From assembly GCF_001677475.2 (NCBI RefSeq), contig NZ_CP015229.1: a stretch of DNA of 64,000 nucleotides. One strand, given 5' to 3'. The position numbers were made by a program, and so were the translations under genes. A model generated the notes under the pieces. That model saw only the letters and a list, made by a program, of their open reading frames with translations, made no database searches and was not told the DNA's origin. This DNA is from Escherichia coli. Its GTDB lineage: Bacteria; Pseudomonadota; Gammaproteobacteria; Enterobacterales; Enterobacteriaceae. Positions within the stretch are counted from its first letter, which is position 1, and every line of letters begins with the position of its first letter. Positions 1 to 64,000 of the stretch are shown piece after piece.

Positions 1-356
1 TCCGCACTTTTCCTGACAGTGAGTTTTTAATGCGTCAGCAAGGGCTGGCATGGTTCCGGTACCGTCTGACGCCTTCGGGTGAGGCGCATCGTCAGGCGAT
101 TCATCCTGGAGACGATCCACAGCCCTTAATTGAACGTGGTTGGGTAGTGGCGCAACCCATCACCTATGAAGATTTCTTGCCCGTTAGCGCGGCGGGGATC
201 TTCCAGTCAAATCTGGGTAATGAAACGCAGACACGCAGTCACGGTAATGCCAGTCGCGAAGCATTTGAGCAGGCGTTGGGTTGTCCGGTTTTGAATGAGT
301 TCCAGCTTTATCAGGAAGCGGAAGAACGCAGTAAACGTCGCTGTGGTTTGCTTTAA
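1..356 (+). CDS. ydcJ: 3' end of YdcJ-family protein gene (gene begins upstream of window)
   Basis: Open frame runs from window start to TAA at 354-356 with no upstream stop; position immediately upstream of opgD as in E. coli K-12. Confidence 0.7.
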   Translation, partial: RTFPDSEFLMRQQGLAWFRYRLTPSGEAHRQAIHPGDDPQPLIERGWVVAQPITYEDFLPVSAAGIFQSNLGNETQTRSHGNASREAFEQALGCPVLNEFQLYQEAEERSKRRCGLL

Positions 357-580
357 ATTCTGACCATCCGCCTTTGCAAAAATTTGCCTGATTTTACAAT
401 CGAATCAGGCTCATCCCATCGACATAAAAAAATTGCCAATTTATGCATATTCTCTGAGTTCAACAATTGGATTATTAATAAATATTGTCTAGAGTGAGCG
501 GTCATAAATAAGCACTTTCTTGCCGCTGAAAACGACCAGCGCGGGACCATTCACAACACCAGAAGGACTCACTTTCAGGT

Positions 581-2236
581 ATGGATCGTAGACGATTTAT
601 TAAAGGTTCAATGGCTATGGCCGCCGTGTGCGGTACCAGCGGCATTGCTTCTCTTTTTTCTCAGGCGGCATTCGCGGCAGATTCTGATATTGCCGACGGG
701 CAAACTCAGCGTTTTGACTTCTCCATTCTACAGTCAATGGCGCACGACTTAGCGCAAACAGCGTGGCGTGGTGCGCCGCGTCCGTTACCTGACACGCTGG
801 CGACAATGACGCCGCAGGCTTATAACAGTATTCAATACGACGCCGAAAAATCGCTCTGGCATAACGTTGAGATCCGTCAACTGGACGCTCAGTTCTTCCA
901 TATGGGAATGGGATTCCGTCGCCGCGTTCGTATGTTTTCTGTTGATCCAGCAACACATCTGGCGCGTGAAATTCACTTTCGCCCGGAGTTGTTCAAATAC
1001 AACGATGCAGGTGTTGATACCAAACAATTAGAAGGGCAAAGCGATCTCGGCTTTGCCGGTTTTCGCGTGTTTAAAGCCCCCGAACTGGCGCGCCGTGATG
1101 TAGTATCATTCCTCGGCGCGAGTTATTTCCGCGCCGTTGATGATACATATCAATACGGTTTGTCCGCCCGCGGCCTGGCGATCGACACTTACACCGACAG
1201 TAAAGAAGAGTTCCCCGACTTTACCGCCTTCTGGTTTGATACGGTAAAACCGGGGGCAACCACCTTTACCGTTTATGCGTTGCTCGATAGCGCCAGCATT
1301 ACTGGTGCCTATAAGTTCACTATCCATTGTGAGAAAAGTCAGGTGATTATGGATGTGGAAAATCACCTGTATGCGCGCAAAGACATTAAACAGCTGGGCA
1401 TTGCGCCGATGACCAGCATGTTCAGCTGCGGTACTAATGAACGTCGGATGTGCGATACAATTCATCCGCAAATTCATGACTCTGATCGTCTGTCCATGTG
1501 GCGGGGCAACGGCGAGTGGATTTGCCGTCCGCTGAATAATCCGCAAAAATTGCAGTTCAATGCTTACACCGACAACAACCCGAAAGGGTTTGGTTTATTG
1601 CAACTGGATCGTGATTTCTCCCATTATCAGGACATTATGGGCTGGTATAACAAACGCCCAAGTCTGTGGGTGGAACCGCGTAACAAGTGGGGTAAGGGCA
1701 CCATCGGCCTGATGGAAATCCCAACAACGGGCGAAACGCTGGATAACATTGTCTGCTTCTGGCAGCCAGAAAAAGCTGTAAAAGCGGGTGATGAGTTTGC
1801 ATTCCAGTATCGTCTGTACTGGAGTGCGCAACCGCCTGTTCATTGCCCATTAGCGCGCGTTATGGCAACGCGTACCGGCATGGGCGGTTTCCCGGAAGGT
1901 TGGGCGCCAGGTGAACACTATCCCGAAAAATGGGCGCGTCGTTTTGCCGTCGATTTCGTTGGTGGTGATCTGAAAGCTGCCGCACCAAAAGGCATTGAGC
2001 CGGTGATTACGCTTTCCAGTGGGGAAGCGAAGCAAATCGAAATTCTCTATATTGAACCCATTGATGGTTATCGTATTCAGTTTGACTGGTATCCGACGTC
2101 GGACTCCACTGATCCGGTCGATATGCGGATGTATCTGCGTTGTCAGGGCGACGCTATCAGTGAAACATGGCTGTATCAGTATTTCCCGCCAGCGCCGGAT
2201 AAACGTCAGTATGTTGACGACCGCGTGATGAGTTAA
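581..2236 (+). CDS. opgD: Glucans biosynthesis protein D (periplasmic, Tat signal)
   Basis: 551 aa; N-terminal twin-arginine motif RRRFIK followed by hydrophobic stretch and AFA cleavage-like site; matches recalled OpgD/MdoD length and sequence. Confidence 0.93.
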
Positions 2237-2375
2237 TTGTTTTTTCTTCGGCACCTTCTTCGGGAGGTGCTGTCTGGTTAAACACGATCCCGCTCGCATT
2301 TTTCCCTAAGTTAAATGAGTAATCTGATGGTGTGTATTTCAGATACAACTTGTCAGCCACTAACAGGGAGTGCGT

Positions 2376-2600
2376 ATGTTTCCAGAATACCGAGATTTAA
2401 TATCCCGTCTGAAAAACGAAAATCCTCGCTTTATGTCCTTGTTCGATAAACACAATAAACTTGATCATGAAATTGCCAGAAAGGAAGGTTCCGACGGTCG
2501 AGGTTACAATGCGGAAGTGGTCCGCATGAAAAAACAAAAGCTACAGTTAAAAGATGAGATGCTCAAAATCCTGCAGCAGGAGAGCGTCAAAGAGGTGTAA
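2376..2600 (+). CDS. ydcH: DUF465-family small protein YdcH
   Basis: 74 aa from ATG 2376 with GGGAG Shine-Dalgarno at 2366-2370; the track ORF starts 6 nt earlier at GTG. Confidence 0.85.
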   Translation: MFPEYRDLISRLKNENPRFMSLFDKHNKLDHEIARKEGSDGRGYNAEVVRMKKQKLQLKDEMLKILQQESVKEV

Positions 2601-2662
2601 ACTTTCCTAAGCCGCCAGCCAGGCGGCTTTTTTAACAACTGCATGGATTGACTGGAGATAAG

Positions 2663-3202
2663 ATGACTGAAACGATAAAAGTAAGCGAATCACTTGAATT
2701 ACATGCTGTTGCGGAAAGTCATGTCACACCTCTTTATCAGTTAATCTGTAAAAATAAAACCTGGTTACAGCAGTCGCTAAACTGGCCGCAGTTCGTTCAG
2801 AGTGAAGAGGACACGCGAAAAACGGTGCAGGGTAATGTGATGTTGCATCAACGCGGCTATGCCAAAATGTTCATGATTTTCAAAGAAGATGAACTTATCG
2901 GCGTTATCTCGTTTAATCGAATTGAACCACTGAATAAAACCGCTGAAATCGGCTACTGGCTGGACGAATCTCATCAGGGGCAGGGGATCATTTCTCAGGC
3001 GTTGCAGGCACTGATTCATCATTACGCCCAGTCTGGTGAACTTAGACGCTTCGTGATCAAATGTCGGGTGGACAATCCGCAAAGCAACCAGGTCGCTTTG
3101 CGCAATGGTTTTATTCTTGAAGGTTGCCTGAAACAGGCTGAGTTCCTGAATGATGCCTATGATGATGTGAACTTATACGCGCGTATTATCGATTCACAAT
3201 AA
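2663..3202 (+). CDS. rimL: Ribosomal protein L7/L12 serine N-acetyltransferase
   Basis: 179 aa from ATG 2663 preceded by GGAG; GNAT-fold sequence; K-12 synteny. Confidence 0.9.
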
Positions 3203-4174
3203 CCCTGCCAGCGGCGTTCGCGTAATGCGCTCCTCGCCGTTAATGACTTTTGGACCACGGACATGAACCGTGTCGCCATCAAAGGCTTCAACGACGGCGT
3301 GGTCGGTTAACTCCACATGGTTTTCAATTATCACCGCATCTGTAATACGGCTCTTACCTTGTATTACAACGTGCTCGTCGAGCAGAATCGGTCCGCCACG
3401 TACCACGGCATTTCCGCCAATCAAGACATGATGTTTTAACACACAATTACCTTCCACAATGGCATATTCCGCCACCTGCGAACTGTAATGAATCGTCGGA
3501 ATGGCATCTTCTTCTATGCCAGCTTTCACCTGCGCGTGACCGTAGACTTTAGCGCAATCGCATAGCCATACGTTGTTCTCTTCATTACCTTCAACACTGG
3601 CAAAATCAAAAACTTCGGCGCGATGTTCAATAAAAGCATACCGGACGACGGCATCGCCATAAATTTGTGCCTGGTGGACAATACGCGAGGCGCTAACCCT
3701 CGCGCGATCATAAATTTGTAGCAGGAGTTGATGGTCGGGCGTTAAGCCTTGTGCGGCGACGATCATAGAATGTTGATCAATTAAGGCGTGACCAAATATT
3801 CTACATTGACCGCAAACTAATGAGTCACGAATGGTGACGCTGTCACTTATATATGCACCCTGGCTGATTTCACTATTATCGATCCAGACATTATCCGTTG
3901 CGTATACCTCTCCCCACAGCACGCTTATGCCGGTGATACGCGTATTCCCGGAAATCACCGCTCCGCCGAACGCAATAGCATTCTGGTCGTAAATCCAGCA
4001 ATTTCCTTCCTGTGCTAACACCGTTTCGCAATCGATCCAGCCGCCAGCGGTTCCTGCTATCACATCGTTAAAATCGCTCATGGCGATAATCTGCCGTAAT
4101 AACACACTTTTTTTAGTGCCATCATCCTGATAACTAAAGGCTCGCTGTTCTTCACTTAGACGATATTTGCGCAT
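3194..4174 (-). CDS. ydcK: Hexapeptide-repeat family protein YdcK
   Basis: 326 aa, repetitive hexapeptide-like composition; convergent with rimL as in K-12. Confidence 0.85.
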
Positions 4175-4297
4175 AGCGTTTTCCCACAGGTGACTTACTA
4201 TAACCGTAGCAAATTCTGCGGCTCTGGCTATGCTCGAGAAAATTCCATAAAATGCATTTCAAATATACTTTATAAATTAAACAAAATGAGTAAGAAG

Positions 4298-5290
4298 ATG
4301 CAGAGCGATAAAGTGCTCAATTTGCCGGCAGGCTACTTTGGTATTGTGTTGGGGACGATAGGGATGGGATTTGCCTGGCGCTATGCCAGCCAGGTTTGGC
4401 AGGTCAGCCACTGGTTAGGGGATGGGCTGGTGATTCTGGCGATGATCATCTGGGGATTATTAACTAGCGCATTTATTACCCGACTCATACGCTTTCCGCA
4501 TAGCGTGCTGGCAGAAGTGCGCCATCCAGTGATGAGCAGTTTTGTGAGTTTGTTTCCGGCAACGACGATGCTGGTGGCGATTGGTTTTGTTCCGTGGTTT
4601 CGCCCACTGGCGGTGTGCCTGTTCAGTTTTGGTGTCGTGGTTCAGTTGGCTTATGCCGCCTGGCAAACTGCGGGATTATGGCGCGGATCTCACCCTGAAG
4701 AAGCTACCACGCCTGGACTGTATCTGCCGACAGTTGCCAACAACTTTATCAGCGCAATGGCCTGTGGTGCGTTGGGCTACACCGACGCCGGTCTGGTGTT
4801 TTTAGGCGCAGGCGTTTTCTCATGGCTAAGCCTTGAACCGGTGATCTTGCAGCGTCTGCGCAGTTCGGGAGAATTACCCACGGCACTGCGGACATCACTC
4901 GGCATTCAGCTCGCTCCTGCGCTGGTGGCCTGTAGTGCCTGGCTGAGCGTCAACGGCGGCGAGGGTGACACGCTGGCGAAAATGCTTTTCGGTTATGGAC
5001 TGCTGCAACTGCTGTTTATGCTACGTCTGATGCCATGGTATCTCTCCCAGCCATTTAATGCTTCATTCTGGAGTTTCTCGTTCGGCGTATCTGCACTGGC
5101 AACCACCGGTTTGCATCTGGGGAGTGGCAGCGATAATGGATTTTTCCATACGCTGGCGGTGCCGCTGTTTATCTTTACCAATTTTATTATTGCAATACTG
5201 CTCATCCGTACTTTTGCGCTTCTGATGCAGGGAAAATTGTTAGTCAGAACCGAGCGCGCCGTTTTAATGAAAGCAGAGGACAAAGAATGA
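4298..5290 (+). CDS. tehA: Tellurite resistance protein TehA (TDT family transporter)
   Basis: 330 aa polytopic membrane protein from ATG 4298 ([15 protein letters not shown]...); the track ORF has a 36-codon N-terminal extension judged non-coding. Confidence 0.92.
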
Positions 5291-5880
5291 TCATTCGTGA
5301 CGAAAACTATTTTACTGATAAATATGAATTAACCCGTACACACTCTGAAGTACTGGAAGCGGTGAAAGTGGTTAAACCGGGTAAAACGCTGGATCTGGGC
5401 TGTGGCAATGGTCGTAACAGTCTTTACCTGGCAGCCAATGGTTATGATGTTGACGCATGGGATAAAAATGCCATGAGTATCGCCAACGTCGAGCGCATTA
5501 AATCCATTGAAAATCTGGATAATTTACACACCCGGGTCGTTGATCTGAATAACCTCACATTTGATGGACAGTACGATTTTATTCTTTCGACTGTGGTGCT
5601 GATGTTCCTTGAGGCTAAAACCATCCCAGGGCTGATTGCCAATATGCAACGTTGCACGAAACCTGGCGGTTACAACCTGATTGTGGCGGCGATGGATACC
5701 GCCGATTATCCATGTACCGTCGGCTTCCCGTTTGCCTTCAAAGAGGGAGAATTACGTCGATATTACGAAGGCTGGGAGAGGGTGAAATACAATGAAGACG
5801 TCGGCGAGCTGCACCGCACCGACGCCAACGGTAATCGTATTAAACTGCGTTTCGCCACGATGCTGGCACGTAAAAAATGA
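5287..5880 (+). CDS. tehB: Tellurite methyltransferase TehB (SAM-dependent)
   Basis: 197 aa; SAM-binding motif [15 protein letters not shown]; ATGA start/stop overlap with tehA. Confidence 0.92.
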
Positions 5881-6182
5881 TCCGGTAAGAACAAAGCGCG
5901 TGAAAATTCCCCACGCTGAGATGGTTTACTGTTCTTCTTTTCGGTAAGCATATTTTTTATTGAAGGGATGTGAAATTAATCACAGTAGTCGAAGTTTTTT
6001 AGCAGCTTAACATACTGAAATTTAACTACTGATGATTGACTTAGCCCCTTTTTCGGCATTGACTATATCGTCTGAAAAGGGGCTAAAAAATTTATTTTCA
6101 CCAACACTTTTTTTGCCACAACACGAAGCGGCGCTTTTTGCTATAACTTAAAAAGTAATATAATCATCTCAGGAAACTATTC

Positions 6183-6851
6183 ATGCGTACCACATCATTT
6201 GCGAAAGTTGCAGCTTTATGCGGCTTGTTGGCTCTGTCTGGTTGTGCCTCTAAAATCACCCAGCCAGATAAATATTCTGGTTTTTTAAACAATTACTCTG
6301 ATTTAAAAGAAACAACCTCAGCAACAGGTAAACCTGTTTTACGTTGGGTAGACCCGAGTTTTGATCAAAGCAAATATGACAGCATTGTCTGGAACCCAAT
6401 CACTTATTATCCGGTACCAAAACCTTCTACCCAGGTAGGGCAGAAAGTTCTGGATAAAATTTTGAACTATACAAACACCGAAATGAAAGAAGCGATAGCG
6501 CAGCGTAAACCACTGGTTACCACCGCTGGGCCGCGTAGTCTGATTTTCCGTGGGGCCATTACCGGTGTAGATACCAGCAAAGAAGGGCTGCAATTCTATG
6601 AAGTGGTTCCTGTTGCATTAGTGGTTGCAGGGACGCAAATGGCTACAGGCCACCGTACCATGGATACTCGCCTCTATTTTGAAGGTGAACTGATTGATGC
6701 AGCGACGAATAAACCGGTTATCAAAGTCGTTCGTCAGGGCGAAGGTAAAGACCTGAATAACGAAAGTACGCCAATGGCTTTCGAAAATATTAAACAAGTT
6801 ATTGATGACATGGCGACCGATGCCACCATGTTTGACGTTAACAAAAAGTAG
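6183..6851 (+). CDS. ydcL: Lipoprotein YdcL
   Basis: 222 aa; lipoprotein signal peptide with lipobox LSGC. Confidence 0.85.
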   Translation: MRTTSFAKVAALCGLLALSGCASKITQPDKYSGFLNNYSDLKETTSATGKPVLRWVDPSFDQSKYDSIVWNPITYYPVPKPSTQVGQKVLDKILNYTNTEMKEAIAQRKPLVTTAGPRSLIFRGAITGVDTSKEGLQFYEVVPVALVVAGTQMATGHRTMDTRLYFEGELIDAATNKPVIKVVRQGEGKDLNNESTPMAFENIKQVIDDMATDATMFDVNKK

Positions 6852-6885
6852 TTCCAGACGCGCCGTCGTTAGATGGCGCTTTTTA

Positions 6886-8058
6886 TTATCGGTTTCTGTC
6901 AGCGATTAAATTCAACACCACGTAACAAACGCCTCCGGCAATTAAACCCCAAAACGCAGAACCAATCCCGACCAGTGTCAATCCACTTGCCGTTACCAGA
7001 AATGCCACCACCGCCGCGTCGCGCTCACGCTCATTATGCAGCGCCTGATACAAACTGCCGCCAATGGTACTTAACAGCGCCAGACCTGCCAGCATCTGGA
7101 TCCAACTTACGGGCAGGGCAGCCATCATCCCGGTAATGGCACTACCAAACAGACCTGCGAGCAAATAGAAAATGCCGGCAACGGCAGCTGCCAGCCAACG
7201 TTGATCTTTATCCGGATGCGCTTCCGGGCTTTGGCAAATAGCCGCGGTGATTGCCGCAATACCGACGGAATAAACGCCGAAAGGGGAAAAAACCAGTGCC
7301 AGCAATCCAGTAAATACAATTAATGGCGAAACAGGAGCTGAATATCCGGCTGCTTTCATTGCTGCGATACCCGGTGCGTTTTGCGATGCCATCGTCACCA
7401 GAAAAAGGGGGAGTGCAACGCTCAGGCTGTGAGCAAACGAAAAATCAGGGGTAATATAAGTGGGGAGAACGGGTTTAAAGACAATATCAGTTGTGACAAC
7501 GTCACCTTGCGCGATAACGATCACGATCCCAATAATCATCGCGGCAATTACCGCATAGCGCGGCGCAACGGCCCTGGTTGCCAGCCATACCAGCAACATA
7601 CTGCCACACAACGTAAATTGACCATCCAGACTGGCAAACGCCTGTAAACCAAAGCGTAATAAAATCCCGGCAAGCATTGCCGCCGCAAGCGAGTGTGGAA
7701 TAATGCGCATCAGACGAGCAAAGAGTCCCGTTATGCCGCAGAGGACTATTAACGCGTTGGTGACAATAAAAACGCCGATGGCTTCGTTAAGTGTTAGTCC
7801 CTGCAATCCGGTGACCAACAAAGCCGCGCCAGGCGTTGACCATGCGGTGAGAACAGGTACGCGATACCATAATGTCAGAGTCAGCGTACTGACGCCCATT
7901 GCCAGCCCCAGCGCCGTCATCCAGCCAGAGATTTGTGCAGTGGTGGCTCCGGCGACAATCGCTGCTTGCCAGATTATTGCCGCTGAACTGGCGTAGCCAA
8001 TTAATACCGCCAGAAACCCCGCCAGTAGCGTGGGTGGAGGAATAGAAAACAGACGCAT
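6886..8058 (-). CDS. ydcO: BenE-family inner membrane transporter YdcO
   Basis: 390 aa from ATG (complement of 8056-8058), N-terminus MRLFSIPPPTLLAGF; the 477-aa track ORF includes an upstream extension. Confidence 0.85.
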   Translation of the reverse strand: MRLFSIPPPTLLAGFLAVLIGYASSAAIIWQAAIVAGATTAQISGWMTALGLAMGVSTLTLTLWYRVPVLTAWSTPGAALLVTGLQGLTLNEAIGVFIVTNALIVLCGITGLFARLMRIIPHSLAAAMLAGILLRFGLQAFASLDGQFTLCGSMLLVWLATRAVAPRYAVIAAMIIGIVIVIAQGDVVTTDIVFKPVLPTYITPDFSFAHSLSVALPLFLVTMASQNAPGIAAMKAAGYSAPVSPLIVFTGLLALVFSPFGVYSVGIAAITAAICQSPEAHPDKDQRWLAAAVAGIFYLLAGLFGSAITGMMAALPVSWIQMLAGLALLSTIGGSLYQALHNERERDAAVVAFLVTASGLTLVGIGSAFWGLIAGGVCYVVLNLIADRNR

Positions 8059-8149
8059 AGTCACCTCGTGCGTTATAACGTACAGGTACCGTAGCATTTG
8101 TCCGTTATAACGCACAAGTGATAAACTTCCGTTTTGCCGGAGGAGTCGC

Positions 8150-8686
8150 ATGGAAAATCTCGCTCGCTTTTTATCCACCACACTTAAACAACTACGCCAG
8201 CAGCGCGGCTGGAGTCTTTCGCGATTGGCAGAAGCGACGGGCGTTTCTAAAGCGATGTTAGGGCAGATTGAGCGTAATGAATCCAGCCCGACGGTCGCGA
8301 CATTATGGAAAATTGCCACCGGGTTGAATGTGCCATTTTCGACATTTATTTCTCCGCCGCAGTCCGCAACGCCTTCAGTTTATGATCCACAACAGCAGGC
8401 GATGGTGATCACTTCGCTGTTTCCTTATGATCCACAACTCTGCTTTGAACACTTCTCGATTCAGATGGCATCTGGTGCAATAAGCGAATCGACGCCCCAT
8501 GAGAAGGGGGTAATCGAACATGTCGTCGTCATTGATGGACAACTTGATCTGTGCGTTGATGGTGAATGGCAGAGCCTTAATTGTGGGGAAGGCGCTCGAT
8601 TTGCTGCAGACGCCACGCATGTCTATCGTAATCGTGGGGAGCAAATCGTACATTTTCATTCCCTCATCCATTACCCGCGCAGTTAA
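8150..8686 (+). CDS. ydcN: HTH (XRE-type)/cupin transcriptional regulator YdcN
   Basis: 178 aa; N-terminal helix-turn-helix (SRLAEATGVSKAMLGQIERN) and C-terminal cupin-like region. Confidence 0.85.
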   Translation: MENLARFLSTTLKQLRQQRGWSLSRLAEATGVSKAMLGQIERNESSPTVATLWKIATGLNVPFSTFISPPQSATPSVYDPQQQAMVITSLFPYDPQLCFEHFSIQMASGAISESTPHEKGVIEHVVVIDGQLDLCVDGEWQSLNCGEGARFAADATHVYRNRGEQIVHFHSLIHYPRS

Positions 8687-8758
8687 GCGGGAAAACTATT
8701 TCGCAACGTCGCGCTTGTGGCTAAAATAGCCGCCATTTTTCAGCTACTGGATAAGAAT

Positions 8759-10720
8759 GTGACCGTATCTTCTCATCGACTTGAACTGTTAAGCCCGGCA
8801 CGCGATGCCGCCATTGCCCGCGAAGCTATTTTGCACGGTGCCGATGCTGTTTATATCGGCGGCCCTGGTTTTGGTGCCCGTCATAATGCCAGTAATAGCC
8901 TGAAAGATATTGCCGAGCTGGTGCCGTTTGCCCATCGTTATGGTGCAAAAATTTTCGTCACGCTTAACACCATTCTGCATGATGATGAGCTTGAACCCGC
9001 GCAACGGCTGATTACCGACCTCTACCAGACCGGCGTCGATGCGCTGATTGTTCAGGATATGGGGATTCTGGAACTTGATATTCCGCCGATTGAACTGCAC
9101 GCCAGTACGCAGTGCGACATTCGCACGGTAGAGAAAGCGAAGTTCCTTTCTGATGTTGGCTTCACGCAGATTGTGCTGGCACGAGAGCTGAATCTTGAGC
9201 AGATCCGCGCGATTCACCAGGCCACGGACGCGACCATTGAATTCTTTATTCATGGCGCACTGTGCGTGGCCTATTCGGGTCAGTGCTACATTTCTCATGC
9301 GCAAACAGGGCGTAGCGCCAACCGTGGCGATTGCTCGCAGGCGTGCCGTTTGCCATACACATTGAAAGACGATCAGGGGCGGGTGGTTTCCTATGAAAAA
9401 CATCTGCTGTCGATGAAAGATAACGATCAGACTGCCAACCTCGGCGCGCTGATTGATGCTGGCGTACGCTCCTTCAAGATTGAAGGGCGTTACAAAGATA
9501 TGAGCTACGTGAAGAATATCACCGCCCATTATCGCCAGATGCTGGATGCCATTATTGAAGAACGTAGCGATTTGGCGCGAGCTTCATCCGGTCGTACTGA
9601 GCACTTCTTCGTACCGTCGACGGAAAAAACCTTCCATCGTGGCAGCACCGACTACTTTGTTAACGCGCGTAAAGGCGATATTGGCGCATTCGATTCACCG
9701 AAATTTATCGGCCTGCCGGTGGGTGAAGTATTGAAAGTGGCGAAAGATCATCTTGATGTTGAGGTTACCGAACCGCTGGCTAACGGCGATGGACTGAACG
9801 TAATGATTAAGCGTGAAGTCGTCGGCTTTCGTGCCAACACGGTAGAGAAAACTGGGGAAAATCAGTACCGCGTCTGGCCAAATGAGATGCCAGTGGAGCT
9901 GCACAAAATTCGCCCGCACCATCCGCTTAATCGCAACCTCGACCATAACTGGCAGCAGGCGTTGACCAAAACCTCCAGCGAACGTCGGGTGGCGGTAGAC
10001 ATTGAACTGGGCGGCTGGCAGGAACAACTGATTCTGACTCTGACCAGCGAAGAGGGCGTCAGTATCACTCATACGCTGGACGGGCAGTTCGACGAAGCGA
10101 ATAACGCCGAAAAAGCACTCCTCAATCTGAAAGAGGGATTGTCGAAGCTTGGGCAAACCCTCTATTACGCCCGCGATGTGCAAATTAATTTGCCGGGGGC
10201 GCTGTTTGTACCAAACAGTCTGTTAAACCAGTTCCGCCGTGAAGCTGCCGACATGCTGGATGCTGCACGTCTTGCCAGTTACCAGCGGGGCAGCCGTAAA
10301 CCGGTTGCTGATCCTGCGCCGGTTTATCCGCAAACGCATCTGAGTTTCCTCGCGAACGTATACAACCAGAAAGCGCGTGAATTTTATCATCGCTATGGTG
10401 TGCAGCTGATTGACGCGGCGTATGAGGCACATGAAGAGAAGGGCGAAGTCCCGGTGATGATCACCAAGCATTGTCTGCGCTTTGCCTTTAATCTGTGCCC
10501 GAAACAGGCGAAAGGCAATATCAAAAGCTGGAAGGCGACGCCAATGCAACTGGTTAACGGCGATGAAGTGTTAACGCTGAAATTTGATTGCCGCCCATGC
10601 GAGATGCACGTCATTGGCAAAATCAAAAATCACATACTGAAAATGCCGTTACCGGGAAGCGTAGTGGCATCCGTAAGTCCGGATGAGCTGCTGAAAACAT
10701 TGCCGAAGCGAAAAGGGTAA
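8759..10720 (+). CDS. rlhA: Peptidase U32 family protein RlhA/YdcP (23S rRNA C2501 hydroxylation)
   Basis: 653 aa if initiated at GTG 8759, the recalled YdcP length; the track ORF begins at 8717; U32 family by sequence recall. Confidence 0.85.
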   Translation: MTVSSHRLELLSPARDAAIAREAILHGADAVYIGGPGFGARHNASNSLKDIAELVPFAHRYGAKIFVTLNTILHDDELEPAQRLITDLYQTGVDALIVQDMGILELDIPPIELHASTQCDIRTVEKAKFLSDVGFTQIVLARELNLEQIRAIHQATDATIEFFIHGALCVAYSGQCYISHAQTGRSANRGDCSQACRLPYTLKDDQGRVVSYEKHLLSMKDNDQTANLGALIDAGVRSFKIEGRYKDMSYVKNITAHYRQMLDAIIEERSDLARASSGRTEHFFVPSTEKTFHRGSTDYFVNARKGDIGAFDSPKFIGLPVGEVLKVAKDHLDVEVTEPLANGDGLNVMIKREVVGFRANTVEKTGENQYRVWPNEMPVELHKIRPHHPLNRNLDHNWQQALTKTSSERRVAVDIELGGWQEQLILTLTSEEGVSITHTLDGQFDEANNAEKALLNLKEGLSKLGQTLYYARDVQINLPGALFVPNSLLNQFRREAADMLDAARLASYQRGSRKPVADPAPVYPQTHLSFLANVYNQKAREFYHRYGVQLIDAAYEAHEEKGEVPVMITKHCLRFAFNLCPKQAKGNIKSWKATPMQLVNGDEVLTLKFDCRPCEMHVIGKIKNHILKMPLPGSVVASVSPDELLKTLPKRKG

Positions 10721-10811
10721 AACGCCAGTTTTCTGGTTACTCACCACTCATTGAATCTGCATGATATTGCCTGCCGGGTAAGGCGTCATGCCGCATCCGG
10801 CATCAAACGAC

Positions 10812-11042
10812 TCAACGTTGTCCTGCTTCTGGTTTGCGCGATTTTTGCCAGTAAAAATGCTCGCGCAAACCTTCCGCCGACTCTTCCGCCACAGCACGCA
10901 ATTCATCGCTGTCCGCTTCATGACGTAGCTGATGATCCACATTCTTTACCCACATAAATTCATGTCCTTTGTGCCCTGCCATGAGTTGTCCTGAGAACAG
11001 CGCACACGTTAATAAGACAACCGATAACGCCTTCGTAAACAT
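10812..11042 (-). CDS. yncJ: Secreted small protein YncJ
   Basis: 76 aa with N-terminal signal peptide. Confidence 0.8.
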   Translation of the reverse strand: MFTKALSVVLLTCALFSGQLMAGHKGHEFMWVKNVDHQLRHEADSDELRAVAEESAEGLREHFYWQKSRKPEAGQR

Positions 11043-11213
11043 CCCGCCACCTTTTTCTCACCTTTTGCCGCTATGATGCCGATCGTTTCTTGAGGTTCTT
11101 ATTCAGTTTTGCAAATTAGCGCAAAGAAATTCTGGAATCTTCCTTCCTGATTTTGCATTGCATTCTGCCGTTGCGGCGATTAAGTGCTATTTTCGAGCAA
11201 ATTACACACGGAG

Positions 11214-11231
11214 GTAAACACTAATGTTTAC
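11214..11231. promoter_or_regulatory. Inverted repeat GTAAACA-N4-TGTTTAC upstream of hicA; candidate HicB operator
   Basis: Perfect 7-bp arms read directly at 11214-11220 and 11225-11231, about 35 nt upstream of the hicA start. Confidence 0.3.
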
Positions 11232-11263
11232 TTTGTTGATATACTCAGCGGCAGGGAGGCGAT

Positions 11264-11440
11264 GTGAAACAAAGCGAGTTCAGACGTTGGCTCGAATCTC
11301 AGGGCGTCGATGTAGCGAATGGCAGCAACCATTTAAAACTAAGGTTTCACGGGAGGCGCAGTGTCATGCCGCGTCACCCCAGCGAAGAGATTAAAGAATC
11401 ATTGCGTCAAGCCATTCTGAAACTACTCAGTTTGAGTTAA
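11264..11440 (+). CDS. hicA: HicA mRNA interferase toxin (type II toxin-antitoxin)
   Basis: 58 aa from GTG 11264 with GGGAGG Shine-Dalgarno at 11254-11259 (VKQSEFRRWLESQGV...); absent from the ORF track because it is under 60 aa. Confidence 0.85.
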   Translation: MKQSEFRRWLESQGVDVANGSNHLKLRFHGRRSVMPRHPSEEIKESLRQAILKLLSLS

Positions 11441-11485
11441 TCGCCCATTAAAAAGGTTAATGACATGCGAGAGACAGTCGAAATT

Positions 11486-11902
<417 letters not shown>

Positions 11903-11980
11903 TAACAGTTAATGAAAAGTTGTCATTTTTAACAACTGATATAGACTGCCGAATCACCTGCACATAATAACGATTCGATA

Positions 11981-13387
11981 ATGAAAAAATACCAGCAGCT
12001 TGCAGAACAATTACGCGAGCAGATTGCGTCGGGTATCTGGCAACCCGGCGATCGTTTGCCTTCGTTGCGTGACCAGGTGGCGCTTTCTGGCATGAGCTTT
12101 ATGACTGTCAGCCATGCCTATCAGTTGCTCGAAAGTCAGGGATATATTATCGCGCGACCGCAGTCGGGTTATTACGTTGCGCCACAGGCAATAAAAATGC
12201 CGAAAGCGCCAGTCATTCCAGTCACTCGAGATGAAGCAGTCGATATCAACACCTATATTTTTGATATGTTGCAGGCCAGTCGCGATCCGTCGGTCGTTCC
12301 GTTTGCCTCGGCCTTTCCCGACCCGCGACTTTTCCCCCTCCAACAACTCAACCGCTCGCTGGCGCAGGTAAGCAAAACCGCCACGGCGATGAGCGTGATT
12401 GAAAATTTACCGCCAGGAAACGCAGAACTGCGTCAGGCTATTGCTCGTCGCTATGCCTTACAGGGCATCACTATTTCTCCTGATGAAATTGTCATTACCG
12501 CCGGGGCGTTAGAGGCATTAAACCTCAGTTTACAAGCGGTAACGGAACCAGGCGATTGGGTGATAGTAGAGAATCCTTGTTTCTACGGCGCGTTGCAGGC
12601 GCTGGAGCGGTTACGGCTGAAGGCGTTATCGGTGGCGACGGACGTTAACGAAGGGATTGATCTCAAGGCGCTGGAACTGGCGTTGCAGGAGTATCCGGTG
12701 AAAGCGTGCTGGCTGATGACTAATAGCCAGAATCCACTCGGATTTACCTTGACGCCGCAGAAAAAAGCGAGGCTGGTAGCGTTGCTCAATCAGTACAACG
12801 TAACGCTGATTGAAGATGATGTTTACAGCGAACTTTATTTTGGACGGGAAAAACCGCTGCCTGCGAAAGCGTGGGATCGCCACGATGGCGTTTTGCATTG
12901 CTCTTCGTTTTCGAAATGTCTGGTGCCTGGTTTTCGTATTGGTTGGGTCGCCGCCGGAAAACATGCACGTAAAATTCAACGCTTGCAGTTGATGAGTACG
13001 CTTTCCACCAGCTCACCGATGCAGCTTGCGCTGGTGGATTACCTTTCCACGCGCCGATACGACGCCCATCTTCGTCGCCTGCGTCGCCAGCTTGCGGAAC
13101 GTAAACAACGTGCCTGGCAGGCACTGCTGCGTTATCTGCCTGCGGAAGTTAAAATTCATCATAATGACAGCGGTTATTTTCTCTGGCTGGAGCTCCCCGA
13201 GCCGTTAGATGCCGGCGAATTAAGCCTGGCGGCACTGACGCATCATATCAGTATTGCGCCGGGTAAAATGTTTTCTACCGGTGAAAACTGGTCACGTTTT
13301 TTTCGTTTTAATACCGCGTGGCAGTGGGGAGAACGTGAAGAACAGGCGGTAAAACAATTAGGCAAACTTATTCAAGAACGGCTGTAA
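11981..13387 (+). CDS. ydcR: MocR/GntR-family regulator with aminotransferase-like domain, YdcR
   Basis: 468 aa; N-terminal wHTH and large PLP-fold C-terminal domain. Confidence 0.88.
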   Translation: MKKYQQLAEQLREQIASGIWQPGDRLPSLRDQVALSGMSFMTVSHAYQLLESQGYIIARPQSGYYVAPQAIKMPKAPVIPVTRDEAVDINTYIFDMLQASRDPSVVPFASAFPDPRLFPLQQLNRSLAQVSKTATAMSVIENLPPGNAELRQAIARRYALQGITISPDEIVITAGALEALNLSLQAVTEPGDWVIVENPCFYGALQALERLRLKALSVATDVNEGIDLKALELALQEYPVKACWLMTNSQNPLGFTLTPQKKARLVALLNQYNVTLIEDDVYSELYFGREKPLPAKAWDRHDGVLHCSSFSKCLVPGFRIGWVAAGKHARKIQRLQLMSTLSTSSPMQLALVDYLSTRRYDAHLRRLRRQLAERKQRAWQALLRYLPAEVKIHHNDSGYFLWLELPEPLDAGELSLAALTHHISIAPGKMFSTGENWSRFFRFNTAWQWGEREEQAVKQLGKLIQERL

Positions 13388-13631
13388 TAGCGTTTAATTT
13401 AATTCCTCTTAGATTAGGTAATATGAATTTCGAATAGCAGTCATATTTCCTAACTCCTTGTCTATACTCCAGAAGATAACCTTACAGACGGCATAATGCG
13501 CGGTAGCTCACAACCTGATTAAATTTTCTCAGGGGCGAAGGTGTGCCTGCTAGCCGCCGTCTATGGTTAAACAAGGAGATATTTTTACGGCACGGCGGCT
13601 GAACAATTAATTACGACAGGAGTAAGACTTT

Positions 13632-14777
13632 ATGAGCAAGACATTTGCCCGCAGCAGCCTGTGTGCGCTCACCATGACAATAATGACCGCTCACGCCGCC
13701 GAACCGCCTACCAATTTAGATAAACCGGAAGGGCGACTGGATATTATCGCCTGGCCGGGATACATCGAACGCGGACAAACTGATAAACAATACGACTGGG
13801 TAACGCAGTTCGAAAAAGAGACAGGCTGCGCGGTGAATGTTAAAACCGCCGCGACTTCCGATGAAATGGTCAGTCTGATGGCCAAAGGGGGTTACGATCT
13901 GGTTACGGCATCCGGCGATGCCTCGCTGCGTTTGATTATGGGCAAACGCGTGCAGCCGATTAATACCGCCTTGATTCCCAACTGGAAAACGCTCGATCCG
14001 CGCGTGGTTAAAGGCGACTGGTTTAACGTTGGCGGCAAAGTTTACGGCACACCTTACCAATGGGGGCCGAACCTGCTGATGTACAACACTAAAACCTTCC
14101 CGACGCCGCCGGATAGCTGGCAAGTGGTTTTTGTTGAGCAAAATCTGCAGGACGGCAAGAGCAATAAAGGCCGCGTTCAGGCTTATGATGGCCCTATCTA
14201 CATTGCGGACGCTGCGTTGTTCGTTAAAGCCACTCAGCCGCAGTTGGGCATCAGCGATCCGTATCAACTCACCGAAGAACAGTATCAGGCGGTGCTGAAA
14301 GTGCTGCGCGATCAACATAGTTTGATCCATCGCTACTGGCATGACACTACCGTGCAAATGAGCGATTTCAAAAACGAGGGTGTGGTCGCTTCCAGTGCCT
14401 GGCCCTATCAGGCCAACGCCTTGAAAGCCGAAGGTCAGCCTGTCGCTACCGTTTTCCCGAAGGAGGGCGTTACCGGTTGGGCTGACACCACTATGCTACA
14501 TAGCGAAGCGAAACATCCGATTTGCGCCTACAAATGGATGAACTGGTCATTAACGCCAAAAGTGCAGGGCGATGTGGCGGCCTGGTTTGGTTCGTTACCA
14601 GTCGTGCCGGAAGGGTGTAAAGCCAGTTCGTTATTAGGCGAGAAAGGTTGTGAAACAAACGGTTTTAACTATTTCGATAAAATAGCCTTCTGGAAAACGC
14701 CTATAGCAGAAGGGGGCAAGTTTGTTCCCTACAGTCGCTGGACGCAGGATTACATTGCCATTATGGGCGGTCGCTAA
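13632..14777 (+). CDS. ydcS: ABC transporter periplasmic substrate-binding protein YdcS
   Basis: 381 aa with signal peptide; first gene of ydcSTUV-patD cluster. Confidence 0.9.
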   Translation: MSKTFARSSLCALTMTIMTAHAAEPPTNLDKPEGRLDIIAWPGYIERGQTDKQYDWVTQFEKETGCAVNVKTAATSDEMVSLMAKGGYDLVTASGDASLRLIMGKRVQPINTALIPNWKTLDPRVVKGDWFNVGGKVYGTPYQWGPNLLMYNTKTFPTPPDSWQVVFVEQNLQDGKSNKGRVQAYDGPIYIADAALFVKATQPQLGISDPYQLTEEQYQAVLKVLRDQHSLIHRYWHDTTVQMSDFKNEGVVASSAWPYQANALKAEGQPVATVFPKEGVTGWADTTMLHSEAKHPICAYKWMNWSLTPKVQGDVAAWFGSLPVVPEGCKASSLLGEKGCETNGFNYFDKIAFWKTPIAEGGKFVPYSRWTQDYIAIMGGR

Positions 14778-14794
14778 CTTCGCTGGGGTGCTTT

Positions 14795-15808
14795 ATGACG
14801 TACGCAGTGGAGTTTGACAACGTCTCGCGGTTGTACGGTGACGTGCGCGCAGTAGATGGCGTCAGTATTGCGATAAAAGATGGTGAGTTCTTCTCTATGC
14901 TGGGGCCGTCCGGCTCCGGCAAAACCACCTGCCTGCGCCTGATTGCTGGATTCGAACAGCTTTCCGGCGGGGCTATCTCTATCTTTGGTAAACCCGCCAG
15001 CAATCTGCCACCGTGGGAGCGGGATGTTAATACCGTTTTCCAGGACTATGCGCTGTTTCCCCATATGTCGATTCTCGATAACGTGGCCTACGGGTTAATG
15101 GTCAAAGGTGTGGAGAAAAAAAAGCGTTACATCATGGCGCAAGAGGCGCTGGAAAAAGTGGCGCTGGGTTTTGTTCAGCAACGTAAACCGTCACAACTTT
15201 CTGGTGGTCAGCGCCAGCGGGTTGCTATCGCCAGAGCATTAGTAAATGAACCGCGCGTATTATTGCTGGATGAACCACTCGGCGCGCTGGATCTCAAGTT
15301 GCGTGAGCAGATGCAGCTGGAACTGAAAAAGCTGCAACAGTCTCTCGGTATCACTTTTATCTTCGTTACCCACGATCAGGGCGAAGCGTTATCGATGTCC
15401 AATCGTGTGGCGGTTTTCAATAATGGACGCATTGAGCAGGTCGATTCCCCGCGCGATCTCTATATGCGCCCGCGCACGCCGTTTGTTGCCGGGTTCGTTG
15501 GTACATCGAATGTTTTTGATGGACTGATGGCAGAGAAACTTTGTGGCATGACGGGAAGCTTCGCCCTGCGACCGGAACATATCCGCCTCAACACCCCTGG
15601 TGAACTGCAGGCCAATGGCACGATCCAGGCGGTGCAATATCAGGGCGCGGCGACCCGTTTTGAACTGACACTGAGCGGCGGTGAAAAACTGCTGGTTAGT
15701 CAGGCCAATATGACGGGGGAAGAACTCCCCGCTACGCTTACTCCAGGGCAACAAGTGATGGTTTCCTGGGCGCGCGATGTGATGGTGCCACTGGTTGAGG
15801 AGAGGTGA
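14795..15808 (+). CDS. ydcT: ABC transporter ATP-binding protein YdcT
   Basis: 337 aa; Walker A GPSGSGKTT and ABC signature LSGGQRQR. Confidence 0.9.
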   Translation: MTYAVEFDNVSRLYGDVRAVDGVSIAIKDGEFFSMLGPSGSGKTTCLRLIAGFEQLSGGAISIFGKPASNLPPWERDVNTVFQDYALFPHMSILDNVAYGLMVKGVEKKKRYIMAQEALEKVALGFVQQRKPSQLSGGQRQRVAIARALVNEPRVLLLDEPLGALDLKLREQMQLELKKLQQSLGITFIFVTHDQGEALSMSNRVAVFNNGRIEQVDSPRDLYMRPRTPFVAGFVGTSNVFDGLMAEKLCGMTGSFALRPEHIRLNTPGELQANGTIQAVQYQGAATRFELTLSGGEKLLVSQANMTGEELPATLTPGQQVMVSWARDVMVPLVEER

Positions 15809-16750
15809 ATGGCGATGAACGTATTGCAATCACCTTCACGTCCGGGTGTTGGGAAAATATCAGGTTTTTTCTGGCGGAATCCGGGGCTGGGGCTGTTTTT
15901 GCTGCTGCTTGGCCCGCTAATGTGGTTTGGCATTGTCTATTTCGGCTCGCTGCTGACACTGTTATGGCAGGGATTTTATACCTTTGACGATTTCACCATG
16001 TCGGTAACGCCGGAACTGACGCTGGCGAATATCCGTGCGCTGTTTAATCCGGCGAATTACGACATCATTCTCCGCACGCTGACTATGGCTGTGGCAGTCA
16101 CTATCGCCAGCGCCATTCTGGCTTTTCCAATGGCGTGGTATATGGCGCGCTATACCAGCGGGAAAATGAAAGCGTTTTTTTATATTGCGGTAATGTTGCC
16201 GATGTGGGCGAGCTACATTGTTAAAGCCTATGCCTGGACGTTATTGCTGGCAAAAGATGGCGTGGCTCAGTGGTTTTTACAACATCTTGGGCTGGAACCA
16301 CTGCTGACTGCGTTCCTTACATTACCTGCGGTGGGCGGCAATACGCTGTCAACTTCCGGGCTGGGGCGCTTTCTGGTGTTTCTCTATATCTGGCTGCCGT
16401 TCATGATCCTGCCCGTGCAGGCGGCGCTTGAGCGTTTGCCGCCGTCATTGTTGCAGGCGTCAGCTGATCTCGGCGCACGTCCACGACAAACCTTTCGCTA
16501 TGTGGTGCTGCCGCTGGCGATCCCGGGTATTGCCGCTGGCTCTATCTTTACCTTCTCACTCACACTGGGCGATTTTATCGTCCCGCAGCTGGTTGGCCCG
16601 CCAGGATATTTTATCGGCAATATGGTTTATTCCCAGCAGGGGGCGATTGGCAATATGCCGATGGCGGCGGCATTCACCCTGGTGCCGATTGTTCTCATCG
16701 CACTGTACCTGGCGTTCGTGAAACGTCTGGGAGCGTTCGATGCACTCTGA
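15809..16750 (+). CDS. ydcU: ABC transporter permease YdcU
   Basis: 313 aa polytopic membrane protein; operon position. Confidence 0.88.
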
Positions 16751-17534
16751 ACGCGCACCGTTTTTCCTCAAACTGGCGGCCTGGGGCGGCGTTGTTTTCC
16801 TACATTTTCCCATCCTGATAATCGCCGCCTATGCGTTTAACACTGAAGATGCGGCGTTTAGTTTTCCACCGCAGGGCCTGACGCTGCGCTGGTTTAGCGT
16901 GGCAGCACAGCGTAGTGATATTCTTGATGCCGTGACACTGTCACTTAAAGTGGCGGCGCTGGCGACATTAATGGCGCTGGTGTTAGGGACGCTGGCAGCT
17001 GCCGCGCTGTGGCGACGAGACTTTTTCGGCAAAAACGCCATTTCGCTGTTACTGCTGCTGCCCATTGCGCTGCCGGGCATTGTCACTGGTCTGGCGTTAT
17101 TAACCGCCTTTAAAACCATCAATCTGGAGCCGGGATTTTTCACCATCGTGGTCGGTCATGCGACTTTTTGTGTAGTTGTGGTGTTTAACAATGTCATCGC
17201 CCGTTTTCGCCGCACCTCGTGGAGTCTGGTTGAGGCGTCAATGGATCTTGGGGCCAATGGCTGGCAAACCTTCCGCTACGTAGTGTTGCCGAATCTTAGT
17301 TCGGCGTTACTGGCAGGAGGAATGCTGGCGTTTGCCTTGTCGTTCGATGAAATCATCGTTACGACTTTTACGGCAGGTCATGAACGAACGTTACCGTTGT
17401 GGTTGCTCAATCAGCTTGGGCGACCGCGTGATGTACCGGTAACCAACGTGGTGGCACTGCTGGTTATGTTGGTAACAACCTTGCCGATCCTGGGGGCCTG
17501 GTGGCTAACCCGCGAAGGCGACAATGGTCAATAA
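16740..17534 (+). CDS. ydcV: ABC transporter permease YdcV
   Basis: 264 aa polytopic membrane protein; overlaps ydcU stop. Confidence 0.88.
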
Positions 17535-17555
17535 CCACTGATACAGGAATATGCT

Positions 17556-18980
17556 ATGCAACATAAGTTACTGATTAACGGAGAACTGGTCAGCGGCGAA
17601 GGGGAAAAACAGCCTGTCTATAATCCGGCAACGGGGGACGTTTTACTGGAGATTGCCGAGGCATCCGCAGAGCAGGTCGATGCTGCTGTGCGCGCGGCAG
17701 ATGCAGCATTTGCCGAATGGGGGCAAACCACGCCGAAAGTGCGTGCGGAATGCCTGCTGAAACTGGCTGATGTTATCGAAGAAAATGGTCAGGTTTTTGC
17801 CGAACTGGAGTCCCGTAATTGTGGCAAACCGCTGCATAGTGCGTTCAATGATGAAATTCCGGCGATTGTCGATGTCTTTCGCTTTTTCGCCGGAGCAGCT
17901 CGCTGCCTGCATGGTCTGGCGGCAGGTGAATATCTTGAAGGTCATACTTCGATGATCCGTCGCGATCCGTTGGGGGTCGTGGCTTCTATCGCACCGTGGA
18001 ATTATCCGCTGATGATGGCTGCGTGGAAACTGGCTCCGGCGCTGGCGGCAGGGAACTGCGTAGTGCTCAAACCATCAGAAATTACCCCGCTGACCGCGTT
18101 GAAGTTGGCAGAGCTGGCGAAAGATATCTTCCCGGCAGGCGTGATTAACGTACTGTTTGGCAGAGGCAAAACGGTGGGAGATCCGCTGACCGGACATCCC
18201 AAAGTGCGGATGGTGTCGCTGACGGGCTCTATCGCCACTGGCGAGCACATCATCAGCCATACCGCGCCGTCCATAAAGCGTACTCATATGGAACTTGGAG
18301 GCAAAGCGCCAGTGATAGTTTTTGATGATGCGGATATTGAAGCGGTGGTCGAAGGTGTACGTACTTTTGGCTATTACAATGCCGGACAGGATTGTACAGC
18401 GGCTTGTCGGATCTATGCGCAAAAAGCCATTTACGATACGCTGGTGGAAAAACTTGGTGCTGCAGTGGCAACGTTAAAATCGGGTGCACCGGATGACGAG
18501 TCTACGGAGCTTGGACCTTTAAGCTCGCTGGCGCATCTCGAACGCGTCAGCAAAGCGGTAGAAGAGGCGAAAGCGACAGGGCACATCAAAGTGATCACTG
18601 GCGGTGAAAAGCGCAAGGGTAATGGCTATTACTATGCGCCGACGCTACTGGCTGGCGCATTACAGGACGATGCCATCGTGCAAAAAGAGGTATTTGGTCC
18701 GGTAGTGAGTGTTACCCTCTTCGACAACGAAGAACAGGTGGTGAACTGGGCAAATGACAGCCAGTACGGACTTGCATCCTCGGTATGGACGAAAGATGTG
18801 GGCAGGGCGCATCGCGTCAGCTCGCGGCTGCAATATGGTTGTACCTGGGTCAATACCCATTTCATGCTGGTAAGTGAAATGCCGCACGGTGGGCAGAAAC
18901 TTTCTGGTTACGGCAAGGATATGTCACTTTATGGGCTGGAGGATTACACCGTCGTCCGCCACGTCATGGTTAAACATTAA
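17556..18980 (+). CDS. patD: Gamma-aminobutyraldehyde dehydrogenase (aldehyde dehydrogenase family)
   Basis: 474 aa; aldehyde dehydrogenase motifs ELGGKAP and catalytic cysteine region; K-12 synteny. Confidence 0.92.
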
Positions 18981-19076
18981 GGATAATATTGCAGATCGTA
19001 AGAGTATGAGAAGATCTTGCGTACTGTCAGAGAGTTGATTTCTCTGACAGTACGTGTTGCGTGCAAAATCACTACA

Positions 19077-19172
19077 TCAAATAAACCAGCCAAATCTCAT
19101 AGAGATAAGAGTAAACAAACCAACAGCAGCAAAGACATTTATCAGTACTACAGTTCTACTGGAAACATTCAT
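19077..19172 (-). CDS. yncL: Small membrane protein YncL
   Basis: 31-aa ORF read from the reverse strand (MNVSSRTVVLINVFAAVGLFTLISMRFGWFI); single hydrophobic helix; absent from ORF track (too short). Confidence 0.7.
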   Translation of the reverse strand: MNVSSRTVVLINVFAAVGLFTLISMRFGWFI

Positions 19173-19366
19173 TTTTGCCACCTTTTATCATTGCCCCTAT
19201 GTGTATAGTACGGGTTAAGAAAATCCGCAATAATACTCATTCTGAAGATGGATAAGGGCAAGTTGCTGTTTGATGATTTTTTCTCAAACCGGTTAAAAAA
19301 CTTGATGTACATCAAAAAATGACGCATATTTGCGCGCGTTTTATTCATCTGGCTGGACGCCCGTAC

Positions 19367-19540
19367 ATGTCTTTCTATCAACACATGCTTGTTTTTTATG
19401 CGGTTATGGCAGCAATCGCATTTCTTATCACCTGGTTTCTTTCTCACGATAAGAAACGCATCCGTTTCTTAAGCGCCTTTCTGGTGGGGGCAACATGGCC
19501 GATGAGTTTCCCGGTGGCGCTGTTGTTTTCACTGTTTTAA
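19367..19540 (+). CDS. ortT: Orphan toxin OrtT (YdcX), small membrane protein
   Basis: 57 aa from ATG 19367 (MSFYQHMLVFYAVMAAIAFLITWF...); the track ORF has a 16-codon extension. Confidence 0.8.
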   Translation: MSFYQHMLVFYAVMAAIAFLITWFLSHDKKRIRFLSAFLVGATWPMSFPVALLFSLF

Positions 19541-19625
19541 ATCTTATGCATTGGCTTGACGGCACCACGCAGACTTATATCATTTGGATGAATCGATAAA
19601 TTTCACAAGTGGCTAAGGAGAAAGT

Positions 19626-19859
19626 ATGTCGCATCTGGATGAAGTCATCGCGCGCGTGGATGCCGCGATTGAAGAGAGCGTCATTGCCCATATGAACGAA
19701 TTATTAATCGCCCTGAGCGATGACGCGGAGTTAAGTCGGGAAGATCGCTACACCCAGCAGCAGCGTTTGCGCACCGCTATTGCTCATCACGGTCGCAAGC
19801 ATAAAGAAGATATGGAAGCGCGCCACGAACAGTTAACCAAAGGCGGCACCATCCTCTGA
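19626..19859 (+). CDS. ydcY: Small protein YdcY
   Basis: 77 aa; K-12 synteny. Confidence 0.8.
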   Translation: MSHLDEVIARVDAAIEESVIAHMNELLIALSDDAELSREDRYTQQQRLRTAIAHHGRKHKEDMEARHEQLTKGGTIL

Positions 19860-20309
19860 TTAAAATGAGCGTCTGGCCACCAACCAGGCGCCAACCACAA
19901 GTAAAATTGCGCCACAAATTGGTCCGAACAACGCCCGTAGTGGTACGCCATGACTGCGGAAGATATCCAGAACCAGACCGCCAATCAGCTGGCTGGCGAC
20001 CAGTACTGCAATAGTTGTCGCCGCTCCCACATTCTGATATCCGCTGATACTAGCGAAGACAAAAAACGAACCCAGCAAGCCAGGTATAAGTGTCCACCAG
20101 CGCACGCTGGACACCAGTTCGCCAAACCCCGCCATGCCTTGTTTAAACCATAAAATAGAAACAAAGAGCACAATCCCCACCAGTGAGTTCAGCAACATGG
20201 CGATGAGAATGGTAGAGGAGGTCTGGGTGATGCGCACCATAAGCGTGTTCTGGATTACCAGACCAATTCCGGCGGCAATCAAAAAAGCAAGGGTGAGCGA
20301 CTGATTCAT
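19860..20309 (-). CDS. ydcZ: DMT-superfamily inner membrane protein YdcZ
   Basis: 149 aa, four hydrophobic segments. Confidence 0.8.
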   Translation of the reverse strand: MNQSLTLAFLIAAGIGLVIQNTLMVRITQTSSTILIAMLLNSLVGIVLFVSILWFKQGMAGFGELVSSVRWWTLIPGLLGSFFVFASISGYQNVGAATTIAVLVASQLIGGLVLDIFRSHGVPLRALFGPICGAILLVVGAWLVARRSF

Positions 20310-20824
20310 CCAATCGTGTCCGGTTCAGTGCGCTCGTCGAGTTGCAACTGCATAAATGTCAGATCCAGCCAACGACCAAATTTAGTGCCTACCTGCGGCA
20401 TTTGTGCGGTGACGACAAATCCCAGCGACTGGTGCAGATGCAGCGAGGCCTGATTTTGCGATTCGATCCCGGCGATCATGACATGCTTCCCGCAATCTCG
20501 CGCTTCATCAATCAATCGGCTTAACAATTTACGCCCCAGGCCTTTGCCCTGATGATCGGGATGGACATAAACCGAATGCTCCACGGTATGGCGAAAACCA
20601 TCGAAACTACGCCAGTCGCCAAATGAGGCATATCCCGTCACTACGCCATCTTCTTCACTTACCAGCACCGGATAACCTGCTATGGTCCGCGCTTCAAACC
20701 AGGCAATGCGGTTATCTGCATCCACCGTTTGGTCATTCCAGATAGCCGCCGTATACAACACGGCGTGGTTATAAATTTCCGCAATGGCAGCACAGTCGGC
20801 TTTGCGGGCAAAACGGATGGACAT
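20306..20824 (-). CDS. mnaT: L-amino acid N-acyltransferase MnaT (GNAT)
   Basis: 172 aa from ATG (complement of 20822-20824); GNAT motif QGKGLGRKLL; track ORF extension rejected. Confidence 0.88.
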   Translation of the reverse strand: MSIRFARKADCAAIAEIYNHAVLYTAAIWNDQTVDADNRIAWFEARTIAGYPVLVSEEDGVVTGYASFGDWRSFDGFRHTVEHSVYVHPDHQGKGLGRKLLSRLIDEARDCGKHVMIAGIESQNQASLHLHQSLGFVVTAQMPQVGTKFGRWLDLTFMQLQLDERTEPDTIG

Positions 20825-21004
20825 GTCTGGCCTCAATAAAATAATGATGATGATGTTATCAATACTATCGAAAACAGCCCGAAGCAACGGATTCCTCGAT
20901 GAAATTATTGCGTGTTGCAGAGGGGATGTGACGGCTACAAACAAAACCAATCCCGTGAGCCTGCTACTATTGATGGATTCATGCCAAAAGCACAGGAGAG
21001 CATT

Positions 21005-22042
21005 ATGGGGCAACAAAAGCAGCGTAATCGACGTTGGGTTCTGGCCTCGCGTCCACATGGCGCACCGGTTCCGGAGAATTTCCGTCTTGAAGAAGATGAT
21101 GTCGCCACACCGGGTGAAGGACAGGTGTTACTGCGCACAGTTTATTTGTCCCTGGACCCGTATATGCGTGGACGTATGAGCGATGAGCCATCTTATTCAC
21201 CGCCGGTTGATATTGGCGGCGTGATGGTCGGCGGTACGGTGAGCCGTGTCGTGGAGTCGAATCATCCTGATTATCAGCCTGGCGACTGGGTGCTGGGCTA
21301 CAGTGGATGGCAGGACTATGACATATCCAGTGGTGATGATCTGATGAAACTTGGCGATCATCCGCAAAATCCATCGTGGTCGCTGGGTGTGCTGGGGATG
21401 CCAGGCTTTACCGCTTATATGGGGCTGCTGGATATCGGTCAACCTAAAGAGGGCGAAACATTGGTGGTTGCTGCGGCAACCGGCCCAGTGGGAGCAACGG
21501 TGGGGCAAATCGGCAAACTTAAAGGTTGCAGGGTGGTGGGTGTTGCCGGTGGCGCGGAAAAATGCCGCCATGCTACCGAGGTGTTAGGCTTTGATGTTTG
21601 TCTTGACCATCACGCGGATGATTTTGCCGAACAACTGGCGAAAGCGTGCCCAAAAGGTATTGATATCTATTATGAAAACGTGGGCGGTAAGGTATTCGAT
21701 GCGGTGCTACCGTTACTTAATACATCTGCGCGCATTCCCGTTTGTGGCTTAGTGAGCAGCTATAACGCTACAGAGCTACCACCCGGTCCGGATCGATTAC
21801 CTTTGTTGATGGCTACGGTGCTGAAAAAACGTATTCGCTTGCAAGGATTTATTATCGCTCAGGATTATGGTCACCGCATCCATGAGTTTCAGAAGGAGAT
21901 GGGGCAATGGGTGAAAGAGGATAAAATCCACTACCGCGAAGAAATTACTGACGGTTTAGAGAATGCGCCACAGACGTTTATCGGCCTTCTGAAGGGTAAA
22001 AACTTCGGCAAAGTGGTGATCCGCGTGGCGGATGATGATTAA
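21005..22042 (+). CDS. curA: NADPH-dependent curcumin/dihydrocurcumin reductase (MDR family)
   Basis: 345 aa from ATG 21005 with GGAGAG Shine-Dalgarno; Rossmann motif AAATGPVGATVGQ. Confidence 0.9.
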   Translation: MGQQKQRNRRWVLASRPHGAPVPENFRLEEDDVATPGEGQVLLRTVYLSLDPYMRGRMSDEPSYSPPVDIGGVMVGGTVSRVVESNHPDYQPGDWVLGYSGWQDYDISSGDDLMKLGDHPQNPSWSLGVLGMPGFTAYMGLLDIGQPKEGETLVVAAATGPVGATVGQIGKLKGCRVVGVAGGAEKCRHATEVLGFDVCLDHHADDFAEQLAKACPKGIDIYYENVGGKVFDAVLPLLNTSARIPVCGLVSSYNATELPPGPDRLPLLMATVLKKRIRLQGFIIAQDYGHRIHEFQKEMGQWVKEDKIHYREEITDGLENAPQTFIGLLKGKNFGKVVIRVADDD

Positions 22043-22239
22043 AGTTTCAACGGCGGCGTAAGCCGCCATAAAAATCCAGGCAAAAAGCTTATTTTCAGCT
22101 TTAATTAACTAACCACGTCATTGTTCTGCTGCTAATAACAACAAAGGTGAGTGGTTTATGATTATTCACTTTAATACACCAGGTGAACTCCTTCTGCCAT
22201 GCAGGCAGGGTTGGGCAGAAAACACGCGAAGGAATTAAA

Positions 22240-22905
22240 ATGCCTGGAACGGGAAAAATGAAACATGTCAGTTTGACTCTGCAGGTTGAGAACGACCTGA
22301 AACATCAGCTTAGTATTGGCGCATTAAAACCTGGCGCACGCCTGATTACTAAAAATCTGGCGGAGCAATTAGGTATGAGTATTACACCTGTGCGTGAAGC
22401 ATTATTACGTCTGGTTTCGGTGAATGCGCTTTCTGTCGCACCAGCGCAAGCATTTACAGTTCCGGAAGTGGGAAAACGTCAATTAGACGAAATCAATCGG
22501 ATCCGCTATGAACTGGAATTAATGGCAGTTACTCTGGCTGTTGAACACCTCACCCCGCAAGACCTGGCGGAACTCCAGGTATTACTCGAGAAATTACAGC
22601 AGGCGCAAGAAAAGGGCGACATGGAACAAATCATTAATGCGAACAGGCTATTTCGCTTAGCGATTTATCATCGCTCAAATATGCCCATCCTGTGTGAGAT
22701 GATTGAGCAACTGTGGGTCAGGATGGGACCTGGTTTACATTATCTTTATGAAGCGATTAATCCAGCGGAATTACGGGAGCGTATAGAAAACTATCATCTA
22801 TTACTCGCCGCGTTAAAAGCAAAAGACAAAGAGGGATGCAGGCATTGTCTTGCTGAAATTATGCAACAAAATATTGCTATTTTATACCAGCAATACAATC
22901 GTTAA
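22240..22905 (+). CDS. mcbR: GntR/FadR-family transcriptional regulator McbR
   Basis: 221 aa from ATG 22240; N-terminal wHTH; K-12 synteny. Confidence 0.88.
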   Translation: MPGTGKMKHVSLTLQVENDLKHQLSIGALKPGARLITKNLAEQLGMSITPVREALLRLVSVNALSVAPAQAFTVPEVGKRQLDEINRIRYELELMAVTLAVEHLTPQDLAELQVLLEKLQQAQEKGDMEQIINANRLFRLAIYHRSNMPILCEMIEQLWVRMGPGLHYLYEAINPAELRERIENYHLLLAALKAKDKEGCRHCLAEIMQQNIAILYQQYNR

Positions 22906-22940
22906 ATTAAATGCCCGGCAAATACCGGGCATCAAGGTAA

Positions 22941-25031
22941 TTACTCAAATCGCCACGCAATATTCATGCCGACACCATAATTTCGTCCGGGCGCAGGTTC
23001 GTAATATCGCCCGTTTGACTCATTGACAATGACAGAACCAACGTATTCTTTATCGAATAAATTATCGACACGACCAAATAAATCCACGGTTAAATTGTGG
23101 TAATTGTATTTATACCCGGTGAATAAGCCGACGAGAGTATAAGACGGCGCTTTTGCCGTATTTTCATCATCTGCCATAATATCGCCCATATAACGCGCTT
23201 CCGTGCCTGCATACCAGCCATCTTCCGGTACATAACCTATCGACGCAAAGCCCATATTACGGGCGATCCCTGGCATCCGATTACCGTTACAATCCTGTTC
23301 GTTGCAAACATTGCTGCGATAGGTCGCATCAAGCCAGGTCCAGGACGCGTTTACGCGAAAATCTCCCGCGAAACGTTGATCCCATGCCAGTTCAGCGCCT
23401 TGACGACGGGTCTTTCCGGCATTTTTGTAAGTCGTACGCCCACCGCTACTGCTATCGACAACAATTTCATCATCGGTGTCGGTCTGGAACAATGCGAGAC
23501 TAAGCAGCCCATCACCAATACGCGTTTTACTGCCGATCTCAATTGTATCGTTGGTGGATGGTTTTAAACCAAAGTTCATACCGCTTTGCCCATCAGCGCG
23601 ATAAGACAGTTCATTAATCGTCGGCGTTTCAAAACCTCGCCCGGCTGCCAGATAGATATTCCAGGCATCGGTCATTGCATATTTTAACGAACCGGCAGGT
23701 AGCCATTTATGATAACTGTCATCGCCGTTACCCGGAGTAACGTAATGGTCGTTGGAATCAAACCACACGGAGCTGTAGCGCACGCCAGCATCCAGCGACA
23801 GTTTTTCGCTCAGCTGCCACTGCGTCTGTAAATAGGGATCGACGTTCCACATCAGATTGCGTTCGTCGCGACGCAACTCACCTTTTTGCCCGTATTCCGG
23901 CACGCCGCTATTCAGGCGGAAGTTATTGTAGCCCTTGCGGTTTTCACTCATGTTTTCGTAGTTCAGGCCGGTAGTGAACGTGACCGGAACGCCCAGTTCA
24001 CCACGGTGTGTCCAGCGGCTGTCTATTCCCTGGTAATGGCGTTGCAGGGTAATCACGCCGCCCGCATGTGACGGGTTAAGTTGTGGTGCCATGGGTATTG
24101 ACTGGTACTGGGTCGTTTCTCGCTCTCCGGCATACATCATCACACTCATATCATCCCGCGAACTCAGGCTACGTTCATAGCGCAACCCAGCCTGAGTTTG
24201 CTTGATGGTTTTTCGCGTGTCGTACTGTTCTGCACGAGGCGCTTGTTGTGGATTCGCCTTCCATTCTGCTTTTGTTAGACCACCTGGGTCATCTGCTTTG
24301 ATATCCACACTATTGAAAATCAGGCTTAATTTGCTGGCTTCATCAATGCGCACGCCCAGTTTGGCATTGGCTAAATTTTTCTGTGCGCCACTATGGTTAC
24401 GATAACCGTGGGTCGTAAAACGCGTGGTTGAGACGGTGTAATCGACATCGCCAGGCTGTGTGCCGTCGCCCGTTACACCCGTTGCTTTCAGCCCATAGCG
24501 CCAGCTGCCAAAACTGCCGTAGTAACTACTGGCTTCAATAGTTGGTGGCAGTTGTCCGGTCTGGGTGGTGACATTCATTACCCCACCAGACGCGTTGCCA
24601 TACAGGGCAGAGAAGGGGCCACGCAGCACTTCCACATTTTGCACACTGCTTAAATCGATGTTGGATGTTTGCCCTTGCCCGTCGGGCATGGTGGCGGGAA
24701 TACCGTCCACATACAGGCGAATACCGCGAATTCCGTAAGTGGAACGGGAGCCAAATCCGCGAATCGACAGCTGTAAATCTTGCGCATAGTTCTGCCGGTT
24801 TTGTACCTGCAAACCAGGCACGCCGGTCAGTGATTCGGACAAGTTAATGCGCGGTGTTGCCAGGCGCATCTCCTTGCCATCCACCACGCTCACGGCTGCA
24901 GGGGTATCCAGTTCTGAAACCACCTGCGGCGCGGCACTGACAATCATGGTCTGTTCATCAGCGGCAAAAACAACGGGGGAAAGAACAAGCAGTGCGGGCA
25001 AAACGGTCTGTCGAACGAAAACAATCTTCAT
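22941..25031 (-). CDS. yncD: TonB-dependent outer membrane receptor YncD
   Basis: 696 aa; signal peptide; C-terminal aromatic residue (…AWRFE) typical of TonB-dependent barrels. Confidence 0.9.
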   Translation of the reverse strand: MKIVFVRQTVLPALLVLSPVVFAADEQTMIVSAAPQVVSELDTPAAVSVVDGKEMRLATPRINLSESLTGVPGLQVQNRQNYAQDLQLSIRGFGSRSTYGIRGIRLYVDGIPATMPDGQGQTSNIDLSSVQNVEVLRGPFSALYGNASGGVMNVTTQTGQLPPTIEASSYYGSFGSWRYGLKATGVTGDGTQPGDVDYTVSTTRFTTHGYRNHSGAQKNLANAKLGVRIDEASKLSLIFNSVDIKADDPGGLTKAEWKANPQQAPRAEQYDTRKTIKQTQAGLRYERSLSSRDDMSVMMYAGERETTQYQSIPMAPQLNPSHAGGVITLQRHYQGIDSRWTHRGELGVPVTFTTGLNYENMSENRKGYNNFRLNSGVPEYGQKGELRRDERNLMWNVDPYLQTQWQLSEKLSLDAGVRYSSVWFDSNDHYVTPGNGDDSYHKWLPAGSLKYAMTDAWNIYLAAGRGFETPTINELSYRADGQSGMNFGLKPSTNDTIEIGSKTRIGDGLLSLALFQTDTDDEIVVDSSSGGRTTYKNAGKTRRQGAELAWDQRFAGDFRVNASWTWLDATYRSNVCNEQDCNGNRMPGIARNMGFASIGYVPEDGWYAGTEARYMGDIMADDENTAKAPSYTLVGLFTGYKYNYHNLTVDLFGRVDNLFDKEYVGSVIVNESNGRYYEPAPGRNYGVGMNIAWRFE

Positions 25032-25271
25032 GAAAAAAGCCAGGTTAAGAATGGGAAAACACCGTCATGGTAATAAAATTGTAAATTTATGGAAAACGAA
25101 ACGGCACGATACGTTAAGTAATTGAGAAAATTGTAGTCGTAACGGCAAGAAATGCTCCACATTTGAGAAAATAATGATTACCATTCCCATTTATAACAAG
25201 AGCGTAACGATGATTACGCTTAGCGAAGCATTGTGAAGCAGCAAAAATATCGGTCATCAAAGGGAGTCGTC

Positions 25272-26333
25272 ATGCATTTACGTCATCTGTTTTCATCGCG
25301 CCTGCGTGGTTCATTACTGTTAGGTTCATTGCTTGTTGCTTCATCATTCAGTACGCAGGCCGCAGAAGAAATGCTGCGTAAAGCGGTAGGTAAAGGTGCC
25401 TACGAAATGGCTTATAGCCAGCAAGAAAACGCGCTGTGGCTCGCCACTTCGCAAAGCCGCAAACTGGATAAAGGCGGCGTGGTTTATCGTCTTGATCCGG
25501 TTACTCTGGAAGTGACCCAGGCGATCCATAACGATCTCAAGCCGTTTGGTGCCACCATCAATAACACGACTCAGACGTTGTGGTTTGGTAACACCGTAAA
25601 CAGCGCGGTCACGGCGATAGATGCCAAAACTGGCGAGGTGAAAGGCCGTCTGGTGCTGGATGATCGTAAGCGCACGGAAGAGGTGCGCCCGCTGCAACCG
25701 CGTGAGCTGGTGGCAGACGATGCCACGAACACCGTTTACATCAGTGGTATTGGTAAAGAGAGCGTGATTTGGGTCGTTGATGGCGAGAATATCAAACTGA
25801 AAACCGCCATCCAGAATACCGGTAAAATGAGTACCGGTCTGGCGCTGGATAGCAAAGGCAAACGTCTTTACACCACTAACGCTGACGGCGAATTGATTAC
25901 CATCGACAGCGCCGACAATAAAATCCTCAGCCGTAAAAAGCTGCTGGATGACGGCAAAGAGCACTTCTTTATCAACATCAGCCTTGATACGGCCAATCAG
26001 CGTGCATTTATCACCGATTCTAAAGCGGCAGAAGTGTTAGTGGTCGATACCCGTAATGGCAATATTCTGGCGAAGGTTGCGGCACCGGAATCACTGGCTG
26101 TGCTGTTTAACCCAGCACGTAATGAAGCCTACGTAACGCATCGTCAGGCAGGTAAAGTCAGTGTGATTGACGCGAAAAGCTATAAAGTGGTGAAAACGTT
26201 CGATACGCCGACTCATCCGAACAGCCTGGCGCTGTCTGCCGATGGTAAAACGCTGTATGTCAGTGTGAAACAAAAATCCACTAAACAGCAGGAAGCAACC
26301 CAGCCGGATGATGTGATTCGTATTACGCTGTAA
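25272..26333 (+). CDS. yncE: Periplasmic beta-propeller protein YncE
   Basis: 353 aa from ATG 25272 with AGGGAG Shine-Dalgarno; signal peptide. Confidence 0.88.
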   Translation: MHLRHLFSSRLRGSLLLGSLLVASSFSTQAAEEMLRKAVGKGAYEMAYSQQENALWLATSQSRKLDKGGVVYRLDPVTLEVTQAIHNDLKPFGATINNTTQTLWFGNTVNSAVTAIDAKTGEVKGRLVLDDRKRTEEVRPLQPRELVADDATNTVYISGIGKESVIWVVDGENIKLKTAIQNTGKMSTGLALDSKGKRLYTTNADGELITIDSADNKILSRKKLLDDGKEHFFINISLDTANQRAFITDSKAAEVLVVDTRNGNILAKVAAPESLAVLFNPARNEAYVTHRQAGKVSVIDAKSYKVVKTFDTPTHPNSLALSADGKTLYVSVKQKSTKQQEATQPDDVIRITL

Positions 26334-26445
26334 TAGATATGGCGAGGGTGAAAACTGAGAGACGTGCCTGACTTTTATCACGCCGTATCCGGCACCTTCG
26401 TCAGTAATTTGAATTTGCCCGGCACGTAGCCGGGCAATTTTGCAA

Positions 26446-27945
26446 TTAACTCGCCGTTTCAGGTTTAAACACAATTTCCTGTTTTTCTTCATCTTCCTCG
26501 ACGACTGGCGCAGTGCTGTGAATTTCAGCAACGCGTTTGCGCACACCAAACCAGCCTATAACCAGCAGAATACCGATAATCGGCAGCGCCGCGATGGTAT
26601 AAGTCCCGTTCGGGTAATCGAATGCCATCAGCACCAGGACACTCAGTAAAAACAGTAATGTCAGCCAGGAAGTGAAGGGCGCGCCAGGCAGTTTAAAACT
26701 GACATCCGCTGCTTTGCCTTCTTTAATCGCTTTACGCAGGCGCATCTGGCACACGATGATAAACGCCCATGAAGCGATGATTCCCAGCGACGCGAAGTTC
26801 AACACAATCTCAAATACGCGCGACGGCACCAGATAGTTGAGGAATACGCCGACGACATAAACGACCAGTGTCGCCAGAATCCCGGCATACGGCACATGCT
26901 GACGGCTCATTTTCGCCATAAAACTCGGTGCGGAACCGCCCATCGCCATCGAGCGTAGAATACGTCCGGTGCAGTACAGACCTGAGTTCAGGCTGGAGAG
27001 GGCAGCGGTCAGCACCACAATGTTCATAATGCTGCCGATGTACGGCACACCCAGTTTAGAGAAAAACGTCACGAACGGACTTTGCCCAGCCTGATACGCG
27101 CTCCACGGCAATAACATAACCAGCAACACCACGGAGCCGACGTAAAACAGGCCAATACGCCAAATCACACTGTTAATCGCTTTAGGCACCATGGTCTGCG
27201 GATCTTTACATTCTCCGGCAGCTGTACCCACCATTTCAATGGAGGCAAAAGCAAACACTACGCCCTGAATCAACACCAGAGCAGGAAGCAAACCGTGGGG
27301 GAAGAAGCCGCCATTATCGGTGATTAAATGAAAGCCAGTGGTGTTGCCATCCAGCGGCTGACCACTACCGAGGAACACTGTACCCACGACCAAAAAGGTC
27401 ACAATGGCGAGCACTTTAATAAGCGCAAACCAGAACTCCATCTCCGCAAACCATTTCACACCAATCATATTCATGGTGCCAACGATGGTAAGTGCAGCGA
27501 GCGCAAAGACCCACTGCGGCACGCCGCCAAACGCCCCCCAGTAATGCATATACAGCGCTACAGCGGTGATATCGACAATCCCCGTCATCGCCCAGTTAAT
27601 GAAGTACATCCAGCCTGCAACGTAAGCGGCTTTCTCTCCTAAAAACTCACGGGCATAAGAGACAAAGCTGCCACTGGAAGGGCGATGTAACACCAGCTCA
27701 CCCAATGCACGCAGAATAAAAAACGAAAACAGGCCACATATTAAATAAACCAGTGCCAGCGCAGGACCCGCCATTTGCAGTCGGGCTCCTGCACCTAAAA
27801 ACAAGCCGGTGCCAATCGCGCCGCCAATGGCGATCATCTGCACCTGGCGATTGCCCATCGCTTTGTGATACCCCTCTTCGTGGGCATTAAGCCAGCGGCG
27901 TTTCGCGGCGTGTTGATCTGGAGTGTCGGTGTCGTGTTTACTCAT
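26446..27945 (-). CDS. ansP: L-asparagine permease (APC family)
   Basis: 499 aa from ATG (complement of 27943-27945); polytopic amino acid permease sequence. Confidence 0.92.
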   Translation of the reverse strand: MSKHDTDTPDQHAAKRRWLNAHEEGYHKAMGNRQVQMIAIGGAIGTGLFLGAGARLQMAGPALALVYLICGLFSFFILRALGELVLHRPSSGSFVSYAREFLGEKAAYVAGWMYFINWAMTGIVDITAVALYMHYWGAFGGVPQWVFALAALTIVGTMNMIGVKWFAEMEFWFALIKVLAIVTFLVVGTVFLGSGQPLDGNTTGFHLITDNGGFFPHGLLPALVLIQGVVFAFASIEMVGTAAGECKDPQTMVPKAINSVIWRIGLFYVGSVVLLVMLLPWSAYQAGQSPFVTFFSKLGVPYIGSIMNIVVLTAALSSLNSGLYCTGRILRSMAMGGSAPSFMAKMSRQHVPYAGILATLVVYVVGVFLNYLVPSRVFEIVLNFASLGIIASWAFIIVCQMRLRKAIKEGKAADVSFKLPGAPFTSWLTLLFLLSVLVLMAFDYPNGTYTIAALPIIGILLVIGWFGVRKRVAEIHSTAPVVEEDEEKQEIVFKPETAS

Positions 27946-28295
27946 TGCTCTCCCTGATTGCTTTAATGAAAAAGTCATATAAGTTGCCATGAACAATGTT
28001 TATTCATCCTGGCGATGACAAGATTCACCATTATTCTTTATGGGTATAACTGTCGGCGCAGAATCCTACCTTTTATCGTGTAACGATGCAAAATAATCCC
28101 GCTATAAATATGAGGGGATAAAGGCGGCCGGCAACAAAATAGCAACCTGATGAAATTTTGACGGAAACAACCACTATTGGTTTGATGATGCCCGACGGCA
28201 GTCCTACTCTTGCGCCACTCGTTCGTCGCTCTGAACGCCAGTGGTTGCAGTGGACACTGGCGTGGTTGGCTCATTGAATAGTGAGGTGCTAGCAC

Positions 28296-28472
28296 ATGAC
28301 GGGTTTCAGGGGTAATACACCAAATACCAATACAATTGCTGATTATATGAGCCAATTGCCGATGTTACAGAAAAGGCTAAAAAATGTAAGAGGCATGCAG
28401 GATGATAAACGCGCTATTGCCCAACAGGGGTTTCTGGAATTAGTCCTGTTCCATGGTCATTACAACTCTTAA
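28296..28472 (+). CDS. Hypothetical small protein (58 aa)
   Basis: ATG 28296 preceded by GAGGTG about 8 nt upstream; no recognisable family; not in ORF track (under 60 aa). Confidence 0.25.
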   Translation: MTGFRGNTPNTNTIADYMSQLPMLQKRLKNVRGMQDDKRAIAQQGFLELVLFHGHYNS

Positions 28473-28882
28473 AACATTACTTCAATATAATTAATGTGTA
28501 TATCATTCCCGATATTAATTTATGAAGTGAATTTGATATATTCCGAATTCTTAATTTACATTACTAATGTATGGGGCATAACGTTAAGATTGCTATGTGC
28601 AGATTAACATATCAGGGTGGGGCGGTAGCGTTTACAGATATTAATCAATTGATGAGAATTATGTTAACTGCGTAATCATTTGCATCGATTATTGATATTG
28701 AAGATAGATTAATAAAAATGCTGAGAATTAATGTTAAAAAATCATAACGGGAAACGTTGATAACTTGCTTTGATTTCATTTTCTATGAAGATGATGTCAT
28801 CAATACTGTATAAAGTGGAAATGTTGAACATCAAAGAGCGTTTGTGTTTTATCTGAAAGATATTATTTCCAGGGGGAAGGAT

Positions 28883-29013
28883 ATGTCATTAAGGAGAATG
28901 ACATCTGGTGAATTAACATTGGCCAGATCGATTTTTGAGAATACAATTGATTATAGCAAGGTATGGATCCACAATGAAAAATATTTGCCTGGTCAAGGGG
29001 AAAGAACAGCGAT
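28883..29013 (+). pseudogene. 5' portion of a host ORF interrupted by the prophage left end
   Basis: ATG 28883 with strong GGGGGAAGGA Shine-Dalgarno; the reading frame runs straight across the Mu-type end at 29014 into phage sequence, so the track ORF 28844..29083 is a host-phage fusion. Confidence 0.45.
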
Positions 29014-29040
29014 TGTATTGATTCACTTGAAGTACGAAAA
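29014..29040 (+). repeat. Prophage left terminal transposase-binding site (L1-like)
   Basis: Begins with 5'-TG; sequence matches the recalled Mu attL terminus. Confidence 0.75.
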
Positions 29041-29352
29041 AAACCGGGAGGACATTGGATTATTCGGGATTTGGCGGGATTAGATTTAGTGGGGCTTGCA
29101 AGCCTGTAGGACAGATTTTAGCCGTTACATCTTGAAACGCGAAAGATTGTTGGAAACAGCTTTTGATTCATTAAAGACACGAAAAGCAATTACTTCACGC
29201 ATCATTTCAAGTACAGCTTCAAAAATGCTTCAAAAACGGTAACAACCAGGCTTTCGGCAAGTGATGTGTGTCAAAAACAATCATCACTGTTTGGGTATCT
29301 TACATATGTAATTACCTAGAGTGAAGTTTATGTCTTAGCTATTACCTGGTTG

Positions 29353-29877
29353 TTATACAGCTTTCTTTACATCGTTTTCTCTTACAGGGAAATTATGTTC
29401 TTTGCCTTCATACTGAGACAAAATCTCTCTCACTTTTTCAGGTGGTAATGCCTGAAGAGTTTGCAGGGTTTTCTGTTGATCCACAGTAATCCCTAATGCC
29501 TCTAATGCCTTATCTTTACTGACAATTGTAGGCATAAGTCCTTTAATCCCTGCTACACGAATGATCTCCACAGCTGCGGCCTGCTCATCTGGTGTTAAGA
29601 AGCTCATTGCATAAATTAGCCTCTCATCAACTGTATGGGCGATTGATGTATGCACTGGTTTATCAGAAAGTGAGGCTCCTTTAATGGCCCTACGTGTTTC
29701 TTCTGGCAGACTGTTGATGTGATACTCATAAGCGACACCTTTCCCACCGTGACGCTGACGTTTTACCCAATCTTCCGCCACAGCTTTCCTGGTAATGTTA
29801 GTCGCCAACTTTGGTACACCAGGCATCCCTTCCAGCTCTTTCGCATTAAACCATTCTTTGATTTCAAAAGACATCAT
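29353..29877 (-). CDS. c: Transposable-phage repressor (Mu c / D108 repressor family)
   Basis: 174 aa, divergent from ner-A-B; N-terminal about 60 aa are roughly 50 percent identical to the N-terminus of the adjacent transposase. Confidence 0.8.
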   Translation of the reverse strand: MMSFEIKEWFNAKELEGMPGVPKLATNITRKAVAEDWVKRQRHGGKGVAYEYHINSLPEETRRAIKGASLSDKPVHTSIAHTVDERLIYAMSFLTPDEQAAAVEIIRVAGIKGLMPTIVSKDKALEALGITVDQQKTLQTLQALPPEKVREILSQYEGKEHNFPVRENDVKKAV

Positions 29878-30062
29878 TTAAAATCCTAGCGATTTCAATA
29901 GAGACAAAATAAATTCATATAAAAATCATGCCGTTATATGAAATCATGGTAAATACTTTCAAATCTCTATTGATTTGAAAATGATTCCACACTACATTGC
30001 ACGATATGCCGTGAGCTACTTTATAGCGTAGCTCACGGGGGAATCTGAAAGGATTACATGAA
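29878..30062. promoter_or_regulatory. Early operator/promoter region between divergent c and ner
   Basis: AT-rich 185-bp divergent intergenic region with several inverted repeats (for example TCAAAT..ATTTGA at about 29958-29978). Confidence 0.6.
30009..30038. promoter_or_regulatory. Perfect inverted repeat CCGTGAGCTAC-N8-GTAGCTCACGG; candidate Ner operator
   Basis: 11-bp arms at 30009-30019 and 30028-30038 with AT-rich 8-bp spacer, 25 bp upstream of ner. Confidence 0.5.
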
Positions 30063-30284
30063 ATGCATATGAATAAAAGAACTAACCGCCAAGATTGGCA
30101 CAGAGCTGACATCGTTGCAGAGCTACGAAAACGCAATATGTCACTAGCTGAATTGGGAAGATCTAATCATCTTTCGTCTTCAACATTAAAAAATGCTTTG
30201 GATAAGAGATATCCGAAAGCGGAGAAAATCATTGCAGATGCACTGGGAATGACACCGCAAGATATTTGGCCGTCTCGATACTAG
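30063..30284 (+). CDS. ner: Ner-family DNA-binding protein (early-operon negative regulator)
   Basis: 73 aa; motifs [14 protein letters not shown] and IWPSRY shared with Mu Ner and E. coli Nlp. Confidence 0.85.
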
Positions 30285-30291
30285 GTGCGCT

Positions 30292-32280
30292 ATGAAAGAA
30301 TGGTATACAGCAAAAGAGTTGCTCGGTTTGGCAGGTTTACCAAAGCAAGCCACTAACATTACACGTAAGGCACAAAGAGAAGGCTGGGAGTTCAGGCAGG
30401 TTGCAGGGACTAAAGGTGTATCATTTGAATTCAATATCAAATCATTCCCTGTCGCATTACGTGCTGAAATTCTGTTGCAACAAGGGAGAATTGAAACAAG
30501 CCAGGGGTATTTTGAAATCGCCCGCCCCACGCTGGAAGCCCACGATTACGATCGCGGGGCACTGTGGAGCAAATGGGATAAAGCCAGCGATTCCCAGCGC
30601 AGACTTGCTGAAAAATGGTTGCCTGCAGTTCAGGCCGCAGACGAAATGCTGAACCAGGGGATTTCAACAAAAACGGCTTTTGCGACCGTTGCAGGACATT
30701 ACCAGGTCAGCGCATCCACTTTGCGAGACAAGTATTACCAGGTACAGAAGTTTGCGAAGCCTGACTGGGCGGCTGCACTTGTTGATGGACGTGGTGCATC
30801 TCGTCGCAATGTTCACAAAAGTGAATTTGACGAGGATGCCTGGCAGTTTCTGATTGCAGATTATCTGCGACCGGAAAAACCCGCCTTCCGCAAATGTTAT
30901 GAGCGTCTGGAACTGGCAGCCCGCGAGCATGGCTGGAGTATTCCCTCCCGTGCCACGGCCTTTCGCCGGATTCAGCAACTGGACGAGGCAATGGTTGTTG
31001 CCTGTCGTGAAGGTGAACATGCACTGATGCATCTGATACCGGCACAGCAGCGAACTGTGGAACACCTGGACGCCATGCAGTGGATCAACGGCGACGGTTA
31101 TCTGCATAACGTCTTTGTACGCTGGTTTAACGGTGATGTGATCCGCCCGAAAACATGGTTCTGGCAGGATGTGAAAACCCGAAAAATTCTGGGCTGGCGC
31201 TGCGATGTGAGCGAGAACATTGATTCAATTCGCCTCTCGTTCATGGATGTGGTGACACGCTACGGCATCCCGGAAGATTTTCACATCACCATTGATAACA
31301 CCCGTGGGGCAGCGAATAAATGGCTGACGGGGGGCGCGCCCAATCGTTACCGCTTTAAGGTGAAAGAGGACGATCCAAAGGGACTGTTTTTACTGATGGG
31401 CGCGAAAATGCACTGGACAAGCGTTGTTGCCGGTAAAGGCTGGGGCCAGGCAAAACCTGTTGAACGTGCTTTCGGTGTTGGTGGGCTTGAGGAATACGTT
31501 GATAAGCATCCGGCACTGGCTGGCGCATATACGGGGCCAAATCCGCAGGCAAAACCTGATAACTATGGCGACCGTGCTGTTGATGCAGAGCTGTTTCTGA
31601 AAACCCTTGCTGAAGGTGTGGCGATGTTCAATGCCAGAACAGGCCGTGAAACAGAAATGTGCGGGGGCAAACTCTCGTTTGATGATGTTTTCGAGCGTGA
31701 ATACGCCAGAACGATTGTGCGTAAGCCAACCGAAGAACAAAAACGGATGCTGTTACTGCCTGCCGAAGCGGTGAACGTTTCACGCAAAGGCGAGTTTACG
31801 CTTAAAGTTGGCGGCTCCCTTAAAGGCGCGAAAAACGTTTATTACAACATGGCGTTAATGAATGCAGGCGTGAAAAAAGTTGTGGTCAGGTTTGATCCGC
31901 AGCAGCTACACAGCACAGTTTATTGCTACACCCTGGACGGTCGGTTTATCTGTGAAGCGGAATGTCTGGCACCTGTTGCATTTAATGATGCTGCGGCAGG
32001 CCGTGAATATCGCCGCCGCCAGAAACAACTGAAATCTGCAACTAAAGCAGCCATTAAGGCGCAGAAACAAATGGACGCGCTGGAAGTTGCTGAACTGCTG
32101 CCGCAGATAGCCGAACCAGCAGCACCAGAATCAAGGGTTGTTGGTATTTTCCGGCCTGTGGGTAACACAGTACGGGTTAAATATCGCACCCCCGATGATA
32201 AATACGAACCCGCTCGTGATGAATATCTGAATCAGTCACTGGATATTCTGGAACAGAAAAGACGTAAAAAAGCCATTTAA
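30292..32280 (+). CDS. A: DDE transposase (MuA family)
   Basis: 662 aa; Mu-transposase-like sequence throughout; N-terminal domain shared with the repressor. Confidence 0.93.
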
Positions 32281-32318
32281 TTAACGTTTAAACAAAATTT
32301 AATTACGAGGTTATTTAG

Positions 32319-33278
32319 ATGAATATTTCCGATATTCGCGCAGGACTGCGCACGCTTGTAGACAATGGAGAAACCACGCTGACACGCATCGCCAGTGAAT
32401 CAGGCGTGGCCCTGAGCACAGTCAGTGGTTTTGTGAATGATAAATATAACGGCAACATGGAATCAGTCGGGCGCACACTGGAACGCTGGCTGGAAAACTA
32501 TCACCGCGCAGAAGAACTGCCGGAACCCCCGCGTTTTGTGGAAACTGCAACAGCCCGTCAAATCTGGACAAGTATGCGTTTTGCTAATCTGACCGGAACC
32601 ATTGCTGTTATCTGTGGCAATCCAGGAGTGGGTAAAAGCGAAGCAGCCCGTGAATTTTGTCGCACTAATAATAATGTCTGGATGATCACCATCGCGCCAT
32701 CCCGTGCCAGTACGCTGGAATGTCTGACTGAACTTGCCGAAGAGTTGGGAATGAATAATGCACCCTGTCGCAAAGGGCCGCTTTCCCGTAATCTGCGTCG
32801 CCGCCTGAAAGGGACGCAGGGACTGGTCATTGTTGACGAAGCTGATCACCTTGACACCGAAGCGCTGGAAGAGCTCCGTCTGTTACAGGAGTCCGCCTGT
32901 ATTGGTCTGGTTCTGATGGGGAATCACCGTGTTTATTCAAATATGACCGCTAATGGCGACAGAACAATTGAGTTTGCCCGTCTGTTTTCCCGTATTGCAA
33001 AGCGCACAGCAATTAATAAAACCAAAGAAGACGATGTAAACGCAATTGCGGATGCCTGGCAGATTACCGGGAAAAATGAACGGGAATTATTACAGCAGAT
33101 TGCACAAACGCCTGGTGCGCTCCGCATTATGAATCAAACGCTGCGCCTTGCTGTTATGAATGCCTTCGGTAAAGGCGAACGTGTTAATGAGGATTATCTG
33201 CGTGAGGCTTACAAAGAGTTAGACCAGGACGTTGATGTTTCGATGCTGCTGGGTGTGCAAGGGGATGCTGAATCATGA
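32319..33278 (+). CDS. B: Transposition ATPase / target DNA activator (MuB family)
   Basis: 319 aa; Walker A GNPGVGKS; immediately downstream of A. Confidence 0.9.
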
Positions 33279-33502
33279 TGTCACGGAATATCAAAATGGC
33301 AACGGAAGTAAAGAGCTGGTTACAGGAGCGCGGCAGCCACGTCAACGAATCCTGGCTGGGCGTGGCCCGCCCGGTGCTTGAAATCACCTGCCCACCACCG
33401 GAGCTTGTCAGGAATGCTGTCAGGATTATGGAGCGTAAATCAGGGGTTGCCCGTTCAGTCTGGACGGCCCGCCTTAATGGTTGCCAGATTATCTGGCGTT
33501 AA
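33275..33502 (+). CDS. Hypothetical early protein (positional analogue of Mu Kil)
   Basis: 75 aa; ATGA overlap with B stop; assignment by position only. Confidence 0.4.
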
Positions 33503-33534
33503 TAACGGCTTATTTATTTGTGAGGAATAACAAA

Positions 33535-33804
33535 ATGGCAAAAGTAATCTTTGAATTTAACCGCATGGAAGATGTTGAGTTTCAGAAAAAAGGAGGTTTC
33601 TTTGTAGGAATGAGTGTGCAACTGGAAGAACAGTCTCCTAAGGAGCAAACCGGACCGCATGACGTGATGGCAGTCATTATCAAGAGCATGGCTCCTGAAA
33701 TTATTGAAAAAGCAACCCAGGAGTTGTTGAAGTCAGCCAGAGAACTTGGGCTGGAAGCCGAAGGCGAGTTATTCCGGTATAACCCGGATGCAGCTAAATA
33801 TTAA
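33535..33804 (+). CDS. Hypothetical early protein
   Basis: 89 aa from ATG 33535 with GAGGAA Shine-Dalgarno. Confidence 0.5.
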   Translation: MAKVIFEFNRMEDVEFQKKGGFFVGMSVQLEEQSPKEQTGPHDVMAVIIKSMAPEIIEKATQELLKSARELGLEAEGELFRYNPDAAKY

Positions 33805-33824
33805 TTCGCAAAGGAACGCTGACA

Positions 33825-34244
33825 ATGAAAGCCAAAATCAGAAACGAAATTCAGGCATTAATTCGGATTAAAGAGCGTAATAGCAATGGTGGAGACTTGC
33901 GCGAATTTATTTGCGCGCGCGAAGTTGAGGGATATGGCGAAAAGACTTACCTGATTGCATTCGACCATTACAGCATTTGTGCGCGTTATTGCGGGGAGGC
34001 GGTATTCCGCGCCATTACGTTTGGCAATGCCTTCAATGTGGATTTATGGGAATACGTCATGGACCGCGAATACATCAGCGCGTCAGACCCGGACGCACGG
34101 GAGCAGTGGAAGAACATCTGGCGCGATTACCGGCAAATGGCGAAAGGCTGGACGCAGGGGACGTATTCTTCCCTTGCCCTGAAAGCGGTTCAGCTATCTG
34201 TGCGGCATATGCTGTCGGCACGATTCGAACTCCCGGTGCACTGA
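33825..34244 (+). CDS. Hypothetical early protein
   Basis: 139 aa; operon context. Confidence 0.55.
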   Translation: MKAKIRNEIQALIRIKERNSNGGDLREFICAREVEGYGEKTYLIAFDHYSICARYCGEAVFRAITFGNAFNVDLWEYVMDREYISASDPDAREQWKNIWRDYRQMAKGWTQGTYSSLALKAVQLSVRHMLSARFELPVH

Positions 34245-34260
34245 TAAGGAGGGCATCATC

Positions 34261-34548
34261 ATGATAATCCCTCGCAAAAGATGGTCACGTGAAGACCGGG
34301 AATTTATCGAAGCCAGTGTCGGGAAAATGACAGTTGAAGAAATGGCGAAAAAACTGAACGTTGCCACAAGCGCCCTGCGGGCACATGCCAGAAGGTACGG
34401 AATATCGTTGTGTGTATACAAAATCAGTGAGCACGACAAATATTTGTGTCGAGAACTTTATAAAGAAGGGGTGGCTATTCATGTCATTGCCCAAAAGATG
34501 GAATTAAGCAATCGGGCTGTATCCAGCGTTGTATACAGTGAATATTAA
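34261..34548 (+). CDS. Hypothetical early protein with HTH-like segments
   Basis: 95 aa; two helix-turn-helix-like stretches (MTVEEMAKKLNVATSALRAHARRYG and VAIHVIAQKMELSNRAVSSVVY). Confidence 0.5.
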   Translation: MIIPRKRWSREDREFIEASVGKMTVEEMAKKLNVATSALRAHARRYGISLCVYKISEHDKYLCRELYKEGVAIHVIAQKMELSNRAVSSVVYSEY

Positions 34549-34568
34549 TTAACAGGAGCTTTATTTAT

Positions 34569-35093
34569 ATGGCTAAACCAGCAAAACGAATCAGGAATGC
34601 CGCAGCAGCTTATGTTCCTCAATCCCGCGATGCCGTGGTGTGTGATATTCGCTGGATTGGTGACCTGCAACGCGAAGCGGTACGACTTGAAACGGAAATG
34701 AATGACGCTATTGCTGAAATTACGGAGAAATACGCCTCACGGATTGCGCCGCTTAAAACCCGTATTGAAACCCTTTCAAAAGGCGTTCAGGGGTGGTGTG
34801 AAGCGAACCGTGACGAACTGACGAACGGCGGCAAGGTGAAGACGGCCAACCTGGTAACCGGTGATGTGTCATGGCGTCAGCGCCCACCATCAGTAAGTAT
34901 TCGCGGTGTGGATGCGGTGATGGAAACGCTGGAGCGTCTTGGCCTGCAACGCTTTATTCGCACGAAACAGGAAATCAACAAGGAAGCGATTTTACTGGAA
35001 CCGAAAGCGGTCGCAGGTGTTGCCGGAATTACAGTTAAATCAGGCATTGAAGATTTTTCTATTATTCCGTTTGAACAGGAAGCCGGTATTTAA
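34569..35093 (+). CDS. gam: Host-nuclease inhibitor Gam (Mu Gam family)
   Basis: 174 aa, same length as Mu Gam and matching recalled sequence character. Confidence 0.88.
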   Translation: MAKPAKRIRNAAAAYVPQSRDAVVCDIRWIGDLQREAVRLETEMNDAIAEITEKYASRIAPLKTRIETLSKGVQGWCEANRDELTNGGKVKTANLVTGDVSWRQRPPSVSIRGVDAVMETLERLGLQRFIRTKQEINKEAILLEPKAVAGVAGITVKSGIEDFSIIPFEQEAGI

Positions 35094-35191
35094 TACCACC
35101 ACGAATATTTAATTAGTTCACTTTCTTTTAATTATGGCGCGATGCGTCAGGGGATTGCTCGCGCCTGAATCTGATATACGGGATATAAAAA

Positions 35192-35734
35192 ATGATTAAT
35201 ACAAAAGTTCTGAGCGGCGTCAGCACATTATTACAGGTTTACGGGCGTCTGACCTGCGGCGTACTGGCTGAAAAAATGAAGATGCCACCTTCCTCAATGG
35301 TGTATTTCCTGCGTGATGCGGTTGATGCCGGAGTTCTCACTGAATGCAACGGATTTTATGACGTTCCGCGCCCTCGTCCGACGCCGCCAGTAATACGAAA
35401 CGCAACAACGGAGCACCCCGATGTTGATGATGCTCAATGGTGCGCGTTCCGCCGCTCTTTGCCCTGGCTGGAAGGCAATGCCATTCCGGCACTGGCAAAA
35501 GAATTTGCGACAGGCGTACTGACCTGCGAGTCGGTTTACATCGTTGCTGAAGTGGATGACGATATGTGCAAACAGGGAATGCCCCGTTTTGTGATGGCTT
35601 ATATCGATATCCGGCTGGGTCGTTTTATTTGTGGCTCCAGTGGCTGGAATATCACCGACCACATCCTGCGCTATCTCATTCTTGATTATTCACCAGCTCC
35701 GGCAGCAACACAGGAAGTCAGTGAACATGATTAA
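35192..35734 (+). CDS. Hypothetical early protein
   Basis: 180 aa; no recognisable motif. Confidence 0.55.
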   Translation: MINTKVLSGVSTLLQVYGRLTCGVLAEKMKMPPSSMVYFLRDAVDAGVLTECNGFYDVPRPRPTPPVIRNATTEHPDVDDAQWCAFRRSLPWLEGNAIPALAKEFATGVLTCESVYIVAEVDDDMCKQGMPRFVMAYIDIRLGRFICGSSGWNITDHILRYLILDYSPAPAATQEVSEHD

Positions 35735-35909
35735 GTCAACTGGCTTTGTCCTGCTGGTTGGCACCTGCGGGAATGATGCCTGCGATGCCATTCCGGTAAC
35801 GGAAAAAATCTGGCCCACAGAGCAGGCATGTATGCAGGTGATGGAGCGCATACAAAAACGTTATCCCAGTGAAATCTTTTATTGCGAAGAGGTATTACGA
35901 AATGAATAA
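35727..35909 (+). CDS. Hypothetical small protein with N-terminal hydrophobic segment
   Basis: 60 aa from ATG 35727 overlapping the preceding stop; MIKSTGFVLLVGTCGNDAC resembles a signal/lipoprotein-like N-terminus but is not a canonical lipobox. Confidence 0.4.
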   Translation: MIKSTGFVLLVGTCGNDACDAIPVTEKIWPTEQACMQVMERIQKRYPSEIFYCEEVLRNE

Positions 35910-36228
35910 ACCAGAGAATAAAGAAATGAAATTCACACCAGTTGATATTGATGGCGTCATGGCTAATTTAAAGATGCTGGAACGTATGCACGATATCGTT
36001 AAATATGGTATTGAGCATGACCTCACCGCCAGAGAAGTCCGGAGCATTATTAACCGTGAAATGAACCAGGTGGAAGCTGCCGTGGCGCTACAAAATGAAG
36101 CAGCCCGCGAGGAATACATTCGTCGCAGGCTGGGACTATCAAATAAAGATATTCTTACGGATGCTCAGATGGCTGAGGCTTTTGATATTCATCAGAATCT
36201 TGGTCTAACAAACGGATGGTATCAGTGA
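35902..36228 (+). CDS. Hypothetical early protein
   Basis: 108 aa from ATG 35902 with GAGGT Shine-Dalgarno. Confidence 0.5.
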   Translation: MNKPENKEMKFTPVDIDGVMANLKMLERMHDIVKYGIEHDLTAREVRSIINREMNQVEAAVALQNEAAREEYIRRRLGLSNKDILTDAQMAEAFDIHQNLGLTNGWYQ

Positions 36229-36421
36229 TTAGCTGTGATATTTGCAGAATGGGATTATTCGTTGTTCTCAATGCCGGAGCCTCTGCCGCTCCGCTTGCTG
36301 CGGCTTCGAGGATCGTTTTGCCTTCCTCTGCGGTAATCAGCCCCTTTCTGACAAGGAGTATCAGCAACCTTGAAGCAATGACATACCCTGCAACATCATA
36401 AGGCTGTTCACTGTTTTTCAT
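36155..36421 (-). CDS. Hypothetical antisense-oriented small protein
   Basis: 88 aa from ATG (complement of 36419-36421) with GAGGA Shine-Dalgarno 7 nt upstream on the reverse strand; 3' end overlaps the preceding plus-strand ORF by 74 nt. Confidence 0.35.
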   Translation of the reverse strand: MKNSEQPYDVAGYVIASRLLILLVRKGLITAEEGKTILEAAASGAAEAPALRTTNNPILQISQLITDTIRLLDQDSDEYQKPQPSEHP

Positions 36422-36494
36422 AAAAAGTTTCCTCTGTTTAGTGAGTGGATTCTGGCGGTGTTGCCGCACCGCCCCCTTTTCTGGAGGTACGATA

Positions 36495-37046
36495 ATGAAT
36501 CGCACATCCCTGATTAAATTAATTCATGTCGCCCGTCGTGATCTACAACTCGACGATGACACTTACCGCGCCTTTCTGGTGCAGTGCACAGGCAAGACCA
36601 GCTGCCGCGAGCTGTCCGTTGCACAACTGGAACGTGTGCTCGATGCCATGAAAGAGTGCGGTTTTAAAAAGCAGAAAAAACATCCCCGCCGTCGCTTTAA
36701 GGGGCATGTCACACCGCGCGAGAAGATTTATAAAATCTGGCAGCAGATGTTTCAGGATGGCTTTATCGCTGATGGCAGCGATGTCGCGCTGGACAAATAC
36801 GTTGCACGCCTGACGGCCAGACGTAATGGCGGTCAGGGGGTTTCCACGCTGGCCTGGTGTCACGGGGAATCGTTGCAGGTTGTGCTCGAAACGCTCAAGC
36901 AGTGGCACATGCGCTGCATCCGGGAAGCCTTTGCCCGACATGGTGTGCCGTTACCTGCAAGCCCATCCGGGCGGGAACTACGCGGATATGATGCACTGAC
37001 CAGTGCATATGCCCGCGCACGAAACAGCGGGAGAATTGCTGTATGA
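36495..37046 (+). CDS. gemA: GemA-family protein (Mu gp16-like)
   Basis: 183 aa from ATG 36495 with GGAGGT Shine-Dalgarno; position upstream of mor. Confidence 0.8.
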   Translation: MNRTSLIKLIHVARRDLQLDDDTYRAFLVQCTGKTSCRELSVAQLERVLDAMKECGFKKQKKHPRRRFKGHVTPREKIYKIWQQMFQDGFIADGSDVALDKYVARLTARRNGGQGVSTLAWCHGESLQVVLETLKQWHMRCIREAFARHGVPLPASPSGRELRGYDALTSAYARARNSGRIAV

Positions 37047-37492
37047 AACAGATGAAAGAGCAGGATTTATTCGAAGACCTTCGGGACGACAGCGTTCTGG
37101 AATATCTTCATGATTACCAGGAAAACACCGCTTATCCGGCGTTACTTTCTGAACTGAACGCACTGCTGCGTAAAGAGCTGGCCCGGATTGGCGCAGACCC
37201 TGCTCATTCCCTTGAGCTGGTTGTGGCGATTTGTCGCCATATCGGCGGGATGCAGGTTTATGTTCCGAGGGGGAATATTCTGGAGAATCTTGTCCGGGAT
37301 ATGCGTATCTGGCGTGATTTTAACGGTCATAATATTCCTGAACTGGTTCAGCGTTACGGGGTGACGTATAAAACCGTCTACAAGGCCATCAAACGGATGC
37401 GACGTCTGGAGCGCAATAAATACCAGCCGGATTTGTTTTACCCCTCCCCGAACCTGCCTCACCCCGTTCGTCGTCCACCACGACGCCCTTAA
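37043..37492 (+). CDS. mor: Mor transcription activator (Mor/C family)
   Basis: 149 aa; sequence closely matches recalled Mu Mor (DLFEDLRDDSVLEYL, VVAICRHIGGMQVYVPRG, YKAIKRMRRL). Confidence 0.88.
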   Translation: MKQMKEQDLFEDLRDDSVLEYLHDYQENTAYPALLSELNALLRKELARIGADPAHSLELVVAICRHIGGMQVYVPRGNILENLVRDMRIWRDFNGHNIPELVQRYGVTYKTVYKAIKRMRRLERNKYQPDLFYPSPNLPHPVRRPPRRP

Positions 37493-37500
37493 TCAATGAA

Positions 37501-37522
37501 GCCGGTAAATCCGGCTTTTTTT
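37501..37522 (+). terminator. Rho-independent terminator after mor
   Basis: GCCGG-TAAAT-CCGGC hairpin followed by a run of seven T. Confidence 0.6.
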
Positions 37523-37577
37523 ATGCCTCCGGCACCATGAAGCAGACCACGTTTAAATCTGCTTCACAGGTGCTTTT

Positions 37578-38174
37578 ATGGAAAATCAAAAATTCTCCCC
37601 GGCCTTTGAACATGCGCTGAATTTCATTCTGCGTCCCGATATCGAAGGCGTCTATGCCAATGACCCCACTGACCGTGGCGGTGAAACCAAATACGGCATT
37701 TCTGACCGCCGCGACGGTGTGACTGACGGCAAAACCGATGTCAACGGCGACGGCAAACCGGATACCCGCATCAGGGATTTAACCCGCGAACAGGTTGCTC
37801 AGATTTACTGGCGCGATTACTGGCTGCCTGCCGGATGTGACCAGTGGCCTGATGGCGTGGCGATGTTTGTGTTCGATGCGGCGGTTCAGCATGGCGTTAA
37901 AAAAGCTATCAGGATTTTGCAGGAAGCCGCGGATGTGGATGCTGACGGCATCATCGGCCCCCGTACCCGTAAGGCCGTGAGCCTGTCCACCCCGGACTGG
38001 CTGCTGGCCCGCTGCATTGTCCGTCGTTCCCGCTTTTATGCCGACATCATCAAGTCCAAACCCGCCCAGGGCAAATACCTGAACGGCTGGTTTAACCGCA
38101 TGGAAAAGCTGACCGACGCCTGTCTGGAAATCATCGATACCCCTCCAGGCATCATGTCCGCCACGCGGGGGTGA
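37578..38174 (+). CDS. Endolysin, glycoside hydrolase family 108 with C-terminal peptidoglycan-binding domain
   Basis: 198 aa; motif EGVYANDPTDRGGETKYGIS matches the GH108 family signature EGGY.NDP.DPGGETN.GI; DGIIGPRT in the C-terminal domain. Confidence 0.8.
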   Translation: MENQKFSPAFEHALNFILRPDIEGVYANDPTDRGGETKYGISDRRDGVTDGKTDVNGDGKPDTRIRDLTREQVAQIYWRDYWLPAGCDQWPDGVAMFVFDAAVQHGVKKAIRILQEAADVDADGIIGPRTRKAVSLSTPDWLLARCIVRRSRFYADIIKSKPAQGKYLNGWFNRMEKLTDACLEIIDTPPGIMSATRG

Positions 38175-38175
38175 T

Positions 38176-38427
38176 ATGGGCAAAGGCTGGGATGCCTCTC
38201 TGAAAGCCGGGCGGCGCGACCGCCTGCGTCAGGAGGTTCTGCACCGCATGGCCGGAGGTCCGCCCCCGAAACCGCTGGACTATACCGGCCATGACGGCAC
38301 ACACGCCAGCTACTACATGCGTGGCTGGAACTCCGTGGATACACGGGACATTTTCTGGCAGTGCCAGAAGTACAGGGAAAAATTCAATGTGGAAAAAGGT
38401 TATGAACAAAATTTTAAAACTGTGTGA
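38176..38427 (+). CDS. Hypothetical protein in lysis region
   Basis: 83 aa; starts 2 nt after the endolysin stop; overlaps the next ORF. Confidence 0.4.
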   Translation: MGKGWDASLKAGRRDRLRQEVLHRMAGGPPPKPLDYTGHDGTHASYYMRGWNSVDTRDIFWQCQKYREKFNVEKGYEQNFKTV

Positions 38428-38812
38428 CTGGCTGATTTGTTCCCGACTGATGAGAACCCCATGGCCGCTGGCCGGACTGACGCTCTGTATGTTCATCATC
38501 AGCATGTTATGTGGCTGGCGATCGTTCGTGTTGATGTTGTTGTCCTTTGCCGGGGTGGTGTTGTTTTCATACAGCGCAAGCCTCGGGAATGTGCCATTTC
38601 GCCTGCTGCCTGAGGTCCGTTACCGGGCTTTTGGTCGCCACATCATCGTGTGGTCATGGGTGGTCTGGGCGCTGGGATATTTCTGCTGCGTCTTCAGCAC
38701 GCTGATGATGATGTCACCGGCACACCCGGTGTTCTGGCTGTGTGGTGGCGGTTGCGGCGCTCTGCTCTGTCTTCAGCGTTATCTGTATGGAGGTTTCCCG
38801 TGGATCCGTTAA
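38402..38812 (+). CDS. Polytopic small membrane protein (holin-like or exclusion-like)
   Basis: 136 aa from ATG 38402; three to four hydrophobic helices; lysis-region context. Confidence 0.5.
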   Translation: MNKILKLCDWLICSRLMRTPWPLAGLTLCMFIISMLCGWRSFVLMLLSFAGVVLFSYSASLGNVPFRLLPEVRYRAFGRHIIVWSWVVWALGYFCCVFSTLMMMSPAHPVFWLCGGGCGALLCLQRYLYGGFPWIR

Positions 38813-39408
38813 CCCTTTCAGGCATCGCCTCCGTTCTGCTGAAAGCCGGGCCGGGGCTGATTCGTTCCGTCGGGCGCTGGTTTGGTGGCGGTACATCTGC
38901 CGCCGCTGACTCGGTGGCCGGTATGGTGGAAAGCGTCCGGGAAAGCCTGCCGGTGGCTGAACAGCAGCGCGTTCTGGAACAGAAGATGGCGATGTTACCA
39001 CCGGAACAACAGATACAACTGGAAACCCTGAAAATTCAGCTGCAACAACTGGAGGTGGAGCGGCAGAAGCTGGTGCTGGCTGACCAGCAGGCCGCACACC
39101 ACGAACAGCAGGAAACCATCCGCAATGGTGACAACGCCACGGACAGCTATGTGCGCCAGACGCGCCCGCTGCTGGCCCGCCTTTCCTGTTACAGCGGTCT
39201 GGCCTATGTGCTGTTGCTCTCCTGCGGCCAGATTGCCGGAGCCGTTGCCGGTGCCAGAGGTATCACGCTGCATATGCCAACACCGGACTGGGATATCACG
39301 CTGATGTTGCTTACCCCTGCGCTGGGCTATCTCGGCGTGCGAACCCTTGACGGCTTTGCCCGTTACAGCAAATCAAGCCGTCACAAAATGTCTGCGGGGC
39401 TGAAATGA
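38800..39408 (+). CDS. Lysis-associated membrane protein with coiled-coil N-terminus and C-terminal transmembrane segments
   Basis: About 202 aa if initiated at GTG 38800 (overlaps preceding stop); Q/L-rich heptad region then two hydrophobic helices; start uncertain (internal ATGs at 38920 and 38984). Confidence 0.45.
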   Translation: MDPLTLSGIASVLLKAGPGLIRSVGRWFGGGTSAAADSVAGMVESVRESLPVAEQQRVLEQKMAMLPPEQQIQLETLKIQLQQLEVERQKLVLADQQAAHHEQQETIRNGDNATDSYVRQTRPLLARLSCYSGLAYVLLLSCGQIAGAVAGARGITLHMPTPDWDITLMLLTPALGYLGVRTLDGFARYSKSSRHKMSAGLK

Positions 39409-39632
39409 CCGATGAAATCGACCGCATCAGTGAAGTGGTTCTGAACGAGCGTCAGTGCGTCGTTAAAGCCTGGCAGACGCGGACAAAAGAAGCGCCCCAC
39501 AGTCGGGGCTTCTGCAATGACTGCGGGAACGTTATTCCGGCACAGCGCCTTGCGGCGCTGCCGGATGTGGTGACCTGTATTGACTGCCAGCAGATGCGTG
39601 AGCGCAGGAGGAAGACATGTCCTGGGAAGTGA
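39405..39632 (+). CDS. TraR/DksA-family C4 zinc-finger protein
   Basis: 75 aa; CNDCGNVIP...CIDCQ four-cysteine motif characteristic of the DksA/TraR zinc finger. Confidence 0.7.
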   Translation: MTDEIDRISEVVLNERQCVVKAWQTRTKEAPHSRGFCNDCGNVIPAQRLAALPDVVTCIDCQQMRERRRKTCPGK

Positions 39633-39922
39633 TCCGGGCCAACTGGCCCATTTTATGGGCGCTGTTGATGACAGCGATAAATTTGCTTCAGCTGATTCTG
39701 GCAAAGACTTACGTCAAACGCGAAGAGTTTGATTCGCTGCGTTCCCGTGTGTCGGTGATGGAAGGTCTGGTGAATCAGCTCCCCGACCGCAATGAATTTC
39801 ACCGCCTGCAACTGGATATCAGCAACCTGCGGGGCGAAATCCGGGAACTGGGGCCATCCATACGCCAGGTTTCCCGCATCAGTGATTTGTTATTAGAGAA
39901 CGAGTTAAAGGTAAAAAATTAA
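39617..39922 (+). CDS. Membrane-anchored coiled-coil protein (i-spanin/Rz-like)
   Basis: 101 aa; N-terminal transmembrane helix (ILWALLMTAINLLQLILA) followed by coiled-coil-like sequence. Confidence 0.5.
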   Translation: MSWEVIRANWPILWALLMTAINLLQLILAKTYVKREEFDSLRSRVSVMEGLVNQLPDRNEFHRLQLDISNLRGEIRELGPSIRQVSRISDLLLENELKVKN

Positions 39923-40215
39923 TGGCGATGAAAGAGATCCTCACTGAAGACCGTCGTCTGGTGTTGCTGCGTTCCCTGCTGGACTGTGGCGACAGCGCGA
40001 ATGAATCCGTGTTGCAGACCTGCCTTCAGGCTTATGGTCATAAGGTATCCCGTGATGTGGTGCGCACCCAGCTTGCATGGCTTCGCGAGCAGGGGTTGGT
40101 TCGTCTGTCTGATGTGGGCGGCTGTTACGTGGCTGAAATCACCGGCAGCGGCGAGGATGTGGCAAACGGCCTGTCCAGCGTTCCGGGCGTTAAAAAACCC
40201 CGTGCGAGGGGCTGA
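39922..40215 (+). CDS. Hypothetical phage protein
   Basis: 97 aa; translationally coupled to the preceding ORF. Confidence 0.5.
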   Translation: MAMKEILTEDRRLVLLRSLLDCGDSANESVLQTCLQAYGHKVSRDVVRTQLAWLREQGLVRLSDVGGCYVAEITGSGEDVANGLSSVPGVKKPRARG

Positions 40216-40217
40216 GC

Positions 40218-40517
40218 ATGGCCCGAAAACTGAAGCCGTTAAGTCGCGGAGAACGGGCCGTCGTGCGGCAACTGGCGTACTGCCTTGTGCTGGCAGATAT
40301 TGAGCAAAACGCCATTGTCCGTGCATACGAACAACAGACCGGAAAGCCCTGGAGCCCGGATGCACCGGACAGCCCCATGAAACGCTTTCTGCGGTCATCA
40401 CCGGCATGTGCGCGGCTGTGGAAGCTGCTGGGTAAGGATATCCGGTCCGTTCGCGAAGAAATATACGCCGGTCTGAAAACACCGGGAACTGAAGACGGGG
40501 GCCGTCGTGAACCGTAA
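40218..40517 (+). CDS. Hypothetical phage protein
   Basis: 99 aa. Confidence 0.5.
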   Translation: MARKLKPLSRGERAVVRQLAYCLVLADIEQNAIVRAYEQQTGKPWSPDAPDSPMKRFLRSSPACARLWKLLGKDIRSVREEIYAGLKTPGTEDGGRREP

Positions 40518-40654
40518 AAAGAATCCGATAAGTAAAGCGTCCCGTGATGAACTCCGCCGTCTGGCGCACAACCTGACATGGCGGGAAATCCAGAGCGGCG
40601 CGCTGAAATCTGCATACGAAAGTTTACAGCGTAGTGAGCAACAGGAGGGCAAAC

Positions 40655-41236
40655 ATGGAAAATGAACAACGCCCCACCCGTGGCCGTCTTTCCAAAGTGG
40701 ATTTACTCCCGGACAGCATCCGGGAGCAGTTGCATCAGATGCTGCGGGAAAAGCGGCACACGCAGGAAGAAATCCGCGAAGCCATCAACGCCCTGATTGA
40801 CGAACACAACCTGCCGGAAGAGATGCAGTTAAGCCGGACGGGTTTAAACCGTTATGCCAGCCGCATGGAAAAAGTCGGGGCCAAAATCCGCGCCTCCCGC
40901 GAAATGGCCGAAGTCTGGGCGGCAAAGCTGGGTTCCGCGCCAACATCAGACGTCGGCAGGCTGCTGATGGAGTTTGTAAAAACGCTGGCCTTTGAAACGT
41001 CCATGTCGATGGCAGAAGACGACAAACCTGTAGCACCAAAGGCGCTGGGGCAACTGGCGCTGGTTGCCCAGCGTCTGGAAGCGGCAGCCATGACCAGCCA
41101 TAAACGCGAGAAAGCGATCCGCGATGCGTTTGCACAGGAGATGGCTGAGAAAACCGAAGAGCTGGTCAGAACGGGTGGTCTGTCAGGCGGTGCGGCTGAC
41201 ACCATCAAACGAGACATTCTGGGGATTAGCGCATGA
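40655..41236 (+). CDS. Mu gp27-like protein (putative terminase small subunit)
   Basis: 193 aa from ATG 40655 with AGGAGGG Shine-Dalgarno; directly upstream of the large terminase and overlapping its start. Confidence 0.6.
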   Translation: MENEQRPTRGRLSKVDLLPDSIREQLHQMLREKRHTQEEIREAINALIDEHNLPEEMQLSRTGLNRYASRMEKVGAKIRASREMAEVWAAKLGSAPTSDVGRLLMEFVKTLAFETSMSMAEDDKPVAPKALGQLALVAQRLEAAAMTSHKREKAIRDAFAQEMAEKTEELVRTGGLSGGAADTIKRDILGISA

Positions 41237-42768
41237 CACAGATGAACACGTTCAGTGAATCCGATGTTCTGCTGCCGTATCAGAAACGCTGGGTGGCGGA
41301 TGATTCAAAACTGAAAATCGCCGAGAAATCACGCCGTACCGGGTTAACCTGGGCGGAAGCGGCAGATGCAGCACTGACCGCATCACTGAAGAAGGAAAAC
41401 GGCGGGCGCGATCACTTTTATATCGGTTCGAATAAGGAGATGGCCCGCGAATTTATCGACGCCGTAGCGATGTGGGCGAAAGCGTTTAATGCGGCAGCGG
41501 AAGAAATCCGCGAGGAAGTGATCACCGACGAAGACATGGACATTCTGACGTTCGTCGTGTACTTCGCCAGCGGTTTTAAGGTCAAGGCGCTGTCCAGCAA
41601 TCCGGGCAACATTCGCGGGATGCAGGGGAATGTCACCATCGACGAAGCGGCGTTTCATGAAAAACTGGATGAGGTACTCAAGGCGGTCACACCACTGACC
41701 ACGTGGGGCGGTAAGGTTCGCCTTATCTCCACCCATGACGGCGTGGACAACCCGTTTAACCAGCTGATTCAGGAGAGCCGCGCAGGCAAAAAAGATTACC
41801 GTATTCACACCATCACGCTGGATGACGCCTGCAGTGACGGGCTGTACCGGCGTATCTGTCAGGTACGCGGCATGGAGTGGTCACCGGAGGCCGAGGCGGA
41901 ATGGAAAGAAGGCCTGCTGCGAAATACCGCCACCCGCGAAGACGCCCTGGAGGAATATTACTGCGTCCCGAAAAACGGCGGCGGCACGTATATCCCCCGC
42001 TCAATGCGTGAACGTGCAGCCCGTGGCACCGGAAAAGTGTTGCGCTTTACCGGCACACCGGAATTTAACGCACTGACGGAAAGCCAGCGCCGGGCAGATA
42101 TCCGGGAATGGCTGGAAACGGTGGTGCGCCCTGAACTGGAAAAACTCCCACAGAACCTGCGCCACTGTCTGGGGGAAGACTTTGCGCGTTCGGGTGACCT
42201 GACTGTGCTGGCCCCGGTGACGGTGAACGACGACACCACCCGCGAGGTGCCGTTCCTGGTTGAGCTTGCCAATGTGCCGTTTAAACAGCAGGAGCAGGTA
42301 CTGTTCTGGCTTTGCGATCGTCTGCCCCGTCGTGACGGCATCAAAATGGATGCGCGGGGGAATGGTCAGTATCTGGCAGAACAGGCGGCGGAGCGGTACG
42401 GCGACGAGGTGGAACAGGTGATGCTGTCCGTGGCGTTTTACCGTGAAAACATGCCCCGTTTCCGTGCGGCGTTTGAAGATGATGAGCTGATCCTTCCGAA
42501 GCATGAAGACGTGATCAATGACCTCGGGGCCATTCAGTTACTGCGTGGCGTTCCCGGCATTGATGATTCACGAACCAGAGGCAGCGACGGTCACAAACGT
42601 CACGGCGACGCCGCTGTGGCCATTTTCCTGGGCTTCCTTGCCAGTAAAGATGACTGCCACCGTTACGAACTGCACCGTCTGAACCGCCCGGCGAAACCGG
42701 AAGAACGCAACGCGCGCCGCCAGCTGAAGCTGACGCGCGGCCTGAAAAATGAGGGAGGTTTACTGTGA
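41233..42768 (+). CDS. Terminase large subunit (Mu gp28 family)
   Basis: 511 aa; position and sequence character. Confidence 0.88.
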   Translation: MTQMNTFSESDVLLPYQKRWVADDSKLKIAEKSRRTGLTWAEAADAALTASLKKENGGRDHFYIGSNKEMAREFIDAVAMWAKAFNAAAEEIREEVITDEDMDILTFVVYFASGFKVKALSSNPGNIRGMQGNVTIDEAAFHEKLDEVLKAVTPLTTWGGKVRLISTHDGVDNPFNQLIQESRAGKKDYRIHTITLDDACSDGLYRRICQVRGMEWSPEAEAEWKEGLLRNTATREDALEEYYCVPKNGGGTYIPRSMRERAARGTGKVLRFTGTPEFNALTESQRRADIREWLETVVRPELEKLPQNLRHCLGEDFARSGDLTVLAPVTVNDDTTREVPFLVELANVPFKQQEQVLFWLCDRLPRRDGIKMDARGNGQYLAEQAAERYGDEVEQVMLSVAFYRENMPRFRAAFEDDELILPKHEDVINDLGAIQLLRGVPGIDDSRTRGSDGHKRHGDAAVAIFLGFLASKDDCHRYELHRLNRPAKPEERNARRQLKLTRGLKNEGGLL

Positions 42769-44336
42769 ACCAGAAACAACAGGCCGGGGCCGCACGCCGT
42801 CTGCTGAACCCGGCAACCGGTGAGGAAGACACGCTGAAAAAAGAGGCGCTCAACGAAGCACAGGCCCGTCCGCGTCAGGCTGGCGTGCGTCCGGCCTCGC
42901 CGGGCATCAGCATCGCCTCCGGGCTGAATCCCGGCAGGCTGGCAGGCATTCTGCGCAATGCCGCCAACGGTATCACGCGTGATTTTTTTATCCTTGCCGA
43001 AGAGATGGAAGAACGCGATTTGCATTACGCCTCGGTGCTGCGCACCCGCAAGCTGACGGTGGCGGGTATTGAACCGGTGGTGGTGGCTGCCAGTGATGAC
43101 GATGCCGACGTACAGCTGGCGGATGCCATACGTGCGCTGATGGAAGCCCCGCAAATCCCCGAGCTGATGTTTGATTTGCTCGACGGGCTGGGAAAAGGCG
43201 TGGCGGTCTGTGAAATTTTGTGGAACACCCGCAACAACCACTGGGTGCCCCGTGATTATGAGTGGGTTGATCCCCGTTTTCTGAAAGCCGAAAAGCCCAC
43301 TCTGCGCCGGTTCCGCCTGCTGACTGACGATGAACCGGTGGATGGCGTACCGCTGACACCGGGAAAATTCATTGTTCACCAGCCGCGTCTGAAATCCGGT
43401 CTGCCGCTGCGTAACGGTCTGGCCCGTCTGGTGGCTGTGATGTATATGCTGAAATCCTTTACCGTGCGTGACTGGTGGGCATTTGCGGAAAAATTCGGCA
43501 TTCCGGTTACGGTGGGGAAATACGGTCCCAACGCCACGGAGGAGCAAATCCGCGTGCTGATTGATGCGATTGCCTCCATTGCCTCAGATGCCGGGTGTGC
43601 CATTCCGCAGTCCATGCAACTGGAGATGCAGGAAACCGCCAGCCGGAATAACGGCGGCGCGCTGTTCCGTGAAATGGCTGAATGGTGCGATGCGCAAATC
43701 AGTAAAGCCGTACTGGGGCAGACCATGACCACAGATAATGGCAGTTCGCGTTCACAGGCGGACGTGCACAATCAGGTGCGCATGGACATTGTGCGCTGGG
43801 ACGCGCGACAGCTGGCTAACACGCTGAATGAATATCTGGTGCGTCCCTACATCGAGGCCAACTACGGGCCACAGGCGCACTATCCCCGTGTTGTTCTGCG
43901 TATCAGTGAAGCCGAAGATCTGAAGGCGCTGACTGATGCTCTGGTGCCACTGATTGACCGGGGGATGCGGGTTCAGGAATCGGAGCTGCGGGATCGGTTC
44001 GGCCTGGCGGAACCGGACGAAGGGGCTGATGTTCTGCATCCGGTGTCTGCCGGAATGTCAGGTGATATGGCGATGAACCACGAGCGCGTCGCCCTGAACC
44101 GGGAACACCCCGACGAACTGGCACAGATGGTGGATGATGCCCTGCGTGACTGGCAGAAAACCGGCGAGGCGTTCACAAACCCGGTGCTGACACTGGCGCA
44201 GGAATGCGACAGTTTTGATGACTTTCTGAAACGCCTGCCTGAGCTTCAGGAAACGCTGAACGCGGACGACTTTGCCCTGCAACTGGCGGAGGTGTGCTTT
44301 AAGGCCCGTGCGCTGGGAGACACTGGTCATGCGTGA
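42765..44336 (+). CDS. Portal protein (Mu gp29 family)
   Basis: 523 aa; follows terminase with ATGA overlap. Confidence 0.88.
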   Translation: MNQKQQAGAARRLLNPATGEEDTLKKEALNEAQARPRQAGVRPASPGISIASGLNPGRLAGILRNAANGITRDFFILAEEMEERDLHYASVLRTRKLTVAGIEPVVVAASDDDADVQLADAIRALMEAPQIPELMFDLLDGLGKGVAVCEILWNTRNNHWVPRDYEWVDPRFLKAEKPTLRRFRLLTDDEPVDGVPLTPGKFIVHQPRLKSGLPLRNGLARLVAVMYMLKSFTVRDWWAFAEKFGIPVTVGKYGPNATEEQIRVLIDAIASIASDAGCAIPQSMQLEMQETASRNNGGALFREMAEWCDAQISKAVLGQTMTTDNGSSRSQADVHNQVRMDIVRWDARQLANTLNEYLVRPYIEANYGPQAHYPRVVLRISEAEDLKALTDALVPLIDRGMRVQESELRDRFGLAEPDEGADVLHPVSAGMSGDMAMNHERVALNREHPDELAQMVDDALRDWQKTGEAFTNPVLTLAQECDSFDDFLKRLPELQETLNADDFALQLAEVCFKARALGDTGHA

Positions 44337-45093
44337 AACCCTCATCCCGAAAGAGGCGCTGGCGTGGCTGAAGGCGAAGAAGCTGCGCCCCGGTTTTGAT
44401 TACCGGGATGTGTGGCGGGAAGAACACCGGAACAGCTTCACCGTGGCAAAAATGCTGCAACTGGATTTGTTGTCGGATGTGAAATCCCTTGTGGAAGACG
44501 CCCTGCAAAGCGGGCAGACGTTCAGCGAGTTCCGGGAGATGCTGCAACCGCTGCTGATAAAACGCGGATGGTGGGGCGTACAGGAGATGGATGATCCGCT
44601 GACGGGCGAAAGGCGCACCGTGCAACTGGGCAGCGACCGCCGCCTCCGCACGATTTTTGACACCAACATGCGCACCGCCCGCGCGGCGGGCCAGTGGGAA
44701 CGCATTCAGCGGACAAAGCGGGCCATGCCGTATCTGATTTATGAGCTGGGGCCATCCCGCGAGCACCGGGCGGAGCATGTGAAATGGGCGCGTCTGTGTC
44801 TGCCTGTAGACCACCCGTTCTGGCAGACGCATTTCGCCCCTAACGGCTGGGGCTGCAAATGCACCATCCGTCAGGTCAGCCGTGGTGAGTATGCGCAACT
44901 GGCGGCACAGGGCACCATTCACACCGAAGCGCCGGAAATCAGGACTGTCCGCTGGGTGAACAAACGTACGGGCGAAGAGGAAGAGGTGCCGGAAGGGATT
45001 GATCCGGGCTGGAACTACAATCCCGGTATAAACCGTGAGCAGGAGCTGGCGCGCCAGCTGGCGACAAAACAGGCCCGTTTTGACAGTGAGTAA
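44329..45093 (+). CDS. Head morphogenesis protein (Mu F family)
   Basis: 254 aa from ATG 44329 overlapping the portal stop. Confidence 0.85.
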   Translation: MRETLIPKEALAWLKAKKLRPGFDYRDVWREEHRNSFTVAKMLQLDLLSDVKSLVEDALQSGQTFSEFREMLQPLLIKRGWWGVQEMDDPLTGERRTVQLGSDRRLRTIFDTNMRTARAAGQWERIQRTKRAMPYLIYELGPSREHRAEHVKWARLCLPVDHPFWQTHFAPNGWGCKCTIRQVSRGEYAQLAAQGTIHTEAPEIRTVRWVNKRTGEEEEVPEGIDPGWNYNPGINREQELARQLATKQARFDSE

Positions 45094-45235
45094 CCCTCCC
45101 GCCGTAAATCCCCCTGAAACGCATCAGAAACGCGTTTTTTATTCTGATGGCGTGAATGTGCATTCTGACGTTTTTGAAGATGCTGTGGCGTTTTTGAAGG
45201 GGTTTTGAAGGGGGTATTTCCCCGTTTTCAGTGAA

Positions 45236-45257
45236 GCCGGTAAATCCGGCTTTTTTT
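45236..45257 (+). terminator. Rho-independent terminator after F; same sequence as the one after mor
   Basis: GCCGG-TAAAT-CCGGC plus seven T; 26 bp identical to 37497-37522. Confidence 0.6.
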
Positions 45258-45306
45258 CTGCCTTCCGCATACTGACCGTCGGTAACCCCAGACGACGGAG
45301 ACTGAC

Positions 45307-46263
45307 ATGCAACCGGAACTGCTGGCGCTGTGTTTTTCCCTGCCAGAACCCATCCCTGAGCTGACACCTGCTCAACTGCCGGAATGGCTCGAACTTGTCC
45401 CTGCGGGTGAGTTCACCGGGCGCGATGGCCGGACGTGGATTAACCGCAATCCGCATGAGGTGGTTGCCCGTTCGTCCGGCATCAAAATTCCGGTGGATAT
45501 TGAACACGCCACCGAAATTAAAGGCCCGCGTGGTGAAGATGCTCCGGCGTATGGCTGGGTGGAAGAACTGCGGGTGACGGACAGCAGCACCATTGAAGGG
45601 CGTGTTGTCTGGAGCGAGTCCGCCCGCTGGATGCTGAGCGAGCGCCGCTACCGCTATTACAGCCCGGCGTTTTTCTTTGACGCGGAAGGCGTAGTGACGC
45701 GCCTGTCCAGCGTCGGGCTGACCAACAAACCTAACCTGGATTTTCCTGCACTGAATACGGAGAAAAACCTGATGACAGTACCTGTGCAAATCACCGGCCT
45801 GCTTGGGCTGGCTGAATCTGCCACGGTGGACGATACCGTGGCCGCCATTAAACAACTTCAGGAGAACGAACAGGTGGCGCTGAACCGCGCACAGACACCT
45901 GATCTGACGAAGTTTGTGCCGGTGGAAACCCACAATCTGGCCCTGAACCGTGCCGAAACCGCAGAACAACGCCTTCAGCAACTTGAAGAGAAGGAAGCAG
46001 AAGCGCTTGTGGATGCGGCCATCGAAGCCGGAAAAGTGGCCCCGGCAAACCGTGACATGTTCCTTGCCACCTGCCGCACGGAAGAAGGCCGCAAACAGTT
46101 TGCGGAGTACACCAGAGGCGCACAGCCGCTGGTGAACAACGACAAGCCCAGCCAGGGCAAGGATAAACCCGCGCAGACACTGACCGACACCGAACTGGCG
46201 ATGTGCCGCAGCATGGGTATTACCGGGGAAGAGTTCCTCGCCGCTAAACCGAAACAGGAGTAA
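45307..46263 (+). CDS. Head protease/scaffold protein (Mu I family)
   Basis: 318 aa; immediately upstream of the major capsid gene. Confidence 0.8.
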   Translation: MQPELLALCFSLPEPIPELTPAQLPEWLELVPAGEFTGRDGRTWINRNPHEVVARSSGIKIPVDIEHATEIKGPRGEDAPAYGWVEELRVTDSSTIEGRVVWSESARWMLSERRYRYYSPAFFFDAEGVVTRLSSVGLTNKPNLDFPALNTEKNLMTVPVQITGLLGLAESATVDDTVAAIKQLQENEQVALNRAQTPDLTKFVPVETHNLALNRAETAEQRLQQLEEKEAEALVDAAIEAGKVAPANRDMFLATCRTEEGRKQFAEYTRGAQPLVNNDKPSQGKDKPAQTLTDTELAMCRSMGITGEEFLAAKPKQE

Positions 46264-46270
46264 GTAACAC

Positions 46271-47176
46271 ATGTCACAGACTATCAGTTCTGAAATCCTT
46301 CATGCACTGACCACCTGCCTGAGCGCCGCCTTTACCCGTGGACTGAGTGGTGTCGAACCGCAGTGGAATCGTATTGCTTCTGAGGTGCCGAGTTCGTCCG
46401 CCTCCAACACCTACGGCTGGATGAAAGATTTACCGGACATCAAAGAATGGGTCGGTGAGCGTCAGCTGGCAACGCTGGACGGTTATGGTTACACCATCAC
46501 CAACAAACTCTGGGAAAGTTCCATTCGCGTTAAGCGCGAACACATTGAAGATGACCAGATAGGTCAGTACAGCATTACCGCCGAACGCTATGGCCGTATG
46601 ACTGCTGTGTTCCCGGACAAGCTGTGTTACGCCCTGTTGTGTGCCGGGTTTAACACCCTGTGCTTTGACGGCCAGAACTTCTTTGATGAAGACCACCCGC
46701 TGGGCGACGGCACCTACAGCAACGTTGTCGGTACACCAGGAACGGACCAGGGCGAACCGTGGTTTCTGATTGATGAGTCGCAGGTGCTGAAACCCATCAT
46801 CTGGCAGACGCGACGCGCCTTTAAATTTGAAGCCCTGGACGATCTGAACAGCGAGCACACCTTCAAGAACCACGAGTTCCTGTACGGCGTGGACGGTCGC
46901 TGTAATGCGGGCTTCGGCTTCTGGCAGACCGCCGTCGGTTCCCGTGCAGCACTGACGGTGGAGAACTACAAAAAAGCCAATGAGTTGCTGCGGGGCATGA
47001 AGGGCACCAACGGTGAGCCGCTGGGCATCCGCCCGACCACCCTTGTGGTGGGGCCGAAAAACCGTGCGGACGCGAAGCTCATTATTGACGCCATGCTGGT
47101 TAACGGCGGCGATTCCAACATCTGGTACAAGGATGTGGAGATCGTGGACAGCCCGTACATCACCACCCCGGCATAA
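46271..47176 (+). CDS. Major capsid protein (Mu T family)
   Basis: 301 aa; position and sequence character. Confidence 0.88.
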   Translation: MSQTISSEILHALTTCLSAAFTRGLSGVEPQWNRIASEVPSSSASNTYGWMKDLPDIKEWVGERQLATLDGYGYTITNKLWESSIRVKREHIEDDQIGQYSITAERYGRMTAVFPDKLCYALLCAGFNTLCFDGQNFFDEDHPLGDGTYSNVVGTPGTDQGEPWFLIDESQVLKPIIWQTRRAFKFEALDDLNSEHTFKNHEFLYGVDGRCNAGFGFWQTAVGSRAALTVENYKKANELLRGMKGTNGEPLGIRPTTLVVGPKNRADAKLIIDAMLVNGGDSNIWYKDVEIVDSPYITTPA

Positions 47177-47200
47177 CCCGTCATCCGTAATCTGTAACCC

Positions 47201-47236
47201 GCAGTTAAAAGGCGCTGCGAATGCCCTTTTAACTGC
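47201..47236 (+). terminator. Stem-loop after the major capsid gene (terminator or attenuator candidate)
   Basis: GCAGTTAAAAGG...CCCTTTTAACTGC inverted repeat 25 bp after the capsid stop, followed by the palindrome GCCTTTTAAAAGGC. Confidence 0.4.
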
Positions 47237-47254
47237 CTTTTAAAAGGCAGAGTC

Positions 47255-47566
47255 ATGAGTGAAAAAGCAGGAACCAAAGGCGCGAAAGCCGCAAAGAACA
47301 GCGCTGCACAGGAAAACCCGGCACCGCTGGCAGACGTTATTGTGGCTGACGGTCAGGCGAATGAACCACGTCCGGCTGAAGACCCGGTTGCTGTACAGGG
47401 TGACGCCCCTGTCCGGCTGAACGTCCGGGCCGTGTCTGAAAACGGGTTCTGGCGCTGTGGCCGTTTCTGGTCACATGCCGGTGAGAATGTGGCGGTGATC
47501 GCTGCGGTTGCCACCCGCCTGATGGCAGAGCCGAATCTGATTGTCCGGGAAGCGGAGAAAGGCTGA
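47255..47566 (+). CDS. Hypothetical head-region protein
   Basis: 103 aa, Ala/Pro-rich N-terminus. Confidence 0.5.
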   Translation: MSEKAGTKGAKAAKNSAAQENPAPLADVIVADGQANEPRPAEDPVAVQGDAPVRLNVRAVSENGFWRCGRFWSHAGENVAVIAAVATRLMAEPNLIVREAEKG

Positions 47567-48003
47567 TGGGGTACATCACGCAGGAAGACCTGTTACGCGC
47601 GGACGGCAATCTTGTCTGGAACATGGCGATTAACCGGGAAACCAACGGGCTGGACGAGGACAAAATCCGTCAGGCCATCAGTGATGCCGAAGCGGAAATT
47701 GATTCGTTTCTGTCCCGCCGCTACCAGCTGCCGCTGGGAGTGACGGAAATCCCGCGCCCGCTGCAACGCGTGGCAGTATCGCTGGCGTTTTACTGGTTGT
47801 CAGAGCGTGACAATCAAATCACTGAGCTGATCCAGAAACGCTACGACGACGCCATTAAAACCCTGCGTGAGATGGCGAACGGCACCCGTGACCTGGGTCT
47901 GCCGACGTATGCCACCCCGGCAGAAACCGACCACGGGAAGATCATTGTAGTGGGTGCCAATGCCCGGCTGTTCACCCGTAACAACCTGAAAGGGGTGCTG
48001 TGA
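47566..48003 (+). CDS. Mu gp36-like protein (DUF1320 family)
   Basis: 145 aa; position. Confidence 0.6.
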   Translation: MGYITQEDLLRADGNLVWNMAINRETNGLDEDKIRQAISDAEAEIDSFLSRRYQLPLGVTEIPRPLQRVAVSLAFYWLSERDNQITELIQKRYDDAIKTLREMANGTRDLGLPTYATPAETDHGKIIVVGANARLFTRNNLKGVL

Positions 48004-48545
48004 TGGGGATTTCTGTACAGGTCAGCGGTGACCAGCGTCTGGAGGATATCCGCCGCGCCGTTGAAAAGCTGGCAGATGGTTCATTGCAGGCAGAGCTGCT
48101 GGAAAGCATCGGTGCGGTGGTGGAATCACAGACCCGCCGCCGCATCATCGATGAGAAAACCAGTCCGGGTGGCGAACGCTGGCCGGACTGGTCTGACGGG
48201 TACAAAAAGACCCGCCACGGCAACCAGAGTCTGCTGCGCGGTGAAGGCCATCTGCTGGAGAGTATCCAGTACATCGTGGAAAACCGTGTGGTGCGTATCG
48301 GTTCACCGCTGGATTATGCCCGCATCATGAATGACGGCTTTTCCGGCAGTGTGCCGGTCAGCGCCCACAAACGGCTTATCTCGCAGTGTTTCGGGCGGGC
48401 GCTGAAATATCCGGTCTGGCAGACCGTCGGCGCACATAACCGCATGATGAACATTCCACAACGTGAATTTCTGGGGCTGTCTTCTGCCAACCAGCAGGAG
48501 CTGCAACAGGTTATCAGTCATTTCTGGAAGGAGGTTCTGCCATGA
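48000..48545 (+). CDS. Virion morphogenesis protein (Mu G family)
   Basis: 181 aa; sequence character of Mu G-like late proteins. Confidence 0.75.
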   Translation: MMGISVQVSGDQRLEDIRRAVEKLADGSLQAELLESIGAVVESQTRRRIIDEKTSPGGERWPDWSDGYKKTRHGNQSLLRGEGHLLESIQYIVENRVVRIGSPLDYARIMNDGFSGSVPVSAHKRLISQCFGRALKYPVWQTVGAHNRMMNIPQREFLGLSSANQQELQQVISHFWKEVLP

Positions 48546-49153
48546 CAGAACAACGCCCTGAACTGCGCACACCGGGGAGCACCGTTGCGGCCGCAGAGCG
48601 CATTGTGGCCTGGCTGAAAACAGCACTTCAGGGGAAAACCCCTGACCGGGCCGACGTGGTGGAGCGTCACATCGGCCAGTTCAACAGCCCGGAAGAAGTG
48701 AAGCGCTATCTGTCCGGTCGTACCGGCTGTATCCGGGTAGCTGCCCTGCGTGTCCGGGATATCAACCCGCGCGGCGGGCTGTCCGGTCTGGTCACCTGGG
48801 TGGCTTACATCATGGCAACGGATTCGTGGGGGTATTCCCGCGACGTGCGCTGTGAAGTGCTGGCCGAAAAGGTGATCAAACGCCTGCTGTCGTCGGATGC
48901 CACAGCGGGCATGGGGGCTGAACGCATGGCCGCTGATGTGCGGGCAGACAACATTTACTCCGCCAGCCTCGACGGGCTGGGTGTCACCATGTGGGCGGTG
49001 ACGTGGGAGCAGGAATTTCAGCTGGATGAAGAGATTGATCTCGCCGCGCTCCCGGACTTCCTGCGCCTCGGAGCGACGCTGCGCAGCGGTGAACATACTG
49101 AGATTAACGACGTGATCCATGTACGGGGTGACGATGGAACAGAAACTGATTAA
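48542..49153 (+). CDS. Mu gp37-like protein
   Basis: 203 aa; position. Confidence 0.6.
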   Translation: MTEQRPELRTPGSTVAAAERIVAWLKTALQGKTPDRADVVERHIGQFNSPEEVKRYLSGRTGCIRVAALRVRDINPRGGLSGLVTWVAYIMATDSWGYSRDVRCEVLAEKVIKRLLSSDATAGMGAERMAADVRADNIYSASLDGLGVTMWAVTWEQEFQLDEEIDLAALPDFLRLGATLRSGEHTEINDVIHVRGDDGTETD

Positions 49154-49337
49154 GCCAGCGCGGGAAAACGTCCGTGTCCGTAAACCGGATGGCGCGCATT
49201 TATCCCCGGAAGGGGAACGTCTCGACGTCGGGGCGTACTGGCGACGTCGTGAAGCCGAGGGGGATGTGGTGATTGCTGATGTTCCGGCAGAAACATCCCT
49301 CCCTGAAACCAAAAATCAGAAACGAAAGAGGAAGTAA
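49119..49337 (+). CDS. Mu gp38-like small protein
   Basis: 72 aa; position. Confidence 0.5.
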   Translation: MYGVTMEQKLIKPARENVRVRKPDGAHLSPEGERLDVGAYWRRREAEGDVVIADVPAETSLPETKNQKRKRK

Positions 49338-49341
49338 ATCT

Positions 49342-50817
49342 ATGTCGCTGGGTTCAATTCCTGATGATATCCGCGTCCCGCTCGTCGTGATCGATATTGA
49401 CAATTCACAGGCGCTGGACAGTGCATCCGCGCAAAGCCGAAAAATTCTGGTCATGGGCCATGCGGTATCGTCCGGCAGCGCAGACGCCCTGTCACTGACC
49501 CGCATCACCAGTGACAGCCAGGCAGAGCAGCTTTATGGCAAAGGGTCTATGCTGGCTGAAATGCTCAAAATACTGCGTCGTGCCAACACGTACACGGAAA
49601 CCTGGGCAATGCCGGTTGCCGCACCTGTTGGCGCTGCCGCAAAAGCCACGCTGACCGTGCTGGGGACAGCAACAGAGGCCGGAACGGTGGCACTACTGAT
49701 TAACGGTGTCTCCGTTCAGGTGGGCGTGAGCGCCGGGGATACCAAAGAAAACATTGCAAAAGCCATTGCTGATGCGGTGACGAAAAAGCCTGCCACGCAG
49801 GTGGCCGCTGCGGTGAAGGATGATGCCACGGATACCGTGGAGCTGACCGTGAACTGGCACGGCGTCACCGGCAACGGTGCCGACGTTCGCCTGAACTACT
49901 ACACCGGTGAAGCCTTCCCGGCAGGTGTGAAGGTGACCGCAACCGCGTTTACCGGCGGCACCGGGACACCGGAAATGGCAGACGCCGTTGCGGCCATCGG
50001 CCCGGAGTGGTTTACCGATATCATCGCCCCGTTCACCGACACGCAAAGCCTGAACACCCTGCGTGATGAACTGCTGAACCGCTGGGGGCCGCTCAGGATG
50101 ATGGAAGCGCAGCTATGGACGGCGTTTCGTGGCACGCACGGCGAGACAGGCACGTTTGGTGAAACCCGCAATGACTGGCTGATTAGCTGTATCGGCACCA
50201 ACCTGTCACCGCATCCGGCGTGGATGTGGGCCGCGTCATACGGCGCAACGGCAGCGTATCACCTTGCCATTGACCCGGCGCGTCCGCTTCAGACGCTGGT
50301 CCTGACCGGCATTCTGCCGCCTGCGCGTAATGTTCGCTGGGATATGCCGGAACGTAACCTGCTGCTGCATGACGGCATTGCCACGCACATGGTGGACGCC
50401 GGGGATAACGTCTGCATAGAGCGTGAAATCACCATGTACCGGGTTAATCAGTACGGTGATGCGGATGTGTCGTACCTGGATGTGCAGTCGCCCGCCACGC
50501 TGGGCCGTATCCGTTACATCATCAAAAACCGTTTCTCGAACCGTTATCCGCGCCACAAGCTGGCGGATGATGACGTGCTGGACTCGCTGGATGCGGGGCA
50601 GCCGGTGATGACGCCGAAGCTGTGCACCGCAGAGCTGCTGGATATCTGCCAGACCGAACTTATCCCGGCAGGCCTTGTGGAGAACTTCAGCGATTACAGG
50701 GACACGCTTCAGGTGACACGCGACAGCAGCGATAAAAACCGCCTGAACTTTATCTGCCACCCGAATCTGGTGAACCAGCTGCGTGTGCTGGCAGGCCTGA
50801 TTCAGTTCAGAGTTTAA
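49342..50817 (+). CDS. Contractile tail sheath protein (Mu L family)
   Basis: 491 aa from ATG 49342 with AGAGGAAG Shine-Dalgarno. Confidence 0.88.
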   Translation: MSLGSIPDDIRVPLVVIDIDNSQALDSASAQSRKILVMGHAVSSGSADALSLTRITSDSQAEQLYGKGSMLAEMLKILRRANTYTETWAMPVAAPVGAAAKATLTVLGTATEAGTVALLINGVSVQVGVSAGDTKENIAKAIADAVTKKPATQVAAAVKDDATDTVELTVNWHGVTGNGADVRLNYYTGEAFPAGVKVTATAFTGGTGTPEMADAVAAIGPEWFTDIIAPFTDTQSLNTLRDELLNRWGPLRMMEAQLWTAFRGTHGETGTFGETRNDWLISCIGTNLSPHPAWMWAASYGATAAYHLAIDPARPLQTLVLTGILPPARNVRWDMPERNLLLHDGIATHMVDAGDNVCIEREITMYRVNQYGDADVSYLDVQSPATLGRIRYIIKNRFSNRYPRHKLADDDVLDSLDAGQPVMTPKLCTAELLDICQTELIPAGLVENFSDYRDTLQVTRDSSDKNRLNFICHPNLVNQLRVLAGLIQFRV

Positions 50818-50826
50818 GGGGGCCGC

Positions 50827-51183
50827 ATGGCAAAAATTCTTGGCATGGCGACCATTCGCGTGAATGGCCGCGAAATTAAAACCGAGGGGAAATCCACGCT
50901 GAATCCAGGCGGCTTCAGTCGCACCCAGCATATGGGCGGCGGCAAGGTCTGGGGCATCTCCAGCAAGATGGCCTCGCCGTCCATCAAAGTGACCATTGCG
51001 GCGGCTGCGGATATGGACGTGATTGAAATCAGCAGCTGGGAAGACGTCACGGTGATGTTCTACGGCGACAACGGCCTGAACTACATGATGACGGGGTCCG
51101 CCACGGATAACCCGGCGGAGCTGGACGAGGATTCCGGCACCATCAGTGCAAACTTTATCGGTGAAAAATGCGTGAAGGTGTGA
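50827..51183 (+). CDS. Tail tube protein (Mu M family)
   Basis: 118 aa directly after sheath. Confidence 0.85.
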   Translation: MAKILGMATIRVNGREIKTEGKSTLNPGGFSRTQHMGGGKVWGISSKMASPSIKVTIAAAADMDVIEISSWEDVTVMFYGDNGLNYMMTGSATDNPAELDEDSGTISANFIGEKCVKV

Positions 51184-51184
51184 C

Positions 51185-51580
51185 ATGGCCGCGATGGAAT
51201 TTGAACTGAAACACGGGCTTCTGACCGGCAAAGGCACGGCAGATGAAACCCTGCATAAAACCGTGAAGCTGCGCGAACTGACTGCCAGTGATGTGATTGA
51301 TGCGCAACTGGCCGCAGAACGCGTCGTCATGGGCGGGAACGGAAAGGCGGTGGCCTACTGCTCTGAAGTGCTGATGGGGCTGGAGATGATGCGCCGTCAG
51401 GTTGCGGCCATCGGCAGTATTCCCGGCCCGCTGGACATGAAACAGTTGCGAATGCTCCACCCCGCAGACCTTGAGCTTATCAGCACGAAAGCTGCTGCGC
51501 TGGATGACATGCTTGAGGAGGTGGCAACGCGGGGGCGAACTGATGCCGCTGGCGGCGGCACTGATGAACCTGCTGGTTAA
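51185..51580 (+). CDS. Tail assembly chaperone
   Basis: 131 aa between tube and tape measure; an overlapping ORF in another frame (51471..51680) ends just inside the tape-measure gene. Confidence 0.7.
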   Translation: MAAMEFELKHGLLTGKGTADETLHKTVKLRELTASDVIDAQLAAERVVMGGNGKAVAYCSEVLMGLEMMRRQVAAIGSIPGPLDMKQLRMLHPADLELISTKAAALDDMLEEVATRGRTDAAGGGTDEPAG

Positions 51581-51666
51581 CCTGTCTTCGAGATTCAGCA
51601 TTCAGTACCTGGAACAGCTGCCCCTGCGGCAGCTGTTCCGCCTGATAAAGCAACTGGAGAAACAGC

Positions 51667-53514
51667 ATGGCAACAGGTAACCGTCTCAGCACGGAAATCA
51701 TGATCAACCTTGCCGGGAACCTGACCGCCAAAGCCCGGCAGTACGGCGCAAATATGTCGCAGTTCGCCCGGAACCATCAGAAGGCTATGAGCCTTGTCAA
51801 AGCCACAACGGAGGCCGCAGGACGCGGCCTTGATACGCTTGGTAACCGCTACACGGCAATGATAGCCGGGCTTGGCAGTAGTCTTACCATCAAACAGGTT
51901 GCCGATTTTGATGCGCAGATGCGCCGGATGGGTACGGATGCCCAGTTAACCACTGAACAGGTAAAGACGCTTCACGACAAAATCAGGGATGTATCGAACC
52001 AGAAAGATATTCGTATTGATGCTTCTGCGCTTGGTCAGGGGGCCAGCGAACTTCTGGGGAAAACCGGTGATTATCAGTATGTGGTGGACAACCTCCGCAA
52101 CATGGGGTTGATGATGCAGGCGTTCGGTGTTGACGGACAGGTTGCAGCCGGGCTGATGGCCCAGTTCTGGGAAAAAAACGTCCGGGGTGCTGAGGCGGTC
52201 AATAACATGATGGACAGGCTGTATTCGCAGTTCGCAGTGGGGTCTGTTAGCGTTGCCGATGTTGCCCGCGCTGCCCCGAAACTGTTTTCCATCATTCAGG
52301 ATCAGGGACCGGAAGCCATTGCCCAGATGGGGGCATTTGCTCAGGTGTTCGCCAAAAACAAAGGCAGCATTGATGAGACGGTAACCAGTATTCAGGCCAT
52401 GTATGCTTCCCTGTCGGACAAAAAGAACATCGAGTTCCTGAAAAAAAACGGCATTGACGTTTTTGTCAAAGGCACAAAAGACATCAAAAAGCCCTATGAG
52501 CTGATGATGGAAATCCTTAAACGGGCCAAATACGATCCGCTGAAACTTCAGGATGTGTTTGATCTGACCGGAATGCAGGGGATTAAGGCGCTGCTTAACC
52601 CTGAAAACCGGCAACTGATGGAACAAATGATTTACGGCACGATTGAGCTGGGTTCCACGCAAAAGGCCGCACAGACCAATGCCGAAGGCTTTAATGCCGC
52701 AATACAGTCACTGAATAACGAATGGCAACGTTTTGCTGAAGGACAACTGGCAAAACCCGTTCAGGAGCTGGCGGATGCGCTCAACAGCGTGGACCAGCAT
52801 ACCGTCCAGAACTGGTTGCAGGTCGGTAAATATATGGCGATTGCTGTGGGCGGCATTATCGCCATCAGAAAAACGTACCAGTTAGGTAAAACCCTCCACG
52901 ACATCATGAATCCCAAAGGGAAAGGCAAAGGAATACCCGGTGCCATTACTGACGTTTTTGGTTCCGGCGTGATACCTGTTTATGTGGTCAATATGGGCAG
53001 CTTTGGTCCGGGTAAGGACGGTGGTCTGCCGGATCTCCCTGACCTCCCGGAGTTACCGGAAAACTCCGGCGGTTCAGGTAACGGTCGGGGACGTTTTATA
53101 GGGAAAATCCTCGGTCCTGTGCTGGGGGCAATGGCTGTAAAAGAGCGTCTGGAAACACTATACGCCCTGCCGGATGAAACAGACTCACTCACGAAATCTG
53201 TGGCTGCTGACCCCAGCGCCAGCCCGTGGGAGCGCGAGTTCGCGCAACAAAGTCAGGACAACCAGAAAGCGCTCGAGTCCGTCTGGCGTAAGGTAACGGA
53301 CTGGTTCAGTTCGCTGGGTGACAAGAACATTGCTGACCCGCGACCGTGGGCAGGTATGCAGGGCACACAGAATTATCCTTTCCTTCCGCAGCAGTTGCAG
53401 GGGGAAATCCGTGTGGTGGTGGAAGGTGACGCCCGCGTGAAAAGTGTCAGAGTGGATCAACCCGGCGTCAGACTCAGTGCGCAGGCTGGCGTCACCAGCG
53501 TGGAGCAAGGGTAA
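51667..53514 (+). CDS. Tail tape measure protein
   Basis: 615 aa; position. Confidence 0.85.
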   Translation: MATGNRLSTEIMINLAGNLTAKARQYGANMSQFARNHQKAMSLVKATTEAAGRGLDTLGNRYTAMIAGLGSSLTIKQVADFDAQMRRMGTDAQLTTEQVKTLHDKIRDVSNQKDIRIDASALGQGASELLGKTGDYQYVVDNLRNMGLMMQAFGVDGQVAAGLMAQFWEKNVRGAEAVNNMMDRLYSQFAVGSVSVADVARAAPKLFSIIQDQGPEAIAQMGAFAQVFAKNKGSIDETVTSIQAMYASLSDKKNIEFLKKNGIDVFVKGTKDIKKPYELMMEILKRAKYDPLKLQDVFDLTGMQGIKALLNPENRQLMEQMIYGTIELGSTQKAAQTNAEGFNAAIQSLNNEWQRFAEGQLAKPVQELADALNSVDQHTVQNWLQVGKYMAIAVGGIIAIRKTYQLGKTLHDIMNPKGKGKGIPGAITDVFGSGVIPVYVVNMGSFGPGKDGGLPDLPDLPELPENSGGSGNGRGRFIGKILGPVLGAMAVKERLETLYALPDETDSLTKSVAADPSASPWEREFAQQSQDNQKALESVWRKVTDWFSSLGDKNIADPRPWAGMQGTQNYPFLPQQLQGEIRVVVEGDARVKSVRVDQPGVRLSAQAGVTSVEQG

Positions 53515-54788
53515 TGACAACAAGCAACGGCAAATGGGACGGGCTGCGCGACGCTTCGTTTCGTGGCGTCCCCTTCTTTCTGGTGGATACGGAAGGCACC
53601 GGTGGCCGTCGTGCCATTCCCCGTGCGTATCCCCGGCGTGAAACCGCCTGGACGGATGATAACGGGGCCGTTCCGGGGCAACAGCAGATTAACGCAAAGC
53701 TGTTGGGTAAAAACTTCCAGGATGATTTAAACGCCCTTTTAGATGCACTCAATACCCCCGGCCCCGGTGAGCTTATCCACCCGTGGTTCGGAATACAGAC
53801 CGTACAGGTTGGCAAGGTCACCCATCGCCTCAGCACGGAGGAAGATGGCATTGCATATGTCACCTTTGAAGTGTTTGAGGCAGGCGAGCGCCTGTTCCCG
53901 TCTGCGGCGGATAACACGCAGCAGGAGGTGCTGACGGGTATTGATGCGGTAAAAGCGGCTATTGATGCTGGCGACTGGTTCGGTGTACCTGACGGGCTGG
54001 GTGACATGGCCGACAGCTTTCTGGCCGATATGGAAAACCTTGTGGCTAACCTGCCCACGTTACCGGCAGCACTGAATCAGTGGATGGACAGGCTGAACCA
54101 TTTTAAGGAGATGGCCGGAACCATCATTGCCACGCCGGGGCGTCTGGTCAGTGAGCTGTCCTCGTTCATTAACGGCGTGGTTGATCTGGTGACGGAAGCA
54201 CCCGAAGCACTGGCGGTTTACACGACATTACGCAACCAGTGGGCCGGAGAACGCTCCCGACAGGTTGCCACCGGCGCACTGCCGGAAGATATCACAGTGA
54301 AGCCAGGCAGCGTGGCAGACGGCGAACCTGGCTTTGCTATCGGGCTGTCACCGGATTATCAGCCTGTATCTGACAGCCTGCAAAAGAACATTGACGACTT
54401 CCGCCTGGTGGTTGTGCTGGAAACTCTGCTGGGACAGGCAAATGCCGTGGCCTCGATGACGTTCGATACCAGTGATGCGGCATTATCTGCCGGTGACGTG
54501 CTGGCGGCTGAACTGCATGAGCAGGCGGTGGCAGCAGTGGAAAATAACCAGCGGGCATTGTGGCGAACGCTGCGCGATTTACGGCAGGCCGTGATTACGG
54601 ATGCCCGCGAGCGTGCCGCCCGTCTGCCGGAAACCCGGCAGGTGACGCTGACCACAACCACATCTGCCGCATTGCTGGCATGGCGCGAGCATGGGGATAC
54701 AAGCCGACGGGATGAAATCGTGCAGCGTAACCGCCTGCGCCATCCATCATTCATTCTGCCGACGCAACCTGTGGAGATCACCGACTGA
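53514..54788 (+). CDS. DNA circularization protein (Mu N family)
   Basis: 424 aa; follows tape measure. Confidence 0.85.
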   Translation: MTTSNGKWDGLRDASFRGVPFFLVDTEGTGGRRAIPRAYPRRETAWTDDNGAVPGQQQINAKLLGKNFQDDLNALLDALNTPGPGELIHPWFGIQTVQVGKVTHRLSTEEDGIAYVTFEVFEAGERLFPSAADNTQQEVLTGIDAVKAAIDAGDWFGVPDGLGDMADSFLADMENLVANLPTLPAALNQWMDRLNHFKEMAGTIIATPGRLVSELSSFINGVVDLVTEAPEALAVYTTLRNQWAGERSRQVATGALPEDITVKPGSVADGEPGFAIGLSPDYQPVSDSLQKNIDDFRLVVVLETLLGQANAVASMTFDTSDAALSAGDVLAAELHEQAVAAVENNQRALWRTLRDLRQAVITDARERAARLPETRQVTLTTTTSAALLAWREHGDTSRRDEIVQRNRLRHPSFILPTQPVEITD

Positions 54789-55858
54789 TGGGATCCGTGA
54801 TTCTTACCGTTGACGGTAAACTGTGGGAAGGCTGGACGGAAATGTCCGTCAGCCGTTCCCTGAAGGCGATTGCCGGTGAGTTTGATCTCAGTGTGACAAC
54901 ACGCTGGTCAGCGGCGGCACCGCGCGTGATTCGTGAGGGGCAACCCTGTACGGTCAGGCTGGGTGCGGATACCGTGCTGACGGGGTATATCGATGATTTT
55001 ATTCCCAGCTATGACGCGGACAATGTGGAAATTCGTGTCATGGGGCGCGACAAAACCGGCGACCTGGTGGACTGCTCTGTGGTGCATTCGTCCGGGAAAT
55101 GGAAAGGCGTGCGGCTTGAACAGGTGGCGGCGGATGTCTGCCGCCCGTTCGGAATAACCGTCATCACGGAAACCCCGACCGGGGAGGCGTTTGCGTCCGT
55201 TGTTCTGGAACAGGGTGAAACGGGTTTTGAACTGCTCGACCGGCTGGCAAAACAGCGCGGTGTTCTGCTGACGTCTGACGGAGCGGGTAACCTGATTATC
55301 ACCCGCGCTTCTTCCGTTCGCGCGGGCGTGTCACTGGTGCTGGGAAAAAATATCCTCGCCGCCCGTGGGCGCTTCAGCTGGCGGGAGCGTAACAGTCAGT
55401 ACATCATCAAGGGCACCACCAGTGCCGGTGGCAAACTGTGGGACAGCCAGCCTGCCCCGATGGTGGGCGGTCGCCAGTACATCACCGAAGACCCGGAAAT
55501 TAACCGTTACCGCCCGCGCATTCTGGTCAATGAAGACAGTCTGACCGTGGGCGGTGCCAGCATTCGCGGGGAATGGTACAAAGCCCGGATGCTGGGAGAG
55601 GCCCGCACGACGGAAATCACGGTGGCAGGCTGGCGCGAACAGGGCGACAGCGGTCCGCTGTGGCAGACCAACCGCCTTGTCGATATCGACGACAGCATTC
55701 AGAACCTGAAAACCACCTGGCTGATATCCGGGGTGACCTGGACGGATGGTGCACAGGGGCGGATGACGGTTCTGGCGCTGGTTCCGCCTGAATCACTGGA
55801 TATGCCGGAAATGAAAGCGAAGACGAAGAAAACAAAGGCGGTGGCCACATGGGATTAA
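54788..55858 (+). CDS. Baseplate hub protein (Mu P/gp44 family)
   Basis: 356 aa. Confidence 0.8.
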   Translation: MGSVILTVDGKLWEGWTEMSVSRSLKAIAGEFDLSVTTRWSAAAPRVIREGQPCTVRLGADTVLTGYIDDFIPSYDADNVEIRVMGRDKTGDLVDCSVVHSSGKWKGVRLEQVAADVCRPFGITVITETPTGEAFASVVLEQGETGFELLDRLAKQRGVLLTSDGAGNLIITRASSVRAGVSLVLGKNILAARGRFSWRERNSQYIIKGTTSAGGKLWDSQPAPMVGGRQYITEDPEINRYRPRILVNEDSLTVGGASIRGEWYKARMLGEARTTEITVAGWREQGDSGPLWQTNRLVDIDDSIQNLKTTWLISGVTWTDGAQGRMTVLALVPPESLDMPEMKAKTKKTKAVATWD

Positions 55859-56385
55859 ACGCCATTGCCCGCCGTCTGCGACTGATGGTTGACCGTGCCA
55901 TTGTCCGCATGGTGTCTGACAGTCTGGAGCGGCAGAACCTGCAAATCCAGACGCTGGCAGATGCCACCGACGACGACGTGGAACGCTTCCAGAACTACGG
56001 TTTTACATCCGTGCCGCCGGAAGGTTCTGAAGCCATAGTGCTGGCCGTTAGCGGGCGGCGTGACGGGCTGGTTGCCATCGCGGTGGAGGACAAGCGATGT
56101 CGCCCGAAAGGGCTGTCCCCCGGCGACGTCCGGCTGTATCACCAGGACGGCAAATCACATATCACGTTAAGGAAAGGCGGAATTATTGAAATCACAGGGG
56201 AACAATTAAACGTTTCAGGGAAAACGGTAAATCTCACCGCCGACGAATTACTGGCTATAAATGCAGGAAATATGAAATTCGTCGGTCCCTGTGAGTTTAC
56301 TGAAGATGTCAGAATCAACGGCAAATCTTTCAGCGAACACATTCATAAGGACGGCGACAATGAGAATACATCACCGCCCGTATGA
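55849..56385 (+). CDS. Baseplate assembly/spike protein (Mu gp45, gpV-like)
   Basis: 178 aa. Confidence 0.75.
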   Translation: MGLNAIARRLRLMVDRAIVRMVSDSLERQNLQIQTLADATDDDVERFQNYGFTSVPPEGSEAIVLAVSGRRDGLVAIAVEDKRCRPKGLSPGDVRLYHQDGKSHITLRKGGIIEITGEQLNVSGKTVNLTADELLAINAGNMKFVGPCEFTEDVRINGKSFSEHIHKDGDNENTSPPV

Positions 56386-56834
56386 CGACAGGAATCCGCT
56401 GGAATAACATGCTCTCACGGGGTGACATCACCGTCACCCATAACGGCCTCTCACTGGATGAGGGGCTGGTCACTCAGGTTCTTATCTGCCTTTTCACCGA
56501 TGCCCGTGCTGATGACGATGATGTCATTCCTGATGGTTCCGGCGACCCGCGCGGATGGCCGGGCGACACGTACAGCGATTTTTCGTGGGGTTCCCGCCTG
56601 TGGCTGCTTGAGCGCGAAAAACTGACGGAAGATGTCCGCCTGCGCGTGGAAGACTACGCGCGGTTGTCCATGCAACCGCTGCTGCGGGCCGGTTACGCCC
56701 GTAACGCCACCGTCACGGCCAGAATCATCGTCCCTGACCGTATTGCCTTTCAGGTGGTGTTAACCCGCCCGGACAAAACCACGCTCACAATTGAAATCAC
56801 CCGCCGATGGGAGGCCACCATTAATGCCGTATGA
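56382..56834 (+). CDS. Baseplate protein (Mu gp46 family)
   Basis: 150 aa. Confidence 0.75.
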   Translation: MTTGIRWNNMLSRGDITVTHNGLSLDEGLVTQVLICLFTDARADDDDVIPDGSGDPRGWPGDTYSDFSWGSRLWLLEREKLTEDVRLRVEDYARLSMQPLLRAGYARNATVTARIIVPDRIAFQVVLTRPDKTTLTIEITRRWEATINAV

Positions 56835-57900
56835 AATCCCCACGCTGGGCAAACTGATTGCCGACGGCGAAAAAGATATTGCGTATGAACTCGGCCTGCA
56901 AAAGCTGCCGCCTGTCAGTGTTGAGCAGGCACTGAACGTGTCATTCAGCAGTCAGGTCCGGGATTTATACGACCATCAGAGCTGGATTAAGGACCAGATA
57001 ATTCCGTCCACCGCGTCTGATGATGAAACCATTATCAAAACAGCAACGTATGAAGGGGTTATCCGCAAGCAGGCCACCTTTGCCAGCGGGCCGGTGACCT
57101 TCACCAGTCAGTCCCCCATTCCGGCAGAAACCCGGATGCAGTACGACACGAATCAGGTGTATCAGGTACTCACATCCGGCGAGGTACAGAACGGCGAGGT
57201 CACTGTCATCGTGCAGGCTGAAGAAGCCGGTGTTGCGGGCAATCTTGCTGCCGGTGCCGTGCTGACCCTGCTGTCCCCGTTGCCCGGAACGGGCAGCACA
57301 GGCGCGGTGACTGAAAGTGGCATCACCGGTGGCGCAGATATCGAATCCATCGCAGAGCTGCTGGACCGTCTGCTGTATGTGCGCCGTAATCCCCCGGTAG
57401 GTGGTGCGCTGCATGACTACGTGATATGGGCGCGTGAAGTGCCGGGCGTCAGCCGTGCGTGGGCGTGGGATGCGTGGCACGGCCCCGGCACGGTCGGGCT
57501 GGCATGGCTTTATGATGACCGTGAAGACATTATCCCCACACGGGACGACCTGAAGACCATGGAGCAGTATCTGTTCTGCCACAAACACCCGGCCACCGGC
57601 GTGATGGTGGGCAAACCGGGCGGCATCGAGGTCTGGCCGGTACAGGTCAGGCTGAAGAAAATCGACCTGTCCATCCGTCTGACACCGGACAGCCAGGCGA
57701 ACAGGAACGCCGTCCGGGCAAACCTGACCGCATTACAGAAAACGCTGGCCCCCGGTCAGATGCTGCCGGTGTCCTCGCTGCGCACGGCCATCGGTATGAC
57801 GTCCGGTATCACGGATTACTTTCTTAACATCGGGGAAGACACCACCAGTGATGTGGATGAGCTTATCACCATCGGGGAGGTGACATGGCTCACAGCGTGA
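56824..57900 (+). CDS. Baseplate J-like protein (Mu gp47 family)
   Basis: 358 aa from ATG 56824 overlapping the preceding stop. Confidence 0.8.
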   Translation: MPYEIPTLGKLIADGEKDIAYELGLQKLPPVSVEQALNVSFSSQVRDLYDHQSWIKDQIIPSTASDDETIIKTATYEGVIRKQATFASGPVTFTSQSPIPAETRMQYDTNQVYQVLTSGEVQNGEVTVIVQAEEAGVAGNLAAGAVLTLLSPLPGTGSTGAVTESGITGGADIESIAELLDRLLYVRRNPPVGGALHDYVIWAREVPGVSRAWAWDAWHGPGTVGLAWLYDDREDIIPTRDDLKTMEQYLFCHKHPATGVMVGKPGGIEVWPVQVRLKKIDLSIRLTPDSQANRNAVRANLTALQKTLAPGQMLPVSSLRTAIGMTSGITDYFLNIGEDTTSDVDELITIGEVTWLTA

Positions 57901-58469
57901 CGGAATGGCTGACCGCACTGCAACAGGTCATGCCACGGGGTAAGGCATGGCCTCGTGATAACGACGCGGATTTAAACCGCTTTTTAAGGGCACTGGCAGA
58001 GCGTTTAACCCGCGTTGAATACGATGCCTCGCGCCTGCATGTGGAGATGCGACCGGAAACCACGCTCCAGCTGCTGCCGGAGTGGGAGCAATATCTGGCG
58101 CTGCCGGAATGCGGAATTGCCGCCACCACAACGGAAGCCCGCCGCCGGGCCGTTGTGGAGAAATACCGCCGCAAAGGCGGGCTGGCAACCTGGCAGATTG
58201 AAGCCGCTGCGGCGGCGCTGGGCTTCACCATTAAGGTGACGGCCGTTCTGCCGCACCACTGCCTGCGTGACTGCATGTACCCGCTGCATCCGGCACGGTA
58301 TCGCTGGCTGCTGAAAGTGGAAGTCCCGGACAACGATGCCGGGCGGTTTACCTGTATTGATGACGTCATGACGCCATTAATCAGCGAACGTACCCGCGAG
58401 CTGGAATGCCTGCTGAAGCATTACCGGCTGGCGGGTACGGAATATGAATATTATTACACCGGAGAATAA
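57885..58469 (+). CDS. Baseplate/tail protein (Mu gp48 family)
   Basis: 194 aa. Confidence 0.75.
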   Translation: MAHSVTEWLTALQQVMPRGKAWPRDNDADLNRFLRALAERLTRVEYDASRLHVEMRPETTLQLLPEWEQYLALPECGIAATTTEARRRAVVEKYRRKGGLATWQIEAAAAALGFTIKVTAVLPHHCLRDCMYPLHPARYRWLLKVEVPDNDAGRFTCIDDVMTPLISERTRELECLLKHYRLAGTEYEYYYTGE

Positions 58470-58472
58470 TTT

Positions 58473-59468
58473 ATGTTTCACGTGGACAATAATACGGGTG
58501 TGCCTGTTATGCCGCCTGTTGCGGCTGAATTAAGCAAAACAACGCTTTATTTCACCGAAGGCGGGAACGGTATTCCACCCACTTATCCAGGACCAGACTG
58601 GTTTAATATTATTCAGTCTGAATTACTGAAAATTCTCGAAGAAGCCGGAATAACGCCGGATAAAGCAGATACCGGTCAGATAATGGCAGCCCTGAAAAAA
58701 CAGTTTATTACGAACAGTGGTTCAGCCGGAGCTATTGCCGGATTAACCGGTGAGAATAATACGTTCCCGTATTTTACCGGCGAAGACACAATGGCATTAA
58801 CGCCGCTCAGTGCGTTTGTGCGCAGTATTCTTGGAAAAAACAGCGGCAGTGAGTTTATTAAAGCAATTGGCCTGTCACCGGACACCCTTTTATCATCAGG
58901 GCGAATAACAGCATTAAGCGGTGGCTCACAGGGAGCAACCGGACTTCAGATGTACGAAGCGTATAACAACGGCTATCCCATTCCATACGGCAATGTGCTG
59001 CATCTGAAGGGGGGGACAGCGTCAGGTGAAGGCGAATTACTGATTGGCTGGAGTGGCACAAGTGGTGCACATGCCCCGGTTTACATCCGCTCAAGACGAG
59101 ACAATGACGAGGCGGAATGGTCTGAATGGGCACAGGTTTTTACCTCAAAAGACAGTTTCAACGCAGCAACTGCTACAAAACTCCAGACAGCCCGCAAGAT
59201 TAATAATGTGGCATTTGATGGCACCAGCGATATCACCATCAGCAGTACCGATTCTGGTGCTGTGCGTGATTTCAGATACACCAGCGAAGTGTTTCACAAT
59301 CCCGGAGGTAACGAAATCACCTGGACGTTTCGCGCGCCCTCAGGTTGCGTTTTGTCAGGTATTTACGTTCAGGAAACGGGAAGAAGTTCTTCGGATAACA
59401 TCGGCGGCGTGTATTACAAACAAACTCAGGTTTATATCAATGGCTCATGGCGCACCGTATCCGGTTAA
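58473..59468 (+). CDS. Tail fibre protein 1 (Mu S-like N-terminus)
   Basis: 331 aa; N-terminus MFHVDNNTGVPVMPP...FTEGGNGIPP resembles the conserved N-terminal part of Mu S / P2 H fibres. Confidence 0.7.
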   Translation: MFHVDNNTGVPVMPPVAAELSKTTLYFTEGGNGIPPTYPGPDWFNIIQSELLKILEEAGITPDKADTGQIMAALKKQFITNSGSAGAIAGLTGENNTFPYFTGEDTMALTPLSAFVRSILGKNSGSEFIKAIGLSPDTLLSSGRITALSGGSQGATGLQMYEAYNNGYPIPYGNVLHLKGGTASGEGELLIGWSGTSGAHAPVYIRSRRDNDEAEWSEWAQVFTSKDSFNAATATKLQTARKINNVAFDGTSDITISSTDSGAVRDFRYTSEVFHNPGGNEITWTFRAPSGCVLSGIYVQETGRSSSDNIGGVYYKQTQVYINGSWRTVSG

Positions 59469-59482
59469 TTAAGGAGAAAATA

Positions 59483-60013
59483 ATGGAACTCAGAAACGTC
59501 ACGCGTTATTACCCGGAAGAAATGCCTTATGGTGAAAACATTCAGTATTTCCGCAGTGAAGACGGACAGGATTTTTATGAATCACTGGATAAATTCACGA
59601 AGAAATACAAATTGTGTATTCACCCTGACACAGGCGTGATTTTTTCGATGGCGGAAGATGTGTCCCGTCTTTATCCGGCTGGTTTCACTATTGTGGAAGT
59701 GGACGAACTGCCGGAGGGTTTTGGCATTGAAGCCTGCTGGTATTACCTGGATGGCGAAGTGCTGCCGGTTCCGGTTGATTATTCGCAACTGGCAGAAAAG
59801 CAACGCCAGCGTCTTCTGGCTGAAGCCAGGGACATCACCTCCGACTGGCGAACCGAGCTGGATCTGGGCACCATCAGCGACGATGACAAAGCCCGTCTTA
59901 CGCAGTGGATGGCATATATCAAAGCGGTGAAGGCGCTGGATTTAAGCACCGTTACTGATGAAGCCTCCTTTAATGCCATCAACTGGCCGGAGCGTCCCGA
60001 TGCCGCAGCTTAA
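59483..60013 (+). CDS. Tail fibre assembly chaperone 1
   Basis: 176 aa from ATG 59483 with AAGGAG Shine-Dalgarno; follows fibre 1. Confidence 0.65.
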   Translation: MELRNVTRYYPEEMPYGENIQYFRSEDGQDFYESLDKFTKKYKLCIHPDTGVIFSMAEDVSRLYPAGFTIVEVDELPEGFGIEACWYYLDGEVLPVPVDYSQLAEKQRQRLLAEARDITSDWRTELDLGTISDDDKARLTQWMAYIKAVKALDLSTVTDEASFNAINWPERPDAAA

Positions 60014-62249
60014 AGGTGTGATTAAAACGCCCACGGGAGAAGCGCTGGGCGGCGCAACCATTACTCTGACCTCCCTGCACAACCGTGCAGGGATCCTGAA
60101 AGGTGTTTTCAGCCACGTAACCACACAGAGCGGGGAGTACGACTTTTCCGTTCAGCCGGGTGTGTACAGCGTTCGCCTGACACAAAGCGAACAGCGCCTT
60201 TCAGAAATCGGTGTCATTCGTGTTTATGAAGATTCACAGGACGGTTCACTGAATGATTTTCTGGGTGCAACCGATATTGACCTGCGCCCGGAAGCCCTGA
60301 AGAAATTCGAAGAACTGGCGCAACAGGCGCAGCAAAGCGCGGAAGAAGCCGGAGAGCACGCGGACGCGGCTGAACAGGCCCGCCAGGATACAGAAACCCT
60401 CGCCGGGGAAATACGGCAGGATGCAGAAGAAATTGCAGGCAATGTGCAGAAAGCTGAAGAGCTTGCCTCTGAAACCAGTCAGAATGCAGCCCGCGCAGAG
60501 CAGGCCGTTAAGGATGCCGACACGATAGTCCGGAAAGCGGTCGATAAACTTGCTGATGCTGCAACGCTGACCGGCGAGGCAAAAGCCAGTGCCAAAGCTG
60601 CCGCACAAAGCGAACAGAATGCGGAAAATCACGCTGATAATGCAGCACAAAGCGCACAGCAGACCGCACAGGATGTGCAGGCAACGGTAACAGCCCGCAG
60701 TGATGCGGAACGTTTTGCGGGTGAGGCAGAAAACAGCGCACAGTCATCAGGCACAGCGCGGGACGAATCAGTCGATGCCGCCGAACGCGCCCGCCTTTAT
60801 CATAATGCCGCATCATCAGCTGCAACCAGCGCGGAAAATGCAGCAAATGCTGCACTCGGGCATGAAAACAGCGCCGCCGAATACGCCCGACAGGCTAAAG
60901 CCAGCCAGGATGCAGGTGCAGACAATGCGCAGGAAGCGAAACAGTACAGGGATGAGGCGCAGCAGATAGTTGATGACCTGAATGCAACAAATGCCTCCAC
61001 GACAGAAAAAGGTCTGGTGCAACTGTGTAGTGATACGGACAACGACAGCGAGGAACTGGCTGCCACGCCAAAGGCTGTCAAAACCGTCATGGACGAGACG
61101 AAAACAAAAGCGCCACTGGACAGCCCGGCCTTCACCGGCACCCCAACCACCCCAACCCCACCGGATGATGCCGCCGGTCTGGAAGCAGCGAACGCAGCGT
61201 TTGTGCGCAAACTGCTTGCTGCGCTGGTTGGCTCATCGCCGGAAGTTCTGGACACCCTGAACGAGCTGGCAGCGGCGCTGGGCAATGACCCGAACTTTGC
61301 GACGACAATCACAAACGCGCTGGCAGGCAAACAACCGCTTAATGACGTCTTAACGGCAATCAGCGCACTGACGCAACGGGCAGATAATCTTCTGTACTTC
61401 AATACAGACGGGAATGCCTCACTGTCTCTGCTGTCAGAGAAGGGCCGCGCATTGCTGGCGCATGACACGGCTGAAGCCATGCGCACGGAGCTTGAGCTGA
61501 GCACGGCTGCGACGATGGAACCCCAGAGTGATATCCGTGACCGCACACCGGGCAGGCTGGCCCTGTCCGGGATGTATGGGTTTGGACAGGCATTCACCAG
61601 CGCCGAAGCTCTGTCATTTAACGGACAGGCTGATTTCGTTATATGGCTGCAGACAGTCACCCCGGGGCGTTATGCGGTCAGTATTGCGGACTCCTCCACG
61701 CTGCTGGTGGGCACCACGAAATTTAACGGTATCATTGATGTGATGTGGTCACCCTCTGATAACGATGGTTCAGACTCAGCGCGTAAATTCAAAACGCTGC
61801 TGTACTACAACCAGTATTACGAGGATGAGCACAGCATACATTGTATGCGTTATCGCTACAGTGGTAACAGCTGGAATGCAACATCAAGCCTTATTGTGTA
61901 TGACGGCAACTCCCTGGCATATCTGATGTCCTCAACCGCCGGTAATGGTCCGTTCTCATATTACCAATACCCGGCCGTCGGTGTGCCGATTATGGCGGTA
62001 TATCAGGGAGAAAGTTTTGGTGAAAATGCTTCTCTGGGACTCGGTGATACTGTGCCGGGTTCCCGTCTTGGTCCTCTGGCCATGAGTGCACAGGTTAGTG
62101 ATACAGGGACATACGCATCCTCACCGCAGGTTGTGATTGGCGGTGCCGGTGAATACAACTTCCCCGGTCGTTACACGGCGCTTTCGGGCCTGGGTAACAA
62201 TTATGGTACTCAGCGTGGCTTTATCGGTCTTTTTGTACGCATTGAGTAA
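60000..62249 (+). CDS. Tail fibre protein 2 (lambda Stf-like side tail fibre)
   Basis: 749 aa from ATG 60000; N-terminus (KGVIKTPTGEALGGATITL, YEDSQDGSLNDFL) and central region (ELAATPKAVKTVMDETKTKAPLDSPAFTGTPT, LNELAAALGNDPNFATTITNALAGKQP) match recalled lambda Stf; Ala/Glu/Gln-rich repeat shaft. Confidence 0.8.
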   Translation: MPQLKGVIKTPTGEALGGATITLTSLHNRAGILKGVFSHVTTQSGEYDFSVQPGVYSVRLTQSEQRLSEIGVIRVYEDSQDGSLNDFLGATDIDLRPEALKKFEELAQQAQQSAEEAGEHADAAEQARQDTETLAGEIRQDAEEIAGNVQKAEELASETSQNAARAEQAVKDADTIVRKAVDKLADAATLTGEAKASAKAAAQSEQNAENHADNAAQSAQQTAQDVQATVTARSDAERFAGEAENSAQSSGTARDESVDAAERARLYHNAASSAATSAENAANAALGHENSAAEYARQAKASQDAGADNAQEAKQYRDEAQQIVDDLNATNASTTEKGLVQLCSDTDNDSEELAATPKAVKTVMDETKTKAPLDSPAFTGTPTTPTPPDDAAGLEAANAAFVRKLLAALVGSSPEVLDTLNELAAALGNDPNFATTITNALAGKQPLNDVLTAISALTQRADNLLYFNTDGNASLSLLSEKGRALLAHDTAEAMRTELELSTAATMEPQSDIRDRTPGRLALSGMYGFGQAFTSAEALSFNGQADFVIWLQTVTPGRYAVSIADSSTLLVGTTKFNGIIDVMWSPSDNDGSDSARKFKTLLYYNQYYEDEHSIHCMRYRYSGNSWNATSSLIVYDGNSLAYLMSSTAGNGPFSYYQYPAVGVPIMAVYQGESFGENASLGLGDTVPGSRLGPLAMSAQVSDTGTYASSPQVVIGGAGEYNFPGRYTALSGLGNNYGTQRGFIGLFVRIE

Positions 62250-62263
62250 TGAGGAAATCAGGC

Positions 62264-62839
62264 ATGAAAATCAGAGCGGTGAAAGGTATCAGAAACGCAC
62301 ATTATCTTGAAAATGGTGCGGTTGACTGCGAGGTGTTATTTGAAGGTGAAACGGAGTTCGCCCTGTATACTGCCATACAGGATGATATGGCCCCGACAGG
62401 CCAGCACATCTGGCAGGAGCTGCAAAGCGGGAAATGGGGCGAAATCGCCCCGTTCACCGTCACGCCGGAACTTATTGCAGCGGCAAAGGATGCCAAAAGG
62501 CGGGAAATTGAGGCATGGCGCGACAGTCAGGAAAACGTTGAGTTTATTTTCACGTTTGATGGCCGTCGTTTTGATGGCGGAAAAACCTCGCAGTCACGCC
62601 TTGCCCCCGTGGTTGCAGCAGCGCAGGCCGGACTGCTTCCGGAGGGATTTTTCTGGACTGATGCGGATAATAACAACGTCGTACTGACCAGGGAGAAACT
62701 TATTGCGCTGAACGATGCCATGATGGTGGCCATGGTGGCGGAGGGCTTTAAAATCCACGAACGCCAGCGCGAGATGAAAGAGCAACTTTCCCTGCTGTCC
62801 ACACTGAGCGATATAAGAGCGTTAACGCCCGGTTATTAA
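62264..62839 (+). CDS. Tail fibre assembly chaperone 2
   Basis: 191 aa from ATG 62264 with GAGGA Shine-Dalgarno (alternative ATG 62249 overlaps the fibre stop). Confidence 0.6.
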   Translation: MKIRAVKGIRNAHYLENGAVDCEVLFEGETEFALYTAIQDDMAPTGQHIWQELQSGKWGEIAPFTVTPELIAAAKDAKRREIEAWRDSQENVEFIFTFDGRRFDGGKTSQSRLAPVVAAAQAGLLPEGFFWTDADNNNVVLTREKLIALNDAMMVAMVAEGFKIHERQREMKEQLSLLSTLSDIRALTPGY

Positions 62840-62863
62840 GTCATCATTTTGTATAGTTTATAA

Positions 62864-62887
62864 CGATCGATACAATCGTATCGATCG
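62864..62887. promoter_or_regulatory. GATC-containing inverted repeat upstream of com/mom; candidate Dam-methylation-sensitive operator
   Basis: CGATCGATAC-AATC-GTATCGATCG; two GATC sites at 62865-62868 and 62883-62886, about 75-100 bp upstream of com. Confidence 0.5.
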
Positions 62888-62961
62888 TCAGTTTGCATCA
62901 TCTGTGATTAAATACCCTGGCCCTCAGGGCTATCGTATCTGGTTAATACACAGGTGGGATC

Positions 62962-63147
62962 ATGGATGCTGTTCGTTGTAAAAACTGCAATAAATTGCTG
63001 TTTAAAGGAAGTTTTAAGCATATAGAAATCAAATGCCCTCGTTGTAAACGTTACATTGTCATGTCGAGTGCCCGGGAGCATCCCACGGAGCTGTATTGTG
63101 GGAAAAGAGAAGAAATCACGCATCCTTACAAAACCCTGCGTTATTGA
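62962..63147 (+). CDS. com: Com zinc-finger translational activator of mom
   Basis: 61 aa; CKNC...CPRC...C..H zinc-finger pattern as in Mu Com; overlaps the mom start. Confidence 0.8.
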
Positions 63148-63793
63148 GTATGAAGGCCGTATTGTCGGCTATGGTTCAAGGGAACTGCGCGTTGAAACCA
63201 TATCCTGCTGGCTGGCCCGCACAATCATTCAGACAAAGCACTATTCCCGCCGTTTTGTGAATAACTCCTGGTTGCATCTGGGGGTATTCAGCGGACGTGA
63301 TCTGGTTGGCGTTCTCCAGTGGGGATACGCCCTTAATCCCAACTCAGGGCGTCGGGTCGTGCTGGAAACGGATAACCGGGGCTATATGGAACTGAACCGC
63401 ATGTGGTTACACGACGACATGCCCCGCAACTCTGAATCACGGGCTATCAGCTACGCACTGAAAACCATCAGGTTACTGTATCCATCAGTGGAGTGGGTTC
63501 AGTCCTTTGCAGACGAACGCTGCGGACGTGCAGGTGTTGTGTATCAGGCATCTAATTTTGATTTTATTGGTAGCCATGAAAGCACGTTCTACGAGCTGGA
63601 CGGCGAGTGGTATCACGAGATAACGATGAACGCGATTAAGCGTGGAGGACAACGAGGCGAGTATTTGCGGGCTAATAAGGAGCGGGCGGTGGTACACAAA
63701 TTTAATCAGTATCGCTACATCAGATTCCTGAACAAGCGCGCAAAAAAGCGACTAAATACTAAGCTATTCAGGATTCAGCCATACCCGAAGTGA
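63098..63793 (+). CDS. mom: Mom DNA modification protein
   Basis: 231 aa if initiated at GTG 63098 (Mu Mom length) with GGAG 7 nt upstream; the track ORF starts at TTG 63056; overlaps com. Confidence 0.8.
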
Positions 63794-63815
63794 TCCCACG
63801 TAATGAATAAAAAAG

Positions 63816-63835
63816 CAGCGGCCAATGCCGCTGTT

Positions 63836-63839
<4 letters not shown>
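63816..63839 (+). terminator. Rho-independent terminator after mom
   Basis: CAGCGGC-CAAT-GCCGCTG hairpin followed by TTTTAT. Confidence 0.6.
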
Positions 63840-63999
<160 letters not shown>

Positions 64000-64000
64000 A

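Follow-up and report, generated by a model that had tools for sequence, protein, structure and literature searches.

The locus and its genes

The window analysed here is a stretch of 64,000 nucleotides of Escherichia coli DNA (contig NZ_CP015229.1, assembly GCF_001677475.2), in which the interval 33275–36421 lies between the stop of B (33278) and the start of gemA (36495). The initial annotation counted seven small open reading frames (ORFs) of 60–180 aa, besides gam, between these two genes, and all were found where it had placed them, on the + strand; there is in addition an eighth small ORF, a gp15 homologue and the only one on the − strand, whose start codon supplies the end coordinate of the interval, 36421. 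The + strand genes are packed like an operon, with gaps of 16–32 nt, two overlaps of 8 nt, and a sole larger gap of 98 nt, which lies 3′ of gam. Shine-Dalgarno-like sequences precede most ORFs, and no convincing internal terminator was found before the terminator that follows mor at 37498.

The left end of the prophage, TGTATTGATTCACTTGAAGTACGAAAAAAACCGGG at window position 29014, is near-identical to the left end of D108, and identity to D108 is 98% for c, 100% for ner, 97.6% for A and 77% for B. DNA identity is about 85% over 33532–35706, alongside ORF-by-ORF homology to Mu and D108, and Pfam matches were obtained for Gam, Gp11_C and GemA. These comparisons make it very probable that a Mu/D108-type transposable prophage is inserted at 29014 and that the interval is its semi-essential early (SE) region; the earlier assignment to a transposable-phage early region is borne out, the interval corresponding to the Mu SE region between B and gemA.

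The small ORFs had previously been called unassignable, which does not hold: each falls in a PHROG family, six being homologues of Mu proteins (53–85% aa identity) and one, gp7, of a D108 protein (75%). When the ORFs other than kil and gam are compared with Mu E5–E15, five are Mu homologues (gp8, gp9, gp11, gp14 and gp15), gp7 is homologous to D108 alone and a 60-aa ORF matches neither phage, so that nearly all match early genes of Mu or D108. Mu gp6, gp12 and gp13 had no counterparts in the interval in the comparison with Mu and D108 early genes, and a single 60-aa gene with four cysteines has been swapped in at the position of gp12–gp13. The idea that every ORF might resemble a characterised Mu early protein is nearly right as to homology, the 60-aa ORF excepted, and wrong as to characterisation, a phenotype being described for Kil alone.

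The left part of the region begins with the kil homologue (33275–33502, +; 75 aa, pI 10.8), whose first 4 nt overlap the end of B. Its product is 84% identical to Mu and D108 Kil (84% over 74 aa), covers the whole of the phrog_2743 profile (E 7e-39), has a dN/dS of 0.09 and is modelled by AF2 as an N-terminal helix with a β-sheet (pLDDT about 72–86). Mu kil leads to spherical cells, a phenotype that PMC3961180, where it cites Waggoner 1989, reports for Mu alone. The next gene is a D108-type allele of gp7 (33535–33804, +; 89 aa, acidic, pI 4.9), 75% identical to D108 gp7 (phrog_2230, E 1e-36; dN/dS 0.27). It gave no BLAST match to Mu gp7, and homology between the D108-type and Mu-type proteins is weakly supported (hhalign probability 34%). 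A longer start for this gene, TTG at 33481, was rejected, as homologues give it no support. The gp8 homologue (33825–34244, +; 139 aa) is 79% identical to Mu gp8 (phrog_3690, E 1e-81) and belongs to a very narrow family, with 11 representatives among 1.84 billion proteins, all from E. coli or Salmonella; its AF2 pLDDT is below 45.

The ORF noted earlier for its two helix-turn-helix-like segments proved to be the gp9 homologue (34261–34548, +; 95 aa, pI 9.4), which is 85% identical to Mu gp9 and has a predicted double helix-turn-helix. It matches phrog_323, ‘transcriptional regulator, D5-like’ (E 3.9e-26), a function label given by annotation only, and its helix-turn-helix matches are sub-threshold, those to the NCBIfam sigma-70 region-4 and Cbp1 models lying far under the cut-offs and those to Pfam having E > 0.07. 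It is followed by gam (34569–35093, +), whose Ku-like product of 174 aa binds the ends of double-stranded DNA and is 92% identical to Mu Gam (phrog_491; Pfam PF07352, E 4e-40; PDB 2p2u). Mu-type Gam blocks the loading of RecBCD (PMC12407980).

Between gam and gp11 lies an intergenic segment of 98 bp with no assigned strand (35094–35191), which contains the inverted repeat GGCGCGA...TCGCGCC and has a mean column identity of 92% across six phages and prophages, compared with about 85% in the flanking genes. It forms the left edge of a variable cassette zone, DUF5420 or other cassettes standing directly 3′ of it in relatives, and its RNA fold is unexceptional (z −1.4).

To the right of this segment, the gp11 homologue (35192–35734, +; 180 aa, acidic) is 84% identical to Mu gp11 and combines a predicted N-terminal winged helix, matched in low-confidence structural models, with the Pfam domain Gp11_C. 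The 60-aa ORF (35727–35909, +) encodes a small, acidic product in which four cysteines are invariant, and is described further below. The gp14 homologue (35902–36228, +; 108 aa, predicted all-helical) is 71% identical to Mu gp14 and 37% to D108 gp14 (phrog_6075, E 1.7e-42; dN/dS 0.34). The antisense gp15 homologue (36155–36421, −; 88 aa), the 3′ end of which overlaps gp14 by 74 nt, is 53% identical to Mu gp15 (phrog_8747, E 5.6e-25; dN/dS 0.41), with a conserved N-terminal stretch of 36 aa and an identical length of 88 aa in four genomes. Just beyond the interval, directly 5′ of the gemA ribosome-binding site, is a GC-rich hairpin (36454–36473, +) that has a terminator-like match (−23.4 kcal/mol, z −2.4) and is nearly invariant, with one loop base C/A, across Mu, D108 and E. 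coli prophages. It is present with either the gp15-type or the D108-type arrangement and missing where other cassettes abut gemA.

The four-cysteine ORF

The 60-aa ORF, which is the one noted earlier for its hydrophobic N-terminus, belongs to phrog_16556 (E 1.4e-27), and its family comprises 12 clusters in E. coli, Salmonella, Shigella and Tatumella. Homologues with 39–55% identity occur in temperate phages of Yersinia, Aeromonas and Hafnia, where they adjoin RecE/RecT or sit among early accessory genes, Lar included, upstream of xis-int. Identity with the cysteine-rich gp13 peptide of Mu/D108 was rejected (no BLAST match; global alignment z-score of 1.4 against shuffles). A lipoprotein was likewise rejected, the lipobox criteria [LVI][ASTVI][GAS]C failing (V-G-T-C in E. 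coli, S-P-C in Aeromonas). The residue that precedes the cysteine is T, A, P or S, only 10–13 residues lie ahead of it, K/R is missing from the N-terminus of three of four divergent members, and AF2 makes the N-terminus a β-strand, with low confidence; the Tatumella homologue does have a canonical V-S-A-C box. The four cysteines C14, C19, C36 and C53 are kept in every full-length family member aligned, and on this pattern a putative metal site fits better than a lipoprotein.

Gene turnover among relatives

Presence and absence were surveyed in 29 close relatives and in about 50 Gam loci that are more distant. In the close relatives kil (29/29), gp9 (29/29), gam and gemA are constant, and gp7 occurs as two allelic forms, the D108 type in 20 and the Mu type in 9. 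The optional set comprises gp6, gp8, DUF5420, gp11, gp12/13, the 60-aa ORF and gp14/15, of which gp8, gp11, the 60-aa ORF, gp14 and gp15 are naturally missing in some relatives: gp8 is absent from 6 of the 29, the 60-aa ORF is carried by 22, a gp14 of any type by only 13, and gp15 by 9, in every case accompanied by the matching type of gp14. Cassettes are exchanged mainly to the right of gam, between the post-gam segment and gemA, and phages whose Gam is at most 81% identical have nearly all of their small ORFs replaced.

Interpretation

All of the ORFs are intact and keep their lengths across genomes that differ at 30–60% of synonymous sites, and purifying selection acts on each, with dN/dS of 0.05–0.56 against Mu, D108 or STEC388, and of 0.09–0.41 when compared with Mu/D108. 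That some are nevertheless chance frames or decaying remnants of a defective prophage could draw on the weakest of them, gp15 (dN/dS 0.41–0.56) and gp8, which gives 0.48 when compared, at low divergence, with its closest relative, and on the frameshifts in some relatives' copies of gp11 and the 60-aa ORF. We regard this as most improbable given the conserved lengths, the dN/dS values well under 1, the ribosome-binding sites and coupled starts and, in gp15 itself, substitutions relative to Mu that are enriched at third codon positions (22/17/32 by position). By these measures the ORFs are real genes, well beyond chance open frames.

Published accounts describe the SE functions as ‘largely unknown’ (PMC3820752, PMC3325207, PMC4553209), with 14 ORFs, most of them without assignment, the deletion of which makes infected cells viable again (PMC3325207). 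Reasoning from Mu biology, the block would be transcribed from Pe, the early promoter, once the phage is induced or infects a cell, and would encode dispensable functions for host manipulation, with Kil expected to be lethal to the host, rounding its cells into spheres, and Gam to cap linear DNA ends against RecBCD. Being antisense, gp15 cannot belong to the Pe transcript. Sequence and fold suggest that gp9, with its double helix-turn-helix, and gp11, with its winged helix and Gp11_C domain, are nucleic-acid-binding regulators, that gp7, the 60-aa product, gp14 and gp15, all small and acidic, most likely bind host or phage proteins, and that the genes behind the classical but unmapped Mu phenotypes ‘cim’ and ‘arm’ are probably among these ORFs. 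The structural models are of low confidence (mean pLDDT 55 and 44), so that roles read from the folds of gp11 and the small proteins are weak; searches of PDB, Pfam, NCBIfam and PADLOC, together with structure prediction, pointed to putative DNA-binding folds for gp9 and gp11 and to no further function. The early region of this prophage is a new mosaic of a known region.

It is possible, if rather unlikely, that the region is an anti-defence island, in which, besides Gam, the variable small proteins (gp7, gp8, gp11, the 60-aa ORF product, gp14 and gp15) include one or more inhibitors of host immunity or repair and the turnover is the outcome of an arms race. High turnover is confined to these ORFs, with kil, gp9, gam and gemA fixed, and the replacement of almost all small ORFs in phages with a divergent Gam points the same way, as do the small size and acidity of five of the variable proteins (pI 4.8–5.4), the neighbours of the 60-aa family in unrelated temperate phages (genes for Lar restriction alleviation, methyltransferase, SSB and RecET), and the finding that a Mu-like phage has Gam and GemA homologues that interact with Gabija immunity (PMC12407980). 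However, neutral or host-range accessory genes would turn over too, and the variable proteins have no sequence or fold likeness to any characterised protein. PADLOC gave no match below E 0.002 and none that is credible; its models cover defence rather than anti-defence systems, so that its silence is uninformative here. This reading refines the SE-region explanation and does not exclude it.

Expression in the lysogen offers another account, in which the antisense gp15, or the 60-aa ORF as a secreted lipoprotein, would guard the host from superinfection. For this there is the orientation of gp15, which alone opposes the early operon, has its own Shine-Dalgarno sequence and is separated from gemA by the conserved hairpin, together with the different antisense ORF of D108 at the same place, the hydrophobic N-terminus and following cysteine of the 60-aa ORF with the Tatumella box, and low-level Pe transcription in Mu lysogens (PMC3820752). 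Yet no sigma-70-like promoter was found for gp15, and the poor lipobox, the K/R missing from most divergent members, the short N-terminal segment, the four invariant cysteines and the low-confidence β-strand all speak against a lipoprotein, and we think this account improbable.

Within the SE-region explanation we tentatively suggest that at least one optional cassette may encode a protein for counter-defence or host takeover, with a target not yet described, which would work together with Gam on the host's surveillance of DNA ends or on restriction. The foremost candidate would be the 60-aa ORF, whose family also occurs near recombination and Lar genes in unrelated temperate phages, followed by the unit of gp15 and the hairpin. 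In that case the post-gam segment would mark a recombination boundary at which Mu-like phages could exchange genes of this kind. Gene-level functions have been missing for the Mu SE region for about forty years, and its neighbours Gam and GemA have recently been tied to bacterial immunity (PMC12407980). The present copy reveals no new system and is no more informative than Mu, in which the same experiments are feasible; what it adds is a map of natural variation, with a fixed core of kil, gp9, gam and gemA and a variable zone between two unusually conserved non-coding segments, that provides a priority list of genes for accessory or anti-defence roles.

Comparison with known systems

The region resembles that of Mu (Mup05–Mup15, NC_000929 4315–8162) in its place between B and gemA, in strand and gene order and in being packed like an operon, and the two have in common homologues of kil, gp8, gp9, gam, gp11, gp14 and the antisense gp15, as well as the conserved post-gam segment and the pre-gemA hairpin. 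In contrast to Mu, the prophage is without gp6, gp12 and gp13, has the D108 allele of gp7 and the 60-aa Cys4 ORF in place of gp12–gp13, and spans 3.15 kb compared with 3.85 kb; its repressor, ner and A are of D108 type, and its late genes are not Mu-like at the DNA level. With D108 (NC_013594) it shares a left end, c, ner and A that are 98–100% identical, the same gp7 allele (75%), and kil, gp8, gp9, gam and gp11 at 78–92% identity. D108, however, has gp6, gp12 and gp13, its gp14 is divergent (37%), and the place of gp15 is taken by a 119-aa antisense ORF unrelated to it.

Also close are unstudied Mu-like E. coli prophages, among them those of STEC388 (NZ_CP041425), RIVM_C019217 (NZ_CP087377) and IMG/VR UViG_2778261064, at 92.8–95.7% nucleotide identity and with Gam up to 100% identical. 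Their gene set is the same, down to the 60-aa ORF, gp14/gp15 and the GH108 lysozyme that follows mor, and they differ by cassette, with gp8 missing, DUF5420 added, gp6 added or a Mu-type gp7. Some of them have other transposase and repressor modules, and in all of them the genes are annotated only as hypothetical proteins. The accessory early regions of other temperate phages are alike in holding small, dispensable, fast-exchanging genes beside recombination and anti-RecBCD functions, although integrase-type temperate phages with pre-xis-int regions differ from Mu-type phages in replication and integration strategy. Beyond the 60-aa ORF, SE-region genes were not found in those integrase-type phages; the 60-aa family itself is physically common to this prophage and the accessory early regions of Aeromonas and Yersinia phages.

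The region between B and gemA is the semi-essential region of a Mu-type prophage

The left end of a Mu-type transposable prophage lies at 29014, where TGTATTGATTCACTTGAAGTACGAAAAAAACCGGG and the ~230 bases compared after it hardly differ from the left end of D108. Rightwards from there follow the repressor gene (29353-29877, minus strand; 98% protein identity to D108), ner (30063-30284; 100%), transposase gene A (30292-32280, plus strand; 97.6%) and B (32319-33278, plus strand), whose product is 77% identical to the B protein of Mu or D108. The interval considered here, 33275-36421, opens with an ATG that overlaps the stop codon of B and closes on the start codon of a minus-strand ORF. The start of gemA (36495-37046) is 73 bases past its end, and mor (37043-37492) comes next, with a terminator-like hairpin at 37498. 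Since it lies between B and gemA/mor of a Mu-type prophage, the interval is the counterpart of the semi-essential early (SE or SEE) region of Mu, and the initial annotation was right to place it in the early region of a transposable phage.

The boundary between A and B (32280-33278) is a sharp mosaic breakpoint, with 98-100% D108-like sequence to the left of B and 77% in B itself; the B proteins of related prophages show 38-42% identity. The late region (37500-62000) is not Mu-like at the DNA level, has a GC content of 57-60% compared with 47-51% in the early region, and carries a GH108-type lysozyme in place of Mu lys, with no separate C gene between mor and this lysozyme; its best match among 50,697 deposited phage genomes reaches a coverage of only 11% at 73.5% identity. 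On the host side, the flank (24000-29013) is the ansP-yncE-pqqU region and the insertion point is a small ORF adjoining an Rhs-associated gene. Among 5,426 complete E. coli genomes this flank finds no match above 97.3% identity, a sign that the host may belong to a divergent Escherichia lineage.

Coding status and family assignment of the ORFs

All seven small plus-strand ORFs reported besides gam are present (75, 89, 139, 95, 180, 60 and 108 amino acids), and an eighth, of 88 amino acids, is found on the minus strand. Most ORFs are preceded by Shine-Dalgarno-like sequences and separated by gaps of 16-32 nt, with the exception of 98 nt after gam. In three places the start codon reaches back over the stop of the gene before it, by 4 nt at B/kil and by 8 nt each at gp11/60-aa ORF and 60-aa ORF/gp14. 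For all ORFs with a counterpart in Mu and D108, dN/dS against these phages is 0.09-0.41 (Nei-Gojobori; synonymous divergence 0.3-1.7). The antisense ORF is exactly 88 codons long in four genomes and, outside its overlap with gp14, differs from Mu by 22, 17 and 32 substitutions at codon positions 1, 2 and 3, respectively. Judged by their sequence, the ORFs are genes and not chance frames, and a non-coding reading of them is essentially excluded.

Assignments come from a PHROGs scan and from BLASTP comparisons with the proteins annotated in Mu, in D108 and in the closest complete E. coli genome. On the plus strand these gave Kil (33275-33502; 84% identity to Mu and D108; phrog_2743), the D108 allele of gp7 (33535-33804; 75% to D108, no match to Mu gp7; phrog_2230), gp8 (33825-34244; 79% to Mu; phrog_3690), gp9 (34261-34548; 85% to Mu; phrog_323, ‘transcriptional regulator, D5-like’, E 3.9e-26), Gam (34569-35093; 92% to Mu; phrog_491), gp11 (35192-35734; 84% to Mu; phrog_1949), a 60-aa ORF without counterpart in Mu or D108 (35727-35909; phrog_16556, E 1.4e-27) and gp14 (35902-36228; 71% to Mu, 37% to D108; phrog_6075), with gp15 (36155-36421; 53% to Mu; phrog_8747) on the minus strand. 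Every ORF thus falls in a PHROG family and all but the 60-aa ORF match Mu or D108 proteins, so the earlier view that they belong to no assignable family was mistaken.

The whole interval is 92.8% identical to that of a prophage in E. coli STEC388 and 95.7% identical (86% coverage) to that of a group of human isolates, and in both the genes are annotated throughout as hypothetical proteins. The gene families are narrow: the gp11 family comprises 217 clusters, with only E. coli and Salmonella named among the matches listed; for gp8, 1.84 billion proteins yield 11 representatives, and clustering at 90% identity gives 24 clusters; and the 60-aa ORF has 12 clusters.

A fixed core with exchangeable cassettes

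The survey took in 80 IMG/VR loci encoding Gam relatives as well as Mu, D108 and three E. coli prophages, each scored for every SE family. Within the close set of 29 loci (Gam at least 90% identical, complete kil-gemA interval), kil, gp9, gam and gemA are each found in all 29, as is gp7, which is D108-type in 20 and Mu-type in nine. Next come gp8 and gp11 (23/29 each) and the 60-aa ORF (22/29), followed by gp14 of any type (13/29), gp15 (9/29), DUF5420 (8/29), gp6 (7/29), gp13 (5/29) and gp12 (3/29). Wherever gp15 occurs it is accompanied by a gp14 of its own type, and the gam-gemA space of the relatives holds at least five further unassigned ORF types of 70-131 amino acids. From these counts, the interval consists of a fixed core and exchangeable cassettes, the latter concentrated to the right of gam, a pattern that fits the term ‘accessory’. 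Almost no small ORFs are recognisable in loci whose Gam is at most 81% identical; Gam, GemA and Mor are still there. A homology test between the Mu and D108 types of gp7 returned weak profile similarity only.

The variable zone is framed by two conserved non-coding elements. Its left edge is the 98-bp segment that follows gam (35094-35191), with a mean column identity of 92% across Mu, D108 and E. coli prophages compared with ~85% for the flanking genes. This segment carries an inverted repeat, GGCGCGA...TCGCGCC, and a mini-ORF beginning MARCVRGLLAPES, which in several relatives extends to an ORF of 94-104 amino acids with an acidic tail; its RNA fold is unremarkable (z -1.4). The second element, just outside the interval between the starts of gp15 and gemA, is a GC-rich hairpin, GGCGGTGTTGCCGCACCGCC (36454-36473, plus strand), followed by CCCTTTTC and placed directly before the gemA ribosome-binding site. 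It folds with -23.4 kcal/mol (z -2.4) and is nearly invariant (one loop base, C or A) among Mu, D108 and the E. coli prophages, also when the sequence on either side differs. Loci with a gp15-type or D108-type arrangement before gemA have the hairpin, and those in which a different cassette adjoins gemA lack it. Possible roles are partial termination of transcription, stabilisation or processing of RNA, or the binding of a protein. Rfam searches of 28.5-38.5 kb at E values up to 1 gave chance matches only, and promoter and terminator motifs were in no excess over shuffled sequences.

The four-cysteine ORF

The ORF described initially as having a hydrophobic N-terminus is the 60-aa ORF, the only one of the interval that matches nothing in Mu or D108. 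It takes the place of Mu gp13, a cysteine-rich protein to which it is unrelated, and we reject the equivalence of the two. Non-transposable temperate phages carry homologues that are 39-55% identical: one in Aeromonas phage pAEv1818, flanked by RecE/RecT and xis-int; others in Yersinia vB_YenM phages, where SSB, a Lar restriction-alleviation protein and methyltransferases are among the small early genes that accompany it upstream of xis-int; and others again in Hafnia phages. The family is thus common to Mu-like prophages and integrase-type temperate phages (L086, 3501-3686; L087, 3492-3662).

Across homologues the residues G6, F7, L10, V11, C14, G15, D17-A21, P23 and E26 never vary, and every full-length homologue aligned also has C36 and C53. 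Lipobox and n-region both speak against a lipoprotein, and we rejected this reading: C14 is preceded by T, A, P or S, the N-terminal basic residue is missing in three of four divergent members, and only 10-13 residues lie ahead of C14, so a lipoprotein signal is unsupported. The better reading is a small cytoplasmic protein with a putative four-cysteine site, probably for metal.

Function and alternative explanations

The SE region of Mu contains 14 ORFs, few of them with an assigned phenotype, and once it is deleted, lysogen recovery and cell survival after infection with a replication-defective Mu both return to 100% (PMC3325207); the functions of the region have been called ‘largely unknown’ (PMC3820752). 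Expression of Mu kil turns cells spherical (PMC3961180). Mu-type Gam keeps RecBCD from loading at DNA ends, and Gabija restriction in a Pseudomonas Mu-like phage is licensed by Gam as well as by GemA (PMC12407980). A literature search for functional data on individual gp7, gp8, gp9, gp11, gp14 and gp15 found nothing.

With all ten proteins concatenated, Pfam recognised Phage_Mu_Gam, GemA and Gp11_C (PF25754, named for Mu gp11) and no other family, gp9 reaching HTH families only at E 0.07 or higher. NCBIfam and PADLOC scans returned nothing credible, sub-threshold NCBIfam matches to sigma-70 region-4 and Cbp1 HTH being confined to gp9, and PDB sequence and profile searches matched only Gam. Kil, gp7, gp8, the 60-aa ORF, gp14 and gp15 were also modelled with AF2 as one fusion with Gly/Ser linkers, from an alignment of chimeric full-length rows. 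Only Kil is confident, with one helix leading into a sheet of five strands (pLDDT 72-86 except for one loop). The other parts fall below pLDDT 65, where secondary structure alone is worth quoting: helical for gp14 and gp15, beta-beta-long helix for gp7 and beta-beta-alpha-beta for the 60-aa ORF. Foldseek matches of this model were noise.

The genes form the SE block of a Mu/D108-type early operon, built here of a constant core and optional cassettes. By analogy with Mu, the block would be transcribed from the early promoter Pe on induction or infection and would be dispensable; Kil would kill and round the host, and Gam would shield linear ends from RecBCD. More tentatively, nucleic acid may be bound by gp9, which is basic with a predicted double HTH, and by gp11, with its predicted winged helix and Gp11_C; gp7, the 60-aa ORF, gp14 and gp15, which are small and acidic (pI 4.8-5.4), may act through binding other proteins; the classical unmapped Mu phenotypes ‘cim’ and ‘arm’ might, as tentatively, reside among these ORFs.

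The main refinement of this explanation is that at least one cassette is a counter-defence protein. The turnover of cassettes is compatible with a role in an arms race. We regard this refinement as less likely than not. Less likely is a role for gp15 or the 60-aa ORF expressed from the prophage; for gp15, a promoter scan found no promoter.

Comparison with known systems

No gene of the interval is without a family, and public E. coli genomes contain near-identical prophages that lack annotation. As to the functions of the SE region, the present copy is no more tractable than Mu itself. Compared with Mu, the interval lacks gp6, gp12 and gp13, and the DNA of 33532-35706 is ~85% identical to D108, Mu, SfMu and Yersinia Mu-like phages. 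D108 has, at the position of Mu gp15, an unannotated antisense ORF of 119 amino acids (L002, 7853-8212, minus strand) with its own start adjoining the conserved hairpin; its similarity to gp15 is not significant. The interval is an ordinary example of a type of region already known, within a prophage that is a new mosaic: immunity and transposase are of D108 type, the SE genes are Mu-like, one small gene has been imported and the late region is non-Mu.

Follow-up and report, generated by a model that had tools for sequence, protein, structure and literature searches.

A probable minus-strand gene between gp14 and gemA

The reverse-strand open reading frame (ORF) between the gp14 and gemA homologues of a Mu-like Escherichia coli prophage is probably a genuine gene, an orthologue of phage Mu gp15 (Mup15) that forms a self-contained accessory unit in the gp14–gemA slot. 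The window is the whole stretch of DNA analysed, 64,000 nt long, and its relevant features are collected in Table 1. The first-pass annotation had described an 88-aa reverse-strand ORF with a well-spaced GAGGA Shine–Dalgarno (SD) sequence, converging on the preceding plus-strand ORF with a 74-nt overlap and situated just upstream of gemA. All of these elements are present: the ORF runs from an ATG at 36421 to a stop codon at 36155–36157, the SD core precedes the ATG by 8 nt, the overlapped ORF is the gp14 homologue, and a gene of the Pfam GemA family begins at 36495. Its description of all other prophage genes, the repressor excepted, as plus-strand fits the genes viewed (repressor, minus; MuA, plus), a set that is not exhaustive.

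Table 1. Positions of the gp15-type ORF, its signals and its neighbours in the window
Feature	Position	Strand	Remarks
Repressor	29353–29877	−	
MuA	30292–32280	+	
gp14 homologue (PHROG 6075), convergent neighbour	35902–36228	+	gp15 tail and terminator lie opposite its 3′ end
Predicted intrinsic terminator for gp15	36092–36132	−	Inside the gp14 coding sequence; hairpin 36132–36101, tail 36100–36092
gp15-type ORF, 88 aa	36155–36421	−	PHROG 8747 match, synteny with Mu, purifying selection
61-codon ORF, Mu_54 counterpart	36216–36401	+	Judged a shadow of gp15, not a gene
Presence/absence cassette, ~225 nt	36218–36442		Holds the SD and gp15 codons 1–68
Shine–Dalgarno GAGGA	36430–36434	−	8 nt 5′ of the ATG, read from the sequence
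Dyad/hairpin GGCGGTG-N6-CACCGCC, then CCCTTTTCTG	36454–36483	+	Between the divergent gp15 and gemA starts
gemA (Mu gp16 family), divergent neighbour	36495–37046	+	Pfam GemA E 3.8e-33; PHROG 286

The length of the ORF is by itself not beyond chance: the minus strand has 109 ORFs of 60 aa or more between 29.9 and 64 kb, and almost every one shadows a plus-strand gene. What sets this one apart is its conservation, position and signals. The SD core persists despite indels (GAGAGGA in Mu, GAAGG in the L012 lineage), and in the L012 lineage the start is fixed by an in-frame TAA located seven codons upstream of the ATG. The overlap with gp14 measures 62 nt in Mu and the closest relatives; it is longer in the window because a TGA-to-GGA change abolishes the usual gp14 stop and the reading frame runs on for four more codons.

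On sequence comparison the product is an orthologue of Mu gp15. It matches the PHROG 8747 profile over residues 1–86 (profile positions 1–86 of 88; E 5.6e-25), the family profile of Mu gp15 itself (E 6.6e-60 for the Mu protein), and is 52.9% identical to Mu gp15, which occupies the same position and strand. The Mu gene (NP_050619.1; ‘F-134’ in M64097), annotated in RefSeq at 7896–8162 on the minus strand, likewise encodes 88 aa in the gp14–gemA slot and shares the tail-to-tail overlap with gp14, the N-terminal motif, the SD and a downstream terminator. The two proteins differ at ~47% of residues, mostly in the middle and the tail. Matches found by tblastn in Mu, SfMu and Yersinia Mu-like phages lie in the same place on the same strand, and PGAP annotates the ORF in six E. 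coli prophages. A third lineage (P0005/P0006, 44–45% identical) has its ORF at the equivalent place, where it diverges from gemA and overlaps a gp14-like gene. Slot and orientation are the same in all three lineages, whose sequences diverge at 37–40% of bases.

The comparative sample is small because the family is very narrow. An exhaustive profile search recovered five clusters among 1.84 billion representatives, and word-indexed protein searches returned only two matches for gp15 and one for the reverse ORF of phage D108 described below. Three long repeat proteins (P0007–P0009) that surfaced as candidate relatives were discarded as spurious. Among E. coli genomes, 53 carry the gp15 region and 89–113 carry a related gemA.

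gp15 occupies a variably filled slot

The gp15 region behaves as a cassette that is exactly absent from E. coli JCKP02 (L009) and Yersinia phage vB_YpM_3 (L010). In both, the gp14 stop runs directly into the bases that precede the conserved hairpin, and a 4-nt microhomology (TGAT) marks the junction. JCKP02 and a cassette-bearing prophage have identical gp14 proteins, which favours a recent deletion as the probable origin of the cassette-less state; the microhomology is not decisive. All four Yersinia Mu-like phages, whether they carry gp15 or not, form plaques at 37°C and establish lysogeny at 26°C (PMC10434027). gp15 is thus an accessory, dispensable gene, missing from near-identical phages that plaque and lysogenise.

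Other reverse genes are found in the same position. Phages D108 and Mu_3F6 have a 119-aa reverse ORF there, and E. coli PEC422 has a reverse gene of 138 aa, termed ‘DUF2513 domain-containing’ by RefSeq/PGAP; its match to Pfam DUF2513 is sub-threshold (E 0.0097, 16.7 versus 29.6 bits). The gp14–gemA slot is a hotspot that holds gp15, an unrelated or only remotely related reverse gene, or nothing.

The D108/Mu_3F6 ORF (PHROG 38610; VUD37876.1), which is unannotated in D108 records, lies in the slot and orientation of gp15: it too overlaps gene 14, has the dyad upstream and is followed by a minus-strand terminator. The two proteins match PHROG 32893 over the same N-terminal region, and an hhalign comparison of them aligns residues 3–40 with 29–66 (E 0.0026). 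The DNA is nevertheless unrelated, the D108 protein is longer and has an acidic N-terminal extension, and pairwise BLASTP is not significant. These profile matches are suggestive of homology between the 119-aa protein and gp15.

Transcription signals flanking the ORF

A minus-strand-specific terminator of its own is predicted for gp15 inside the gp14 coding sequence. The hairpin (CAGCCUGCGACGAAUGUAUUCCUCGCGGGCUG) starts 23 nt past the gp15 stop and is followed by the tail CUUCAUUUU, with a folding energy of −19.9 kcal/mol (z −3.2). In Mu, L012 and D108 the reverse ORF is likewise followed by an equivalent hairpin with a T-rich tail, and the Mu copy is the TransTermHP terminator at 7839–7873 in AF083977.1. 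Across lineages 94% of cells are paired, compensatory changes occur at three pairs, and the G-U pairs form in the minus-sense RNA only. The unit opposed to the early operon would consist of an SD and ATG, 88 codons, and this terminator hidden in the gp14 coding sequence.

The first-pass annotation had also pointed to a GC-rich stem-loop followed by a T-rich tract between the ORF and gemA. This dyad is real, its stem-loop proper lying at 36454–36473 with eight pairs, but it is kept in relatives that lack gp15 and belongs to the gemA upstream region and not to the gp15 cassette. The stem is invariant, with no covariation available, in all lineages including D108 and the cassette-less phages; the dyad is missing where gemA abuts other genes (L020, L021). 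Its folding energy (−16.8 kcal/mol) is unexceptional against plus-strand shuffles (z −0.96), it has no Rfam match, and it falls inside the ‘semi-early promoter’ annotated in Mu at 8151–8217. The idea of a Mor-type activator site was dropped because the Mu Mor site/early terminator (GCCGGTTAATCCGGC) is unlike the dyad.

A consensus scan combined with cross-lineage alignment found no σ70-like minus-strand promoter in the 260 nt upstream of the ORF in any lineage, or up to 3 kb upstream in the window; such a search could miss weak or activator-dependent promoters. gp15 would most likely be transcribed separately from the early operon, and mainly from the prophage, because it opposes Pe-driven transcription and has its own predicted terminator. 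The suggestion made at first pass that the ORF is a moron is supported by its presence/absence pattern, the replacement of the slot's content, its own SD and the predicted terminator; the promoter expected of such a unit was not found.

The arrangement of these signals also bears on an explanation in which the output is the minus-strand transcript, instead of or besides the protein. Such a transcript would damp Pe read-through into mor by transcriptional interference or by forming an RNA duplex with the gp14 3′ end, and the ORF would be exchangeable cargo. Basal Pe transcription does occur in Mu lysogens (PMC3820752), the terminator and dyad persist where the coding content is unrelated and also in phages that lack the cassette, and the same slot holds three unrelated reverse genes. 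We nevertheless consider this explanation unlikely. The promoter that it calls for was not found in the window or in any lineage, and some Mu-like prophages (L020, L017) have neither reverse unit nor dyad. Lying within gp14, the terminator is bound to be conserved in part, and the N-terminal protein sequence is under strong purifying selection, which shows that the protein matters.

The gp15 product is predicted to be soluble

The product is an acidic protein of 88 aa (9.6 kDa, pI 4.8) with a conserved core at residues 1–60. Constraint is concentrated in the N-terminal 38–60 residues, which carry the motif QxYDVAGYx[IV]AS...LLVxKx[IL]ITxxEG and are weakly SHOCT-like; the match to PF22746 covers residues 23–40 only and is below the Pfam gathering threshold (18.6 versus 27 bits; E 0.0014). 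The middle evolves fast. The tail (residues ~65–88), which lies over gp14, is variable and predicted to be disordered, and reads into the 3′ end of gp14 under no constraint. AlphaFold2 (AF2) models the protein as three helices in a soluble bundle (pLDDT 72.6), so that gp15 is predicted to be a soluble three-helix protein and not a membrane protein.

Searches for function gave no leads from NCBIfam or from a PDB sequence profile search, and the only Foldseek match in PDB/BFVD was Mu F-134 itself. PADLOC-DB defence models gave no matches up to E 1 for the window protein, Mu gp15, P0006 or the D108 ORF, and our literature search found no published work or expression data on Mu gp15. The protein would most likely act through protein–protein binding or oligomerisation, in the kind of non-essential host- or phage-interaction role that is typical of morons.

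The first-pass annotation had noted a hydrophobic central segment and proposed a small membrane or exclusion protein. A hydrophobic stretch exists, but it is N-terminal (residues 11–29; AGYVIASRLLILLVRKGLI) and contains both R and K. Its 19-residue Kyte–Doolittle maximum of 1.51 is near the usual cut-off of 1.6, the orientation of gp15 suits prophage expression, and small reverse-strand or overlapping exclusion genes occur in the Pseudomonas Mu-like phage Fc02 (PMC9936078); all three points could be taken to favour an inner-membrane or superinfection-exclusion protein. The hydropathy maximum drops to 1.45 in Mu and 0.94 in the third lineage, however, so the three lineages share no conserved segment of transmembrane grade by this measure. 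Conserved charges interrupt the stretch (R18/K18, R25/K25 and K26), and the N-terminus is not signal peptide-like. Together with the soluble AF2 model and the lack of PADLOC matches, these features make a membrane or exclusion protein very unlikely.

Comparative evidence favours the minus strand

The updated GenBank record of Mu (AF083977.1), prepared by expert curators, drops gp15 and places Mu_54 at 7960–8127 on the plus strand instead. The third codon positions of the two frames (minus-frame product, MKNSEQPYDVAGY...; plus-frame product, MVSVISCDICR...) coincide. If Mu_54 were the real gene, it would be co-transcribed with the early operon and the minus-strand ORF would be its open shadow. 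Its strand is that of all its neighbours, its frame is open for 55–61 codons in two lineages, and its dN/dS is also below 1 (0.48–0.51), as would follow from wobble positions shared with gp15.

Several comparisons separate the frames, and together they favour the gp15 frame as the coding one. Across three lineages the gp15 ORF is unbroken at 86–90 codons despite 71–77 differences per 192 nt, with 0/0/0 stops in the minus frame versus 1/2/3 in the plus frame; an internal stop interrupts Mu_54 in the L012–L016 lineage, and its start and stop positions vary between lineages. dN/dS for gp15 is 0.27–0.33 overall and 0.09–0.19 in codons 1–38. Both identity and BLOSUM scores are lower for the Mu_54 frame in all three lineage pairs (BLOSUM 108–127, versus 161–173 for gp15). 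A frame-pair codon-usage log-likelihood ratio gives +13/+29/+38 bits for the minus frame and −30/−30/−54 bits for the plus frame; known genes score +34 ± 9 bits and their antisense frames −40 ± 12 bits, which puts Mu_54 squarely within the antisense distribution.

The plus-frame product is also modelled poorly by AF2 (pLDDT 49.6, pTM 0.20, versus the pLDDT of 72.6 for gp15), and it has no significant PHROG match, as the window ORF has no match at all and Mu_54 reaches only E 0.027. A plus-strand gene would leave unexplained the minus-strand SD, the minus-strand terminator and the conservation of gp15 codons 1–11, which lie beyond the end of Mu_54. The annotation of Mu_54 as the gene at this position therefore has little probability in our view.

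Two measures are less informative. Site-wise counts of synonymous and non-synonymous changes do not separate the frames (sign tests, p = 0.23–0.89) because the third codon positions of both coincide, and we do not claim that synonymous-rate analysis by itself assigns the strand. That analysis, proposed at first pass, shows a dN/dS well below 1 but does not tell the strands apart site by site. The general codon-usage score of gp15 is low for a phage gene (0.10 versus 0.36 ± 0.09 bits per codon); it is at the top of the shadow-ORF range and not outside it, and is only moderately supportive.

The chance ORF that the first-pass annotation had offered as an option is excluded by the orthology with Mu gp15, the conservation in three divergent lineages and the purifying selection. 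That neither strand codes, and that the conserved DNA is regulatory (the semi-early gem promoter region) with an ORF open by chance, has a probability close to negligible: although the prophage has many long chance ORFs on its minus strand and the Mu semi-early promoter annotation overlaps the 5′ end of the ORF, that annotation spans only its first 12 nt, substitutions are codon-periodic (32 of 71 at third positions), only one frame pair has a dN/dS well below 1, and ORF length is kept in all three lineages.

Relation to morons and to other overlapping phage genes

Morons of temperate phages are a concept of Hendrix and Juhala, exemplified by lambda bor, lom and rexAB. gp15 resembles them in being present in some close relatives only, between conserved genes, with its own translation signals and a predicted terminator, and in being dispensable for lytic growth and lysogeny. 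It differs in that its terminator sits in a neighbouring gene and not in the insert, and in a GC content that is little lower than that of its flanks (46.5%, against 49% in the early region).

A second comparison is offered by Fc02, in which expression of olg1/olg2 and gene 10 was shown by strand-specific RNA-seq (PMC9936078). As in the gp15 case, a transposable phage has small overlapping genes on opposite strands of its early/regulatory region. Those of Fc02 lie elsewhere, beside the repressor and ner, and no sequence relationship to gp15 is expected; the exclusion activity is that of Fc02.

Implications

gp15 was already known. Listings of it go back to the first sequence of the Mu left end (‘F-134’), and it appears in RefSeq as gp15, always without a function, and nothing in these findings would surprise phage specialists. 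What they bear on is a conflict between references, in which RefSeq/PGAP and the 2002 Mu annotation place the gene on the minus strand and the updated GenBank record uses the plus strand. The comparative evidence favours the former, and says that the current GenBank record of Mu probably annotates the wrong strand at gp15. The predicted terminator, which serves one strand from within the coding sequence of the other and shows compensatory changes, would be an example of dual constraint.

A broader reading joins these observations, and we put it forward only tentatively, as something we doubt more than we believe. The region would be a dedicated antisense slot with fixed flanks, namely the minus-strand terminator in the gp14 coding sequence and the conserved dyad before gemA, and the Mu strand annotation would be wrong. 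Its prophage-expressed occupants (gp15, the D108 119-aa protein and the DUF2513-like protein) would modulate gem operon activity or serve in defence or counter-defence directed at other phages, while antisense transcription would gate early-operon read-through into mor.

To our knowledge, the semi-essential early region of Mu is still mostly uncharacterised. Within it, the anatomy of an autonomous unit in a variably filled slot makes gp15 a reasonable candidate for a host- or phage-interaction function that may be expressed during lysogeny.

Identification of a Mu gp15 family member

The reverse-strand ORF lies in a Mu-like prophage that, besides the repressor and MuA transposase, encodes Gam, gp11, gemA, mor and a GH108 lysozyme; a host amino-acid permease gene ends at 27996. 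The first-pass annotation had described an 88-residue ORF with a GAGGA Shine-Dalgarno sequence, and its start, stop, length and 74-nt overlap with the convergent plus-strand gene gp14 (end 36228) were read off as described. At 36214-36228 the window has GGA in place of the TGA that normally ends gp14 (in Mu and in near-identical E. coli prophages), so that gp14 gains four codons and the overlap grows from the usual 62 nt to 74 nt; through this one substitution gp15 also has R rather than S at residue 70. The ORF is not remarkable by length alone, because the prophage holds 109 minus-strand ORFs of at least 60 aa, nearly all of them shadows of plus-strand genes. Two very long ones, of 377 aa at 45139-46272 and 364 aa at 50236-51330, run antisense to the Mu I protease/scaffold gene and tail-region genes; neither matches a Pfam family, and both are most likely shadows as well.

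Features of the gp15 region and its prophage setting
Feature	Position	Strand	Details
Repressor with Mu DNA-binding domain	29353-29877	minus	
MuA transposase	30292-32280	plus	
Predicted terminator hairpin	36132-36101	minus	10 pairs, 12-nt loop; starts 23 nt past gp15 stop
gp15 ORF	ATG 36421, stop 36155-36157	minus	88 aa
Shine-Dalgarno GAGGA	36434-36430	minus	8 nt 5' of ATG
GC-rich stem-loop	36454-36473		followed by CCCTTTTCTG; 5' of gemA
gemA	start 36495	plus	divergent from gp15; Pfam GemA, E 3.8e-33

The product aligns with PHROG 8747 from end to end (E 5.6e-25) and is 52.9% identical to that of the phage Mu reverse-strand ORF 7896-8162, which is Mup15/gp15 (88 aa) in RefSeq NC_000929 and 'putative F-134' in the 1991 left-end record M64097. 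Every defining feature tested was found, and the window gene belongs to the Mu gp15 family, previously known as a hypothetical protein. The ORF is called by the NCBI pipeline in every E. coli Mu-like prophage examined. The gp15 region is present in 58 of 5,426 complete E. coli genomes, nearly full in 53 and at least 99% identical in 21. The family is narrow: a profile search run exhaustively against 1.84 billion representative proteins yielded only five true clusters. Its most divergent members, P0005 and P0006 of a third lineage (44-45% identity), have no megablast-level match (~85% or more) in complete E. coli genomes; they occupy the same slot in the same orientation, divergent from gemA and with a ~56-nt overlap with a gp14-like gene. 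The ORF is thus kept in related prophages, in Mu and in the third lineage, the conservation on which its reality had been made to depend. The prophage is mosaic: RIVM E. coli genomes are 99.5% identical to it over gp14-gp15 (35900-36500) and 93.7% over gemA (36440-37046).

The minus strand carries the coding sequence

Two phage Mu reference records conflict over gp15. The updated GenBank record AF083977.1, credited to expert re-annotation (PMC9239132), has gp15 removed and carries the plus-strand ORF Mu_54 (7960-8127; L001:2536-2703) instead; AAF01092, now version 2, is the Mu_54 product, whereas NC_000929 still has minus-strand gp15. The plus-strand equivalent in the window spans 36216-36401. 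Between the window and Mu types, 71 of 192 non-overlapping bases differ, and dN/dS is clearly below 1 in two of six frames: the minus ORF (0.27-0.33) and the Mu_54-type frame (0.48-0.51). The third codon positions of these two frames coincide, so periodicity and site-wise synonymous counts cannot separate them. The suggested synonymous-rate analysis bears out selection on the minus ORF in its dN/dS, but the site-wise counts do not differ significantly from those of the plus frame.

Comparison of the minus-strand ORF with the plus-strand (Mu_54-type) frame
Measure	Minus ORF	Plus frame
Stops in 64-codon core (window/Mu/L012, third lineage)	0/0/0	1/2/3
Core identity	32-36/64	28-31/63
BLOSUM62 score	161-173	108-127
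Codon-usage LLR, sense vs wobble-sharing antisense (bits)	+13/+29/+38	-30/-30/-54
PHROG match	full length	window ORF none; Mu_54 E 0.027, not significant
AF2 mean pLDDT / pTM	72.6 / 0.56 (7-sequence alignment)	49.6 / 0.20 (3 sequences)

The codon-usage log-likelihood ratio was trained on 20 genes of the window prophage; scores are +34 +/- 9 bits for known genes and -40 +/- 12 for the antisense frames of these genes. One plus-frame stop interrupts the body of the Mu_54-type ORF in the third lineage, and the best-conserved codons of gp15 (1-11) fall past the Mu_54 stop. The Shine-Dalgarno core 5' of the minus-strand ATG is kept in all three lineages, and an in-frame stop 7 codons upstream in the third lineage fixes this ATG as the start. 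We conclude that minus-strand gp15 is the real gene and the plus-strand ORF its shadow, with one caveat: at 0.10 bits per codon, the window ORF has a low general coding score for this phage, and a few shadow ORFs reach the same value. This assignment, added by the present analysis, contradicts the current GenBank Mu record.

The gp15 protein

In all five comparisons, dN/dS is 0.09-0.19 for codons 1-38 and 0.34-0.92 for codons 39-64. The constrained core reads QxYDVAGYx[IV]AS..L..LLVxKx[IL]IT..EG, followed by APA[LM][RK] and LQ[LI]. The last 20-24 residues, encoded opposite the gp14 3' end, vary among lineages and have low model confidence. An IS256-family insertion replaces the gp15-like C-terminal tail in one prophage; its transposase (Transposase_mut, L016:4236-5444) lies in the 3' end and leaves the 66 conserved N-terminal residues intact. 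AF2 places helices at residues 7-25, 31-46 and 61-79, and the protein is acidic (pI 4.8). The product is predicted from these models to be soluble and helical, with a constrained N-terminal domain. A small membrane protein, as once proposed, is not supported, because the most hydrophobic 19-residue stretch contains conserved charges and scores 1.51 in the window, against 1.45 and 0.94 in orthologues. The sole domain hint is a SHOCT-like match below the Pfam threshold (18.6 versus 27 bits), and assignment to that family was rejected. Foldseek (PDB, BFVD), PDB sequence, NCBIfam and PADLOC searches returned nothing besides Mu's own protein; the lack of a PADLOC match likewise sets aside a known defence protein.

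Hairpins flanking gp15

The hairpin inside gp14, added by the present analysis, was missed by a simple scan because its loop is 12 nt. Its folding energy is -19.9 kcal/mol (z -3.2), and CUUCAUUUU follows it on the minus strand. The same hairpin-and-tail arrangement lies 3' of the reverse ORF in Mu, the third lineage and phage D108, and the Mu copy coincides with an annotated TransTermHP terminator (7839-7873). Across an alignment of six sequences, 94% of cells are paired, compared with 38-54% in slid controls, and at three pairs both partners have changed. Several G-U pairs of the minus-sense RNA would turn into C-A mismatches in the plus sense, and the T-run occurs on the minus strand only, which orients the element for the reverse gene. 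With a small sample and a location within coding sequence, the grounds for a predicted minus-strand terminator are good but not conclusive.

The GC-rich stem-loop noted between the ORF and gemA was found. Its stem, GGCGGTG/CACCGCC, is invariant without covariation in all lineages with an intergenic gap, including those lacking gp15, and the element therefore belongs to the gemA upstream region; the dyad is absent from E. coli PEC422. With its U-tract UUUUCU, the element resembles a weak terminator of the plus strand; it sits inside the annotated Mu 'semi-early promoter' and has no Rfam match. It may be an attenuator, a 5' hairpin of the gem transcript or an operator. It does not resemble the Mor site/early terminator dyad, found at 37498-37518 in the window. 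In that region (37043-38174), mor (149 aa) is directly followed by this Mu-Pm-like dyad/terminator (GAAGCCGGTAAATCCGGCTTT plus a T-run) and then the GH108 lysozyme; the separate middle operon and second Mor-family activator (C) of Mu are absent. The region after mor varies among relatives (L003 versus L004).

An exchangeable slot upstream of gemA

In E. coli JCKP02 and in vB_YpM_3, a Yersinia phage that forms plaques, precisely the equivalent of window 36218-36442 is missing, and the gp14 stop is joined to the sequence directly 5' of the conserved gemA hairpin; JCKP02 shares an identical gp14 protein with a prophage bearing this segment. Phages D108 and Mu_3F6 instead have a 119-aa reverse ORF on unrelated DNA (PHROG 38610, E 8e-83; in D108 at L011:1612-1971, minus, GQ357916.1 7853-8212). 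Its codon usage is strongly sense-like (+78 bits), and it is annotated in Mu_3F6 (VUD37876.1) and in neither D108 record. A shared PHROG 32893 match and a weak hhalign match to the gp15 N-terminal region are only suggestive of homology with gp15. A third, unrelated reverse gene of 138 aa (WP_000687314.1) fills the slot in PEC422 (NZ_CM168005.1, L021:1053-1469, minus). RefSeq/PGAP names it 'DUF2513 domain-containing'; our Pfam match is weak (E 0.0097; 16.7 against a 29.6-bit cut-off). It overlaps the preceding plus-strand gene by 39 nt, and a minus-strand hairpin (GGCGGC-GACA-GCCGCC) with a T-rich tail lies downstream, inside that gene. Other prophages have plus-strand genes straight up to gemA. 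This reverse-strand cargo slot is newly recognized here.

In E. coli, 53 genomes carry gp15 and 89-113 a related gemA, so that about half of the prophages with such a gemA have the gene. Four of four Yersinia Mu-like phages form plaques at 37 C and establish lysogeny at 26 C (PMC10434027); gp15 is present in two and absent from two, and is therefore dispensable for both cycles under laboratory conditions.

Proposed mode of action

gp15 is a conserved, selected and translatable minus-strand gene with its own Shine-Dalgarno sequence and predicted terminator, and it is both exchangeable and dispensable. In these respects it behaves like a classical moron, an option raised in the first-pass annotation, except for the promoter: scans of 260 nt upstream in every lineage, and to 3 kb in the window, gave no sigma-70-like match on the minus strand. 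The gene lies head-on to the strong early promoter Pe and carries its own end signal, so it is probably transcribed independently, chiefly when Pe is repressed, as in the lysogen. An alternative, which does not exclude a role for the protein, is that antisense transcription across the slot modulates read-through into gemA-mor. The gp15 protein itself probably works through protein binding or oligomerisation, in an accessory function of the moron type.

Follow-up and report, generated by a model that had tools for sequence, protein, structure and literature searches.

A duplicated putative Mor-type promoter and a conserved hairpin in a Mu-like Escherichia coli prophage without a C-type activator gene

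The window, i.e., the whole 64 kb stretch of Escherichia coli DNA analysed here, harbors a Mu-like prophage that begins at approximately 29.3 kb with the repressor gene, ner, A, and B; a Mu-like semi-essential region comes next. The gene mor closes the early region and overlaps the stop codon of gemA (Table 1). It encodes a protein of 149 aa, of which residues 31-131 match the Pfam family PF08765 (E 3.6e-30, 104.6 bits vs. a cut-off of 24.9). Judged by its identity of 63% to Mu Mor and of 32% to Mu C, and by its position directly after gemA, this gene is an orthologue of Mor rather than of C. Members of the Mor/C family comprise approximately 100-150 aa and are characterized by a C-terminal helix-turn-helix and an invariant GG..Y.P.G linker (PMC2582627). 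In the translation of the window Mor this linker reads HIGGMQVYVPRG, and partial matches to HTH_28 and HTH_23 were obtained by Pfam at residues 94-121. The helix-turn-helix and recognition region scarcely differs from that of Mu Mor, which fits the near-identical Mor box described below.

The window Mor differs from Mu Mor by an excess of 20 aa and by its C-terminus (37418-37492), which carries the sequence QPDLF followed by a Pro/Arg-rich tail YPSPNLPHPVRRPPRRP. MuC depends on QPDLF, its C-terminal clamp-binding motif, for late transcription; the C-terminus of Mu Mor reads QPSLL (PMC12867686). The presence of QPDLF in the window Mor is weakly consistent with a direct role of this protein as late activator. 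As a marker of late-type activators the motif was discarded, since a Qxx[LM]F-like C-terminus is found in most single Mor proteins and is absent from many.

A preliminary description of this DNA had recognized a single ORF of the Mor/C family in the window and no C-type gene between mor and the lysis genes, and had named the ORFs 39922..40215 and 40218..40517 as places where a second homologue might be hidden. A profile built from Mu Mor, Mu C, their counterparts in Yersinia phages, and 21 C homologues was searched against all stop-to-stop segments of at least 25 aa in six frames of the full 64 kb. Only one match was obtained, at 36992-37489 (E 6e-50), with a runner-up at E ~4. No Pfam Mor domain was detected in 39922-40215, in 40218-40517, or in 17 further small ORFs. 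Together, the six-frame profile search and Pfam on 20 small ORFs bear out that mor is the only recognizable family member in the window, and that the endolysin gene follows it without an intervening C-type gene. Neither of the two suspected ORFs belongs to the family; the first is a homologue of Mu gp26. In the annotated E. coli relative KFu019 (approximately 96% identical), one Mor-family CDS is found likewise.

Table 1. Genes and sequence elements from gemA to the head protease gene (all on the plus strand; promoter elements are predicted).
Position	Strand	Feature	Basis
36495..37046	+	gemA, homologue of Mu gp16	81% aa identity with Mu GemA; start from PGAP call in E. coli relative L003
37043..37492	+	mor, sole Mor/C-family gene in the window	PF08765, identity to Mu Mor, six-frame profile search
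37495..37510	+	Putative Mor box AATGAAGCCGGTAAAT, 16-bp imperfect dyad with G/C-rich hexamer spacer	Aligns with Mu Pm AGTAAAGCCGGTTAAT
37498..37522	+	Intrinsic terminator, hairpin and T7 tract, overlaps the Mor box	8 pairs, T tail
37531..37574	+	Hairpin, core repeat 37538-37546/37558-37566 plus outer helix GGCACC/GGUGCU on the Shine-Dalgarno sequence	Folding, repeat search
37533..37538	+	Predicted -10 hexamer CACCAT, 22 nt past the Mor box	Register of Mu TATCCT
37546	+	Predicted transcription start	Inferred; centre of Mor box set at -43.5 as in Mu
37578..38174	+	GH108 and PG_binding_3 endolysin, first gene of the proposed Mor-dependent operon	Pfam; ATG at 37578
38176..38427	+	Homologue of Mu gp18	69% identity, E 6e-38
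38402..38812	+	Multi-pass membrane protein, positional counterpart of Mu gp19	Translation; weak gp19 match (E 0.011); CDS call in relative
38800..39408	+	Holin-like protein	Weak GTA_holin_3TM match (Pfam E 8e-4, below cut-off); CDS call in relative
39405..39632	+	TraR/DksA-type zinc-finger protein	PF01258, E 6.5e-11
39617..39922	+	DUF2730 protein, family of Mu gp25	PF10805, E 1.6e-29; Mu gp25 annotation has DUF2730
39922..40215	+	Homologue of Mu gp26, winged helix-turn-helix, not Mor/C	59% identity with Mu gp26
40218..40517	+	ORF of 99 aa, not Mor/C	No Pfam family, no profile match
40655..41236	+	Homologue of Mu gp27 (small terminase)	PF11985, E 1.5e-54; 46% identity with Mu gp27
45221..45269	+	Copy 2 of the putative promoter cassette, 49 nt, 86% identical to 37486-37534	Repeat finder, direct repeat
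45230..45245	+	Second putative Mor box AGTGAAGCCGGTAAAT	In alignment of 17 sequences; kept in diverged lineages
45268..45273	+	Predicted -10 hexamer CATACT, predicted +1 at 45281	In register with 37533-37538 and Mu Pm
45276..45298	+	Hairpin CCGTCG-N11-CGACGG, right arm overlaps Shine-Dalgarno GGAG	Repeat search, folding
45307..46263	+	Head protease/scaffold gene, equivalent of Mu I, opens the head-tail operon	Annotation of relative ('phage protease'), followed by Mu gpT major head gene

With regard to the genes downstream of mor, the endolysin gene occupies the position given in the preliminary description. The comparison with Mu made there has to be corrected, as the following gene (38176-38427) is a homologue of gp18, which in Mu is the first gene of the middle operon. 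The endolysin itself is 73% identical to its counterpart in Yersinia phage vB_YpM_5, the product of a GH108 gene located after mor. Relative to Mu, the section from gp20 through C, Plys, and lys (encoding a SAR-lysozyme) to the spanin genes is absent, and holin-like and TraR-type genes are found instead. Sequences homologous to Mu reappear with gp26, gp27, and the terminase gene, and the homologues of gp25 to gp27 are followed by genes for terminase, portal, and F. From its gene content, the region after mor looks like a Mu middle operon fused to the late lysis and packaging operon. The lysis cassette (37578-39922) is composed differently from that of Mu, namely of the GH108 endolysin, a multi-pass membrane protein, a weakly holin-3TM-like protein, the TraR-type protein, and the DUF2730 protein, and no spanin pair was recognized in it. 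The position of the TraR/DksA-type gene is occupied likewise in Vibrio phage 1.028.O.

The 85-bp gap between mor and the endolysin gene contains a terminator followed by a 9-bp inverted repeat at 37538-37566, in the same order and at the same positions as reported earlier. The terminator hairpin is present (37498-37518, with the T7 tract at 37516-22; -12.6 kcal/mol, z -3.2), but its designation as a terminator missed a second property, which emerged when the gap was aligned with Mu and Yersinia phage vB_YpM_5. The Mor site of Mu is a 16-bp element with 5-bp inverted repeats separated by a G/C-rich hexanucleotide spacer and is centred at -43.5 (PMC4390567). A corresponding box is located on the terminator in the window (AATGA-AGCCGG-TAAAT at 37495, compared to AGTAA-AGCCGG-TTAAT in Mu), and the overlap of box and terminator is present in Mu Pm too. 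To the 3' side of the box, Mu and the window share CCGGC, the T7 tract, a G+C-rich stretch, and a -10 hexamer at a distance of 22 nt. When the -43.5 rule is applied to Mu, +1 falls on record position 9224, in agreement with the promoter annotated at 9163-9233. The hexamer at 37533 agrees with the -10 consensus at three of six positions, and no sigma-70 -35/-10 pair was found in the gap by a simple scan, as expected for an activator-dependent promoter. As this alignment shows, the gap is homologous to the Mu middle promoter Pm, and the terminator doubles as a putative Mor site. In many relatives (L004, L009, L040, L109, and others), approximately 0.5 kb with one extra ORF separates mor from the Mor-box promoter, to which mor is directly adjacent in the window type.

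A second copy of the cassette is located in the 213-bp gap before the protease gene at 45307, i.e., at the position of Mu PI, so that each copy immediately precedes the first gene of an operon. The two copies, starting at 37486 and 45221, share 25 nt without mismatch, and both AGCCGGTAAATCCGGCT (17-mer) and TGAAGCCGGTAAAT (14-mer) are confined to two sites in the 64 kb, at 37.5 kb and 45.2 kb. Copy 2 contains a box (AGTGA-AGCCGG-TAAAT at 45230), a T7 tract, and a box-to-hexamer distance of 22 nt as well, and no sigma-70-type promoter was found in 44800-45500. For comparison, the sequence upstream of every protease homologue collected was taken. In the alignment of 17 sequences, the box positions, A2 and T6 of the hexamer, and the G directly after the hexamer are invariant columns. 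Upstream of the protease gene in diverged IMG/VR lineages, A-AGTGAAGCCGGTWAATCC, a spacing of 22-23 nt, and CAyACT are kept, whereas the right arm and the T-tract of the terminator have decayed at the same sites. Conservation of the Mor box despite decay of the terminator indicates selection on a protein site and not on the terminator. Conservation of the repeated element could nevertheless partly reflect its role as a terminator alone.

Just upstream of the second Mor box, whose left flank reads GTTTTCAGTGAAG, the direct repeats GTTTTTGAAG, GTTTTTGAAG, and GTTTTGAAGG are situated at 45170-45211, and they are conserved in relatives. Mor and C are reported to bind as tetramers, and given this mode of binding, the repeats could represent additional Mor half-sites.

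A scan of IMG/VR for the box together with the T-tract returned 104 loci. At approximately 60 loci from many lineages, a GH108 gene comes immediately after the Mor-box element, and only one Mor/C gene is present in the locus; two Mor/C genes were observed in this survey only at Mu-type and vB_YpM_5-type loci. Several IMG/VR contigs carry two copies of the element at a distance of approximately 7.6-7.8 kb, as in the window. In a phage collection, 72 records with a Mor/C homologue were found. Among the records listed, two Mor/C genes are restricted to Mu, D108, SfMu, and Yersinia Mu-like phages, and isolated phages with one Mor/C gene exist. Of 5,426 complete E. coli genomes, 45-77 carry a prophage with this layout without C. 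The preliminary description had implied that this arrangement is unusual; it is in fact the majority state among Mu-like phages and is already in print for Mannheimia and Haemophilus phages (PMC4553209). In these Mu-like phages, Niu et al. observed a GH108 lys gene directly after mor and a missing C, and called for experiments on the replacement of C (PMC4553209). The phages concerned, 3927AP2, phiMhaMu2, and SuMu, share with the window the order of mor and a lys gene with GH108 and PG_binding_3 domains; unlike the window prophage, they lack com-mom, and their report gave no promoter analysis (PMC4553209). The window prophage is much closer to Mu than these phages are, with 81% identity for GemA and 69% for gp18.

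Both copies of the putative promoter are accompanied by a hairpin. After mor, its core is the perfect 9-bp inverted repeat TGAAGCAGA-N11-TCTGCTTCA (37538-37566), and the left arm (37538-37546) extends from the last T of the -10 hexamer to the predicted +1. The chance expectation for a perfect 9-bp repeat with a spacer of at most 40 nt in the 85-bp gap is approximately 0.01, and given the comparative data a chance origin is untenable. The hairpin at 45276-45298 has exactly the same offset from the Mor box and a different sequence. In relatives, the stem at the protease promoter is longer (CTGTCCGTC...GACGGACAG) and covers the Shine-Dalgarno sequence. An 88-nt read-through RNA from the gap after mor folds with -33.8 kcal/mol (z -5.6), and the outer helix over 37569-37574 pairs the Shine-Dalgarno sequence.

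The Mor-box promoters found were sorted into 30 sequence-distinct groups. Throughout these groups, stems with a 5' arm that begins within 0-4 nt of the last T of the hexamer are far commoner than in shuffled sequences (Fisher combined p 6e-17), and the arm sequences are unrelated between the groups. For 29 variants, the predicted accessibility of Shine-Dalgarno sequence and AUG is 0.34 with the native upstream part vs. 0.52 in the promoter-initiated RNA, and 0.345 with the native 5' part vs. 0.457 with a shuffled one (Wilcoxon p 5e-6). The predicted masking is moderate, and none is seen in 5 of the 29 variants. The hairpin architecture is also present in Vibrio phage 1.028.O, the Mor of which is 34% identical; a motif common to both intergenic regions of this phage was not convincing. 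An Rfam search of 36000-46500 at a permissive threshold gave a chance-level match only.

In case of Mu itself, a 9-11 bp hairpin was observed just past the -10 hexamer of each of Pm, Plys, and Pmom (L001 4524-4570, L001 5757-5803, and L108 407-462, respectively), with z values of about -3.2 to -3.5. The 3' arm of the hairpin covers the start codon of the first gene at Pm and Plys.

In Mu, the cascade leads in three tiers from the early genes via Mor and C to the late genes, Mor activating C and C activating the late promoters. In the window prophage, a single Mor protein probably drives both promoters directly in a two-tier cascade, in which the hairpin on read-through RNA would mask the Shine-Dalgarno sequence. 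Once made from the end of the early operon, Mor would occupy the two boxes and bring in sigma-70 RNA polymerase. Transcription from promoter 1 would cover the endolysin gene through the packaging genes, and transcription from promoter 2 the contiguous head genes and presumably the tail genes too, such that the cascade would run from early genes via Mor to everything late. What is observed comprises the sequence homology to Pm, the duplicated cassette, the lack of both C and C boxes, and the conservation in multiple lineages; from these we infer binding and activation by Mor and the start sites at both boxes. The C box, TTAT-N5-6-ATAA (PMC12867686), has two matches in the 64 kb, which corresponds to chance level, and none near 37578, 45307, or 62962. 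For late activation, the preliminary description had left the choice between Mor directly, the TraR-like protein, and an unrecognized factor. Of these, the duplicated Mor-box promoter and the lack of C boxes favor Mor acting directly.

As its left arm occupies the interval from the -10 hexamer to the predicted start, the hairpin would form only in RNA that reads through from upstream. In such RNA it would pair the Shine-Dalgarno sequence and thereby keep leaked transcripts untranslated, whereas promoter-initiated RNA would lack the 5' arm and be translated. With moderate confidence, and relying on start sites deduced from the geometry of Mu, we presume that any transcript leaking through the terminator is kept translationally silent by the hairpin. 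A comparable situation is the fold-back of IS10/Tn10, where a hairpin masks the ribosome site of the transposase on read-through RNA only and the 5' arm is located upstream of the element's own start site. By this analogy the window differs in that the 5' arm would be the -10/discriminator of the promoter itself and would serve in the temporal cascade of a phage. Considering this prophage and its relatives, the distant Vibrio phage, and Mu Pm and Plys, Mor/C-dependent promoters may generally carry a translational insulator formed by pairing of the -10/discriminator segment with the 5' UTR of the first gene, which would conceal the ribosome site or start codon, a generalization that we put forward tentatively and rate somewhat below even. 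If true, the temporal cascade, and lysis timing in particular, would be shielded from terminator leak. Such an insulator was not found described for Mu in the searchable literature. The same searchable literature likewise yielded no earlier account of the hairpin, nor one of Mor boxes placed in front of head genes.

Other explanations of the repeated element have to be considered. The sequence GAAGCCGGTAAATCCGGCTTTTTTT might be a terminator only that is used twice, with the late switch exerted by the TraR/DksA-like protein, the gp26-like winged-helix protein, or an unrecognized protein. Both copies have good terminator scores, and the genes of the TraR-like and winged-helix proteins are conserved in position in a distant Vibrio Mu-like phage. 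However, the repeat runs past the hairpin on both sides and includes a -10-like hexamer in register, and diverged lineages have kept the Mor box and lost the hairpin. Furthermore, the TraR and gp26 genes are situated downstream of the first promoter and thus cannot start it, and gp26 occurs also in Mu, where C is the activator. We regard this explanation as improbable. Still less can be said for a defective derivative that has lost C and whose late genes need C from another Mu-type phage or stay off. The C-Plys-lys-spanin block is missing relative to Mu and vB_YpM_5, and the com-mom module is Mu-like, its Mu counterpart being dependent on C. Yet there are no C boxes on which a helper C could act, all ORFs are intact, and the layout without C recurs in the 45-77 complete E. 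coli genomes and dozens of IMG/VR lineages as well as in isolated plaque-forming phages of Vibrio, Pasteurella, and Burkholderia, which renders a defective state very improbable.

As to the hairpin, the repeat at 37538-37566 might not be a translational mask but the DNA operator of a dimeric repressor over the start site, or a stabilizer of the RNA 5' end. It is centred at approximately +7 from the predicted start, which is a classic operator position, and the analogous stem at Mu Pmom would be located mostly within the transcript. An operator is hard to reconcile with arm sequences that are wholly different between lineages and between both promoters of the window, while position and pairing are kept; variation of the arm sequence with conserved pairing points to structure rather than to recognition by a protein. 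With the geometry of Mu, the left arm is upstream of +1, and promoter-initiated RNA could not form the hairpin that a stabilizer would require. Thus, both variants seem rather unlikely, and the mask on read-through RNA is the preferred explanation.

The direct action of Mor on two promoters, as proposed here, relates to the known systems as follows. With Mu Pm and Mor, the window shares the orthologous activator (63%) encoded after gemA, the 16-bp box on the early terminator, the spacer with T-tract and GC stretch, the -10 hexamer 22 nt past the box, the lack of a -35 element, and the gp18 homologue downstream. Different from Mu, where Pm drives a short operon ending in C, the promoter in the window would drive lysis and packaging genes, and the box is used twice, with copy 2 before the head-tail genes. 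With the Mu C system of Plys, PI, PP, and Pmom, the window would have in common the switch to lysis and morphogenesis, which is the role proposed for its Mor, and it shares the location of a promoter before the protease gene (PI in Mu) and the QPDLF C-terminus. It is unlike this system in lacking the C gene and C boxes and in that no tail promoter was found, and its Mor is only 32% identical to C. Yersinia phages vB_YpM_5/6 (Muvirus) resemble the window in that the GH108 gene and the gp18 homologue directly follow the Mor-box promoter. Unlike the window, they keep C and the Mu SAR lysozyme, the order in vB_YpM_5 being mor, GH108 gene, gp18 homologue, C, and Mu-type lysozyme gene, and the GH108 gene is part of a true middle operon. 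Phage vB_YpM_5 (L002 5065-6993) thereby contains two unrelated muralytic genes, GH108 before C and the Mu-type SAR lysozyme gene after C.

The adjacency of mor and lys without C was already known; new here are the duplicated Mor-type promoter and the conserved hairpin. To the question of what replaces C in Mu-like phages lacking it, the proposed answer is nothing, as a Mor-type promoter would front the late operons. This suggests that the three-step cascade of Mu is the exception and that two-step control by a single activator is common among the relatives of Mu. Defined by box, spacing, and -10 hexamer, the predicted Mor regulon provides a means of annotating such prophages, and the function of the conserved hairpin at Mor-box promoters is open to test in Mu itself.

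Not all late genes are accounted for in the same way. Further Mor boxes that could serve the tail genes were found neither by mismatch searches nor by inspection in the gaps 35093-35192, 40517-40655, 47176-47255, and 51580-51667. As no separate tail promoter was found, a transcript of approximately 17.5 kb from 45281 must be assumed. A weak Mor-box-like word, AGGGAAAACGGTAAATCT, with TATTAT 23 nt further on, is present at 56215-56260 within a baseplate gene. Although an internal tail promoter is conceivable there, the word was set aside as a match at about chance level for the sequence searched.

The com-mom module (62962 onward, in the region 62840-63793) matches Mu with 88-89% identity, beginning at approximately codon 4 of com. 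The preceding 120 bp are unrelated to Mu Pmom and contain three GATC sites. Promoter mapping had been suggested earlier for the sequences upstream of 37578, 45307, and 62962; the first two have a Pm-type cassette, whereas the third, in front of com, lacks a Mor box as well as a C box. A candidate Mor box at 62890-62915 was rejected, as it consists of half-site-like words with the wrong spacing. The com-mom operon thus represents at least one late unit outside the Mor-box model. Among the 5,426 complete E. coli genomes, RM9088 is the only one with this exact junction.

Two hairpins next to each other, AGTTAAAAGG...CCTTTTAACT and GCCTTTTAAAAGGC, are located at 47195-47250, within the 79-bp gap that follows the major head gene, and these may constitute an attenuator between the head genes and the genes downstream.

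Follow-up and report, generated by a model that had tools for sequence, protein, structure and literature searches.

A 26-bp repeat in a Mu-like Escherichia coli prophage as the predicted core of two Mor-dependent Pm-type promoters

Introduction

In phage Mu, a dimer of the activator Mor binds a 16-bp element at −51 to −36 of the promoter Pm, centred at −43.5 and composed of 5-bp inverted repeats separated by a G/C-rich 6-nt spacer; the bases just upstream in Pm are G at −57, T at −56 and AAA at −55 to −53 (PMC4390567, PMC4287176). This published Mor numbering identifies the Mu box as AGTAA-AGCCGG-TTAAT, with the +1 at L074 725 and TATCCT as the −10 hexamer. The GenBank record of Mu places a TransTermHP terminator (9179-9200) inside Pm (9163-9233), and with these coordinates we take the Mu early terminator t9.2 to coincide with the Pm hairpin. 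Mu has one such element, which drives the middle operon (E18...C). Plys and PI, the late promoters ahead of the endolysin gene and gene I, carry a box of the C type, TTAT-N5-6-ATAA (PMC12867686), which is associated with neither a hairpin nor a T-run. Control at the level of translation is described for T4 gene e (lysozyme), a gene read from a promoter served by a late sigma factor, where a 5′ arm encoded upstream of the late start sequesters the Shine-Dalgarno sequence and the endolysin gene is thereby protected (PMC3014915).

Here we analyze a 26-bp sequence that occurs twice in a Mu-like prophage of Escherichia coli, within a 64-kb stretch of DNA (hereafter the window), and compare it with these systems. 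Judged from its sequence, the repeat is probably the core (approximately −49 to −24) of two Mor-dependent promoters of the Pm type.

Results

The 26-mer TGAAGCCGGTAAATCCGGCTTTTTTT is present in exactly two copies in the window, at 37497-37522 and 45232-45257, both on the + strand and thus in direct orientation, 7.7 kb apart. No further match with up to three mismatches was found in the 64 kb, and a chance repeat was ruled out, 0 matches being expected from 100 dinucleotide-preserving shuffles. The likeness of the two sites does not stop at the 26-mer: 37486-37534 and 45221-45269 are 86% identical over 49 nt. An initial annotation had reported identical 26-bp sequences after mor and after the F gene; the copies were confirmed on recount to be exact, and the gene setting was also confirmed. 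Copy 1 begins 5 nt 3′ of the stop of the Mor-family gene and lies 56 nt 5′ of a GH108 endolysin gene (lys), while copy 2 falls within the 214 nt that separate a Mu-F-like gene (44272-45093) from a Mu-I-like protease gene. The genes and the two copies are as follows:

37043..37492, + strand: mor, sole activator gene of the Mor/C family in the window (Pfam Mor PF08765, E = 3.6e-30)
37497..37522, + strand: 26-mer copy 1, at approximately −49 to −24, with stem 37498-37505 / 37511-37518, loop TAAAT and T-run; probable early-operon terminator
37578..38174, + strand: GH108 endolysin gene (Pfam PF05838 and PF09374), first gene of the lysis/packaging operon
45232..45257, + strand: 26-mer copy 2, with hairpin and T-run; possible terminator of the lys-F operon in the window's lineage
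45307..46263, + strand: Mu-I-like protease/scaffold gene (Pfam PF10123, E = 4.3e-44), first gene of the head operon

The repeat exhibits strong similarity to Mu Pm. The Pm sequence is cAGTAAAGCCGGTTAATCCGGCTTTTTTTACGTCC, from which the window copies depart only in the left half-site and in one loop base, and both Pm and the copies contain a near-identical AAGCCGGT(A/T)AATCCGGC followed by seven T; one relative (L004) is the same as Mu across GCCGGTTAATCCGGCTTTTTTT. This near-identity marks the 26-mer as an ordinary regulatory signal of a Mu-like prophage rather than a mobile cassette or a recombination scar. Additional features shared with Pm include the 5 + 6 + 5 bp architecture of the box, the lack of a −35, an A/T-rich segment just upstream, and, for copy 1, a position directly 3′ of mor. 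The cognate activator is also conserved: the window Mor and Mu Mor share 63% identity over a stretch of 127 aa that takes in the helix-turn-helix region, and identity to Mu C is 32%.

Box 1 aligns base for base with the Mu Pm box. The spacer AGCCGG is identical to that of Mu and the right half-site differs by one base (TAAAT in the window's lineage versus TTAAT), whereas the left half-sites are AATGA and AGTGA in the window and AGTAA in Mu; three of five left positions are complementary to TAAAT in the window boxes, compared with four of five in Mu. In this alignment the “loop” of the hairpin is the Mor right half-site, and the box spacer forms its left arm. Centring the box on the hairpin loop was also considered and rejected; the centre would fall at about −37.5, 6 bp off the −43.5 of Mu, and the Howe-lab base numbering shifts the box upstream. 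In a PWM scan of the window the two sites ranked at the top, while shuffled windows gave a mean of 0.6 matches above 12. The predicted promoter elements, together with the next best PWM match, are these:

37495..37510, + strand: predicted Mor box 1, AATGA-AGCCGG-TAAAT, equivalent to −51 to −36; PWM score 31.9, the top match in the window
37533..37538, + strand: predicted −10 of the lys promoter, CACCAT, starting 25 bp past the loop centre (37508), like TATCCT of Mu Pm; +1 predicted at about 37546
45230..45245, + strand: predicted Mor box 2, AGTGA-AGCCGG-TAAAT; PWM score 31.7
45268..45273, + strand: predicted −10 of the I promoter, CATACT, starting 25 bp past the loop centre (45243); +1 predicted at about 45281
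56216..56235, + strand: weak candidate for a third Mor box, CAGGGAAAACGGTAAATCTC, within the gene of the gp45 homologue; PWM score 19.8

Mu Pm and the two window sites thus share a distance of 25 bp from loop centre to −10 start; in relatives it is held at 25-26 bp, even across unrelated intervening sequence. The predicted hexamers are weak (CACCAT matches three and CATACT four of six consensus positions), and no sigma-70 promoter with a −35 was called at either site. A dimer of the prophage Mor would bind the 16-bp box A(A/G)TGA-AGCCGG-TAAAT on double-stranded DNA, and the box would stand in for the −35, recruiting sigma-70 RNA polymerase to the weak −10 (CACCAT or CATACT); transcription of the lysis/packaging operon would then start at about 37546 and that of the head (and probably tail) operon at about 45281. 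The identity of the sequences, their homology to Mu Pm, the spacing, the patterns of conservation and the gene content were observed directly; binding by Mor, the two start sites and termination in the prophage we infer by homology. At the candidate third box the −10 is not conserved as sequence, and conservation of the box itself is confounded, because the sequence encodes a conserved peptide, GKTVN. Like the Mu PP promoter this candidate is intragenic, though in a different gene.

The two copies occupy the genomic positions of Mu Plys and PI, with the activator box at the same distance from the −10. At gene I the core promoter and leader are homologous between the window (TCCGCATACTGAC) and Mu (CCCGCAAACTGAC), a hairpin follows each, and alignment with the window CATACT points to CAAACT as the −10 of Mu PI. 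The boxes themselves differ in type, and a C-dependent late promoter as in Mu was ruled out by the Mor-type box, the lack of a C paralogue in the window and the low identity of the activator to C. Searches with Mor and C (tblastn) found no second Mor/C paralogue in the 64 kb, the end of which, at 64,000, possibly falls short of the right end of the prophage. With the copies at the Plys and PI positions of Mu, both late operons are probably under the direct control of Mor, and since Mor is present and the window holds no C gene, the cascade probably has two steps (early to Mor to late) compared with three in Mu. Such a cascade, with Mor acting on the late genes, would explain why a Pm-type element is found twice. 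These observations suggest that the regulatory cascade has been rewired so that Mor drives the late genes directly, with no C gene in the window.

Each copy also has the anatomy of an intrinsic terminator, with an 8-bp stem (5 G-C pairs), a 5-nt loop and seven T following, and a folding energy of −12.6 kcal/mol (z of about −4.3). The box spacer AGCCGG is followed, past the right half-site, by its complement CCGGC and the T-run, so RNA made from upstream is predicted to fold as a terminator. Rho-independent terminators of the host, such as the E. coli map terminator AAGCCGGCGAATGCCGGCTTTTTT, are built alike, from an 8-bp stem rich in G and C, a short loop and a run of at least 7 U, and the map stem is similar in sequence; in contrast, the map terminator has neither the TWAAT loop nor a Mor box, and host terminators have no conserved −10 at a fixed distance downstream. 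In Rfam the only match was to sroD (37473-37523), below threshold at 22.7 bits (gathering score 50; E = 0.79), and was taken as chance.

Conservation was surveyed in about 70 relatives, with sequences taken from E. coli genomes and from IMG/VR; a megablast search of GenBank phages with the 10-kb region returned only three weak partial matches. The element stays adjoining lys even where an extra ORF lies between mor and lys, and at this site the hairpin and T-run are kept in all 39 unique variants (63 related phages). Because they are always kept there, copy 1 is probably also the early-operon terminator, and the mor/lys hairpin would probably halt early-operon transcription ahead of the lysis genes. 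At the I site, stem and T-run are both kept in only 13 of 33 unique variants. The other 20 lack the stem and/or the T-run, yet keep GAA-xxCGG-TWAAT-CC and the −10, as in L004, where the box persists without the right arm of the hairpin and the T-run (GTGAAGCCGGTTAATCCACCTGAG). Conservation at the I site therefore appears not to be for termination. Some variants there hold the dyad by paired changes (GAAACCGG/CCGGTTT and GAAAGCGG/CCGCTTTC). Of the proposal that the repeat is a terminator at two operon boundaries, the anatomy thus stands at both sites, while termination would not account for what is conserved at the second. At both sites the 5-nt loop never departs from TWAAT, which would not be expected of a loop in a terminator, and in 38 of 45 unique phage pairs the loop variant at one site matches that at the other. 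Downstream, a hexamer of the CAnnnT type is kept at the same distance in lys-site relatives, and CAyACT or GACACT is kept at +25/+26 in I-site relatives.

These patterns bear on the strongest alternative, that the copies are two plain intrinsic terminators, identical by recent duplication or gene conversion and with no promoter role, which we consider improbable. Canonical terminator anatomy at both copies would be expected of such a pair, and in the window's lineage and in some others (in L025, for example, over 34 identical nt) the match between the I-site and lys-site copies continues across the right arm and T-run, which other lineages show to be dispensable at the I site. The loop variant, too, is usually common to the two sites of a phage. 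Against plain terminators stand the near-identity to the Mor box mapped by experiment in Mu Pm, the conservation of the “loop” sequence and of the hexamer 25 bp downstream, and the persistence of left arm and loop in I-site variants that cannot form the hairpin and have no T-run. In 22 close relatives the 26-mer has 0/26 and 1/26 variable positions at the two sites while the flanks vary. Site-specific flanks stably differ in these relatives (AATGA versus AGTGA; ATGCCTCC versus CTGCCTTCC), which further disfavors ongoing homogenization of the whole module.

On the promoter reading, the 26-bp identity would probably reflect stacked constraints, namely the box, the bases adjoining it, the hairpin complement and the U-run, rather than mobility. 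Mor binding alone leaves the identity of right arm and T-run between the I and lys sites unexplained, given that other lineages dispense with both; retention for termination, or gene conversion between the sites, are possible sources of it.

The motif is not ubiquitous in E. coli. Matches at ≥95% were found in only 50 of 5,426 complete genomes, which are the prophage carriers, and all are chromosomal; near-exact matches (≥99%) were found in 45 genomes, the same number as full-length prophage matches. Among 2.9 million viral contigs only 108 stretches matched the element. We examined 83 occurrences (80 viral loci), of which 62 immediately precede lys, 17 fall in the interval from F to I, and one is Mu Pm; two more are cut by contig ends and one has no recognizable context. 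Each prophage carries two copies, at syntenic positions only.

The initial annotation had also envisaged recombination or deletion between the copies. Two direct repeats with 26 bp of perfect identity 7.7 kb apart could in principle serve as a substrate for RecA-mediated deletion yielding defective prophages. This is very unlikely to be their significance: 26 bp is at the lower limit for homologous recombination, among the 5,426 genomes none had the expected junction, a chimeric junction query found no place covering ≥80% of its length, and all 45 carrier genomes matched only one half of it. The suggestion that a small mobile terminator cassette, similar to a MITE or REP element, had inserted at both operon boundaries fared least well and can be set aside, since its sole support is an identical short palindrome at two intergenic sites, while the matches in E. 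coli are confined to the few chromosomal carriers, 79 of the 83 viral occurrences fall at the two syntenic positions of Mu-like phages, nothing in the host resembles the element except the unrelated map terminator (88% identity), and there are no flanking target duplications or terminal repeats reaching past the hairpin. What was described as a duplicated or mobile terminator is better read as the Mor-binding core of a Pm-type promoter at two syntenic positions.

The leaders downstream of both elements are also predicted to be structured:

37531..37574, + strand: lys leader structure formed between GGCACC at 37531-37536, which overlaps the −10, and the Shine-Dalgarno region, GGUGCU at 37569-37574, with an inner stem 37538-37546 / 37558-37566
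45276..45298, + strand: I leader hairpin, CCGTCG / CGACGG, whose 3′ arm overlaps the Shine-Dalgarno GGAG and whose 5′ arm spans the predicted +1

The lys leader folds at −21.2 kcal/mol (z = −5.9). Over all lineages, lys leaders average −22.4 kcal/mol in read-through RNA versus −4.6 from the predicted +1, and the corresponding means for the I leaders are −14.8 and −2.1 kcal/mol. RNAalifold of 20 lys leaders gave no structure and no covariation by column, since the register of pairing varies from lineage to lineage; lys leaders were evaluated instead by per-sequence folding with a swap/shuffle control, in which own-lineage pairing reached −16.7 versus −8.0 ± 2.6 for shuffles. The swap control of the I leader showed no lineage specificity (−12.3 own versus −11.7 swapped), as its stem is conserved and not covarying. 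Read-through transcripts are thus predicted to hide their ribosome-binding sites, as at T4 gene e. As in T4, the sequestering 5′ arm would lie upstream of the late start, so only transcripts from the late promoter would be translatable, and here too the gene protected would be that of the endolysin. The window case differs in being predicted, with putative starts, in having activator-dependent promoters in place of a late sigma factor, and in the terminator that stands ahead of the structure.

Discussion

A broader proposal, which we put forward tentatively and regard as possible rather than probable, is that the Mor/C-dependent promoters of Mu-like phages constitute a double lock, and that here a single Mor runs a compact two-tier cascade in place of C. 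The first lock would be the activator box doubling as a terminator for upstream transcription, and the second would be the DNA from box to +1, overlapping the −10, which encodes the anti-Shine-Dalgarno arm. Read-through from the upstream operon would then go untranslated, and endolysin or head proteins would be made only from transcripts initiated by the activator. The single Mor, with a C-like C-terminal QPDLF clamp-binding motif, would have taken over the role of C, and the double lock would probably extend to the Pm, Plys and PI promoters of Mu itself.

The result is a functional annotation, at the level of predicted sites, of the two main late promoters, their activator and a probable early-operon terminator in a Mu-like prophage family present in about 1% of complete E. 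coli genomes. It indicates that one short sequence may act both as a protein site on DNA and as a terminator on RNA, and it counsels caution in automated annotation that would label such sites only as terminators; the Mu GenBank record labels Pm both ways. For phage Mu itself it offers the hypothesis that translation of read-through transcripts would be blocked at the late promoters, as at T4 gene e.

The repeated 26-mer and its setting

TGAAGCCGGTAAATCCGGCTTTTTTT occurs exactly twice in the window, after mor and after F, with no third site at up to three mismatches and none in 100 shuffles; the likeness between the two copies reaches 49 nt at 86% identity. Each copy folds into a hairpin whose 8-bp stem closes a 5-nt loop (-12.6 kcal/mol, z about -4.3), with seven U after it, and the recount thus bears out the initial annotation of an identical 26-bp sequence with terminator anatomy at two sites. 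The region holding both copies is a Mu-like prophage, and in Mu the corresponding sites upstream of lys and of I are occupied by the late promoters Plys and PI.

Features around the two copies
36441-37046, GemA
37043-37492, Mor, followed by copy 1
37495-37510, predicted Mor box 1, AATGA-AGCCGG-TAAAT
37497-37522, + strand, 26-mer copy 1
37533-37538, predicted -10 of the lys promoter, CACCAT
37578-38174, GH108 endolysin, 3' of copy 1, followed by the large terminase and a Mu-type portal
44272-45093, F, followed by a 214-nt spacer holding copy 2
45230-45245, predicted Mor box 2, AGTGA-AGCCGG-TAAAT
45232-45257, + strand, 26-mer copy 2
45268-45273, predicted -10 of the I promoter, CATACT
45276-45298, predicted I leader pairing of the ribosome-binding region with bases upstream of the predicted start
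45307-46263, protease I, followed by the major head protein T

A sub-threshold Rfam match to sroD overlaps copy 1 (37473-37523; E = 0.79, 22.7 bits where the gathering threshold is 50) and most likely reflects a chance likeness of terminator hairpins. The lys-packaging operon also contains a gene for a TraR/DksA-type zinc-finger protein (39405-39632), kept in relatives, whose product might act on RNA polymerase while the late genes are transcribed.

Identification as a probable Pm-type promoter

The Mor-dependent middle promoter of Mu, Pm (ctGTAAAcAGTAAAGCCGGTTAATCCGGCTTTTTTTACGTCCTCAATATCCTGTGATGAAtaacc), equals the variant of the related phage locus L004 across the dyad and is one loop base off the window sequence. 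Published numbering of Pm (G at -57, T at -56, AAA at -55 to -53; PMC4390567; PMC4287176), when applied to the Mu sequence L074, gives the box AGTAA-AGCCGG-TTAAT, a +1 at 725 and the -10 TATCCT. The Mu GenBank promoter feature 9163-9233 (about -61 to +10) agrees with this placement, and the same record annotates a predicted terminator, 9179-9200, within Pm. With the box so placed, the hairpin loop is the Mor right half-site, the box spacer makes up the left arm, and the right arm and T-run form positions -35 to -24. The 26 identical bases run from about -49 to -24, starting at the left half-site's end and continuing through spacer and right half-site to the bases just downstream and the T-run; bases immediately downstream of the box are reported as critical for activation by Mor and C (PMC2582627). 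Both window sites and Mu Pm have the -10 25 bp past the loop centre. In a PWM built from all sites, the two window boxes top the 64 kb with scores of 31.9 and 31.7, the next match scoring 19.8 (shuffled windows yield 0.6 matches above 12). The 26-mer probably belongs to an established class of element, the Pm-type Mor promoter, here with a box overlapping a terminator, to which Mor is predicted from sequence to bind.

The match scoring 19.8 is a candidate third Mor box (CAGGGAAAACGGTAAATCTC, 56216-56235) within the ORF 55849-56385, a Mu gp45 homologue. A -10-like patch rich in A/T lies 26 bp past its centre and reads TATAAA in the window, TATTAT in relatives, and the box codes for a conserved peptide, GKTVN, in which only GTA or GTT for Val and AAT for Asn are used in the relatives sampled.

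Conservation at the two sites

Of 5,426 complete E. coli genomes, about 48 contain DNA relatives at 94-97% identity; a second tier of relatives stands at about 72%, and IMG/VR supplied 69 more loci (portal identity 70-98%); lys and I were found in every locus, and the DNA upstream of each was compared. Within 22 close relatives the 26-mer varies at 1/26 positions at lys and 0/26 at I, while its flanks vary. The flanks also differ stably between the sites (AATGA vs AGTGA; ATGCCTCC vs CTGCCTTCC), which argues against wholesale homogenisation.

At the lys site, every one of the 39 unique variants (63 loci) has an unbroken run of five or more stem pairs and a tail rich in T, and the element adjoins lys even where an extra ORF sits between mor and lys. 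The likeliest reason for this universal retention is that the element also serves as a terminator, whose hairpin would halt early transcription ahead of the lysis genes. The extra ORF, of about 160-170 aa, is found in many relatives (L001 2451-2948, L003 2451-2930, L004 3321-3830) and has no Pfam match; the window and the related locus L002 have a longer mor instead.

At the I site, just 13 of the 33 unique variants (from 70 loci) keep stem and T-run together, and L004 (GTGAAGCCGGTTAATCCACCTGAGTCCCC) has neither right arm nor T-run; termination there is evidently optional. All variants retain GAA-xxCGG-TWAAT-CC and, 25-26 bp past the "loop" centre, a hexamer that reads CAyACT or GACACT, with unrelated intervening sequence. 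The loop is TAAAT or TTAAT without exception, and 38 of the 45 unique phage pairs share one variant between the two sites. A left arm, loop and fixed-spacing hexamer that are conserved where the hairpin is not are the mark of an activator-dependent promoter with its protein-binding site, not of a terminator. In the window lineage the I site has kept a hairpin and T-run identical to those of the lys copy, which could reflect ancestry, selection or gene conversion.

Distribution of the element

The motif is not ubiquitous in E. coli, a 34-nt probe matching at 95% or better in only 50 of 5,426 genomes. A further 831 of these genomes carry one marginal 88% match each, to the ordinary host map terminator (AAGCCGGCGAATGCCGGCTTTTTT; AATGAAGCCGGCGAATGCCGGCTTTTTTAATGC at 601-633 of L120, the map-glnD spacer of E. 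coli IHE3034), which is a generic look-alike of the phage element lacking a Mor box. The exact pattern AGCCGGTWAATCCGGCTTTTT was found in 108 stretches among 2.9 million viral contigs; 83 occurrences were examined, of which 62 lie upstream of lys, 17 between F and I and 1 in Mu Pm, with 2 at contig ends and 1 lacking recognisable context. A chimeric probe for a deletion junction between the copies matched none of the 5,426 genomes. These outcomes do not support the proposals that the 26-mer is a mobile terminator cassette or a substrate for recombination and deletion.

The activator and the F-I spacer

The window Mor shares 63% identity with Mu Mor (E = 9e-63) and only 32% with Mu C, and tblastn with Mor and C detected no further member of the family in the window, L001 or L004. 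The QDLF at its N-terminus and the QPDLF at its C-terminus correspond to the two clamp-binding motifs published for Mor/C proteins; the latter motif is also QPDLF in Mu C, whereas it is QPSLL in Mu Mor. The window Mor ends in a Pro- and Arg-rich 17-residue C-terminal tail, which is missing from the relatives' 136-aa Mor.

The window I core promoter (TCCGCATACTGAC) aligns with Mu PI (CCCGCAAACTGAC), each followed by a hairpin; Mu PI has a C-type box (consensus TTAT-N5-6-ATAA; PMC12867686) where the window has a Mor-type box. We infer that the cascade of this prophage family has no middle tier and that the lys and I operons would be activated directly by Mor, the Pm-type element being present in two copies because the cascade has been simplified.

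Upstream of copy 2, spacer sequence 45094-45229 contains GTTTTTGAAG-type T-tract repeats (beginning at 45171, 45191, 45203 and 45225) with a phase of about 10-20 bp. The F-I spacer aligns with the Mu G-I spacer, site of the central strong gyrase site (Mu TAAAACGCGCCACGGGATTTTTAAACC vs L004 TTAAACGCGCCACAGCGTTTTTAAACG); in Mu an annotated gyrase cut site lies directly upstream of PI, and the window spacer is probably the prophage's SGS homologue. The 46 nt at 45171-45216 match further E. coli genomes, e.g. SE11. About 30 nt past the F stop codon, an inverted repeat (45121-45149, GCATCAGAA...TTCTGATGGC around ACGCGTTTTTT) lacks a clear terminator tail.

Predicted leader structures

For the lys leader a fold of -21.2 kcal/mol (z = -5.9) is predicted, in which GGCACC (37531-37536) pairs with the Shine-Dalgarno region GGUGCU (37569-37574). 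GGCACC overlaps the -10 and so lies upstream of any start from the lys promoter. The arms vary by lineage yet remain complementary (CGGCAC/GUGCCG, AUGCCUG/CAGGCAU, UCGGCA/UGCCGA), and pairing of the pre-start segment gives -16.7 kcal/mol with its own ribosome-binding region, -12.0 when lineages are swapped and -8.0 +/- 2.6 when sequences are shuffled. RNAalifold did not capture the pairing because the registers differ. Read-through leaders average -22.4 (lys) and -14.8 (I) kcal/mol, and RNAs from the predicted +1 average -4.6 and -2.1. Mu Pm, PI and Plys (pairings at L074 715-751, 9523-9553 and 1928-1988) tend the same way, the values being -14.9, -15.1 and -17.7 for read-through and -4.6, -2.1 and -1.5 from +1, significant against shuffles for PI only.

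In T4 gene e, the ribosome-binding site is sequestered in early read-through transcripts and free in late-promoter transcripts (PMC3014915). The window lys and I leaders resemble this arrangement in that the block is predicted on read-through RNA only: read-through lys and I transcripts are modelled as translationally blocked and activator-initiated ones as not. The putative rewired cascade and this predicted translational lock are the parts that merit experiment.
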